The position numbers were made by a program, and so were the translations under genes. DNA of 64,000 nt from Balanoglossus misakiensis (lineage: Eukaryota > Animalia > Hemichordata). The notes below the pieces were generated by a model. The model was given only the letters and a program-made list of their open reading frames with translations, made no database searches and had not been told where the DNA came from. Each line of letters begins with the position of its first letter. The first letter of the stretch is position 1. Below, piece after piece: positions 1-64,000 of the stretch. Where the stretch lies: NCBI GenBank assembly GCA_040954595.2, contig CM082590.2, forward strand, positions 8,370,001 to 8,434,000. Reading direction: 5' to 3'.

Positions 1-269
1 TTGTACACACACGCAAAACCAGGTCGCCAATCCACGCCCACGTGCGATCACCAGGAATTCCTGTTTATTAAAATTTCTGTGCCTGTGCATATAGTTACGT
101 AGCTACTATGGAATTCTGACCGCAGTTGATTGCTTCAGGGAAGTCTGTCGACCTGACAACTTTACCACCCCCGAGCGTGGGCGTTCGGTAAATAAGTCGG
201 TTAATACCGCCTGTTAAAACATGATGGGTTTTAATATTGGCTTGGATCCAGCAAGTATACTAAGATGCT

Positions 270-580
270 CACATACACATACATATATACATACGTACGT
301 ACATACATACATACATACATACATACATACATACATACATACATACATACATACATACATACATACATACATACATACATACATACATACATACATACAT
401 ACATACATACATACATACATACATACAATGCATACATACAATGCATACATACATACATACAATGCATACATACATACATACATACATACATACATACATA
501 CATACATACATACATACATACATACATACATACATACATACATACATACATACATTCACAGACATACAGACAGACAGACA
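270..580. repeat. (TACA)n microsatellite
   Basis: Seen directly in the sequence. Confidence 0.95.
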
Positions 581-663
581 GATGTGCACAGTTCGAGTTA
601 TACATCAATTAATCTACCTTGGAAAAAACTTATTTGAGAACTTTCAATAACTTTGTTTTTCAG

Positions 664-2901
664 AGTGTTCAGCTGGTTGGTACGGCAGTGAATGTCGTCA
701 GAAGTGCGACTGCTACAATGGGGCAAAGTGTAATGGCGTCACAGGTGTGTGCGCGTGCACGGAGTTCTGGGAGGGCCCACAGTGCACCAGGTGCAGGGTG
801 GTGCCCCACATGGCCTACTGTCGCGTCACGTGCCTGAACTGCTACAACGCTGACATCTGCGAGCCCCCCAGGGGCGACTGCCAGTGCTCCGTCGGTTGGC
901 ATGGCGACTACTGCGACCAGCCTTGCCAGGGCGCCTCCTACGGCAACGACTGCGGGAACTGGTGCAACCCTGGTTGGCAGGGACCGAATTGCTCTGAACC
1001 CTGCCCGAGTGGTTACTATGGAAACGGATGCGTCCAGTGCCCCGCATGCGTCCACGGTGTCTGCGATCAGGTATCTGGATGTCTGTGTGACCCTGGATAC
1101 ATCGGTGAAACGTAGGTCAACTTAGACATGACGATACACTTTTTAAACCCTCTTTAAAGGGACAAAGTCTCTCTCTCGCTGCCCTTTTTCCATTAATTAT
1201 GTTTGATACAAGACACCGTTTATGTTATTCTACATGTGGATATATAGTGAATCAACGTTCAATCAAGAACGTTAATTTTGGGAACCTACCCTTGCTTCGA
1301 AAGAGATCCTTAATTATATATTATTTGAAATGTAGGTTTCCGTCTAAGGGTGAAAACTTATACAGTTTTATCAAATCATTCAAAAAGTGCCGAGTCATCG
1401 CTTTTCCACTCAAGGTTCCTATTAAGAAAGGTTTGAAATACAGGTACGTGCGTGTAACTAGGGGCAACAGAAGCCCGGATGTGACATGCTGTAGACAACC
1501 TACTCTGCACCATCTGCCTACAACCCCCCCTCCCCAATCAAATGGTTCTCTCCTATGATAATGGCGTCTGTCTTTCCAGGTGTGAGAAGATGTGCCCGGA
1601 ATACTCTTACGGGGGAAACTGCTTGTATCAGTGCGCGTGCGTCAATGATGGAGAATGTGACCCTGTCTCGGGCAACTGTACCTGCAAAGAGTCCTATTCA
1701 GGAACGTACTGCCAGTTTCTTTCAGGTATGAATAAATTATCCTGGTATCGGAATTCTGCCTACGTCATACAGTGTGCGTGCGTGCGCAAGAGATTCTTGT
1801 TCTTATATACATCATATAGATTTTTCTATTCATCACGAAGGCTGACTTTTCAGAATTCTGATCGTGAATATAGCCTTCATACGTGAAACAACTAATCTTG
1901 TTGTCGGTAAACGATTTTTAGTCCGGACTTGAATTTAATTCTCAACAATAACAATGCCAATGAACACAGATAGGCTATGTTGCTAAGCAACCTCCAAGGT
2001 TTACATCATAGTTCAGGTATTCTGTGCACAGTTAACTTAACCTCCATCACATAATAATTACTGGGCCTTGACCAAACCTTGTTATTATTTTTACAGAATC
2101 ATCATTATTCGAAAAGGAGGTACGGTCGCTTCACGTACTCATGTACGTGCTGGTCGGAGTACTCAACGTGGTGCTGGTTGTGAGTCTAATTCTGTACAGA
2201 CAGGAGGTCAAACTTCGCCTGTCAAGGTATGATGAGCGAACTGTACCAGCGCATCAAAGATTTCCACCAAGTTCGGTCCAAAGCCATTGTTTTTCTTTGG
2301 CAAAGTTTGACCTCTATAGTGAGACATGAAATTGCTCCAAAACAAATTATCTTTAGGTTTGTCGTCTTGTATTTCTGCTATAGCAAGTACAGATGCGCAT
2401 AACATTTTTCTGCCTTCTTTCCTTCGATGCAGTCTCGTCAATAGATTCAAAAGAACGCCACTAGCGACAGAAGATGACCAAATGGAATTTGGTAAGAATT
2501 TAACGATTTTTGCCATGTCAGATTTTTTTATCCATTCTGGATCCATCGTAGTTTTTTTACCCAATGACATCACCAAAAGAGAAAAGTGAATTAATTTAAA
2601 TTAATGAAGAAAAAGTATTATACCTAAGAACAAAGTGAACATGCGCATATGATCAATACACATTCACAAAATGGCAAATGGACTTACTTAGACGTGACCT
2701 TTGAACTTTGTAGATGGAGTAGAAGTACGGACTCGAATGGTACCTACTGGACATGAAGAACTCCAAGTTCAAGTCCAAGAGTACCATGACGCGGACGACA
2801 ACACCGAAGAAACCGCTCTACAAGAGTACCACGATGATGACGTCGTGAACTTGAACGAGACTTCGACAACGCAATACGCAAGACTTAAAGAAGATGACTA
2901 G
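664..2901 (+). CDS. Multiple-EGF single-pass receptor 1 (SCARF/MEGF10/Draper-like), 3' part; 5' exons lie upstream of the window
   Basis: In-frame GT-AG exons 664-1111, 1580-1725, 2097-2226 (TM helix LMYVLVGVLNVVLVVSLILY), 2433-2491 and 2714-2901 (TAG). EGF/laminin-EGF repeats include CDCYNGAKCNGVTGVCAC and CACVNDGECDPVSGNCTC. The acidic tail ends TTQYARLKEDD. Confidence 0.85.
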
Positions 2902-3787
2902 CGAGGATGGGGGTGACGGACAGGAAGTGACGTAATTAGGGGGAGATGAAGACAACCGGAAAAAGACTATTCCCTAGAGACAAAGAGAAACTCGGGTGTA
3001 GGCTTGTACAAAACGAGAGAAAATAAATTTATGCAATAACTAGGATAACCTATCGGATATAGGAAACATCTAGAGTGACGTAATAGCGAGGATGACGACG
3101 TTTTTGTCGGACGCTTATGGGATATTTTGGTGCAACTTTAGCAGCCTTAATCAAAAGTACTTAAAAGTCGTTTTTTTCTGATACATCGCCAAAGTTCTTA
3201 GAGGTGAAATATATTTATATCGACTAAGTAAGTAATAAGGGGTCATGTGCGTTCGTGATCGATAACATTTACTTGTATACACGATGTTTCCTGGCGGAGA
3301 GCTCAGACAATCGTATCGGTTGTAGCCAGCATCTGATAGCAAACACATGTACAATCAGGAAAACACGTACTAATAATTCAATGCACTCAAGCTGGGAATG
3401 GATATATATATACTTCTCTACTGAAAAGTGTCTCAAAATACATTTATCTCAAAAAGAAATTGTACAATATTAGCCATAAGATTATTTTTCATCATTCATA
3501 GTCACTTTTGACTTGCCCTAATTGTACTTATTCGAGCTTTTACCGGATACAGGGTTTGTTTTTCATGTTTGACAAGGTGTAAATATACAATAGTTCGCAC
3601 GATCATGATTGCTAATAAAAATTACAGCAATACAGTTCCCTATAGTTTTCCAGTCGCTCTTTTTGATGCATCCTGACAATGACAGGAAGTGTGGACCCCA
3701 AAACCGGAAGTGGTGCTCTTATCGCAAAAATACCAGGCTGAGTTGTATTCAAAAGCAAACTACACAAATCAGTACAGTCCTAGATAA

Positions 3788-3824
<37 letters not shown>

Positions 3825-4002
3825 CAAGAAACAACGTTTGAAATCATTAAGGCTTGAATGCAAAATTTGGAGAAGGATTCTCAAGTCGGACCCGGGGGGT
3901 ACTCCCACTATTTTCACACGGGGGGTGTGCGCCCCAAGTTAACACATCAACCACACTCAGTGAGCTAGCCAATGGCGTCTAAGCGAATAAACCTCTACAA
4001 GT

Positions 4003-7000
4003 TTATGACTTTATCACCATGACGTCACTGTAAGATTCTGCGGCAATTGGGTTAGATTTGTGGCTCGCCTCTCGCTTGAGATGATACTTCAGTTTGTCGT
4101 ATTCTGTACCGTTGGTCATCTTTTGGCCAACAACATTGTACCCCTCTTCGCTGGGCAATACTCTGGGCCTCTTCTTCTTTTTCTTCATCTTGTTGAAATC
4201 CAGGTCGTTGTACTCGGAGATCACGTCCTCCTGCTGCGACAGATCCGCGTAGGTGTTCGGTTTGCCGTCGTTCTCTGGTCGGTAGTTCTTCCCAGTTCTG
4301 TCCACCTCACTGTATGTTTGAGCAGAGCAGTTATGGTGGGCAGGGATCTCCTCATATCTGGCGGGGGTGCCACTCATTACTGGCACGGCAGGGACACGCC
4401 CGGTCGCAGGTGTCTCATCAGGCGATGGGTCTTTATATTTGTGATTGATGGGAGGATTTTTCCTGGACCTCTTCCCAGCTGGACGTTGCGGTTTACTGTA
4501 CACGTTCTCCTCTTTGGAAGAAACTGGGCTCACCATATGTCCTGCAACGTCATAGGTAACCCCTGCACTGGGCGTCCCTTCTCCTTCAACGTCACTTCCG
4601 CCAGAACTTCCGTCGATGAGACTGTTAGTCTCGTCCGCCATGTGTTCGTATTCGTGTCGGATGCCAGGACGCTGCTTGGGCGCAGGTTTGTTGACTGCAT
4701 CATCATGAACAGGCATGCTACCATCACCTGCAGACTGGGCTGTCACCTGACCATTTCGCTGCTCTTCCAACATGGCTGCCGTTTCTGCTCCATTGCTGCC
4801 TGACTCACAACGATCCTCTGCAATCTGGGACTTATCAACTTCGATGTAATTGTTCCCAACAGCAGCTTGACCTTGATCTTCGCCATAGAAGACAGACAGC
4901 TTACTGAAAATCATAAACATCTAAAGTTATTAAACCATATAAAAATAATGAAAGTGATATTTGAGAAACATGCTTTCTTGTCTACTTCCTCTAGCCCCTC
5001 CCCCGAAAAATCAAATAAGTCAACCCTTAACAAACGACACCCCCCACATATATCGAAATGGGTCATCCCTTATCTGTTAAGGAGATAAGCATATCATGGC
5101 ATTTCACTTACTGCGGTCTCTTCGTCTTCTTCAAACGACGTCTATATATAAACACAGCCACTAGGACAACAGACCCCACCACAAGAAGGGTCAGAACAAC
5201 TGATACAGCAGGGAGGGGGTTGCTGCTCTTTGCTCCTGGAAGTACAGAAAACATGAGTGATTATACTCGGTCTATCCAAATAGACAATTGCTGACTGTTA
5301 ATCGTCACATTCACGTTGACACTGAGTCAGAAAACTAGTAACACTAATTATATTGGCATACAGAATATAATAAATGATGAAAAATGTCAATCATACCCGT
5401 ATTTTTGTGTGCTTCATTCGCACAGATCATTGAACAGTTGCCATGACTACTATTTCGACAACTACAAATCTCCTCACAGCTGTTAATATAGAAAAAAAAA
5501 AGAGAAAAATCATCATCAACTTCAAATGTGGATAAAAATGATTTGCTAACAATTCCACAATAAATATTTTATCCGTTATGATTTACCTTTCCATACATTG
5601 GCACGTTCCATGTTCATCAACACAGCGCATTCCATTATCACACAGGGGACATGGCATTTCACAGTTCGGACCTGTCCACCCCTCCTCACAAGTGTTGCAA
5701 CGTCCAGTGTCGTCTTGGCAGTCAATACACTTGTCAGAACACACCAAGTCGCATTTTGGTCCAGCGTAACCATGGGGACAAGCGCAGTCACCGGTCACGT
5801 GGTCGCAGGTTTGAGAAACTTCGCACTGACAAACTTTTAAACAGTTGTCACCATAGTAACCATCCGGGCATGGCTGGTCACATCTGTTACCATGCCAACC
5901 AGGTGTACAGCGGCAGTTTTTGTCCTCAGGTGTACATTCTCGTCCGTTGAAACAGTGGATACATTTGCTATCACAATAAAGGTGGGATTTTCCATCAGTT
6001 GTCTGCACAACTTTATTAACATTGCACATTGTGCATGCTTTTCCTCGCCATGTTGACGGACACGTGCATAAATTTGGGTTGGATCTATCACATCGCCCGC
6101 CGTTGAAACAATCACACGTGCTTTGGCAATAGGTACCATAGTAACCAGGGTGACATGCACACGAACCATCAACAACATTACAGAATGAATTACTCGAGCA
6201 TGCGCACACGCCACTACAGTCGTCTGTGTTATAAGATCCTGGTGGACACAAACAGCCAAATATTTGGTCGCACGTCACACCATTCGGGCAAGAGCATCTA
6301 TTCTCACAGATGGTACCATAGTAGCCAGATTCACACGTACACGACTGGAACACTCCGTTGTCCGAATTACATGTTCCGTTGTTCTTACAAGGACATTCAA
6401 AGTCACAATTTTTCCCATAATGAGAATTTGGGCATCTACAAGTCCCGTCTACTTTATTACAGATCCCTCCATTCTGGCACAAACACTGGTATGAGCAATC
6501 TCTGCCATAGTTACCATAGGGACACTCTGTAAAAAAAAGACGTGGAATATGACGTCCGAAATGTAGGCGTTCTGGTATTTAAATTAGTTGGAGAAAATGT
6601 ATTAACAAAACACATTTAGAATGTTGCTTTGGTAATTGTGGGCCAGAGGCCGAGTGGGATAGCGTTACGGTAACGTTAAAGGTATACGGTCATTTCTAAT
6701 TTACATATTCATAATTATATATATGCGTGTTCGATTTCGCACTTTCCTTCGCTTGTTTCACAATCTCTGATTGGCTATAAAGAAACCCAATAACATCACT
6801 TACCAATGCAACGTTGAGTTTCAAGTTTATTGTTTGGCTGATAGAAACCGTCACAACATCTGTAAACCCTGTGAAATAAATACAAGCAACAAAGAAATTT
6901 GCAATCTGTTATGTGCATTTCTGGCGCAATACACAACTACTGAAACTGACATACACACAGTACGCGTACCACTTTATCTTAAACCAAAATTGCAATGCTA

Positions 7001-7178
7001 CTAGTACTACAACGAAACAGTTTGACATACAAGGGGATACTAACCTTTCTTGTCGGTAATTCAGGTGGGAAAAACACGAATGTGGGTCATTTGGACCGAC
7101 ATAACCAACCACAGAATCAAACACTCCACAGACGACGACAAAAGCGAACACCACACGGAAGACGTTTACAGTAATCAT
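4003..7178 (-). CDS. Multiple-EGF receptor A with long tyrosine-rich cytoplasmic tail (~748 aa)
   Basis: Exons 7045-7178 (signal peptide plus GPNDPHSC), 6804-6868 (VYRCCDGFY), 5587-6526 (EGF array), 5397-5479, 5112-5235 (TM VSVVLTLLVVGSVVLVAVFIY followed by RRR) and 4003-4903 (tail). Total 2247 nt, frame intact. Confidence 0.9.
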
Positions 7179-8370
7179 GGTGTAAAGTTCGCGAGTACAA
7201 AAGTCACAAACAACGCGTATGTATGACTGTTCGAAGTCCACTTCTCAGAGCGCAAAATGACCGAAAATTTATCAAAAGTTCCTAATAGAGCCGTGGGTGG
7301 TTTTTTCTCTCGACCAGGCTGCCAGATCGTGGCCTCGCTTGATTGGAGCGTCTGACGTCAGTTTTGGTTTCGTTGACCAAAGTTCGATTGGTGCGCCGAG
7401 GTTTCCAATGGTTAATGCTTCAATAGTCAAACACTGTAGAGCTTAAGTCAACACTTAAAGGCTGTTGGTATCCCAATCCACAACTTAACATTATGTACAT
7501 GTAGGACCAATGGCGATTAAGTACGGTCGCGAAACAATATATCTTCGGTGGTTAAGACGTTAGTCCTAGACAACACTTCGTTTTACAAAGAGCCTGTATA
7601 AAGACAACGTCGAGTCAAATTCCGGTCAAAGTTTCTTTTCTACGAAATCTGTATTTCCGCGATTACCCTGTGTGGCTCGTTCAGTGGTGTTATGCCGCAT
7701 GAAGGCGCACTTCATGATGTAGGGGTTTTTTTATGCACGTGGTTTCACCCCTATTATGTTTCCGCCGCTGGCTGTGCTGTGCTACGAGAAAGAGGTCAAA
7801 AATTTGACTGAAGAATTGAAGACATCGCCTGTAAATCACATTACCTTGGATGTTTCCAAGATTCGCGGGCCAGATGATTTCAGGCAGTCTACCTACTTAC
7901 AAAATAACCTATAGGCCTAACCAGAGTGCGAGATTGAACGTTTCGTGCACCTGTTGATTTGTTTACTCAAACTTTTAAGAACAATCAGAGTTGAATTTTT
8001 TTTTATGTCATATTACAATCTCAAAATGAATAATGATCACATTCCCAACTTCCAACCAAACTTTATTGTAAGGAACGATTTTACATGCATCTGTTTACTA
8101 AATATAAAGTGATTCAAGAATTGCCGCTGGAGAATCCTATCTGCAATTAATCCCTATCAGAGGGGCAATTCATCAACTATGATGAATAATCTGAACATGT
8201 TAATGTATGAATGTATCATAAAGGAACATAAACCAAACGCACAATCATGACAAATTGTAAGTGTGTGTTAAATTGTAATCCTGTAATAGGTCCATCTGTT
8301 GATTTCCAACATTCTACAATAAAACAACATTCTCTGGGATTCCTCAACTGTTCCAAATAGCGATTTGACC

Positions 8371-11300
8371 TCAACCTTCTCCATCGACGACTGGTAGCTT
8401 TCTGAAAGTGATGGACAATTAACAGTTAACAAAACATTTATTTCTATTATTTCAGTAGTATGGGTATTTAATTGAAAGACAATTTAACTTTTGCCGATTT
8501 TGATGATTTTTTTTAAAGTCAACAAAATAGCTATGTATCAATTATACAAAATACTTCAAGTAACTCATGAGAAAAAGTGTGACAGTCAGGTGATGGTTGA
8601 AAAATTGCTTTATTGTCTATTTCCTGCAGCCCTTCCCAAAAATAGGAAAATTGTCAACTCTTATGTATAGGCAAGCACATCACTGCCTTATATATGCACT
8701 TACTGTGGTTTGTGTTCCCTCTTATAGCGATGTTTATGTGTACACGGGCACAAGCTTATTGACAACTCAGCTAAAAGCACTGCAATAGAAACCAGAACCA
8801 CTGCGATAACAAAAAGGTGGTTTCCTTTCCTCGTTTCTGGTGAACAAAAGACATACATGTTATACATGGACAATCAAAATAAATCCATTGGACCCCCAGT
8901 ACAAAGAAATAAGTGACAGAAAATGAACTGAAAATATCCCTGCTTCATCTGTTATGCTAGTGAGTCTTTCATCAATTCTTGCCTCCAAATATAGCGAAAA
9001 GAAGTCGATTTGTGATTGTGTATTAGAATTATAATGTATTGCATATTCTTGAAAGTGTGACGATTTTTGAAATTCAGTCAAAGGTATGTGGACAATTAAT
9101 GAGTCAAATGTACCAGTTTCAGTGTGTGCTTCATTCGTACATGCCTTTGAACATATCCCATGGCTACCACTTTGACATCTACTGCAAACGTCCTTGCAAC
9201 TGTCGATAAAACAAGAGAAAGTGGTTCACAAGTTGCATAGAAATTCTTCACTAACAATTTCACGTACATGCATGCATGCATGCATGCATGCATACATACA
9301 TACTATACATACATATTATTCATACATACATGCATACATACATACATACATACATACATACTATACATACATATTATTCATACATACATACATACATACA
9401 TACATACATACATACATACATACATACATACATACAGACATACATAATACATACATACATACATACATACATACATACATACATGTACATACAGACATAC
9501 ATACATACATTCATACATACATACATACATACATACATACATACTATACATACATTCATACATACATACATACATACATACATACATACATACATACATA
9601 CATACATACATACATACATACATACATGCATACATACATACATACATACATACTATACATACATTCATACATACATACATACATACATACATACATACAT
9701 GCATACATACATACATACATACATGCATACATACCGGTACATACATACATACATACATACTATACATACATACATACATACATACATTCATACATACATA
9801 CATACATACATACATACATACATACATACATACATACATACATACAGACATACATAATACATACATACATACATACTTACATGTACATAAATACATACAT
9901 ACATACATACATACATACATACATACATACATACATACATACATACATACATACATACATACATACATACATCCGATATGATTTACCTTTCAACACATTG
10001 GCACGTTCCATTGTCATCAACACAGCGCATTCCATTATCACACAGTGGACATGGCACTTCACAGTTCGGACCTGTCCACCCCTCCTCACAAGTGTTACAA
10101 CGTCCAGTGTATTCTTGGCAGTCAATACACTTAGCAGAACACAAGCATATGGGTCCGGAGTAACCATGGGGACAAGCGCAGTCACCGGTCACGTGGTCGC
10201 AGGTTTGAGAAACTTCGCACTGACAAACTTTTAAACAGTTGTCACCATAGTAACCATCCGGGCATGGCTGGTCACATCTGTCACCATGCCAACCAGGTGT
10301 ACAACGGCAGTTTTTGTCCTCAGGTGTACATTCTCGTCCGTTGAAACAGTGAATACATTTGCTATCACAATAAAGGTGGGATCTTCCATCAGCAGTCAGT
10401 ACTTTTTTATCTACATTGCACTGCGTGCATGCTTTTCCTTGCCATGTGTACGGGCACGTGCATAATTTTGGGTCGGATCTATCACATAGCCCGCCGTTGA
10501 AACAGTCGCAAGTGTTTTGGCAATAGGTACCATAGTAACCAGGGCGACATGCGCACGAACCATCAACAATATTGCAGTCTGAATTACTTTGGCATTCGCA
10601 CACGCCACTACAGTCGTCTGTGTTATAAGTTCCTGGAGGACACAAGCATCCCAATCTTTGGTCGCAAGTCACACCAGTCGGGCAAGAGCATTTCTTCTCA
10701 CAGATATCTCCATAGTAACCGGGGACACAAGTACACGGCTGTAACACTCCGTTGTCCGAATTACATTTTCCGTTGTTCTTACACGGGCATTCGAAGTCAC
10801 AATTTTTCCCATAATGAGAATCGGGACATTTACAAGTCCCGTCTACTTTATTACAGATTCCTCCATTTTGGCACAAACACTCGTATGAACAATCTCTGCC
10901 ATAGTTACCATAGGGACACTCTGTAAATAAACAATGTGTGAGTGTGAAATATGAAATCCATAATGTACGTGTGGTATGGTATAGTTGGCGAAAATGTATG
11001 AACAAAACACATTTAGAATGTTGCTTTTTTGACTTGTGGGCCAGAAGGCGAGTGGCTTGCTCACTGTATGTGTACATAGCGTAACGTTAAAGGTATACGA
11101 TCATTTCTACATATGCAAATAATGCGCATATGCATGCGTGTTCGATTTCGCACTTTCTTTCGTTTGTTTCACAATCTGTGATTGGCTATAAAGAAACCCA
11201 ATAACATCACTTACCAATGCAACGTTGAGTTTCAAGTTTATTGTTTGGCTGATAGAAACCGTCACAACATCTGTAAACCCTGTGAAATAAATACAAGCAA

Positions 11301-13194
11301 TAAAGAAATTTGCAATCTGTAATGTGCATTTCTGGCGAAATACACGACTACGGAAACTGATACATACATACATACATACATACATACATACATACATACA
11401 TACATACATACATACATACATACATACATACATACATACATACATACATACATACATACATACATACATACATACATACATACATACATACATACAAACA
11501 TACATACATACATACATACATACATACATACATACATACATACATACATACATACATACATACATCCGATATGATTTACCTTTCAACACATTGGCACGTT
11601 CCATGTTCATCAACACAGCGCATTCCATTATCACACAGGGGACATGGCACTTCACAGTTCGGACCTGTCCACCCCTCCTCACAAGTGTTACAACGTCCAG
11701 TGTATTCTTGGCAGTCAATACACTTATCAGAACACACGCATTTGGGTCCGGAGTAACCATGGGGACAAGCGCAGTCACCGGTCACGTGGTCGCAGGTTTG
11801 AGAAACTTCGCACTGACAAACTTTTACACAGTTTTCACCATAGTAACCATCCGGGCATGGCTGGTCACATCTGTCACCATGCCAACCAGGTGTACAACGG
11901 CAGTTTTTGTCCTCAGGTGTACATTCTCGTCCGTTGAAACAGTGGATACATTTGCCATCACAGTAAGGGTGGGATTTTCCATCAGTAGTCAGCACTTTTT
12001 TATCTACATTGCACTGTGTGCATGCTTTTCCTTGCCATGTGTACGGGCACGTGCATAATTTTGGGTCGGATCTATCACATAGCCCGCCGTTGAAACAGTC
12101 GCAAGTGTTTTGGCAATAGGTACCATAGTAACCAGGGCGACATGCGCACGAACCATCAATAACATTACAGTCTGAATTACTCGAGCATGCGCACACGCCA
12201 CTACAGTCGTCTGTGTTATAAGATCCTGGAGGACACAAACAGCCCAGTCTTTGGTCGCAGGTCACACCCTTCGGGCAAGAGCATTTCCTCTCACAGATAT
12301 CACCATAGTAACCGGGGACACAAGTACACGGCTGTAACACTCCGTTGTCCGAATTACATTTTCCGTTGTTCTTACACGGGCATTCGAAGTCACAATTTTT
12401 CCCATAATGAGAATCGGGACATTTACAAGTCCCGTCTACTTTATTACAGATTCCTCCATTTTGGCACAAACACTCGTATGAACAATCTCTGCCATAGTTA
12501 CCATAGGGACACTCTGTAAATAAACAATGTGTGAGTGTGAAATATGAAATCCATAATGTACGTGTGGTATGGTATAGTTGGCGAAAATGTATGAACAAAA
12601 CACATTTAGAATGTTGCTTTTTTGACTTGTGGGCCAGAAGGCGAGTGGCTTGCTCACTGTATGTGTACATAGCGTAACGTTAAAGGTATACGATCATTTC
12701 TACATATGCAAATAATGCGCATATGCATGCGTGTTCGATTTCGCACTTTCTTTCGTTTGTTTCACAATCTGTGATTGGCTATAAAGAAACCCAATAACAT
12801 CACTTACCAATGCAACGTTGAGTTTCAAGTTTATTGTTTGGCTGATAGAAACCATCACAGCATCTGTACAACCTGTGAAATAAATACAAGCAATAAAGAA
12901 ATTTGCAATCTGTTATGTGCATTTCTGGCGCAATACACAACTACTGAAACTGACATACACACAGTATGCGCACCACTTTATCTCAAACCAAAATTGCAAT
13001 GCTACTAGTACTACAACGAAACAGTTTGACATACAAGGGGATACTAACCTTTCTTGTTGGTAATAGAGGTGGGACAAACAGGAATGTGGGTCTTCGGGAC
13101 TGACATAACCAACCACAGAATCAAACACTCCACAGACGACGACAAAAGCGAACACCACCGAGAAGGAAACACGGAAGACGTTTACAGTAATCAT
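8371..13194 (-). CDS. Multiple-EGF receptor B, paralog of A, with internally duplicated ectodomain and truncated tail (~797 aa)
   Basis: Exons 13049-13194, 12808-12872, 11580-12513, 11215-11279, 9987-10920, 9114-9199, 8704-8836 (TM LFVIAVVLVSIAVLLAELSISL) and 8371-8401 (TGA). Total 2394 nt with consistent phases. Whether both duplicated blocks are spliced into one mRNA is inferred. Confidence 0.75.
9265..9972. repeat. Long degenerate (TACA)n microsatellite in a receptor B intron
   Basis: Seen directly in the sequence. Confidence 0.95.
11360..11565. repeat. (TACA)n microsatellite at the junction of the receptor B internal duplication
   Basis: Seen directly in the sequence. Confidence 0.95.
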
Positions 13195-13989
13195 GATGTA
13201 AAGTTCGCGAGTACAAAAGTCACAAACAACGCGTATGTGTATGACTATCCGAAGTCCACTTCTCAAAGTACCGAAAATTTATCAAAAGTTCCTAATAGAG
13301 CCGTGGGTGTTTTTTTCTCTCGACCAGGCTGCCAGATTGTGGCCTCGCTTGAGATTGTGAGCGCCTGTCGTCAGTTTTTGTTTCGGTGAGCAAAGTCTGC
13401 TGCGCCGAGGTTTCCAATGGTTTATATGCTTCAATAGCCAAACATTGTAAAACTTAAGTCAACACTTGAAGGCTTTTGGTATCCAAATCCACAACATGTG
13501 TGGGACCAAGAGTGATTAAGTACGGCCGTATATCTTCGGTGGTTAAGACGTTTATAGTCCTAGACCACACTTCGTTTTACAGAGTGCCTGCATGAAGACA
13601 ACGTCGAGTCAAATTCCGGTCACAGGTTCTTTTCTACGAAATCTATATTTCCTGTGTGCTCGTTTTGTGCTGTTATGTACGTCGCATGAAGGCGCACTTC
13701 ATGACTGAGGCTTTTCAGAAAATTTGGCGCCATTTATGAGAACATGCGGGCAGGGGAAATATCTCTTGTTGTAAGCTGCCCTCTATTGGTCGGTCTGAGT
13801 GCTTCGAGCATTGATGGAATTTAGTATTACCGTGTGTGTCTCCCTGTCTCTCAAAATTTGTCTGTCTCTCTGTCTGTCTTACTGCGTGTCTCGCTCTGTC
13901 AGTCTGTCCCTCTTTCTGAACCAATATTGTCCGAAAATAAACTTAGTACAATCTATTTAAAACGTCCGCATATCGAAACGCTACTGGAA

Positions 13990-14220
13990 TAATAGTGAGT
14001 TCTTATATAGCGCACGTATACACAATGTGCTTGGGGCGCTTTTTATCCCTGGTCATTGGACCTAATTCAACTCCCTGGGGAGCAAACAGCAGCTCACATG
14101 TGCAGCCATAAGCGCAGCAGAGCTAAATGGCAATCTCTGTCCCTCTAGGTACCAATTTCTCCCGGGGGGAGGGGGGGGCAATGAGAAGTCAAGTGCCTTG
14201 CTCAAGGACACAACACCTAC
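13990..14220 (-). mobile_element. 5'-truncated SINE fragment (CORE-like box, LINE-like 3' tail)
   Basis: The minus strand reads GTGTTGTGTCCTTGAGCAAGGCACTTGAC (resembles the CORE/MIR box) and ends GCGCTATATAAGAACTCACTATTATT. A second copy lies at ~17724-17900. Confidence 0.55.
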
Positions 14221-14795
14221 GATCAAGAGGTCTCTAGCCAATGAGCTATGTCTTACAGATGGTTTAGATGATTCAGAATTATGCATACAGAACAGGAGTT
14301 CGATAATATGTTTTTGTATTCTCATCAGATAGCCCACGCAAATAGACTGTTCTAAGTTTGTAAGACTATCATTAAATTGCAAACAACTAGGGCTGTTACA
14401 ATAATACTTATACAAACGCAGCACGAAGCGTGTCATGTCTATAAATATACATTGCATGTTTTCGGAGAATTCGCACCACTTCTATTACTATTAGAATCTT
14501 CACAAATTCAAAATTGTGTTATCTCGCACATCTTAGCAGATCAGGATAAGATTGAAGAAGTTAGTGGATTAAATTTATGCTAAAAGTGGCAGTTTTAGGG
14601 GCTTTAAGTTTTGTTCACCAGGGTATCAGGGAGTATATGTGATGTACAAGTAAATTAGGGTAATGTAGGAGTTGCATGGTTCGCATACATACTAACGATG
14701 TATACGTGCATGTTATATTCAATGTTGAGTATAGGCAGGGAAGCAGGCCAGTGGCATGACATGGTATGACCCTTTCACCCCCAGATGTTCCCCCT

Positions 14796-14917
14796 GTATG
14801 TATGTAATGTATGTATGTATGTATGTATGTATGTATGTATGTATGTATGTATGTATGTATGTATGTATGTATGTATGTATGTATGTATGTATGTATGTAT
14901 GTATGTATGTATGTATG

Positions 14918-14995
<78 letters not shown>

Positions 14996-15037
14996 CCGGT
15001 ATCTATCTATCTATCTATCTATTTATCTATCTATCTA
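14796..15037. repeat. (TATG)n(TATC)n compound microsatellite upstream of PAN copy 1
   Basis: Seen directly; the paralogous array lies at 19347-19645. Confidence 0.95.
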
Positions 15038-15256
15038 TTGAGTATTCAGAATATGTATCAGACAATTCTGTGCCCCCATTTCCAAATTTATCCTAATTAC
15101 TAGTTATGTCAATCATTCGTTTTAAAATAAAAAGACAGCAAAAATAGTAGCCAATGAAAAGAGTGCACGTTATAGTCACACCAATAGAAAAAAGTTTAAA
15201 TGTGGCTGTCGGAAGGGTGCAGACTACAGTCATTTTCTGCGAATCAAGAAGTCAAC

Positions 15257-17049
15257 ATGATGTGGTTATCTTTTGCTGCTTTGATAGCTGTGCTGGGCTT
15301 TGCAGAGTCCGGTAAGTACCACTATGTCATATTCATCTCTCTCCCTGGAGTGGAGGAGGAGGAAAGAGAAATATTTCTGCAGTTATGTTTGGTTAACGAT
15401 ATACATAGGACGTCAATATTACCCACATTCGACGAAACAAGACCCTCAGATGTATGGTCCAACCCTGCTTAGAAAGCCAAATTCGTCAACTTTGTTTCTC
15501 ATTTTTTGCTCAAGCCAACCTTTAATTGTTTTGCCTTTAGCTTTTACATTTTATGCAGATGGGTGAAATAGATTATCTCTGGAGTACATTTTTTTTTTCT
15601 ATTGCAGCGACGATGGAATGTTCCGTTCTTGTGGGATCGAACATAAGAGGCACCAATTTGCAGACAGTCAGTCCGGTGTCGTCCGCCACAGCCTGTTGCG
15701 CCCACTGCGAGGAGACAGCAAATTGCCTCACCTATACATGGCTCAGAGACACACAAAAATGCTACCTGAGAAGTGGTATCACGGATGTTCTCGATAATGC
15801 AAACGCAGTGGCTGGAGTTATGTCCTTCGGTAAGTACGCTTTAATTGTGTTACAGTCAAACCTGTGTTAGTGGCCACCTCTATATAGTGGCCACTTTGTT
15901 ACAGTCCCTGTGCCATTTACATGTACAGTCAAACCTGTGTTAGTGGCCACCTCTATATAGTGGCCACTTTGTTACAGTCTCTGTGCCATTTACATGTACA
16001 GTCAAACCTGTGTTAGTGGCCACCTCTATATAGTGGCCACTTTGTTACAGTCCCTGTGCAATTCACATGTACAGTCAAACCTGTGTTAGTGGCCACCTCT
16101 ATATAGTGGCCACTTTGTTACAGTCCCTGTGCAATTTACAGGCCACCTGTCAATAAAGGACAGCTAGTTTAAGAAATTCCCTTGATTGGCCACTATAGAC
16201 ATGTTAGACTGTATAATGTTCTATACATAATTCTAAACCGCCTAGACCATCTATTATTCCAGTAACGTTTCGATATGCAGACGTTTTTAATAGATTGTGC
16301 ACAGTTTATTTTTAGACAATATTGGTTCAATTATTGCAAAGTGAGACTTGCTGCATTTAGTATACAGATTAGATGGTGTTGATTTTGAATGTTGAATCAA
16401 TGTCTCTACCAGTACATGTATTTGGAGTACAGATTCGATCTACAACTCCCTATTGTCATGAATTTCATTTAATTGTTGTTTTTGATTAATTGTAACTTCT
16501 TTTATTGTTCTGATGCTCGTTTCTTAAGGCTTCTCCGTGTCCATGATTGCTTTGTAACGTGAATTCCTTAATTTTGTCCCCAGATGTAAACAGCGCGATG
16601 AAATGTTCCGGTCTCGTCGGCACTGACTTGCGAGCTTCCGAGGAAGTGGCTGAAATTGCGGTGTTAGACAGTGCAGATGAATGTTGCGCTGCCTGCTTTG
16701 CAGAACCAGCCTGTACCGTTTGGGTTTACAGTTTTGACGGAAATCGTTGCTATCTGAGAGCAGGTTTTGATACCATCGTGAAAACATCCTGGTCTGTTTC
16801 GGGAATAGTTTCTCGAAGTACGTAAGATATAATTGATATAGCTCATTTTGTTCATCTGACGATATCACAGGCGCCTAACAGTAAATGTTGCAGATGAAGA
16901 GGGAATATGTTCAAAGTTCAGTCAGGCATTGAGGAGCCATGTCAACAAGAAAGAACTGCTCCATTTCAGGTTTTGCACATAAGAGAAAATTATAAGATTT
17001 CCCATAGACAATGAATTTAATTGTTTCTCTTTTTTTTATTCTAGTCTAA
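15257..17049 (+). CDS. Secreted two-PAN/Apple-domain protein, copy 1 (~171 aa)
   Basis: Exons 15257-15311 (signal MMWLSFAALIAVLGFAES), 15608-15829, 16584-16817 and 17045-17049. Each large exon has the PAN pattern C...CCxxC...Cxx[W/Y]x[W/Y]...CYL. AATAAA lies near 17210. The last donor site is ambiguous (16818 vs 16822). Confidence 0.8.
15851..16213. mobile_element. TA-flanked MITE (Tc1/mariner-pogo-like ends) with its 73-bp left end tandemly amplified x4
   Basis: The unit TACAGTCAAACCTGTGTTAGTGGCCACCTCTATATAGTGGCCAC... starts at 15851, 15924, 15997 and 16070 and is closed by ...TTAGACTGTA. Related copies occur at 20556-20775, 28753-28830 and 38517-38674. Confidence 0.7.
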
Positions 17050-17723
17050 CTGTCTTGGAAATCCCCAGCAATGGACACGACACATAGCATGGCTACATGT
17101 ACGCACTTGGAATTCGTGGTCATGGTAGAACTATTCTTTGGTGATCTTTTGTTGATTTACTTGGCATGTACAACTTGGAGACACATCTCCATGTTTCTTT
17201 AGAAGTAGAAATAAAACCTACAATTAAGCATCAATGACTTGTTCTGTGTTGATTGGAGTTATAAATGTTAAATGTGGAGACAGATTGTCAGACAGCCCAA
17301 ACAAACGAACAACTGAGAGACAACGGCAAAACAAAGAAACATTCAAGTGTGTATGTGTGTGTGTGTGTGTGGCCGTTATTGTATATGTCAGCATGGGTGA
17401 CCATATACCTTTAATTTCATTAGAAATATATCACTGAACAAGCTGGAAGCTTAAAGAATTTGAAGCTCAAATATAAATCCATAGAATATGGGAAAAAATG
17501 GAATGGATGTTGCTAATTAATGCTAATTATTTTCCAACTATAAGCAACGCCCGGGTCAATCAGTAGTGTGTCGCGTAAGGCGATTGACTTGAACGACGTC
17601 AGAGTCAAGACCATGTGGTGACCTCGTTGCCGTGACATCGCATTTTGAGTTCTTACTGACATGCAGATCTAAAAAATGGAAGATAGTTGACTCTGTGGCC
17701 AGACCTGAGTGTGTGAGTCTATA

Positions 17724-17900
17724 TTGGACCTAATTCAACTGCCTGGGGAGCAGACAACAGCTCACATGTGCAGCCATAAGCACAGCAGAGATAAACACAC
17801 ACATTGCAATCTCTGTCCTACTAGGTACCCATTACTCCTGGGTGGGGAGAAGCAATGAGAAATAAAGTGCCTTAATTCCAAAGGACACAACACCTACGAT
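17724..17900 (-). mobile_element. SINE fragment, second copy
   Basis: Aligns by eye with 14055-14225 (TTGGACCTAATTCAACT...AAGGACACAACACCTACGATCAAGAG). Confidence 0.55.
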
Positions 17901-19346
17901 CAAGAGTCCCATGGCTCTAGCCAATGAGCTATGTCTTCATACAGATGGTTTAGATGGTGCAGAATTATGCGTATAGAACAGGAGTTTGATATGTTTTTTG
18001 TATTCCTATCAGTTAGCCCATGCAAATAAACTGTTCTAAGTTTGTAAGAATATCATTAAATTGCCAACAACTAGGGCTGTTACAATAATACTTATACAAA
18101 CACCGCACGAAGCAGGTAATATCTATTAATGTACATTGCTTGTTTTCGGAGAATTTGCCCCACTTCTAGCTATTTTAACATTCCCGGGTTTATTATAGTT
18201 TTGGAAGTAGACGCTATACCTGGACAAGTTTTCACTTAGGATGACCTGAGTTAAAACTTTCACCGTTTGGACAGTGATCCTTGTTTCGTCGATATTATAA
18301 TGCAGTGTTTTTTATCCAGAATGGCATCAACAGGGGGGATATGTCCTCCTTTGCCAGGAAATTTGAGAGGGATTCCACTCTAGCAAGGGGGACTGCAATA
18401 TTGATCTCCAACATGTGAATGACGTCATTTTTTAGGGGCACTGGTTCCCCCTTGACAAATTTAGATGAAACAATGATAACGCTTTTCATTTTACTTTCAA
18501 AATTTGTATATACGTTCTTATCACCTGCCAGCTTTAGTTTTACTGGCGTACGTACAATCATGAAAAGAGAACCAGTATCATTAATGTATAGCTCGAATAC
18601 TTGCCATTTTGATGACATTTCTTGGAAATTAGATCAGCCCATTTGCATGGGCTTACTGCTGTGAATACACAATCATATTATCAACATCTAATTGTGGCAC
18701 CTGTTTATTCAGCCGGCCATTGCAAGCTTACAGAAGTATTGCGGTATGCGCGTGCACATACATATCAGAATCTTCACAAAATTAATACAAAATTGTTTCG
18801 TCTCACACATCTTAGCGGATAAGGATAAGATTAAAGAAGTTTATGGATTTAACATATGCTAAAAGGGCTACGGGGGAGAATATGTGATGTACAAGCAAAT
18901 TAGGTGAATGTAAGAGTTAAAGATGTACATGGTTTGCATACATACTAACGATGTATACGTGCATGTTGTATTCAATGTTGAGTATAGGCAGGGAAGCAGG
19001 CCAGTGGCATGACATGGTATGACCCTTTCACCCCCAGTTCCCCCCTTAAGAGGTCCAACCTTACCATAGAAAACAATGGGTTTGGACTAAACTATGGTGG
19101 TGAAACATCTTCAACATGTTTCTTTATTGACTTGCAATGCTGCTAGTATGCATAGTGTTGATTGCCCAAGTTTGATACATATGCAAAGACATATGCATTT
19201 GATCCAAACTTACTGATTTGATATTTAATAACTGTTTGCAATTAGATATAAAAATCAAGATTTGGACATCTAATATGATGAAGTCAGCAAGAGAAATTGA
19301 TCGGAGTGAGAATGTGATGTCAACTAATTTAGTTTGTTCGAACTTA

Positions 19347-19512
19347 GTGTATGTATGTATGTATGTATGTATGTATGTATGTATGTATGTATGTATGTAT
19401 GTATGTATGTATGTATGTATTGATGTATATGTATGTATGTATGTATTGATGTACATGTATGTACATGTATGTATGTAATGTATGTATGTATGTATGTATG
19501 TATGTATGTATG

Positions 19513-19543
<31 letters not shown>

Positions 19544-19613
19544 CGTATGTATGTATGTATGTATGTATGTATGTATGTATGTATGTATGTATGTATGTAT
19601 GTATGTATGTATG

Positions 19614-19645
<32 letters not shown>
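19347..19645. repeat. (TATG)n(TATC)n compound microsatellite upstream of PAN copy 2
   Basis: Seen directly in the sequence. Confidence 0.95.
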
Positions 19646-19861
19646 AGTATTCAGAATATGTATCAGACAATTCTGTGCCCCCATTTCCAAATTTATCCTA
19701 ATTACAAGTTATGCCAATCATTCGATTTAAAATAAAAAGACAGCAAAAATAGTAGCCAATGAAAAGAGTGCACGTTATGGTCACACCAATCGAAAAAAGT
19801 TTAAATGTGGCCATCGGAAGGCCGCAGATAACAGTAATTTGCTGCGAATCAAGAAGTCAAC

Positions 19862-21572
19862 ATGATGTGGTTATCTTTTGCTGCTTTGATAGCTGTGCTG
19901 GGCTTTGCAGAGTCCGGTAAGTACCACTATGTCATATTCATCTCTCTCCCTGGAGTGGAGGAGGAGATTTTTTTTCCATTTTTGCCTAATTGGTTTCTTT
20001 GCATGTTGCTAAGTTGTTTTTGCCTTTAGATTTTACCTTTTATGCAGATGGATGAAATAGTTTATCTGTAGAGTACAGTACCGGTATACGATCATTTTTT
20101 TTTTCTATTTTGCAAAGCGACGATCGAATGTTCCGTTAGCTTTTACATTTTATGCAATGGGTGAAATAGATTATCTCTAGAGTACAGTATTTTTGTTTGT
20201 TTTTCTATTAGCGACGATCGAATGTTCCGTTAGTTTACTTTAGCTTTTACATTTTATGCAGATGGATGAAATAGTTTATCTGTACAGTATTTTTGTTTGT
20301 TTTTCTATTAGCGACGATCGAATGTTCCGTTCTTCTGGGAACGGACATAAAAGGCAACACCCTGCAGATGGTCGCAGACACGGCGTCCGCCACAGCCTGT
20401 TGCGCCCTCTGCGAGGCGAGAGCGGAGTGCATCACGTACACATGGAGCACCGAGTCGTCAATTTGCTACCTGCGAGACACCATCACAGATATTGTCGATC
20501 AGCCGATAGCAGTCGCTGGAGTAATGTCCTTCGGTAGGATACGATTTAATTGTGTTACAGTCCAACCTGTGTTAGTGGCCACCTCTATATAGTGGCCACT
20601 TTGTTACAGTCCCTGTGCCATTTACATGTACAGTCCAACCTGTGTTAGTGGCCACCTCTATATAGTGGCCACTTTGTTACAGTCTCTGTGCCATTTACAT
20701 GTACAGTCAAACCTGTGTTAGAGGCCACCCCTATATAGTGGCCACTTTGTAACAGTCCCTGTGCCATTTACATGTCTATAAAAACATGGTATTTATATTT
20801 GCAGTACAGATTCGGTGTCATAAATTGCATTTAATTGTATTTTTTGATGAATTGCGACTTGTTTTATTGTTCTAATGCTCGTTTCTCGATTAGGCTTCTC
20901 AGTGTTCATGATTGGTTTCAAACGTGAATTCATTATTTTTGTCCCCAGATGTAAACAGTGCGATGAAATGTAACGGTATCGTCGGCACTGACTTGCGATC
21001 ATCTGGTGAAGAAGGGGTTTGGTTAAGAGAGAACGCAGACGCCTGTTGCACCCTCTGCTATGAGACACCAGCCTGTCTTGTTTGGGTTTTTAGTTTTGAC
21101 GGAAATCGCTGCTATATGAGAGCAGGCTTTGATTCCATCGTGAAAACACCTTGGGCTGTTTCCGGAATAGTTTCTCGAAGTACGTAAGAGATAATTTATA
21201 TGGCTAGCTCATTTTGTCCATCTGAAGATATAACTGGCGTCTAACAGTAAATGTTGTTGATGAAGCAGAGGGAATATGTTCAAAGTTTAGTCCGGCATTG
21301 AGCGAAGTCAACAAGAAAGAACTGCTCATTTATTTTGGGTTTTGCACAAAAGGGAAAATTATTAGATTTCCCATCGACGATGTACTATAAAACGGGTTAT
21401 TTTCGCGACAGGAACTGTTCGCGATATCTAAAGAGGCAACTGTTAGGACGAATGATATTCATGTTTTCTTATTTCACTAACTGCATCATTATCTCTGAGA
21501 ACATTTTACACGACTTTATATAACCCGTTTTTACAGTATTTAATTGTTTCTCGTTTTTTTATTCCAGTCTAA
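19862..21572 (+). CDS. Secreted two-PAN/Apple-domain protein, copy 2 (~170 aa)
   Basis: Exons 19862-19916, 20312-20533, 20949-21179 and 21568-21572, with the same structure as copy 1. AATAAA lies near 21735. Confidence 0.8.
20556..20775. repeat. 73-bp MITE-derived tandem repeat x3 in intron 2 of PAN copy 2
   Basis: Same unit as 15851-16140, at the equivalent intron position. Confidence 0.75.
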
Positions 21573-22145
21573 CTGTCTTGGAAATCCCCAGCAATGGACA
21601 CATAACATGGCTACATGTACGCACTTGGAATTTGTGGTCATAGTAGAACTATTTTTTGGGTGATCTTTTGTTGATTTACTTGGCATGTACAACTTGGAGA
21701 CACATCTCCACATTTCTTTAGAAATAGAAGTAGAAATAAAACCTACAATTAAGCATCAATGACTTGTTCTGTGTTGATTGGAGTTATAAATGTTAAATGT
21801 GGAGACAGATTGACAGACAGTCTGAACAAACGAACAACTGAGAGACAGAGGCAAAACAAATATTCATGTGTGTGTGTGTGTGTTGTAGTATTTTAGTCAA
21901 AAGTGGTTATATACCGGTATACATGGATGACCATATACCAGTACCTTTAATTCAATAGAAATATATCATTGAACAAGTAGAAAGTAAGCTTAAAGAATTG
22001 GAAGCTCAAATAAAAATTCATTTAATAAGAAAACAAAATACATGAAAAACAGTCACATTGTCCAAACTATCACACACAGAAAATCTTTTAGCTTCCACAG
22101 AAGTATTCAATGCAACGACGTGTAATGACACACGTTTGGCCGACG

Positions 22146-22238
22146 CTACACTGTTGATGGAGCCACCTCCGTGTCGCCATGTGCAATATCTGGAGAGGAA
22201 AAAGAATAAACTATGTTCATCACATTGACAACAACAAA

Positions 22239-22298
<60 letters not shown>

Positions 22299-25200
22299 AG
22301 TGATAGTGATAGTGATAGTGATAGTAATGATGATAAATGATGGTGGTGGTGGTTGTGGTAGAGATGGTGATAATGACAGCTTCACCTATGACATAATTTA
22401 CAATATCACTAACCGCATGCAGTTAAACTCATATTTTAATACCATCTGCTTTTAATTCACTTTCATCCAATTCTCGATTCGCGTACACATAGTCAGCTCT
22501 TCTGAGAAGAAAACATACAATTTTTATTTCCATTTTTATTTCCAGCAAAAACTACAGCACAAAGAGTACTCATCATATCACCACTTGGCCTAAATACATA
22601 TAACATGGAGACATTCTTGTTGGAAATTGAATTTTAGTCCAGACTAAAATTTAAATGTCGACAATAACACTATACTTTGAATGTATAACTTATTTGTTAA
22701 CAAGGTGAATACTTAAGGATGTACGCGCAGAACATAAACCGGAAGCAGTGCGCGCCCGGTCTTTTTCCCATAGGATTACATTGAAAATTGCTAGAAAACA
22801 AACTTCTACTATTGTCATTTTCACGAAATTTTACACATAGCTCAGTCCAGCAAATATAAATTCATTGGTCAAATAAAATATAGGGGTCACCGCGCTCTAT
22901 TTTGAGATAAATTGCGTCAAAAATTTTGCCCATAGACAAACCATTGGTGAAAAATGCTGAGTCAGCAGTTTTCTTCTATTATCGACTAAATTCATGGCTC
23001 TGTATTTCAAAAACAAGCGCGGTGACCCATATATTTTATTACGGATTTTCATTATACATACAAAGGAGAATCCAAAAATCCACAATTAAAAAAAATGACA
23101 ATACTTTCAATTTTACTGAACGTACATCCTTAATTGGCATTTAGCAAGTATCAAAAGAAACTAGTTGTTCCATAGGCCAAAATAGTGAAATAAGACCAAC
23201 CTGTGTTTTGTCCGTCTAGATCTGACCATGCATGCGATGACGGCAACCAACACAATGACAGCCACGAACACGCCCACAGCGACTGCGACAACGATTACAC
23301 TATTCTGTGCGCCGGAAACTGCGTCTGCCTGTGGGGCAACTGAATGAGACAAGAGAATTAACACTGGATGTGATACAGAAAGTAAATACACGGATTCTAT
23401 CAGTCAACAGCTAAGTTTTGGGTAGGATAGAATTTTGGGTAGGTTCGCCTGAACTGTGTATCTGCTTCTTTGCTGTTTCCACAAACACACAATCAGCATT
23501 GCACTCGCAGTTCAAGTTGTTGTTTCCATGATTTTTTTAAACAAAAAACAATATACTTGGAACTTTGTTGAAATAAAGAAGTGAACTTCACAAGCTAAAT
23601 GTACCTTAATTGCAACGTGCATGTTTTGTGTGATTTGTCATAGATTAAGTACTTTCTATTTCTATAATTACCTTGTGATGTATTGGCAACACAATCTATT
23701 CCAGTACATCCTTCCATGCAATGGCAACTATCGGTACTTTCGTCGTAGACACACTTCCCTGTGCATCTAGTTTGTGATATTTGATTGAGAAAGAAAGTTG
23801 ATGATTGTCAATTCAGTATACATGTATTATTATTTGTCCAGCACGACACCAAGTGAAAGTAATTTGAGTTTCATGTTTGCTAAGTTGTCTGTCTGTCTGT
23901 CTGTCTGTTTGTCTATAGTGTACACAGTTAGTCATTGTAAAATAGTTCTTTAAAGGGACAAAGTCTCTTTCTTGCTGCCCTTTTTCCATTAGTTATATTT
24001 GATACGAGACACCGTTTATGGCGAGATTTTTACTCTCATATCCTATGGGATGGAAGTTGTGTGTGGTCGAACATTGATTCACTATATATCTACATGTAGA
24101 ATAAGATAAATGGGGTCTTCTATCAAAGATAATTAATGGAAAAAGGGCAGCGAGAGATACTTTATCCCTTTAAAGATATTCATTTTATACTTACTTGTCA
24201 GGACACTGGCAACTCGCATCGCTTTGACAAGATACACCATCTGGACAGGAGCACTTTCCTGTCACGTGATCGCATACTTCTAATTTCTCACAAAGGCAGA
24301 CATCGCTACAGCGGTCGCCATAGTAACCTTTCCCGCAGGGTTCGTCGCACCGGTCGCCTTTCCATCCGGGCGTGCACGCACAGGTTCTGTCCCGGGACAA
24401 ACAGGTGTATCCGTTGTAGCAGTGAAGGCATTTCTCCCGGCAGTAGTTCAAATCGATCCCGAAGAGCGTCTTCAAGTCGAATTTCACGTCGCACGTCGTG
24501 CAGTCGGCGCCCAGCCAACCGTCTTCGCACGCGCAGTCGTCGGGGTCGTCGTCCGCGCCGCAGCGACCGCGGTTGTAGCAGTCGCAGCGGTCCGTGCAGT
24601 CGTCGCCGTGGAAACCCGGGTCGCAGATGCACGCGCCGTCGCTCCGCCGGCAGGAGGCATCGTCCGGGCAATCGCAGACCCCCGTGCAATCTTCCCCGTA
24701 GAAACCAGGTTCACACGTGCAACCTTTGTACTGATCGCAGACGGCGTTTCCATGGCACGCGCAATCATTCTCGCAGAAGCGTCCGTGGTAACCATCCAGA
24801 CACGTGCAGCTAGAGCGAACCAAAGCCCCATCCCAGTCACAGAATCCACCATTTTCACAAGGGCACTCGACAGAACATGTTCTATCGAAATATCCACTCG
24901 GACAATCACATGACCCATCGGTTTTGTTGCACCTTCCCCCGTTCTCGCATAAACAGTCATACAGGCAGTCGTTTCCATAGAAACCGTCCGGACATTCTGA
25001 CCATTAAGAAATACATACAAAATTAGCATCAAAGGCACTGTACTTCAATTTGGTAATATATTACATTGTTATCAATTGTATGAGCCTCCCTTTATACCGG
25101 ATGTTGGCATTTTAATATGTTAATGAGCTTCCTTTTATACCGGATGTGGGCATTTTAATATGTTAATGAGCCTCCCTTTATACTGGATGTGTGCATTTTA

Positions 25201-26527
25201 ATATGTTAATGAGCCTCCCCATATACCCGATATGTGCATTTTAATACTATATTTAAATAGCAATATACTGCAGAATCCAATTCTTAGACTACTTGTACTG
25301 ATCATATGTACTTACCTATGCATGGCGATGGGATGCTGTCTCGATCTTCTTTGTGATAACCGTCACAACACCGATAAGCCCTGAAGAAGAAAATATTAAC
25401 ATTGGAATTAATAAATTAAAAAATGTATCTGTCATCTTAGGATAAGGTGAATACTGAATTATTTTGTCGATGAAGATATGCTATGAGTGGCAGCTATTGG
25501 GGCTTTAAGGTTTGTTAAATGAGCATTCGTTATACAGAAAGTACTAGCTGTGTTCATGATCGTGTCAGTAAGACATATCATCGCTTCTGCGAGTGAGAGA
25601 CACAAGGTTCAGCATGGGGAGTGTTTACTTGACCCAACGATCCACCTCAGTGATTATCACAGTCTGCTGCAAATTGTATGTAGGACAACCTGCATACACT
25701 AAATATATGTTGTGTTTGAGCTGTGTGTGCAGATATAACAATACACATCACCTTTGTGAATATGTTACGGTTATACCTGTGTGTTAAAATTTCATAGGTG
25801 TGTGTTTTGTTGCACAAAGACAGATTTTCCCAAAACAATTACAGTCATGCTTGCGGACAAGCAGACAAAGAAATAACTATATTGGACAAGCTGGCAGACA
25901 GGTGGCTAGTTGGTTTCACAGCCGTAGGATTCATAGTCAGACAGACAATTAAATTGCCTGACACTGACAGTCCAGTACGTAAATAATAAACCAATAGACA
26001 CAAGCAGTTGGTAAAGGCAATTTAACATTTTTTACATTAGAAATCTACAAGTAACACTAGATTTCAGTGTTCCTGTTGCTTTTCAATCATTGAAATAAAA
26101 AAGGTAGAGTCAGTCGTGTGTATCGTTTAGCCTCAGGGTATTTTTGTCAAAGCAAACGTAAATGTATGATACAATGGTTAATAGATAACTTCATGAGCCG
26201 TATTTGTAGCATATCAGCCAACGTCACTATACATTTCAAATATTTGGTTTACAGAAATAGATTTGAACGAAAACTGACAGCTGTTTGTAGATTAGATCAC
26301 ACAATCTCAGGAAACCGGGTCTGGCTTCAGTAATCAACTCGAGGTGTCTCCTTGAACAGAACAAAGGTTACGGTTACAGGTGCTACTCACCATTCACTGT
26401 CTGAGATCTGATACCACGGACATGCGTTAGGGCTGTCCGGGAGAGCGCGGCCGGGCTGTGCGATCGTCAGCCCAAAATGTGACACACAGTAGACTACCAA
26501 AAGCATTGACGTGATAATTTTCTCCAT
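22146..26527 (-). CDS. Multiple-EGF receptor C with short tail (~446 aa)
   Basis: Exons 26391-26527 (signal peptide, PDSPNAC), 25316-25380 (AYRCCDGY), 24195-24996 (EGF array), 23672-23766, 23201-23339 (TM VIVVAVAVGVFVAVIVLVAVIACMV), 22443-22501 and 22146-22189 (ends APSTV-stop). Total 1341 nt, in frame. Confidence 0.85.
22239..22355. repeat. (GAT)n / (GATAGT)n microsatellite
   Basis: Seen directly; intronic in receptor C. Confidence 0.9.
22713..23133. mobile_element. TTAA-flanked non-autonomous DNA element
   Basis: Terminal inverted repeat TTAAGGATGTACG ... CGTACATCCTTAA. Confidence 0.55.
23950..24173. mobile_element. TTAA-flanked palindromic MITE (AGGG...CCCT ends, Kolobok-like), abundant family
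   Basis: TTAAAGGGACAAAGTCTCT..GCTGCCCTTTTTCCATTA at the left end and its reverse complement at the right. Further copies or halves occur at ~1155-1260, 28584-28753, 28865-29042, 30555-30780, 33150-33460, 52503-52720 and 60550-60894. Confidence 0.75.
25078..25245. repeat. 43-bp minisatellite x4 in intron 2 of receptor C
   Basis: Unit approximately ATGAGCCTCCCTTTATACCGGATGTTGGCATTTTAATATGTTA. Confidence 0.75.
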
Positions 26528-28337
26528 CGCGAGTTTGTCATTCAGGCCCGTCCGACGCGAGTATCGGGAGAGATGTGAGGGGGGACAGGCTGTTGTTAGA
26601 CTCTAGTACCCCATATCCGGGTGGTAAAGTCCACCTGTCCATATAGAGAGCTATACTCATAGCTCGCACAATGGCGGGATATAGTGTGGGCGTGATTTAT
26701 CTGAGTTTCTATATGTAGTAATTCATTGACTGGAGGAGAAACCTTGTTCTTTATTGTACGGTAGTCATTGTTTCAGTTGTTTAAGTTTTGGTTTCTATAC
26801 GACAGCTCAGAATGTTTGCCAATGCACAAAATCACGCTCCTCATACATTTGCACAAGAAAAAAGATCAATTTTCACCGTCCTTTTCGCGTTGGTAATTTA
26901 ACACTATTAGATCAAAATACACACACAAAGTCAAGAGCTGCTTTCCTCCTTCATATTAATCTAAATCCATGCTATGGTATTCTGACTGTTTCATGTGTTT
27001 ATTTAAACAATGGTGAAGGGCCCTGTACAACCACGATTGCCTGTAAACATATGTGTACACAGGGCAAGTGTTTTATCAGGGCAGTCATATAAGGATGTTT
27101 GTTCAATGCAATTGTGTCAGATAGAGGCTTGGATAGCCAGAGTTGTTCAGCAAGGACATCAAAAATGTCCACAGAAATTCCCTCTTGTTAAATAAATATG
27201 TGATTACCTGAAACAAATTTGTCCTCATTATTTGGGTTTTATGTTAGTTTCTTCTGATGACGTGTTCTTGATGTTCTGTTCGATGAAATATGCGACTCTA
27301 CTTATCACGACTTTACCTCACACCCTGTATATGGACATAAGGTCTGAATACTAGATGAAACAATTTATATAGAACTATTGTAAATCTCCACTGTTTTACT
27401 ACAGGGCTGACGCACCAATGGGTATGCTGAAAACACCACCACCAAAAATGGAAATGTTACTTTGACGTGATAATGAACAAGAATGATCACTTTATATGAT
27501 TCATGGTTTCGTTATTAGTTTCGCTACAGAACTGTGGTTTCGCATACTATAGAAACTGTGTCATTGAGGGGATTTCCGTTATACCGGCAAATTTCCATTA
27601 TCCCTCACAATTGCAGATGATTAACCACTTCAATGTACGGAACTCTAGTCAATGTTTAATGTACATGTAGTAATATTTGCCCATATATTAATTAAGTCAT
27701 TATACATTCATACGTACGTACGTATGAATGTATAATGACTTACGTACGTACGTACATAAATACATACATACATACATACTGTATCTGCATGTATACATGT
27801 GTGAATTTATATAGGTTGTCAAACTCATGTCAGCTAGTACGCCCTCTGACGATCAGTTGCTTCAACCTGCCACCCTACTGACCAAGTTTTATCGGTCGTG
27901 TTCATCTTTATTTAATACAGTATTACTTACAACACCTTCCATTCTGTGTGACAGGGCTAGTATACTGGCAGCCATAACAACAGCCCTGCCATATGCACAG
28001 ATTTAAGGTATGTCAATTGCTATGCAAACATGCTGTATGTTATTCTGTGCCAATTAAACAATATATCTGACCTAGAAATCAGGTTAAAGTGCAGGCTTAT
28101 TCGGGTCAGTCCAAAGTCGTTTCTTTAAAAGATAAAGGCTTGTGTTGCTATGAGAGACATCGTGTACTGATTTGTAAACGCTCTTGGATTTATAAACTGT
28201 CACTGTGTCAGTGACCTTTCTGGACCCTGAAAGTGGACGCTTTATTGGTTGTGTGAGCACATTGTCAAACTTTACACACGTTGTCAGACGTCTCACAGAG
28301 CCAGCTCTTACATAACTCACTCGCAACGGCTAACAGT

Positions 28338-33127
<4,790 letters not shown>

Positions 33128-33149
33128 TTTACCTGGCTAGATATGGCAA

Positions 33150-33460
33150 TTAAAGGGACAAAGTCTCTCTCTCGCTGCCCATTTTCCATTAAAGGGACAA
33201 AGAATCAACATTCAACCACACACAAATTCCATCCCGTTTGTAGGATATGAGAGTAAAAATCTTGCCGAAATGAATAAACGGTAGAGAACGATTATTCATT
33301 TTGGCGAGCTTTTCACTCTCGTGTCTGCAAGTGGGATGGAAGTTGTGTGTGGTCGAAAGTTGATTGACTATATATCCACATGTAGAATAACATAAACGGT
33401 GTCTTGTATCAAACATTATTAATGGAAAAGGGCAGCAAGAGAGAGACTTCGTCCCTTTAA
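33150..33460. mobile_element. Kolobok-like TTAA MITE ~20 nt after the CYP stop codon
   Basis: Same terminal inverted repeats, with a duplicated left end (TTAAAGGGACAAAG appears twice). Confidence 0.7.
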
Positions 33461-35759
33461 GATATGAGACACCATCAATGCAACCACTGGCGTATTTTAC
33501 TCAATTGTAACCCAACCATACTAGAAAACACCTTATCTACATCTGTGCTTTTTTCTTGGTGTTAGAAAGTGTTTTTGAATGTAAAATGACAGCCTTAAGA
33601 TTTTGACTTTATGCCTTCGAACCACAAATGCTATTTACAAAATTGATAAACATGCGAAGGTTTTACCCGCAACTTTAATGACACTCATTTTAAATGTAGA
33701 TTCTACCCTAACTTGACCTGAGCGTTGCCAAAGAGAGTTCAATACCCTTAATTGTGCATGCAAGCTATGAGCCTACCAGGCTTGCTGAGAAAAGTGACGT
33801 CCAAGCAGGTGACCCCATCAAGTCTATTACAGGAACATGTATGAACTTCTGTTGGTTGTAATTAAGCTATATTAGTTAGTTAGTGTCAAGGCAGGGTCAG
33901 TGATGTTTTGCAACAACACCTGCCATTGATATACACACATTCTGTATCAATTGAAGTGTTTAATCTGCACTTGTATTCCAGGGGTCATTTTCGTTCCCAC
34001 AGATGTTAAATCATTTATGTACTTAATGATGCAATTTGTTTTGCAATAAACATTCAGTAATGGGTTAACTTGTACATTCTTGTCACAAGCATGAGTCACC
34101 ATTTGCCTGGAGTTGTGAGAGTTGGTAAAACATTCGTTGGAGATCGCGTCTAATTTGAATCACACCATCATTTGTACACAGAAAATCAGAAATCAACATG
34201 GTTGATTGTTATCCTGTTCACTGAAGTCTGAAACATCTGAGAAGACTGACATTAATATGACAGTTTGACCCTTTCAAGCCTGGCTTTCTGGGAACGTATC
34301 TGAATTTCTCCTATATATAGGATATCCGGTCACAAAGGGTTAAATTGCGTTTCCCCCAAAAACCTAAACAAACTGGCCTTGTTTTCGCGTCATTCGTTGC
34401 CGATGGCGACAAGCTATGGAAGGGCGCCCTCTGTGTGAGAAAGTCGTATTGATCCATCTGGAGGAATACTTAACATTACACATGCGCTGATTAGCCTGCA
34501 TTAATTGCTTGCTTTTTGTTTGATACGGACAAAGCATGCTGGGTCACCACTCTGACAAGAAGAAACGGTCATTCACAGCTGAGGTAAGTGGATGGGTTTC
34601 TGAAAATCTATATTTCACATTCAGTTTCTTTATTATTTGTTGCCGCTGTTCAGTCCTGTGTTAAACACTTAATTTATTTCAGTGGAAACATTACTAAAGC
34701 CACAATTTTAAAACTACAAATACTTAAAGGTGGTAGCCTGTTAGATTCCCCAATTGTCCTAACATTCTTAGAATTATATTATTTACAATTTAAACAACGT
34801 TTCAAATGTTGGAAAGACAAATTTGACCTTAAATATTTTACAAACAAGTGGTAAATTTTACTCAGTTTCCTACACTCAGTCAAAGTCATACAGTACACAT
34901 AAATTTTAGATGTTCCGTTTGCATGACCAGGATTGATTAATGGTTTTCAAGTAATTTTTCTTTCTAAATCAGTTTTTCTGGATGGAAACAAATATTTTTC
35001 GGTATTATACATTTTGACAAAACATGATTAAAATTCATAGAAAGGCTTTTCCGTAGATATAGACATCAGAGAAAACATCACCACAAACCCTGCTGGTAGT
35101 CAGTGATTACCATGACAATAGCAGTCCTAAATCCTGTGGTTTTTATTCCACAAAACATTTTTTCAGCCATTTAAGGGATTATATCACAAAGCGAGATTTG
35201 TACATGTAATATTTGTGCACGTCTAAATTGGCATGTAGATCTGGGTAAAATATTAATTTGACGAAGAAAATTGTGATTAAAAATATGTTTTCACAACCGC
35301 AGAAGTTCATGACGTCATGCCTACCAGTAAAAATACATTTTCTGTGTACTTGTTTAGAAGGTTTAATAGTACATATAGCTGGGTCATTCTAACCTTCACG
35401 TGTCCTTCCCGATTTTACAAACACCGCGCAAAATATTTTGGTACGAGGTATTTTGGTTACTGTATTGCAAAGCTGGTACAAGCATAAACCAATGGCAATG
35501 GTAGACATGGACTTACTTCGGCCAAGGTTAATGTGAACTTACAGTCAAGGTTAAGCACCAGGTAATTAATGGATAGTTCTATAGAGACATTAATGACATA
35601 CATTGTTTTGTGTATAACACTAATTACACACCTTCATGCTATAAAGTCTTGATTAATTTATTCATTTTGGAGCAAGGATTGACTGTTAATTGAATTTAAA
35701 TTAAGTAAATGAGAACTGGATAAAATTACTTCCTACCAGTCTTAATCGCAACCAGTACA

Positions 35760-35934
35760 TACTGTAAAACACTTTATTTTCATAGCGTGAAAAAAAAAAG
35801 TCGCGTAATTTTTTTTAAAGATACACGATGCAGTGAATGAAATAAGAGAACACAAAACTTAATACTCGCGAAACAGTGGCCTCTCTCGATATCGCAAAAA
35901 TTTCAACTCCCGAAAATAAAGTGTTTTACAGTAG
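35760..35934. mobile_element. TA-flanked MITE with TACTGTAAAACACTTTATTTT termini
   Basis: Terminal inverted repeats TACTGTAAAACACTTTATTTT / AAAATAAAGTGTTTTACAGTA. Further copies lie at 40033-40226 and 43754-43965. Confidence 0.7.
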
Positions 35935-36596
35935 GTACACACTTGCATCAGCTAAATAAGTTCTCTGCTTACTGTACAATATGGCAATGTAAAGTTTTGG
36001 TTACACAGATTGTTTTCATTAACTCTCACGTGACATTTATAGATAATCGCCATCTGCTCAACAGTATATATAACCTAACCATACAGAACAGCGGGTAGTT
36101 TCATTACTGTGTGTGGGTAATGTAAAAATAGAAGTGTGTTATACCATATGGTTATACTAAACGTACTTTAGCAGTCTTGGCCGGGTGTCACCAGCCAGTT
36201 CGATAGATGACTTTCCATCTGTTGCGAGATCTTGCAAGACTCTGTTAAGGGTCTTGTCAAAATCAAACAGTAGAGGGGTTATAATACTTGGTGTATCAAT
36301 GTTTTGTAGGACACTCATAATCTTAGCTAAGTACATTAATGTGCTACACGTCAAGCTTTTAGTGTATGTGTGTCTATATCTTGAATAGGTGCAGAGCTTA
36401 TAACCAAAGTTGAAACTTTTGCCCCCTTGGGTCCTGTCTAGTATGGTATTGGTACACATTATCCTCAAATATAAACTGCTAAGTCATGTACATGTATTAT
36501 TTATATAAAGTTTTGTCGTTGGTTTTAGTATTGCTAGTGCAGTCACCTTAATACTCGGGAACACACTACTAGAATTTTAATGCACCACCTGGAAAT

Positions 36597-38054
36597 ATGA
36601 CATCCAATGCAAAGCATAGGAAACCTGGAGCTGTGTCCCGTGAGATGGAAGAAGCCATGTTCTTTGAAGCAGTGGAACGAGGAGACACTGAGGCTGTTCA
36701 GCGAATTCTTAAGGTAGCGAATGTCAGAGGTCTTTACCATATCTCAACAAATCTCATCTTAGTTTTCTTCTAAAGTTCTATATGTACAATAATGCAAGAG
36801 AAGTATAGCTTATAATCACAAACAAATTGTTTATCAGTAATGAATCATACGATGTTAAGCTAAAGGTGGAAACAAATATGGGGCAGGATTTGCTCACTAT
36901 TTTTGAAACATCTGACATTACTTTGTGATATTTTGCCAGGAGTCCATTGAGAGAATGCCTCGGGTTTCCACTGCTCGAATTATTGTTTGTGTTGTCAACG
37001 GCAACCGTTCATGTTAACCTGATGTTTGACCTATAAATGGTTTTCTCTTTAAAACCTTCTATCACTTTCTTCATATTTGCGTGGCGTCAGAGTGGAAGGG
37101 TGCATGTTGACCTCATGGTTAAAAAACAGCACTTGCCCTCTACTGCACTGCACATAGCTGCTATACAAGACGATTACCGAATGATACAGTTGCTGCTATG
37201 TCATGGGGCTCAACCTTTAGCAGAAATAACCTCGGACAAAGGTATATGTATATTTTACTATGCAGAAGACACAACCGCCTTAAATCTGCATTAGTGCAAT
37301 ATAGAGTGAAACCTGTCTGAACCGAACACCGCAGGGACTGAAGAAATTGTTCGGTTTGCAGAGGTGTCCTGTTTATAGAGGTTCGTTTAACATGTGGTTC
37401 TATGTCAATGGGACGGGAAAATGTGTTCAGTATAGACAGGTTTCCAGATTAGACAGGGTTCGGTTTAGACACATAAGAAACCTACTGTACAATATGTGAC
37501 TTATGATCAAGTTCGCGAAATCAATTGCAAAACAGTGTCGCAGATGGTAGAACAACACCTTCCCTTTAAGTACATGTACTGCAAAGTGATATTCCTACCC
37601 CCGGGCCAGTAATATTGTACCCACAACTTTTTATACAGGCAACATGAACAATAAATATCTGCCCTAAATACATTGTATATTTCACCATTTCAGGCAAAGA
37701 TGAGGGTATCTTGGAATCCAGGTACAGAATGGCCGTATGTCGTGCACTTTCGAGTCCAGCTTATATCATGTTTTACAGCGAAGATCCAATTTCTCGGACA
37801 TTTGATCTGAGTGAACGATTAACAGCGTTATCTGAGAGGCCAGACAACCGGGATACTTGTAAGGTATTAACCCTTTCACCTCCAGTTTTCTATTTAGTGG
37901 TCCAAGTTTACCATAGAGAACAAAAGGTTTGGACTGAACCATGTTGGTGAAAGGTATTAATTTAAAATCACTGGTAGGCAATGGAAATTGAGGCACTGAT
38001 AGTGGGATTGATTATATTGGTTGTGCTGTTGATGGAGGTTGTGATGGTTGATGG

Positions 38055-38096
<42 letters not shown>

Positions 38097-38112
38097 CGTA
38101 GACGATGGCAAC

Positions 38113-38144
<32 letters not shown>

Positions 38145-40608
38145 CGTAGACGACGGCAACGATGATGATGATGATCTGGACGCAACCTCTGTTTGTTTTT
38201 TTTAAAAAGGAATAAAAGTGTTTTCTCTTCACAGGAATTCTATGACAACTTAGTGGCGAAGTGTAAATCATTGTCATGCAGACTGCTGGAACTCAGTCAC
38301 ACAACAGATGAGGTTCACGCCTTACTGACGGACAACAATGAGACTGATGTACAAAACAGTTATTCTTGCAGTGGTATTTGCAGAGGAAATGGGTATCGTT
38401 TGTTGGAGAGGGCATTAGATGCTGATCACAAAGAGGTGAGAATTTGAAGTTCTTTGGACTACGTCTCATTTACATTTTGTTGTATTCATTAGTGTGTGTG
38501 TCTTCATCATTGTAAATACAGTCGAGCCTGTGGCCAGTCAAGGGACTTTCCTAAACTGGCCTTTATAGACGGGTGGCCTTTATTGACAGGTCAGTTACTG
38601 CTCATGTAAATTGCACAGGGACTGTAACAAAGTGGCCACTATATAGAGGTGGTCACTAACAGATTTTTGACTGTATGGGATTTTTCATTTCCTGAAATAA
38701 AGTTTAATAAAAATAATATAATTAACTGGTTTTTCCCCCTTTGTTTTGCCTATCTGTAGTTCGTAGCTCATCATTATTGCCAGAAGCTGTTAAAAATGGA
38801 ATGGTCCAAAGGACAGCCTATTTGGTCCAAGCGGGGAGGATGGCTGTGGTCTTTGCTGTATGTTATGTATGCTCTCCTTGTGTTTGGGGTTCTTCAAGTT
38901 CCTCTTGGTGTGGTGTACTTGTTTACTCCTTGTTTTCCGGGATGGAGTTTCTTCCGGAGTCCCCAGAGCCGATTCCTCATGAATGCGCTGTCGCAAGCAC
39001 TTTTCCTGTGTCTTGTTCTCGCCTACGACATGGACGCATTCAGTTTGTCGGATTCAAACGAAGCGGAGTTGGATGTTCTGGCGCTGATGATCGCCACCAT
39101 GGCTGTGAGCTTCGTGGTGCGGGATCTGGAAAAAGCCTGCAGGACTGGCCTCTGTGCGTACTTTGGGAACTTTCTGAACATCGTGGACCTAGCAGCTAAG
39201 GTCTCCTTCGCGGTCGTGTACGCCCTCTACAGTTCTTCATCCGAGCTGCGCGACGGCCCCCCATCCATCTACCTCAACACTCTCTCTGCCATTGCTCTTA
39301 TCCTCGCCGGTCTGCGATACTTGGAGAACTTCTACCTCACCGAATTCGTCGGGCCCATGCTGATGCACTTCGCCAACATGACCGGCGACGTTCTACGATT
39401 CCTTTTCATCTTTGCATTCGTCAGTATGACGTTTGTCTTCGGATTACACTATTTATACAACGACGCCAGTGACCAGACATCGTTCGGAGTGTAAGTCTAT
39501 ACCGGGGGGTATATGTCCCTATTTTCATGAACAATAAATTTTCGTGAACTTTGCGAGAGCTAAAAAACGCTATAATATATAATCACCAAAATAATAATGT
39601 GTACCGGTACAAAAGAATGTTTTTCAGATATAAGAGAACGTGAAACTTAATCGTTGCGGAATAGTCACCTCTGTTGATATCACAGAAATTTTCTGTTGCG
39701 AAAATTTCCCATTTTACAATATTTGCCCCAATATATACAGCCTTTTCAATATACACAGCGCACCCTCAAGCAGCCATCTTGAATTTGAACTCAAAGTGAG
39801 GCTAATAGGGAAAATTGACCAATCACACCAAGGGGATTTCCCAACTGGCCTCACTTTGAGTTCAAATTCAAGATGGCTGCATTCGGGAGCTGGAGTCCCC
39901 ATTTTTTCATAATAGTTTGTCCATGGGCAAAACATTTAATGAAGGTATCTCAAAATAAAGTGCGATGACTCACATACAAGATTATTCAGCTAATGAAGTT
40001 GGCGCAATTTACCGGTTTATATTCTGCGCGCATACTGTAAAACACTTTTTTTTCGCGAGTCAAAATTTTCGCGATATCGAGAGAGGCCACTGTTACGCGA
40101 GTATTAATTTTCGCGTTTTCACACATTGTTCTTTCACAACTATATGTACGCGAGTCTATTTTCGCGTGTTTATGGCTCTCGCGTATTTAGCGTAAATGCT
40201 CGCGAAAATAAAGTGTTTTACAGTATCCTGAATTATTTTTTTTTATATCTGACTTCCAGGATTGGGTCGGCTATCGCTGTGCTGCTAGGCACGGTGTTTG
40301 GCAACACTCTGGGAGCAAGTTCCATGGTGGTCGTTCTGCAGTCAAACGATACTGGTGTTACAAGCGATAAAATCGAAGATGTGTCGATGTTCTTTTCGCA
40401 GACGGGTTTCACGTTGTATTCACTATTCTGTTTGATTTGTGTCATTGTGCTTGTCAACCTCTTCATTGCAATCATGTCGGACACATATGCCAGATTGCAA
40501 GTAAGTATCATTTTTCTGTCATTATCATCATCATCATCATCATCATCATGTTCATTTTCATCATCATCATGTTCATTTTCATCATCATCATCATCATCAT
40601 CATCATCG

Positions 40609-40653
<45 letters not shown>

Positions 40654-40661
40654 CTATCATT

Positions 40662-40702
<41 letters not shown>

Positions 40703-40708
40703 TTTCAC

Positions 40709-40762
<54 letters not shown>

Positions 40763-40813
40763 TCTCATCATCATTTTCACCATCATCATCCTCATTCTCA
40801 TCATCATTTTCAC

Positions 40814-40891
<78 letters not shown>

Positions 40892-41804
40892 TACCACCAA
40901 TATCATCATCATTATTATTATTCGTTGCAATATCATACAAAGCTACTTTAATAGGAGGCAAGTTTTAACAATATTTATTTGAAGCATTCAATAATGTCAT
41001 GTGCACTTTCAAAAAATTGGAGAAGTCACCTACTTCTAATTTGATGATTTTGCAAGCTATTTGTTTGACTTCAAGTTCAAAGCCCATGCTTGCAGACTTA
41101 TCCCACCTGAGGAAAATTAATATTCCAAACATATTTTATTCCTCGCCGTGTATATTTCAGGAAGCTGTGGATACTGAATGGAAATTCAAACGAGCAGAAA
41201 TATGGATGAGTTATTTCGGAGCTCCAACACTGGCGCCACCGTTAAACCTGTTGTCGTTTATACCGTTTCTAATCCAGCTCTGCACATCGGAATGCAAACT
41301 GCATCAGAGGGAACCTCCAGCGTCTGGTCAGGTATGGATCTCCAGTGTTTCATCTAGACGGGGGATTTTCACCCCCATTGGCATGTTAGAACCCCCTAGC
41401 AATTTGTCAAGGGGGAACCAGTCCCCCTTAAAATGATGTCACTCACATGTTAGACCCTTGATAGAGTGGAATTCCCCTCAAATATTCTGGCATCTCTATT
41501 AGTACTAGACCTTAGTTGCACTTTATTTTGATAAGAACCTCATTGTATGGTGCGATGCATACGTTGGAATTTTCTCTTGAGTTGAAAGAATCTATTTGAA
41601 ACATTTTATGGCTTACTGCGATTTGTGTCACTATGAATATTTCTTTTGTAGGTGGTGAAGATTCTGAGCAATCGTTTCCTGGAGGTCATTGATCCGAGTC
41701 TGAGGAAATATAGCGATGATGCTTTGAATAATGGCGAGCAAAATGGGGATGAGTCAAACGGAAAAGACAATTTTGCGTTGGATATCGAAGAACCATGGAT
41801 TTGA
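36597..41804 (+). CDS. TRPC: Divergent, compact TRPC-like (canonical transient receptor potential) cation channel, ~644 aa
   Basis: Exons 36597-36713, 37091-37241, 37694-37863, 38235-38435, 38760-39490, 40260-40500, 41161-41331 and 41652-41804 (1935 nt, in frame). Features: ankyrin-like FFEAVERGD and TALHIAA, TRPC linker RALSSPAYI..SEDPI and KEFVAHHYCQKLL, 6 TM segments, S6 LVNLFIAIMSDTY and TRP box EWKFKRAEIWMSYF..TLAPPLNLL. The symbol is family-level only. Confidence 0.85.
38040..38175. repeat. (GAT)n microsatellite in a TRP intron
   Basis: Seen directly in the sequence. Confidence 0.9.
40518..40915. repeat. (TCA)n microsatellite in TRP intron 6
   Basis: Seen directly; begins just after the donor at 40501. 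Confidence 0.95.
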
Positions 41805-42850
41805 ACTTTAGATAATATGAAGCAGATTTCAAAGATCTTGTATGTAATCAAAATCACTTTATGATTTGGATTGTATTCTTGACTATGTTCCATCACAGTG
41901 AACAAAAATGTTACCTAGTGCTGGTTAGACCAGAATTGCCTGTTGGTTTTTATTCCAAAAATAAGTTGATGTGTTTATGTGGCTGTAAATTTAAGTTAGA
42001 GATATTAGAAAACACTTGTACTACAATTATTTTATACCAGCAAAATGTAATTTTTATCTCTCTCAACTGTGGAAAACTAGCCAATGAAATTCATGACATC
42101 ATTTGATTGGACCCCTGATACCTGCACCATCTGGTTAAGGGGTTCCGCCATATTGCACTAAACACTGTGTTATACCCCCGGTACATTCTCAGATTAAGTT
42201 AGGCTGAAAAAAAAAATGATTTCTTCGAAGGTATGGGGTCGTATGCAAATTGTACCAATGTCACCTTGGAAATGGGATCATGATATGTATTTTTATCAGA
42301 TGTTCCAGATGTGTGCATTCACAAGCTTTGACAAATAAAATAAGTGTGTATCGGCACGTATTCACTGATATCAAGAATGTTGTTGTCTGTAACCACTGGC
42401 AAATACACTTCAATTCTATATAAGGGAGTAGCTCAAGACAATACACCATTCCATCGTCTTGCAGAGATCGGGTAAGTTTAGAACTCTACGATATGTATCC
42501 TCTTCATATTTGTAAAATTAATATCTCTGCATTAAGCAATTTCTTGCATTTAGTAATTTCTCTGCAACTTGTGTTAGAACTACTGTATTATCTTGACACA
42601 AATCAGTAAATGACAGAAGAAGCTTTGTATTGAATTGGTTAGGCAATGGGGGAGGTTTTTTTTAGTAATCGCAAAAGTACCATACATTATTCAGCTATAC
42701 ATGAATGGACAGCCAAAACTCAGTCTCTCAACAACACAGTCGAGGGAATGATATATGTAGAGGCTGCGAATCATTGGAGTGACTTCTGGCAATAGTTTTA
42801 AACCTGTCAACATTGATTTACATTTTTTGTCTTTCAGATAAGATTTCAAA

Positions 42851-45800
42851 ATGAACTTTCTTCTATTAGCTGCCCTCGTTACTGCAGCCAGTGCTGCCAA
42901 GTTGGCACCAGTTGTCAAGGTGAAGGATCATGTACCTAACAGCTACTTGGTGAAACTAAAGGTTGGAAATTATTACTATTATTATAATTTATTATTATAC
43001 TTATTTAAGGGTTGTTGACTTGTCAGACGATACACATAAATGCAAAGATTGTATTAGCTGTAAGCAGAAGTTGATTTCATTTATTGTAGGATAGGACTAA
43101 AGTTAACGAGTTCGCAAAGAATCTTCCAAGCTCTATTGTAGTGAAGAGAGTCTACAATCATGTGTTCTTTGGAGTCGCCATTGATGCCCACGACGCAGAC
43201 CTAACCCAGGTAAGAACTCATCAGTTTAGATAATATGTTGTCACTTAAAGGTATACGGTCACCTCTGGAAAGTTAGCTATAGTTACCATGGCAAATTGAG
43301 ATCTAGCCAATCACATATTTTCAGTGGGTGGCACATGCGAAAAAAGAGTATATTTTAAACTGATTGTTTAACCCATTTTGAGAGAGAGAGAGGGGGAAGA
43401 GATTTGGGTGAAACTATGGTAGACAAATTGTTAATGTAATGTAGCATTGCTGATACATGTTATAGCCACCACAGGAACTGAATATTTCACAACAACAATT
43501 ATTTATATTGATTACAGCTAATAAAAGTTCTTATCTATTTAAAGTTACAAACCAACGACCTGATTGAGTATATCGAGCAAGATTCCGTGGTGAGGGCAGC
43601 TTGCGAGTGGGGTGTTGATCGTATCAATCAGAGGACAACTGCCGGAGATGGAAACTGTAATGTTTACGGTAAGCACAGTTATTCATAAGAGCCACCCCCT
43701 GAATGTATTGGTTCATACGCCCTCAGGCGGTGAAACATTCATATGCAGATGTTTACTGTAAAACACTTTATTTTCGCGAGCAATAAATTTACGCGAAATA
43801 CGCGAGAGCCAAAATAGTGTGAAAATAAAAAGTTGCGTAATTTTTTTTTGGAGATAACGATGCAGTGAATGAAATAGGAGAATGCGAAAATTAATACTTG
43901 CGAAACAGTGGCCTCTCTCGATATTGCGAAAATTTTGACTCGCGAAAATAAAGTGTTTTACAGTATGTTGAGCCTTTGACCCCCGAATGCTTTACTAATT
44001 GTAGCAAGTGTCACACACATATACATATGATCGATTTACCACCTGGGGATGTAGAGAGGTCACAGTCGGGGGGCAGTTTAGTCCAGCTGAGCTTTTCGTG
44101 TATGCTAGCTCAGACTTCAGTTATTCATCAAAAACGTTTTTGCAAATATACAATCGATGGAATTACCACCAATGGTAGGACCTTTACGCTAGTATTAAGA
44201 CTACTTAACTTGTGACTGGTACTGACCCAATAAGTTTTTTTTCTGCAGGTACTGGCGCTAAGAGTAATATCTATATTGCTGATACTGGTATCCACTATTG
44301 TCATGAGGTGTTTGGGGGCCGGGCCAAATTTTTCTGGGATTATGACAGTGAAGGTGATGTAAGTATGACTTGGTCAAGAACAGTGGGTTTCAGGTGGTTG
44401 CAAGAATAGTTTGATACAACTCGGACATCAAGCATGGCCACAACTTCCTAAGGTTGCTACATCAACAACACAAAAATTATAGAAGGCGATGCGCGTGTTT
44501 GCTGTATTTTCGTATCAATTATTATTAATTTATTACCTCATTGATTTTTCACAGGGCTCAGACTGCTATGGTCATGGAACCCAAGTTGCTGGTGTTGCTG
44601 CTGGCATAGCGACTTCAGCAACAATTCAATCTGTCCGTGTCCTCAACTGCTTTGGAGGAGGGCTTACCAGCTTCATTGCTGCCGGTACGCTGCATTTTGT
44701 CTGCAGCTGACATGACAAAGCGTAACATCATCATGTTGACGCAACCGATCCCATAAGATCCCATGATATATATAAATTATAATACACATAATTATACAAA
44801 ATGGGACCTAAAAATAATGCATTATCTCCAAAGTTAGTTAAAACGCGTGCTCATAATGTTGCCCATACTATCAGTCTGCATCTTAGTTTCATCATGATAC
44901 AGAAAGATTAAATCCATTACATGTGTTCATCTTCCCTTCATAGGATTGGATGCTATTGCAGCCAGTGGACCAAGACCAGGTGTTGCTGCTGTATGTCTGA
45001 CTAGAGGTGTCAGCCCTGCTTTAGATCAAGCTGTACGCGATTTGATCGCTGCTGGCGTGCCAACAGCAGTTGCTGCTGGCAACGACAATGCTGACGCTTG
45101 CAACACATCCCCAGCTAGAGTTGCTGAGGTAACTCAGGATTTTTTTATTTAATCATTTATTTACTTATCTTTCTTGTTAATTGATCTATTTATTTATGTG
45201 CAAATATATATTGTTTACCTCTTCATTCAACTAAAGTCTAGTCCTCTAAAGGACTAGTTAAATGTACTTACTGACTTGCCCACTAACTAGACAAATGTGA
45301 ATGCTAAACACGACTTGCCAATGTCCAAAAATTAGAATTTGGAATGACGTAATGGCACAACATCTTTCCATAACATTATTTGATTATGACTGACTTTTCC
45401 CTCATGTTCTGAACAGGCTGACACCGTTGGCTCAACTACAACCACTGATGCCAGATCTAGTTTCTCCAACTACGGTACCTGCGTGGATCTCTTCGCTCCC
45501 GGCTCCAACATCAGAAGTTCCTACAATACTGGCTGCAGTGCCTACTCTACCATGAGCGGTACCTCCATGGCTTGCCCACATGTTGCTGGTAAGACTATCA
45601 CACCACTATTAATTACTACATGTAATTGTTAGAGTGCGCTTTTGAAATCTGTTAGTGCCATGATATGTTTTGTGAAAGACTTCATCTCCTACTCCAAATA
45701 TATGAAGACTATCCTATAGCCTCGATGTGTTGATGACATTTTGTACTAATGACTTTTATGTTTTCTCTTCAAGGTGCTCTTACTGTCCACATGGCAGCTG

Positions 45801-45916
45801 GAAGATGTACCGATGGTGCTAGCTGCAAGAGCTTGCTCGCTAACGAGGCAACCGCTGGAGCCGTCGGCAACCCTGGTGCTGGATCTCCCAACCTCCTCCT
45901 CTACATCGATCCTTAA
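42851..45916 (+). CDS. Secreted S8A proteinase K/aqualysin-like serine protease, copy 1 (divergent, ~364 aa)
   Basis: Exons 42851-42961, 43090-43209, 43545-43668, 44249-44358, 44555-44684, 44944-45128, 45417-45588 and 45774-45916. Contains a signal peptide, an I9-type propeptide (PNSYLVKLK...IEYIEQD), triad motifs IADTG / GHGTQ / [12 protein letters not shown] and oxyanion motif AAGN. Confidence 0.88.
43754..43965. mobile_element. TACTGTAAAAC-type MITE in intron 3 of protease copy 1
   Basis: Long terminal inverted repeat TACTGTAAAACACTTTATTTTCGCGAG / CTCGCGAAAATAAAGTGTTTTACAGTA. Confidence 0.75.
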
Positions 45917-48900
45917 ATGGGTGAATTAATTTCTAGGCATCGGAAGAATTATGAAGTGTACACTACATACCATACACACCTGTTCAGAAATTTCAGCCAG
46001 TTGTTCCTACATTCTGTTTTGTAATTTCGAGACATTTAAATAAACTTTCACAAATTGTACACTCAGTACTATGCTGCTCATTATTGTACAATTACACAAA
46101 ATGCCCATTTAACCATATAAGCCTAAGGTCATCTCTTAATAAGATGTGATTGTCTTACTTGATAAAGCAAGCACACGTGAGGTTCTGTGGGATGTATGCA
46201 TGGGCTTGGACCGTTAAACTGTCCAGACAAAACTGTTAGGTATTTACATCAAACTGACTGACAAATACATAAAAGTCATCTTGGCAGAAACCGGCCTAGC
46301 CAGAAAACATTGGTGACTATACATATACACAGGCCTTAACAACGCGCAGGTTTTTCTACCTTCTCACACTCCTGGCACGCTGGGAGTGTGAGAACAGAGT
46401 GTGAGAACAAATTGTTCTCACACTCTCACTGAATCGAAAGCTGTATATGACGCAAGCGCTGATTGGTTGACAAAGCGTTCTTTTGCAAACTCGCGCTAAA
46501 TGTTATCCAATGGCGCGATGTGTACCGGTATTACGGGGACAGAGACTACAACATGCCCAGAAGACAGTGCCAGAGTCATTTATTCAATGTTTTTTTAACG
46601 AATTTGGCTAATTTGTGACCATGTGAGAAAAATAATCTCACACACCAAGGACCTGGGATCATATTTCTCACACTCGTCGGGGATTTTCTGTCCCATCCCA
46701 GGTCCTTGGGAGTGTGAGATTCTATTAGTCTTTGTAGCAAACACCAAATTGATTAAGATGCCACTAGCACTCGACTGTGCAACATGAAGACAAAATATTC
46801 TTGAAGTTCAATTATATGTTTTCCTCACCTGTGTAACCCATGTATTCTTGGCCAACGAAGCTACCAACATGAACTTTGCATCTCTGTAATCTATTTGCGA
46901 CACATAGGTGATAACGTACCGGTAAGCAGTGGTTGCAACCTTAAACAAAAATTCAGATATATATTAATTAAACTACAAATAAAATTACCACACAAACGTT
47001 AATATCAATTTCACAATTTACACATAACAAAAATATACAATACATAGAAATGAATTAATTTCAGTCATTCATTTCGCAGTTTGTACGTTCTATGATGGTC
47101 ATTAATGAAATTCTAATATTTCGCAAAAAGTTTAATTTCCACAAGTATATATTTATATATGGGGTTAATCCTGGATACATTTGGGGTAGAATATTAGCCA
47201 TACAATACAGCATAACCCTTTCACCCCCAGTTCTGTCTGTAGAGGTCCAACTTTACCATATAAAACTATGGATTTGGACCGAACCATGGTGGTGGAAGGG
47301 TTAAGTGATGAAGTGGGACAAATTCTGAAGAATTGAGGCAATGGAAAAACATAAAAAAATTCAGAGCACATTCAGCAAGTTTGACTAGGCTCGTCAGATC
47401 AAGAACAACACCACTTAGAAAATCCCTTCACAATTAACAGAGGAAAAAATCAATTCGTAATTTTAACCGATTGCGATGCATAGAGTTGCCAACGCTGTCT
47501 GCACACGATACAGACTGAACACAAAATACGATGTCGGGTCGAAGGCAGTCGTTTGACCATGCGCAGTAACGCCGGACGGAGACACAATCAGAATTAGATA
47601 ACTTCACAAATGAACGACTATATGAGTTTGCGAACATCTGTTTTGATAAACGGACCAATTAGCTCCAATCTGCATGATGAGTTTTCCGCACGCATAATAT
47701 CGTAAGTTAATTATGTACCTGTGGGTAGATAACATCTCGAGGTACGGTAGATTTCAAAATAAAACAGGTCAAATTTTACACATTCGAAATTTAAACCAGT
47801 TGTATATATGAATATATAGCGATTAAAAAAAGCGTATTTATCCACTACAAGGTGTATCGACCATTCATGTTGTTTTTTCCATGTTTTCCAATTTTTTAAT
47901 TTTTATTTCAAAGCAATGGGCAGCATGTTTACAGCTCAGAATGAACCACAGAAACAGAAATCTGCTACGGTCTGAAATGACACATATTAAAGAACAACAG
48001 AATAATTTCTTGGCTAGCTTGTAGCTTTTATACAAACGTACTATGTTCATTACTGAGTAAAAATCATGAGTTTTCAGCGGATTTTTGGGGGGGGAATGTT
48101 TTGTGGAGTGGGCCTACATGTCGAATGCGCTCTCACCGATATCTGCTGGACATCCGGTATTGATAAAGAACGACAAATCTTAGCACGATCGTGTTGATGG
48201 GAATACGTAAACGATATGTAATGCATATCAAGCAGTTACAGGTTGAACAAACACATGCAATATCATGAGAGCGCAATCTCCTTGATAAATTACATGTTAT
48301 TCGTTCTGCAGATGAGAATCTCATCACCCAGTATCTCATCATCCATGAGGAGTGAACTCTATTCACGATATCTCTCTGTCTGTCTACCTGTTTGTCACAC
48401 TGTCTGCTTGTATATATCTTAATGTGTGTCTACCTGTCTGTCTGCCTATCTGGCTGTTGTCTACCTGTCTATCTGTCTGTCTGTATGTCTGAATGTATGT
48501 GTCTGTCTGTCTGTCTGTCTGTCTCTGAATTTGCATCAATTATATCTTCCATCTTTAGGTACATGTACATGTATATCCATAGTCTGATGAAGTTTTGAAC
48601 TCTCACACTTAACTGACTTAATAATTGCTATCAGCTACTTAAATAAAGTACAAATTAAACCTATAAATGCTATGTGGTATTTAGAAATTGTGCAGAAATA
48701 AACTTTTTTTACATTCCCAGTAAGTATTTAGCAGATATGAGAACTGCATAGTAATAGATGCACCAAAAACACTTACAAATTTAATGCATATGAAAAAATT
48801 ACGACAACTGTAAAAACTGATGATTCACACGAAACGTTATCAACCATTTCATTATATCCGGTAATATCATATCATCGTGTGAGAGAGACCCATTTATCAG

Positions 48901-48978
48901 AACCACACCATGCAATATTCACATAATATTTCACTGACAACGTTGTCTATCTGCGACTGATAACGAGCCCGGCGTGGA

Positions 48979-49032
48979 CATATAAGGACGCTTTCAACGC
49001 TACATTCGTCACTTCGATCTTACTGAAGCCAG
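48979..49032 (+). promoter_or_regulatory. TATA box and short non-coding first exon of protease copy 2
   Basis: CATATAAGGA at ~48979, followed ~50 nt later by the donor AG|GTGAGT; an acceptor lies just upstream of the ATG at 49368. Confidence 0.55.
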
Positions 49033-49367
49033 GTGAGTACTCAGTTTACTAAGAATTTCATTTTATTTCAGGGCAGCATGACTTGACGTTCCAGCTGTGG
49101 GATAGACCATTTTCCAAAATCCGCGAGATCTGGCGAGGCTGGGCAGTTCATATAGGAGGCCACTCTCATGTGAAACAGGCCAAAAATTTACAGCACCTAC
49201 CCAAGTTTTTACACTAACTAATCCTGACTTGTATTATTTGACTAGTACCCGTACTAGTAACCAAGTTTTAATAGAGTGGAAACCATCTTGACAACAGTTG
49301 TCACGTGACTTCGCTGACATGTCTAACTAACGTTCAAACTTTTGTCTCTCCTAGCAAACCGTTCAAG

Positions 49368-51844
49368 ATGCGTATCTTCCTCCTCGCTCTCTTCGTAGCT
49401 GCAGCAAATGCTGTCAATCTGGCCCCAATCCTGAAGGCCAGGGATGCTGTACCCAACAGCTACTTGGTCAAACTCAAGGTAATTCACCTAACACTCCCAA
49501 ACATTGATCATGAATATTTTGTTTAGACAATACATGAAATGGTATGTCGACGTGGTCAAGAACATTTACCAAGTAAATTTGGAACATCAAACGCCATATT
49601 TTATGACTATTTATTTATTTTCTGTTTTGTCACAGGATGGAGTCAATGCCAACGCCTTTGCTAAGAGCCTCTCTAAGAGTATCCCAGTGAAGAGAATCTA
49701 CGACAATGTTTTCGGTGGAGTCGCTATTGATGCCCAACAAGCCCAGCTTGCCCAGGTGAGAATACAACTTTTTCGGGTCGACAATTTTCGATATCACTCG
49801 CAACTGATTGATGTAATGACTTCGTAGTCGCTAAATTTGCATTAGATACTTTCGTCGACATCGCCTCAGTTTGCCTGCATATGACTATTCGACAGCATAT
49901 CACCTGCATAATCAAATCAACTACAATTTTCTTGACTTTTTCAGCTTCAAGCCTTGGATCTGGTCGAGTATATTGAAGAGGACTCCGTGATGAGAGCCGC
50001 TTGCGAGTGGGGTGTTGATCGTGTCAACCAGAGAACAACTGCCGGTGATGGCAACTGTAATGTTTACGGTAAGGACTGTCCAACTATTTTTGGACTTCAC
50101 ATCATTAATTGAGACCAAGAAGTGATATGTTTCGAAAATAGTAAGCGAATCCTGCCCACACGTGACACCTGCCATATATCAAATCAAATAAGAAAGTAGT
50201 CACCCTCTGATAATATTTTATGGCAGATCTCTTAATATTAAATATCAGTGCCTTTTGGGCATTATACCAGTATTGATAGATTGACTTATTTCATTCATGT
50301 TTTGAATGATTTTTGAAAACGTGGGCTTGTATATATATATTTCCCAATAATCACATATTCTTGCGATATCGCCATTTATAAGATTTTTTCTCAACTTTTC
50401 TTTGAAGGCACCGGTGCTGGAGCCCATGTCTACATTGCTGACACTGGACTCTATTACTGCCACCAAGAGTTTGGCGGTCGTGCTGTCTTCTTCTGGGATT
50501 TCGACTCTACTGGTGATGTGAGTATGGCGCTGAATTCTACATTTCTCAATAGACGTGGTGCATTTTGCTGCCATTTTCCAATAATAATGAGGTTTTGTTT
50601 GAGAGGGTTGAAGCTGTGGTTCGACCAAAGAGGATAGCGTAGCCCCAAACTCAGATCTTTACATGGCTTGGTAAATGTGTTTCCGAGGACCAATACACGC
50701 GATATTCTTCATTTTGTCTGTCAATAATGTACCTGGATATATCTTCTTTTACCAATTCTTCAGGGTACTGATTGCCATGGTCACGGAACTCATTGTGGTG
50801 GTACAGCTGGTGGCGCAACGACTGGTATTGCTACATCAGCCACCATTCAAGCTGTCCGTGTTCTCAACTGCCAAGGAGCAGGTCTTACCAACAACATCGT
50901 CGCTGGTAAGCTCACTTTACTATCATATCATGTATTGCTTTGAATCACACATTCAAATACATGTACTGACCTTCATATATTTCTACATAAAACGTCAGGA
51001 TTTGACTTAATTTGGCTTCAATCTTCCCTTCATAGGATTGGATGCTATTGCAGCCAGTGGACCAAGACCAGGTGTTTGCTCAATGTCTCTGGGTGGTGGT
51101 GTCAGCCCTGGTTTGGATCAAGGTGTCCGCGATCTGATCGCTGCTGGCGTGCCAACAGCAGTTGCTGCTGGCAACGACAATGCTGATGCTTGCAACACAT
51201 CCCCAGCTAGAGTTGCTGAGGTACGTTCTTTGATTTCTATCAGTGGAAATGCGTGTGCTTTGGAAAGAAGTTGTGTTCAAACAATTACAAATAGTGTGAT
51301 TATTTGACTGACTTTTCCCTCACGTTCTGAACAGGCTGACACCGTTGGCTCAACTACAGCCACTGATGCCAGATCTAGTTTCTCCAACTACGGTACCTGC
51401 GTGGATCTCTTCGCTCCCGGCTCCAACATCAGAAGTTCCTACAATACTGGCTGCAGTGCCTACTCTACCATGAGCGGTACCTCCATGGCTTGCCCACATG
51501 TTGCTGGTAAGACTATCACACCACTATTAATTACTACATGTAATTGTATTATTAGAGTGCGCTTTTGAAATCTGTTAGTGCCATGTTTCTTGAAAGACTT
51601 CATCTCCTGCTCGAAAAATATGGAGACTATCCTATTGGCGTCGATGCAGCAAAGGTGTTGATGACATTTTGTACTAATGACTTTTATGTTTTCCCTTCAA
51701 GGTGCTCTTACTGTCCACATGGCATCTGGTAGATGTACCGATGGTGCTAGCTGCAAGACCTTGCTCGCTAACGAGGCAACCGCTGGAGCCATCAGCAACC
51801 CTGGTGCTGGATCTCCCAACCTTCTCCTCTACATCGATCCTTAA
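49368..51844 (+). CDS. Secreted S8A proteinase K/aqualysin-like serine protease, copy 2 (~368 aa)
   Basis: Exons 49368-49478, 49636-49755, 49945-50068, 50408-50517, 50764-50905, 51036-51220, 51335-51506 and 51702-51844. Motifs [25 protein letters not shown] and [11 protein letters not shown]. Confidence 0.92.
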
Positions 51845-53902
51845 ACGAGGTAAGTTGTCACTGACGTACCTGGTACCTTATACTGATGCAAATTCTAAGT
51901 TTTGTTATTTTAAGCCTTTCACCCCCATTTCCCTCTCTAGAGGTCCAACTTCACCATAGAAAACAATGAAATTGGACCAAACCATAGTGGTGAAAGGGAT
52001 GCTTTCTTGTCTTTTTTAATCTGGCCGTAAATATGAGACTTGGTTCTGAACAATTCAGTGATGCAGAACTGCATGTTTGCAAAGGCAGAAAAAAAAATGA
52101 TTTTGATCTCTCCAACTTCGTCAAAAAAAAGATCAGTAACAATACTTTTCCCTTTCATTGTCATACTGCAAAGACTTCTATCAAATCACGGAAAAATTTG
52201 TATAAACATTGAAAGATTTGGAAGACTATGATATTTTTCTTTTGAAAATTATCTCCAAGGTACATGCTACCTTAAGATGGCCCCTCTTCTCTGAAATTAA
52301 GATTTCTAAAATTATGTTGTTGCTCACTATATTTATGTTCTTTTACAGACATTGGAAAACTGGACACATCTCTGCAAAACATACGTAGTTCAAGTTTGCA
52401 TTTCTTGAAAATCAATTGTGTTCGTCTTTTGGTCTGTTTCCATAATTTGGAGAAGATGAAATAAACTTTTAAAATGATATTACGTGTTTGTTTGTTTGTT
52501 TTTTAAAGGGACAAAGTCTCTCTCTCACTGCCCTTTTTCCATTAATTATGTTTGATACAAAACACCGTTTTGGTTATTCTACATGTGGATATATTGTGAA
52601 TCAACGGTCGACCACACACAACTTCCATCCTGCTTGTAGGATATGAGAGTAAAAATCTCACCAAAATGAATATATGGCAGAGAACAATTATTCATTTTGG
52701 CGAGTTTTTTCACTCGTACTTATTTAACCCTTCCAATGCCATAGTCAGTCTGTACAAAAAAGACAATGTCTTGAAATTTTGAGAGAGAGAAAACTTACCT
52801 ATACAAACATGGTGAAACCTTGCCTGGGGTTTAAGGATGTCCATGTCATGCAGGATACACAAAATTCCATCTTTGTTTAGCTCCCTCGTTCAGTTTCAAG
52901 ATGCACGCAAACGACAACGGAAAATTTGTTGCTGATACTGTTCTATTGTTAATGTTAATTGTTGTTCTCTGCTATGCATGATAGTGATGTAGAAGCACCA
53001 ACTAATTCAATACTTGAATAGGCATCCAGACATATTCTTGATTGATGGGGCATATCTCCTAGTAGTGTACAGTGAACTTCAGCTTACATACCAACACCGT
53101 AAGATCTGATAAAAGTAAATATGAACAAAGCTTCAGTACCACTAGCAGTATACCTTAGGGGAGGGTCATTTGATTTCTGGTGGGGTGGATGAAGGATTTT
53201 TGGACTAAAATTTGTTGGTAGATGTTGCAGGGGAGGGGGCTGTTCCTATGCAGAGGGGGGGGGGGGGGGTGTTCCTAAAATGCCTTCAGAGATAAGGTGG
53301 AGACAGTGCCTGGAACAAGAATGCTCGACATACCCAAATCACCCCCCCCCCCCGAAATCAAGTGATTGTCCCCTAAGGTTAAACTTGCAGTTCATATGAC
53401 TGTTCACAATGTCTATTCCGACATTGGTGGATCCCTAATCACAACAAAAGCAAAATGTATCTTTCCCCAATCCTTATATTATAACACATACACACACACA
53501 CGTGTACACAAGAATACGTCTCTCATATTCATCGATGCACTATACTGGCTAACCACTAAATGCAGATTTTCATGCATATATTCACGAAGTACAAACCATG
53601 CAAATATATTACCTCACTGGCCTAATTAGTCGGTACACTTAGTGAACTTCTCGACTAACTCGTCTTCGCACTTCTTATGTTACAGACAAGTCAAACGAAA
53701 AAGATGGCGGCCGTTGCCTCCTGGGTAAACAGTTGGCAGAAAACAACTACAGGAATGCTACTATGTATTTTACAATCTACCCATAAGAACTAGATTGTAG
53801 TTTATTTGTAAATTAAACATGTAATAATAAAGGTCAAATCTGTGAATCAAAGGAAACTGATCGTGCAGGAGTCTGATTTGTTTGTTTGACACTAGTGGGC
53901 GC

Positions 53903-54107
53903 GGATCTGGTTCTCTTAGTGGACACGACTATACCCCATGGCAACGATACCATGGCAATGAGGGTGAGTTAGGGTTAGGGTTAGGAGGGTTAGGGGTGGC
54001 AATGTGAGGGTGAATTTAACCCTAACCCTAACCCTCCTAACCCTAACCCTAAAAAACCATATTATCGCCCGTGGAGTATAGTCGTGTCCACTAAGAGAAC
54101 CAGATCC
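53903..54107. mobile_element. 205-bp MITE with 8-bp TSD and internal inverted telomeric repeats
   Basis: TIR GGATCTGGTTCTCTTAGTGGACACGACTATAC. TSD GTGGGCGC at 53895-53902 and 54108-54115. Internal TTAGGG units face CCCTAA units. Confidence 0.8.
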
Positions 54108-54999
54108 GTGGGCGCGATGGGTCCATTTCTTGTACATTTCCGAGTCGATCGATCTCCCGGTGACGTGCTGCATCTAGTCTGCGTCCGTTCAAGTTAGGAG
54201 AAAGCGCGGACGCCATGTTGCGGTACACACGGTGAAAATGTATACCCATGTGATTGGCGTAAACCCAAAATCACGGACGAGACGGCTGTGTTTCTACTGT
54301 TTGTTCATCGATCATAACCGATCACGAAACAGGTAAGACCAATATGGCAGCCCACACACCTTGAACCTCAACTACGCCTGCGCAAAGTGCGCCACGAGCG
54401 GCGACTCTCAACCGGCCGTTTGTTTGCCTACTGTCACATATGAACTGCCAAGCCACGCGAGATCTCGTGGAGTTCAGAAAATATTCGTGTACAGTTTGTA
54501 CATGTATTTGTGAAGAATCCCTTTTTCCCATTTGACGTGATTGCGTGTTATCAAACAATACACAAATGCACATAATATCATTTTGTAAATTTTATTTCAT
54601 CGCCTGCAAATTGTTAAACATAGACCATTAAGACGAAAATAATAACTTTCAAGAGCTGTTAACTTGAAGTCGGCGGCCTAATCCTTGCATTTTGCAGAGA
54701 TGTGTCCAATATTCCAATGTCTGTGAAAAAAACATAAACATAGTAAGAAGAAGCATATACATTTCCATTAATACCATTTTTCAATACTTCGTGTCTTAAA
54801 ATTTTTCAAGAGTACAATAGGCCGGAGGTATGTGCCTTGACAATCAGAGCAACTGCATTCTGGGTAAAAGGTCGAAAACTCACTGTAGTAAGACCTGTCT
54901 ATAAAGGCCACCTGTCTATAGAAGCCAGGAAAGCCCCTTGACTGGCTACTGTAGACAGGTTGGGCAGTATTGATGTACGTCAGTGACAACTTACCTCGT

Positions 55000-57605
55000 T
55001 TAAGGATCGATGTAGAGGAGGAGGTTGGGAGATCCAGCACCAGGGTTGCTGATGGCTCCAGCGGTTGCCTCGTTAGCGAGCAAGTTCTTGCAGCTAGCAC
55101 CATCGGTACATCTTCCAGCTGCCATGTGGACAGTAAGAGCACCTTGAAGGGAAAACATAAAAGTCATTAGTACAAAATGTCATCAACACCTTTGCTGCAT
55201 CGACGCCAATAGGATAGTCTCCATATTTTTCGAGCAGGAGATGAAGTCTTTCAAGAAACATGGCACTAACAGATTTCAAAAGCGCACTCTAATAATACAA
55301 TTACATGTAGTAATTAATAGTGGTGTGATAGTCTTACCAGCAACGTGTGGGCAAGCCATGGAGGTACCGCTCATGGTAGTGTAGGCACTGCAGCCAGTGT
55401 TATAGGCACTTCTGATGTTGGAACCGGGAGCGAAGATATCCACGCAGGTACCGTAGTTGGAGAAACTAGATCTGGCATCAGTGGTTGTAGTTGAGCCAAC
55501 GGTGTCAGCCTGTTCAGAACATGAGGGAAAAGTCAGTCAAATAATCACACTATTTGTAATTGTTTGAACACAACTTCTTTCCAAAGCAAACGCATATCCA
55601 CTGATAGAAATCAAAGAACGTACCTCAGCAACTCTAGCTGGGGATGTGTTGCAAGCGTCAGCATTGTCGTTGCCAGCAGCAACTGCTGTTGGCACGCCAG
55701 CAGCGATCAGATCGCGGACACCTTGATCCAAAGCAGGGCTGGCACCACCACCCAGAGACATTGAGCAAACAGCTGGTCTTGGTCCACTGGCTGCAATAGC
55801 ATCCAATCCTATGAAGGGAAGATTGAAGCCAAATTAAGTCAAATCCTGACGTTTTATGTAGGAATACCCAAATAACGAAAGGTACAGATACATTAAAGTC
55901 AGTATTCAAATGTACATGTATGTTCAAAATACATATGAGTATAGTGAGCTTACCAGCGACGATGTTGTTGGTAAGACCTGCTCCTGCGCAGTTGAGCACA
56001 CGGACAGCCTGAACAGTTGCAGCAGTAGCAACACCAGTAGTTGAACCAGCAGCAGAACCACCACAGTGAGTTCCGTGACCATGGCAATCAGAACCCTGAA
56101 GAATTGGTAAAAGATGACATTTCCAGGTACATTATTGACAGACAAAATGAAGAATATCGCGTGTATTGGTCCTCGGAAACACATTTACCTAGCCATGTAA
56201 AGATCTGAGTTTGGGGCTACGCTACCCTCTCTGGTCGAACTACAGCTTCAACCCTCTCAATATCGCGTGTATTGGTCCTCGGAAACACATTTACCTAGCC
56301 ATGTAAAGATCTGAGTTTGGGGCTACGCTACCCTCTCTGGTCGAACTACAGCTTCAACCCTCTCAAACAAAACCTCATTATTATTGGAAAATGGCAGCAA
56401 AATGCACCACGTAGGTGGACTATTGAGAAATGTAGAATTCAGCGCCATACTCACATCACCAGTAGAGTCGAAATCCCAGAAGAAGACAGCACGACCGCCA
56501 AACTCTTGGTGGCAGTAATAGAGTCCAGTGTCAGCAATGTAGACATTGGCTCCAGCACCGGTGCCTTCAAAGAAAAGTTGAGAAAATATCTTATAAATGG
56601 CTATATCGCAAGAATATGTGATTATTGTAAAATATATATATACAAGCCCACGTTTTCAAAAATCATTCAAAACATGAATGAAATAAGTCAATCTATCAAT
56701 ACTGGTATAATGCCCAAAAGGCACTGATATTTAATATTAAGACATCTGCCATAAAATATTATCAGAGGGTGACTACTTCCTAATTTGATTTGGTATATGG
56801 CAGGTGACACGTGTGGGGCAGGATTCGCTTACTATTTTCGAAACATATCACTTCTTGGTCTCAATTAATGATGTGAAGTCTAAATATAGTTGGACACCTT
56901 ACCGTAAACATTACAGTTGCCATCACCAGCAGTTGTTCTCTGGTTGACACGATCAACACCCCACTCGCAAGCGGCTCTCATCACGGAGTCCTCTTCAATA
57001 TACTCGACCAGATCCAAGGCTTGAAGCTGAAAAAGTCAAGAAAATTGTAGTTGATTTGATTACTTTGGGGATATGCTGTCGAAATGGTTTACATGCAGGC
57101 AAACTCAGACGATGTCGACGAAAGTATCTTATGCAAATTTAGCGACTACGAAGTCATTACATCAATCAGTTGCGAGTGATATCGAAAATTGTCGACCCGA
57201 AAAAGTTGTATTCTCACCTGGGCAAGCTGGGCTTGTTGGGCATCAATAGCGACTCCACCGAAAACATTGCTGTAGATTCTCTTCACTGGGATACTCTTAG
57301 AGAGGCTCTTAGCAAAGGTGTCGGCATTGACTCCATCCTGTAACAAAACAGAAAATAAATAAATAGTCATAAAATATGGCGTTTGATGTTCCAAATTTAC
57401 TTGGTAAATGTTCTTGACCATGTCGACATACCATTTCATGTATTGTCTAATCAAAATATTTATGATCAATGTTTGGGATTGTTAGTTGACTTACCTTGAG
57501 TTTGACCAAGTAGCTGTTGGGTACAGCATCCCTGGCCTTCAGGATTGGGGCCAGATTGACAGCATTTGCTGCAGCGACGAAGAGAGCGAGGAGAAAGATA
57601 CGCAT
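55000..57605 (-). CDS. Secreted S8A proteinase K/aqualysin-like serine protease, copy 3 (~368 aa)
   Basis: Minus-strand exons 57495-57605, 57218-57337, 56903-57026, 56455-56564, 55954-56095, 55624-55808, 55338-55509 and 55000-55142. Exon sizes and motifs match copy 2. Confidence 0.92.
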
Positions 57606-57837
57606 CTTGGAGTTCTGTCTGTCAGACGAAACAAAGACAACGGATTATTTCATGCAGTGAGACAGTCTCGCCAAGTGTGGCTGGAATCTCGTCCCGCCAT
57701 CCTGGCTTGGTATAGTGCACGACCAGCAGCTGATGTTGCAGAGACACTTCTGAAGAGACAAGAGCCGGTGTGGAGCTGGTTCTGGATACATCACCACGGT
57801 CCAGGGAGAAAATCCACTGAGATGCAGTCTCAACTTA

Positions 57838-57893
57838 CCTGTTCTCTGCAAGAGTAAAGTGAAGAGAGCTATGCCTCACCTCTCCTTATATGC
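57838..57893 (-). promoter_or_regulatory. TATA box and non-coding first exon of protease copy 3
   Basis: Minus-strand CATATAAGGAGA at ~57881-57893, followed by the donor CAG|GTAAGT at ~57838. Confidence 0.55.
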
Positions 57894-58433
57894 ACCTCTC
57901 CGCTCATTAATCAAACACAGTATGACATGAAGTATCGTGTGAATATCACAGCCATGTTATCATGACATCCGGGCTTCCTCTTACTCCCTGTATTATCAGC
58001 TCTATCGCCACTTTCTCCACTCACGATTGTCAGTACAAATTTGTGACTCTAATTAGTTGTCTTTGGATTTGTGTTTTATTGAGGAACTAAGAAAGATGAC
58101 CCACCACACCCACATTTCTAGAAACCAAACATTAGGGACCATCACTTGTTCTCCACTTGGCACAACTGCAGAAGGCCAAACAAAAAATCATTTTATCACA
58201 CTATCAATGTTATCCCAAACAGGTTATCTTCGCCGGCAGGACCAGCTCTCACACGATAGGCAGACACTTGTATCATAACTCGGTCACTGCGAAATATGGA
58301 ATCTAAATTTGGAAACATAAATATCAATACATTTGTATTGGCGTCGGTCGTTTGCTGCAAAGATTTGCTCTGACCTTTAACACACTTGACAGTGGGTAGT
58401 GGGACATATACTAACGACCATGGAAAGTTGTCA

Positions 58434-58620
58434 AGAGAGAGAGAGAGAGGGGTAGAGGGAGAGAGAGGGGGAGGGAGAGAGAGAGGGGGAGGGAGAGAGA
58501 GAGGGGGAGGGAGAGAGAGAGAGGGAGGGAGGGAGAGAGAGAGGGGGAGGGAGAGAGAGAGGGGGGAGAGGGAGGGAGAGAGAGAGGGGGAGGGAGAGGG
58601 AGGGAGGGAGAGAGAGAGAG
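58434..58620. repeat. Polypurine (GA/GGGA) tract
   Basis: About 185 nt that are almost entirely G/A, between protease copies 3 and 4. Confidence 0.9.
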
Positions 58621-59488
58621 ATACATACATACAGACTGAGGAATTTTAAAAATTGCCAAAGACACAAATTCATGACATTTTGCGCATAGCTTCGTTAAAA
58701 GAAAATAACCAATTGGTATAATAAAAAACAGATGGTGGCAGTGGTTAATTGTGAAATCAACGTCATTGGTGAAAAAAATGCTGAATGCATAGTTTTCTTG
58801 TTATCTGCTAAAGTGCGTGCGGCCTTATGTTTCAGAAACTAGGACGATTTACACAAACCAGCCACCAACAAAACAGAATAAAGAGAAGAAAAAATGCAAG
58901 AAAAGACAATACGACCCAAGAAATTTTGGTCGGAACTATGTTGTTTAATAAACAAGTAAATAAAAATATAGATTATGAAAAGATAATTAATAGATAAAAT
59001 TAGTAAAGGAACCCAGTCAAATAGGTCCATAGTTATCCGTTTAGTACAAACTTACTAGTTTTTTTTGGTGATGTTTACTCACCGATGGAAATGACAACGA
59101 TTTTGATAAATTTCTATCACTCCTTATCACTAAGAGCGGAACTTGCATGCAAAGATAACCTTCATTTGCACACAGTAGCAACAAGGTTATGCCGTTGTAA
59201 TCACACTGAAGAATAAACATGAATATTGTAGCATTCGAGACTTTAAAAGTTTATTTTTATTTTTTTAAACTCGAAGTCGAAAGATGAAGAGACTTCTGTT
59301 TTGGAATGTTTGCATCTGGGTGCCTAGAGAAACACCCTGCGTTGTTTTAGCAGCCTGGTGCAGTGTTGCACACGACAGGTGCGAAGTTCACAGTGACGTC
59401 AGTCCTGAATTCCCATTATCGGCCGCATGACTGTCAAATTCACACAATATTTCATTAAACTGGACCCCTGATTAATTATCTTAAGGTG

Positions 59489-59543
59489 TATATAAGGAGA
59501 TCACCTGCACAGGTCTCGTTACTTTGCTCTTGCTGAATACAGG
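59489..59543 (+). promoter_or_regulatory. TATA box and non-coding first exon of protease copy 4
   Basis: TATATAAGGAGA at 59489, followed by the donor G|GTAAGT at ~59543. Confidence 0.55.
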
Positions 59544-59748
59544 GTAAGTTTGATGTTTTCTTGCATTTAAGTTGAGCTGCCTAACCGAGGAAGACATATT
59601 CGCTCTTCGTTTTCCATAGGCAATTTTTGTTGGCGACTGTGATAAGCTGTCTACCTGATGATTCGTATGTGTGTGTATAAGTGTTAGTTGGAATAATCTC
59701 GTCACAATCCATCCATTTCTTTGTTTCTCTGACAGACAGAACTCCAAG

Positions 59749-62478
59749 ATGCGTATCTTTCTCCTCGCTCTCTTCGTCGCTGCAGCAAATGCTGTCAATC
59801 TGGCCCCAATCCTGAAGGCCAGGGATGCTGTACCCAACAGCTACTTGGTCAAACTCAAGGTAAGTCAACTAACACTCCCAAACATTGATCATGAATATTT
59901 TGTTTAGACAATGCTACTTTAAAACACGACGTTTTAAAACCCAGTTCAGCTACAGCCAATCACAGACACGCAAAGAAACCTCGTTAAGGTTGAACAGCAT
60001 CTTAAATTCGTTGAGCTTTAAAATCGGGCAATAATACATCCTTTATTGCTGTGAATTATTTCTCATTTATTTTCTGTTTTGTCATAGGATGGAGTCAATG
60101 CCAACGCCTTTGCTAAGAGCCTCTCTAAGAGTATCCCAGTGAAGAGAATCTACGACAATGTTTTCGGTGGAGTCGCTATTGATGCCCAACAAGCCCAGCT
60201 TGCCCAGGTGAGAATACAACTTTTTCGGGTCGACAATTTTCGATATCACTCGCAACTGATTGATGTAATGACTTCGTAGTCACTAAATTTGCATAAGATA
60301 CTTTCGTCGACATCGTCTGAGTTTGCCTGCATGTAAACCATTTCGACAGCATATCCCCAAAGTAATCAAATCAACTACAATTTTCTTGACTTTTTCAGCT
60401 TCAAGCCATGGATCTGGTCGAGTACATTGAAGAGGACTCCGTGATGAGAGCCGCTTGCGAGTGGGGTGTTGATCGTGTCAACCAGAGAACAACTGCTGGT
60501 GATAGCAACTGTGCCATTTACGGTAAGGTATCTGAGTGTAGCTAGACATAAGTCTCTCTATCGCTGCCCTTTTTTTCATTAATTATGTTTGATACAATAC
60601 ACTGTATATGTTATTCTAAATGTGGATATATAGTGAATCAACGTTCAACCACATACAATTTCCATCCCACTTGTAGACACGAGAGTGAAAATCTCGCCAA
60701 AATGAATAACAGGTCTTTACCATTTATTCATTTTGGGCTAGTTTTTACTCTAATATCATACAAGCGGGATGGAAGTTGTGTGTGGTTGAACGTTCATTCA
60801 CTATATATCCACATGTACATTAACATAAACAGTGTCTTGTATCAAACATAATTAATGTAAAAAGGGCAGCGAGAGAGAGACTTTGTCCCTTTAATATGAC
60901 GAACCCACTGGTGTCTACTTTGGAATATCTGAATGCAATAATGATTTGGATAGTTTGCATATTGCCAAAACGTCTCCTTTTCAGTGACACTTTCTTCATG
61001 ACGTAACTATATCGTGATTTTGTTTAATTTCCCGCAAAAGGTGACGGAACTGGTGCCCATGTTTACATTGCTGACACTGGACTCTATTACTGCCACCAAG
61101 AGTTTGGCGGTCGTGCTGTCTTCTTCTGGGATTTCGACTCTACTGGTGATGTGAGTATGGCGCTGAATTCTACATTTCTCAATAGTCCACCTACGTGGTG
61201 CATTTTGCTGCCATTTTCCAATAATAATGAGGTTTTGTTTGAGAGGGTTGAAGCTGTAGTTCGACCAGAGAGGGTAGCGTAGCCCCAAACTCAGATCTTT
61301 ACATGGCTAGGTAAATTTGTTTCCGAGGACCAATACATGCGACGGTCTTCATTTTGTCAATGACGTGAACCTAGAAATACCTTCTACCAATTCTTCAGGG
61401 TTCTGATTGCCATGGTCACGGAACTCATTGTGGTGGTACAGCTGGTGGTTCAACTACTGGTATTGCCATCAAGGCTACCATTCAGGCTGTCCGTGTTCTC
61501 AACTGCGCAGGAGCAGGTCTTACCAACAACATCGTCGCTGGTAAGCTCACTTTACTATCATATCATGTATTGCTTTGAATCACACATTCAAATACATGTA
61601 CTGACCTTCACGTATTTCTACATAAAACGTCGGGATTTGACTTAATTTGGCTTCAATCTTCCCTTCATAGGATTGGATGCTATTGCAGCCAGTGGACCAA
61701 GACCAGGTGTTTGCTCAATGTCTCTGGGTGGTGGTGCCAGCCCTTCTTTGGATCAAGGTGTCCGCGATCTGATCGCTGCTGGCGTGCCAACAGCAGTTGC
61801 TGCTGGCAACGACAATGCTGACGCTTGCAACACATCCCCAGCTAGAGTTGCTGAGGTACGTTTTTGATTTCTATCAGTGGAAATGCGTGTGCTTTGGAAA
61901 GAAGTTGTGTTCAAACAATTACAAATAGTGTGATTATTTGACTGACTTTTCCCTCATGTTCTGAACAGGCTGACACCGTTGGCTCAACTACAAGCACTGA
62001 TGCCAGATCTGGATTCTCCAACTACGGTACCTGCGTGGATATCTTCGCTCCCGGCTCCAACATCAGAAGTGCCTATAACACTGGCTGCAGTCAATACACT
62101 ACCATGAGCGGTACCTCCATGGCTTGCCCACACGTTGCTGGTAAGACTATCACACCACTATTAATTACTACATGTAATTGTATTATTAGAGTGCGCTTTT
62201 GAAATCTGTTAGTGCCATGTTTCTTGAAAGACTTCATCTCCTGCTCGAAAAATATGGAGACTATCCTATTGGCGTCGATGCAGCAAAGGTGTTGATGACA
62301 TTTTGTACTAATGACTTTTATGTTTTCCCTTCAAGGTGCTCTTACTGTCCACATGGCATCTGGTAGATGTACCGATGGTGCTAGCTGCAAGACCTTGCTC
62401 GCTAATGACGCAACTGTTGGAGCCGTCAGCAACCCTGGTGCTGGATCTCCCAACCTCCTCCTCTACATCGATCCTTAA
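59749..62478 (+). CDS. Secreted S8A proteinase K/aqualysin-like serine protease, copy 4 (~368 aa)
   Basis: Exons 59749-59859, 60088-60207, 60399-60522, 61041-61150, 61399-61540, 61671-61855, 61969-62140 and 62336-62478. Catalytic triad is intact. Confidence 0.92.
60550..60894. mobile_element. Kolobok-like TTAA MITE in intron 3 of protease copy 4
   Basis: Same family terminal repeats and internal palindromic body. Confidence 0.7.
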
Positions 62479-64000
62479 ACGAGGTAAGTTGTCACTGACG
62501 TACATCAATACAGCCCAACCTGTCTACAGTCGCCAGGCAAGGGGCTTTCCTAAACTGGTCGTCACAGACACATGGCCGTTAAGACAGATCAATTCTTCCT
62601 ACCTTAAATAGTTTTTTGCTACCTAAGTGAGTGATGAAAATCTCACATGATCTACACAATTTCAAGATGGCCGATTTTTGCCATGTTTAACAATGGAAGT
62701 TCTTATGTTGAAAAAAGTTTAATAACTTTAATATGCTTACTACACTTTTTGACCAAAGGAAGTAATGAAAAACAGTCAATATATCATTTCTTCTAACTCT
62801 TACTACAGTGAGTTGTCGACCTTTTACCCAGAATGCAATTATTACCGGTATAATGTTATTTGACTCCCTAGCACAAAGTGGAAAGCTATCTAGGGCAGCC
62901 AGAATGCACACTGGGATCGTAACAAAGTGGCCACTATAGACACGTTGCCGCCATATATAGAGTTAGCCATCGCAGAGTTGACAGAACAGTTACTCTAGAA
63001 TCGTTGCAATATTACATGCAAACATGTGCCAATCCCCAATATAGCCGCTAACCAAAGTGATGCTTTCTTACAGACTCCGGAAGATTGGACGCTTCTCAAA
63101 TAAACACGACGATTAGGCCGAATGCATGGTATACGTCAAGTGTACACATCTTGAATTCCTTGTCATTGTTATGGTCTATCTGATTTCCAGAAGATGAAAT
63201 AAAGTTTTGAAATTAAATATTTTTGCATCTGTTGTTTATTTCATAGTAACTCAGATATCTGACCGCAGACAGTTCAAGAGAATTCAACTCGCTGTGGACT
63301 GGAACCCCACACAATCAAAAGCGAGTTTTAATGTTCCTGGGATTATACCAAAAGAACAGAATGTTGAACATTTGCATATTTGGGGATAATAAGAGACCAG
63401 TTATGATTGAGAAAATGAATAAGATTAAGAACGAATTTTTGACAGATTAAATTTGACAAAGCTTTAAAAAGCTACGCGCAATATTTGCGATAAAAACATC
63501 ATCGTGTATGATATTAAACTTCCAGCAATGGTCTTTGGAGAAACATAAGCCAAATGTGATATTTTTCGAATATAGGAGTCTGGTCGATGTTTTATATAAC
63601 TATGAACACAGGCCTACCCCATGTCTACCGCTGGCTGCGCTATGCTCTTAACTCTTAAGCCCCATTCTGATTGGTGGACGATAGATTCTCCCGATCTGAT
63701 TGGTTGCATAGTCGATTGTACAGATGTTACTCCCCACATTAGAGCACGATGCTCTGGTAACATGTAAATAACGTTTAAAATTCGTTGAAAAAGTTATACA
63801 ATTTGGTCGACGACGATGACATCCACAAGACCAGTCAGCGTGTCACCATTTAATCACAGCAAGCTTCTGTATAAGGCTCAACAGTAACATTACCGACTAG
63901 GGATATGGCTAAGGAAATTCCGCCATTGGTTATGAATGAACAATAATATCATTATTACATTTGAATATTCATTGGGACTGTCCGCATGTATGCGTACCAT

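What the first reader, a model, noticed from the sequence alone, without database searches (positions are those of the whole stretch)
4003..13194. Candidate paired-receptor system: signalling EGF receptor A beside a tail-less, charged-TM twin B
Seen: A and B have closely similar promoters, signal exons and EGF ectodomains, then diverge at the membrane. A has a neutral TM and a ~300-aa tail with 15 Tyr. B has a Glu inside its TM segment (IAVLLAELSISL). B's tail exon is still homologous to A's (KLPVVDGEG vs KLSVFYGED) but has TGA where A has CAA, and a second TGA follows, so all of A's tail-exon Tyr motifs are lost. B's ectodomain exons are free of stops. Known: vertebrate paired immune receptors (KIR, LILR/PIR, SIRP, Siglec) pair a long Tyr-motif tail with a short-tail, charged-TM partner; acidic TM residues occur in CD300c/d and in adaptors such as DAP12. 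Inference: this is an independently evolved paired or decoy arrangement built on a SCARF/MEGF scaffold in an invertebrate.
Basis: partly seen in the sequence, partly recalled or inferred. Interest (0 to 1): 0.85.

Follow-up and report, generated by a model that had tools for sequence, protein, structure and literature searches.

The report
Acorn-worm scavenger receptor with mute twin
Two neighbouring receptor genes, likely from an acorn worm, share a nearly identical outer part, but one has lost its signalling tail and likely acts as a membrane-bound decoy or tether for the other; its charged membrane residue is likely a by-product of two frame-shifting mutations rather than a docking site for an activating partner as in vertebrate paired receptors.

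Summary
The anatomy is real. A (748 aa) and B (797 aa) are tandem SCARF1-like EGF receptors of an enteropneust family. They are 87-98% alike from promoter through exon 3 but only 62-72% alike from the stalk onward, a pattern of ectodomain-restricted homogenisation. B's Glu codon and stop are also in the sequencing-run contigs.

The charged-TM analogy is weak. The Glu begins a 9-codon stretch that aligns with A's TM only out of frame (no-frameshift controls reached this in 0-2% of runs). It lies at position 17 of about 22, and 0 of 17 other family TMs are charged. A's conserved tail core is ITAM-like, so A is more likely the activator, which inverts the vertebrate logic.

Best reading: B is a signalling-dead, longer-reach decoy or tether (0.55). 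No RNA run was available, so expression is untested. The scan noted Ig-type paired receptors elsewhere in this genome, not this locus.

The parts
7179..7717 (-). A upstream/promoter region shared with B
   Evidence: blastn block 5571-7717 vs 11564-13704, 87%; 500 nt upstream 91%
7045..7178 (-). A exon 1: signal peptide and start of a short EMI-like cap
   Evidence: cap spacing C-x13-CC
6804..6868 (-). A exon 2: CCxG[YF] motif
   Evidence: identical (65/65) to B's second exon-2 copy
5587..6526 (-). A exon 3: EGF-repeat ectodomain, 59 Cys
   Evidence: Pfam EGF_2, EGF_laminin
5397..5479 (-). A exon 4: Cys-rich stalk
5112..5235 (-). A exon 5: neutral TM and basic stop-transfer cluster
   Evidence: GES -48 for the best 21-residue window
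4003..4903 (-). A exon 6: 299-aa tail, 15 Tyr, 9 YxxPhi motifs, no NPxY
   Evidence: conserved with P. flava P0155 (E 2.5e-28) and Glandiceps P0157
4201..4251 (-). ITAM-like YxxL-x9-YxxL in A's tail; its second half also fits the ITIM pattern SxYxxL
   Evidence: both Tyr invariant in P0155 and P0157, spacer 8 there
4282..4314 (-). Conserved family tail motif Y-x-x-V-D-R-x-G-K-x-Y
   Evidence: a matching motif is also in P0011 and P0033
13195..13704 (-). B upstream/promoter region shared with A
13049..13194 (-). B exon 1 (12 nt longer than A's, in frame)
12808..12872 (-). B exon 2, copy 1
11580..12513 (-). B exon 3, copy 1 (B1), 59 Cys
11360..11565 (-). (TATG)n tract at the junction of the internal duplication
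   Evidence: sequence; junction alignment
11215..11279 (-). B exon 2, copy 2
9987..10920 (-). B exon 3, copy 2 (B2), 59 Cys; 96.6% identical to B1
   Evidence: B2-specific letters seen in run contigs
9255..9972 (-). About 700-nt (TATG)n tract in B intron 3, at the 3' edge of A/B similarity
9114..9199 (-). B exon 4: stalk, all 5 Cys kept, 72% identical to A
8704..8836 (-). B exon 5: TM and short basic tail; 62% identical to A
   Evidence: single-sequence AlphaFold2 helix over residues 3-28
8742..8768 (-). Likely frameshifted 9-codon stretch of B's TM, beginning with the Glu codon (8768-8766)
8371..8401 (-). B exon 6 coding part: 9 codons then TGA (8373-8371)
8300..8370 (-). Dead remnant of the tail exon (11-nt deletion, second TGA 8346-8344)
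8062..8067 (-). Candidate poly(A) signal behind B
   Evidence: weak, none found within 1 kb behind A

Best explanation
B likely encodes a membrane-anchored, signalling-dead twin of receptor A that would bind the same ligands and damp A's signal (decoy) or hold ligand for it (tether), while its TM glutamate is likely a by-product of two compensating frameshifts. Shown: B's open 797-codon frame, doubled ectodomain, short tail, and 5'-restricted similarity to A. Inferred history: an old tandem duplication (dS about 0.55-0.7 in exons 4-6); an indel in the TM exon or a stop cut off B's tail and the tail exon decayed; a second indel put the basic stop-transfer cluster back in frame and created the Glu; gene conversion or unequal exchange kept promoter, signal and EGF exons alike up to the microsatellite in B's intron 3; exons 2+3 were then duplicated. 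Inferred function: A is likely a Src/Syk-coupled scavenger or phagocytic receptor through its ITAM-like pair; the shared promoter would co-express B; B's doubled rod would reach ligand first. I lean to decoy over tether, but the sequence cannot separate them.
For: Identity to A: upstream 91%, exon 1 93%, intron 1 98%, exon 3 91-92%, then exon 4 72% and exon 5 62%; dS 0.165-0.21 in exon 3 against 0.56-0.70 downstream. A, B1 and B2 form one clade (100/100), B1+B2 98/97. Exon 3 dN/dS: A-B1 0.38 (p 2e-4), A-B2 0.34 (p 3e-6), B1-B2 0.44 (p 0.048), no Cys change. 32 neutral changes keep all Cys with no stop in 0.1% of simulations. Neutral decay of exons 4+5 and their splice sites keeps everything in 1.8% (d 0.15), 0.1% (d 0.25) and 0.01% (d 0.35) of runs without indels. 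The frameshifted alignment of exon 5 beats the in-frame one under 4 of 4 scoring schemes; the gain of 22 is reached by 0 of 250, 4 of 250, 0 of 300 and 7 of 300 no-frameshift controls. The shifted frame has 4 of 8 GTN (Val) codons, the present frame 0 of 9. 0 of 17 other family TMs are charged. The ITAM-like Tyr pair is invariant in three acorn-worm proteins. Megf10 and Draper signal through an ITAM and Syk/Shark (PMC8092387, passages).
Against: Expression is untested. The in-frame flanks of exon 5 show dN/dS about 1.1 and exon 4's 0.39 is not significant (p 0.10). A clean 16-residue hydrophobic stretch survives neutral drift in 15-50% of simulations, so the TM itself shows no clear selection. 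Conversion can carry purifying-selection signal into a dead gene (SIGLEC16P; PMC5701461, passages). The Glu is predicted inside a continuous helix and inside the best TM window, so it could have been put to use. A's tail also has one strict ITIM match and several YxxV/L motifs, so its sign is not settled. The frameshift rests on one pairwise comparison; no outgroup DNA was available.
Confidence: 0.55

Rival explanations
1. B is a decaying or silent paralog in a birth-and-death cluster; its intact 5' part is repeatedly refreshed from A or from other copies.
For: Dead tail exon, two frameshifting indels and dN/dS about 1.1 in the TM exon; B's exon-2 copy 2 is identical to A's, a sign of recent exchange; the family has many short or truncated models in P. 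flava.
Against: B1 and B2 group apart from A and still show dN/dS 0.44 with all Cys kept; exons 4-5 lie outside the homogenised tract yet keep splice sites, 5 Cys and an open frame; the second version in the runs has no coding lesion in 8200-9250 (expected by chance with p about 0.2 by my hand estimate, so weak).
Confidence: 0.2
2. B is a cis co-receptor: it supplies a long ligand-binding arm and pairs with A or another tailed family member that supplies the signal, perhaps through the polar TM residue.
For: Shared promoter; Asn in the inner half of 5 of 17 family TMs hints at TM packing; Botryllus tail-less fester genes lie beside Tyr-motif co-receptors (PMC12065747, passages); SIMU works with Draper (PMC8419693, passages).
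Against: A's TM has no complementary polar or basic residue; fester and FcoR have different ectodomains, whereas A and B are near-identical.
Confidence: 0.13
3. One reading: B is an activating partner whose TM Glu recruits an ITAM adaptor, opposing an inhibitory A, as CD300C opposes CD300A.
For: Short tail, Glu within the predicted helix; ectodomain-restricted homogenisation like that of CD300A/C, SIGLEC11/16 and KLRC; the Glu is in both versions seen.
Against: The Glu codon forms at a likely frameshift junction; depth 17 of about 22 versus 8 of 21 in CD300C; no charged TM in 17 relatives; A's conserved motif pair is ITAM-like; no invertebrate DAP12/FcR-gamma turned up (search; their restriction to vertebrates is recalled, not tested).
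Confidence: 0.1
4. B's doubled ectodomain is an assembly join of two haplotypes; the rest stands.
For: B1 and B2 are identical over intron 2 and the start of exon 3; 3.4% divergence is within the roughly 8% seen between two versions of A.
Against: The junction puts intron-1 sequence with private changes behind a microsatellite, which neither single-copy haplotype would have; B-type exon-3 contigs in X1 have depth 63-84 against 41 for B's 3' half and 44 for A (weak, depth is no copy number).
Confidence: 0.05

Closest known systems
SCARF1 (SREC-I), class F scavenger receptors
   Same: Signal peptide, short cap ending in CCxG, EGF repeats, TM, long tail without NPxY; best PDB match is SCARF1 8hna, E 9e-29.
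   Different: Only 32-35% identical; MEGF10/11 scores higher in blastp (130-148 versus 99-120 bits); the tail is Tyr-motif-rich and acorn-worm-specific; orthology not shown.
Megf10 / PEAR1 / Draper / CED-1 engulfment receptors
   Same: CCxG[YF] motif, EGF rod, ITAM-like tail; Draper has opposing ITAM and ITIM isoforms (PMC9008705 and bioRxiv 10.1101/2025.01.07.631694, passages).
   Different: Full-length EMI domain (about 57-60 residues between first Cys and CC) and NPxY are absent here; here the partner is a separate gene with no tail motif.
Vertebrate paired receptors CD300A/CD300C and SIGLEC11/SIGLEC16
   Same: Neighbouring genes; homogenised upstream region and ectodomain; divergent TM and tail; short-tailed member with a charged TM residue (Glu in CD300C); a microsatellite at one boundary of the similar region in SIGLEC11/16.
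   Different: EGF rather than Ig scaffold; the long tail is probably activating; the Glu is deeper and likely frameshift-born; no adaptor known.
Botryllus fester family / FcoR pairs
   Same: Invertebrate deuterostome; a gene with no known signalling motif beside a Tyr-motif receptor (PMC12065747, passages).
   Different: Ig/sushi scaffold, dissimilar partners proposed to form heterodimers, allorecognition shown by experiment.
Unnamed enteropneust family (P. flava XP_070546785, XP_070549965, XP_070549962, XP_070546701; Glandiceps LOC144450061/62; Saccoglossus LOC102804692)
   Same: 50-56% ectodomain identity for the nearest P. flava members, 41-43% for the others, with the same cap; clustered; tails from about 25 to 310 residues.
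   Different: None of the 14 database TMs examined is charged and all keep a YxxPhi motif; no doubled ectodomain was seen among the nearest relatives fetched.

Membership tests
Paired opposing receptors (vertebrate definition) | Clustered genes with very similar ectodomains | tested here: met
Paired opposing receptors (vertebrate definition) | Homogenisation restricted to the ligand-binding part | tested here: met
   dS 0.165-0.21 versus 0.56-0.70. Strict proof needs orthologues in a second species, which were not available, so unequal-crossover chimaerism is not excluded.
Paired opposing receptors (vertebrate definition) | Long-tailed member carries ITIMs and is inhibitory | tested here: inconclusive
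   1 strict ITIM match, which lies inside a conserved ITAM-like pair
Paired opposing receptors (vertebrate definition) | Short-tailed member has a charged TM residue | tested here: met
   Glu at position 17 of the best window; GES -38, the weakest of 18 TMs
Paired opposing receptors (vertebrate definition) | That residue is a conserved adaptor-docking site | tested here: inconclusive
   No B orthologue found; absent from 17 relatives; likely frameshift origin. The evidence leans against.
Paired opposing receptors (vertebrate definition) | ITAM adaptor (DAP12, FcR-gamma) present and bound | not testable with these tools
   No genome held
Paired opposing receptors (vertebrate definition) | Co-expression, shared ligand, opposite output | not testable with these tools
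   No RNA holder listed
SCARF/MEGF (class F scavenger receptor-like; Nimrod superfamily cap) | CCxG[YFW] motif N-terminal to EGF-like repeats | tested here: met
   motif as described in PMC4073527 (passages)
SCARF/MEGF (class F scavenger receptor-like; Nimrod superfamily cap) | Type I TM protein with tandem EGF repeats | tested here: met
Megf10/Draper/CED-1 orthologue group | Full EMI domain and NPxY in the tail | tested here: not met
   C-x13-CC cap and no NPxY
Pseudogene | Broken frame or neutral evolution throughout | tested here: not met
   Open frame; exon 3 dN/dS below 0.45; transcription untested

The most novel reading that the evidence does not exclude
An acorn worm has built a paired-receptor system on a scavenger-receptor EGF scaffold, and two compensating frameshifts invented both the short tail and a functional acidic TM residue de novo, which now docks an unknown invertebrate signalling adaptor.
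Probability: 0.1. Interest if true: 0.8.

Novelty: new variant of a known kind. Interest (0 to 1): 0.42.

Why it matters
Ectodomain-restricted homogenisation between a signalling and a non-signalling receptor is documented for vertebrate Ig and lectin receptors; my searches (open-access library only) found no description in a hemichordate or on this scaffold. The pair is a compact, testable case of a decoy evolving in step with its receptor, in an unnamed, fast-diversifying acorn-worm family with a conserved ITAM-like tail. It also shows a caution: a short tail plus charged TM can arise as a side effect of frameshifts, which is both a trap for annotation and a possible route by which such partners are born.

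Tried and rejected
No whole genome is held, so other paralogs and adaptors could not be sought. No RNA holder listed: no evidence either way on expression. The tail search gave 3 hits; P0156 is a low-complexity repeat and was dropped. Pfam finds nothing in A's tail, either TM exon or exon 1. Intron 4 similarity between A and B is not above shuffles (46 of 300), so its 69% global identity is not evidence; introns 3 and 5 are (3 and 0 of 300). Whether B's 3' half is orthologous to short-tailed P0160 could not be decided (alignment scores 18 for B, 22.5 for A). Left out of the TM count: P0122, P0123, P0125, P0128 (no TM in the model), P0155 (tail only), P0019, P0118, P0137 (other architectures), P0158 and P0159 (isoforms of P0157). 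My first last-exon models of C and D were wrong and were corrected. B exon 5 to A exon 6, B exon 3 to A exon 4 and TM-exon skipping (a secreted form with a 44-residue end) are all possible on paper and untested. Contig depth as copy number is only a hint. No complex prediction was run. The scan's index had nothing near this place, for this sequence or for the charged-TM wording, and no adaptor note. Supplements of papers were not opened.
Full report
Observation. Reading the minus strand and building exon models from splice sites and phases gives A as six exons (748 aa) and B as eight (797 aa), both without internal stops. The homology of B's tail exon is real for the first 60 nt (0 of 300 shuffles) and undetectable for the remainder, so the tail is mostly gone, not merely stopped. 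Contigs of two DNA runs of one sample cover B's 3' half in one piece and carry the same Glu, stop and splice sites. These runs may be the assembly's own sample, so this rules out an assembly error and shows a second version, but is not population evidence.

Self-comparison shows exons 2+3 twice in B. The unit is 999 nt and phase 2 to phase 2, so the ectodomain doubles in frame (133 Cys in B against 71 in A). The junction joins a (TATG)n tract to the tail of intron 1. Of 35 variant sites listed (238 more were not shown), 23 match both B copies, 6 match B2 only, 5 match B's single-copy 5' part and 1 matches neither. Depths in X1 hint at three B-type exon-3 copies per diploid genome, so the duplication may be heterozygous; this is weak.

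Identity of the family. Exon 3 hits EGF families. Among general hits at about 30-35% (Draper, MEGF10/11, PEAR1, SCARF1), acorn-worm proteins stand out at 39-57%. A tree of 17 ectodomains puts A, B1 and B2 together (100/100) inside a seven-row clade with four Ptychodera flava proteins (99/99). A's tail finds a P. flava tail-only model (E 2.5e-28) and a Glandiceps protein. The window is therefore likely from an enteropneust. The N-terminal cap is short (C-x12-14-CC in A and 9 of the 11 hemichordate proteins checked), like SCARF1 and unlike the roughly 57-60 of PEAR1 and Draper, and A has no NPxY; the best solved-structure match is SCARF1. Two more members lie in the window: C (tail about 87 aa, ending in a YxxL) and D (tail about 35 aa).

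Mosaic history. Identity is 87-98% from 540 nt upstream to just past exon 3, then 62-72%. dS is 0.13 (exon 1) and 0.165-0.21 (exon 3) against 0.70 (exon 4), 0.56 (exon 5 flanks) and 0.64 (first nine tail codons), the last three on few codons. The runs also hold a second version of A that differs at 35 of 435 tail positions (allele or paralog unknown), so A and B ectodomains are about as close as two versions of A. This is the pattern named merohomogenization for vertebrate opposing receptors (PMC3210942: abstract, outline and first part of the Discussion read) and reported for CD300A/C (PMC12447643, passages) and SIGLEC11/16 (PMC5701461, passages). Those papers prove conversion with orthologues; I had none, so a one-off chimaera is not excluded.

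Is B alive? Exon 3 shows dN/dS 0.34-0.44 in all three comparisons, with 59 of 59 Cys kept. For B1 versus B2, which excludes A's lineage, 18 residues differ against a neutral mean of 23.9 (p 0.015), and no Cys loss or stop has p 0.001. Exons 4-5, outside the homogenised tract, keep ten splice bases, five Cys and an open frame, which neutral decay allows in 1.8% or fewer of simulations for branch lengths 0.15-0.35 (run forward from B's present sequence, and the true length of any neutral period is unknown). Against this, the TM exon's flanks have dN/dS about 1.1, and nothing shows transcription.

The Glu. Hydropathy puts it at position 17 of a 21-23 residue window, and a single-sequence AlphaFold2 model of the exon has one helix over residues 3-28 with the Glu at 23, so it is probably in the membrane, near the inner face. 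But DNA alignment of the two TM exons places indels of +5, +6 and -2 in B; between the first and last, B's codons 23-31 match A's TM only in another frame. The score gain over the best in-frame alignment (22) was reached by 0 of 250 and 4 of 250 simulated in-frame pairs, 0 of 300 TM-codon replacements and 7 of 300 shuffles of B's own codons. The other frame reads VVNKLVPV, Val-rich and with an Asn like the VVNF and VINF of the nearest P. flava TMs, and it ends in a stop two codons later, so the -2 event alone would already have removed the tail. The Glu codon is formed at or just behind the first junction. No other family TM has a charged residue (0 of 17). The origin does not exclude later use, but nothing here shows selection for the residue.

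Sign of A. Seven tail Tyr are invariant across A, P0155 and P0157, among them a YxxL-x8/9-YxxL/I pair. Megf10 and Draper use an ITAM with Syk or Shark (PMC8092387, passages), and amphioxus has a working SYK (PMC13344425, passages). So A is more likely activating, although one strict ITIM match and SIRP-like YxxL/V motifs (resemblance recalled, not tested) leave a mixed output open. An activating A with a tail-less twin is a receptor-decoy or receptor-tether pair, not an inhibitory-activating pair. Negative and helper partners are known on this scaffold in flies: Draper-II, secreted NimB1 (bioRxiv 10.1101/2025.01.07.631694, start of abstract and one passage) and SIMU (PMC8419693, passages). Botryllus places motif-less fester genes beside Tyr-motif co-receptors (PMC12065747, passages).

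Verdict. Observation confirmed, interpretation partly supported. B is most likely a signalling-dead twin kept in step with A (0.55); decaying paralog 0.2; cis co-receptor 0.13; charged-TM activating partner 0.1. It works like a homogenised receptor pair but is not shown to be a member of the opposing paired receptors. Six searches found no paper on this family or on paired receptors in hemichordates. New variant of a known kind; interest 0.42.

Noticed in passing
window 664-2901 (+): Gene C, same broad EGF-receptor kind, convergent with A; 5' end not modelled; TM with an Asn, tail about 87 aa ending in a YxxL motif.
   Followed up: partly
window 22429-25380 (-): Gene D, same family (50% to B2), neutral TM, tail about 35 aa with one Tyr cluster; the middle of exon 3 is strongly GC-rich; exon 1 not located.
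   Followed up: partly
window 4478-4912 and 5097-5606: Run X1 holds a second version of A differing at 35 of 435 and 33 of about 510 positions, whereas B's 3' half differs at about 0.5%; possible balanced polymorphism of A or an unseen paralog.
   Followed up: no
window 9971-11372 vs 11564-12965: B's internal exon 2+3 duplication may be a segregating copy-number variant (contig depths).
   Followed up: partly
window 15200-21200 (+): Two tandem small genes, each with two PAN-domain exons, between B and D.
   Followed up: no
window 29043-30412 (+): Cytochrome P450 exons.
   Followed up: no
window 38760-41436 (+): Ion-transport (TRP-like by eye) channel exons (weak Pfam hit).
   Followed up: no
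window 42876-62551: Subtilase (S8) gene in at least three copies 91-97% alike, one inverted (about 54900-57650), plus a diverged fourth near 42900-45900.
   Followed up: no
P0155, P0157 (acorn-worm proteins): The tail motif Y-x-x-[VI]-D-R-x-G-[KR]-x-Y is repeated several times in P0155; Glandiceps P0157 carries this tail on a very short ectodomain, a possible ligand-blind signalling subunit.
   Followed up: no
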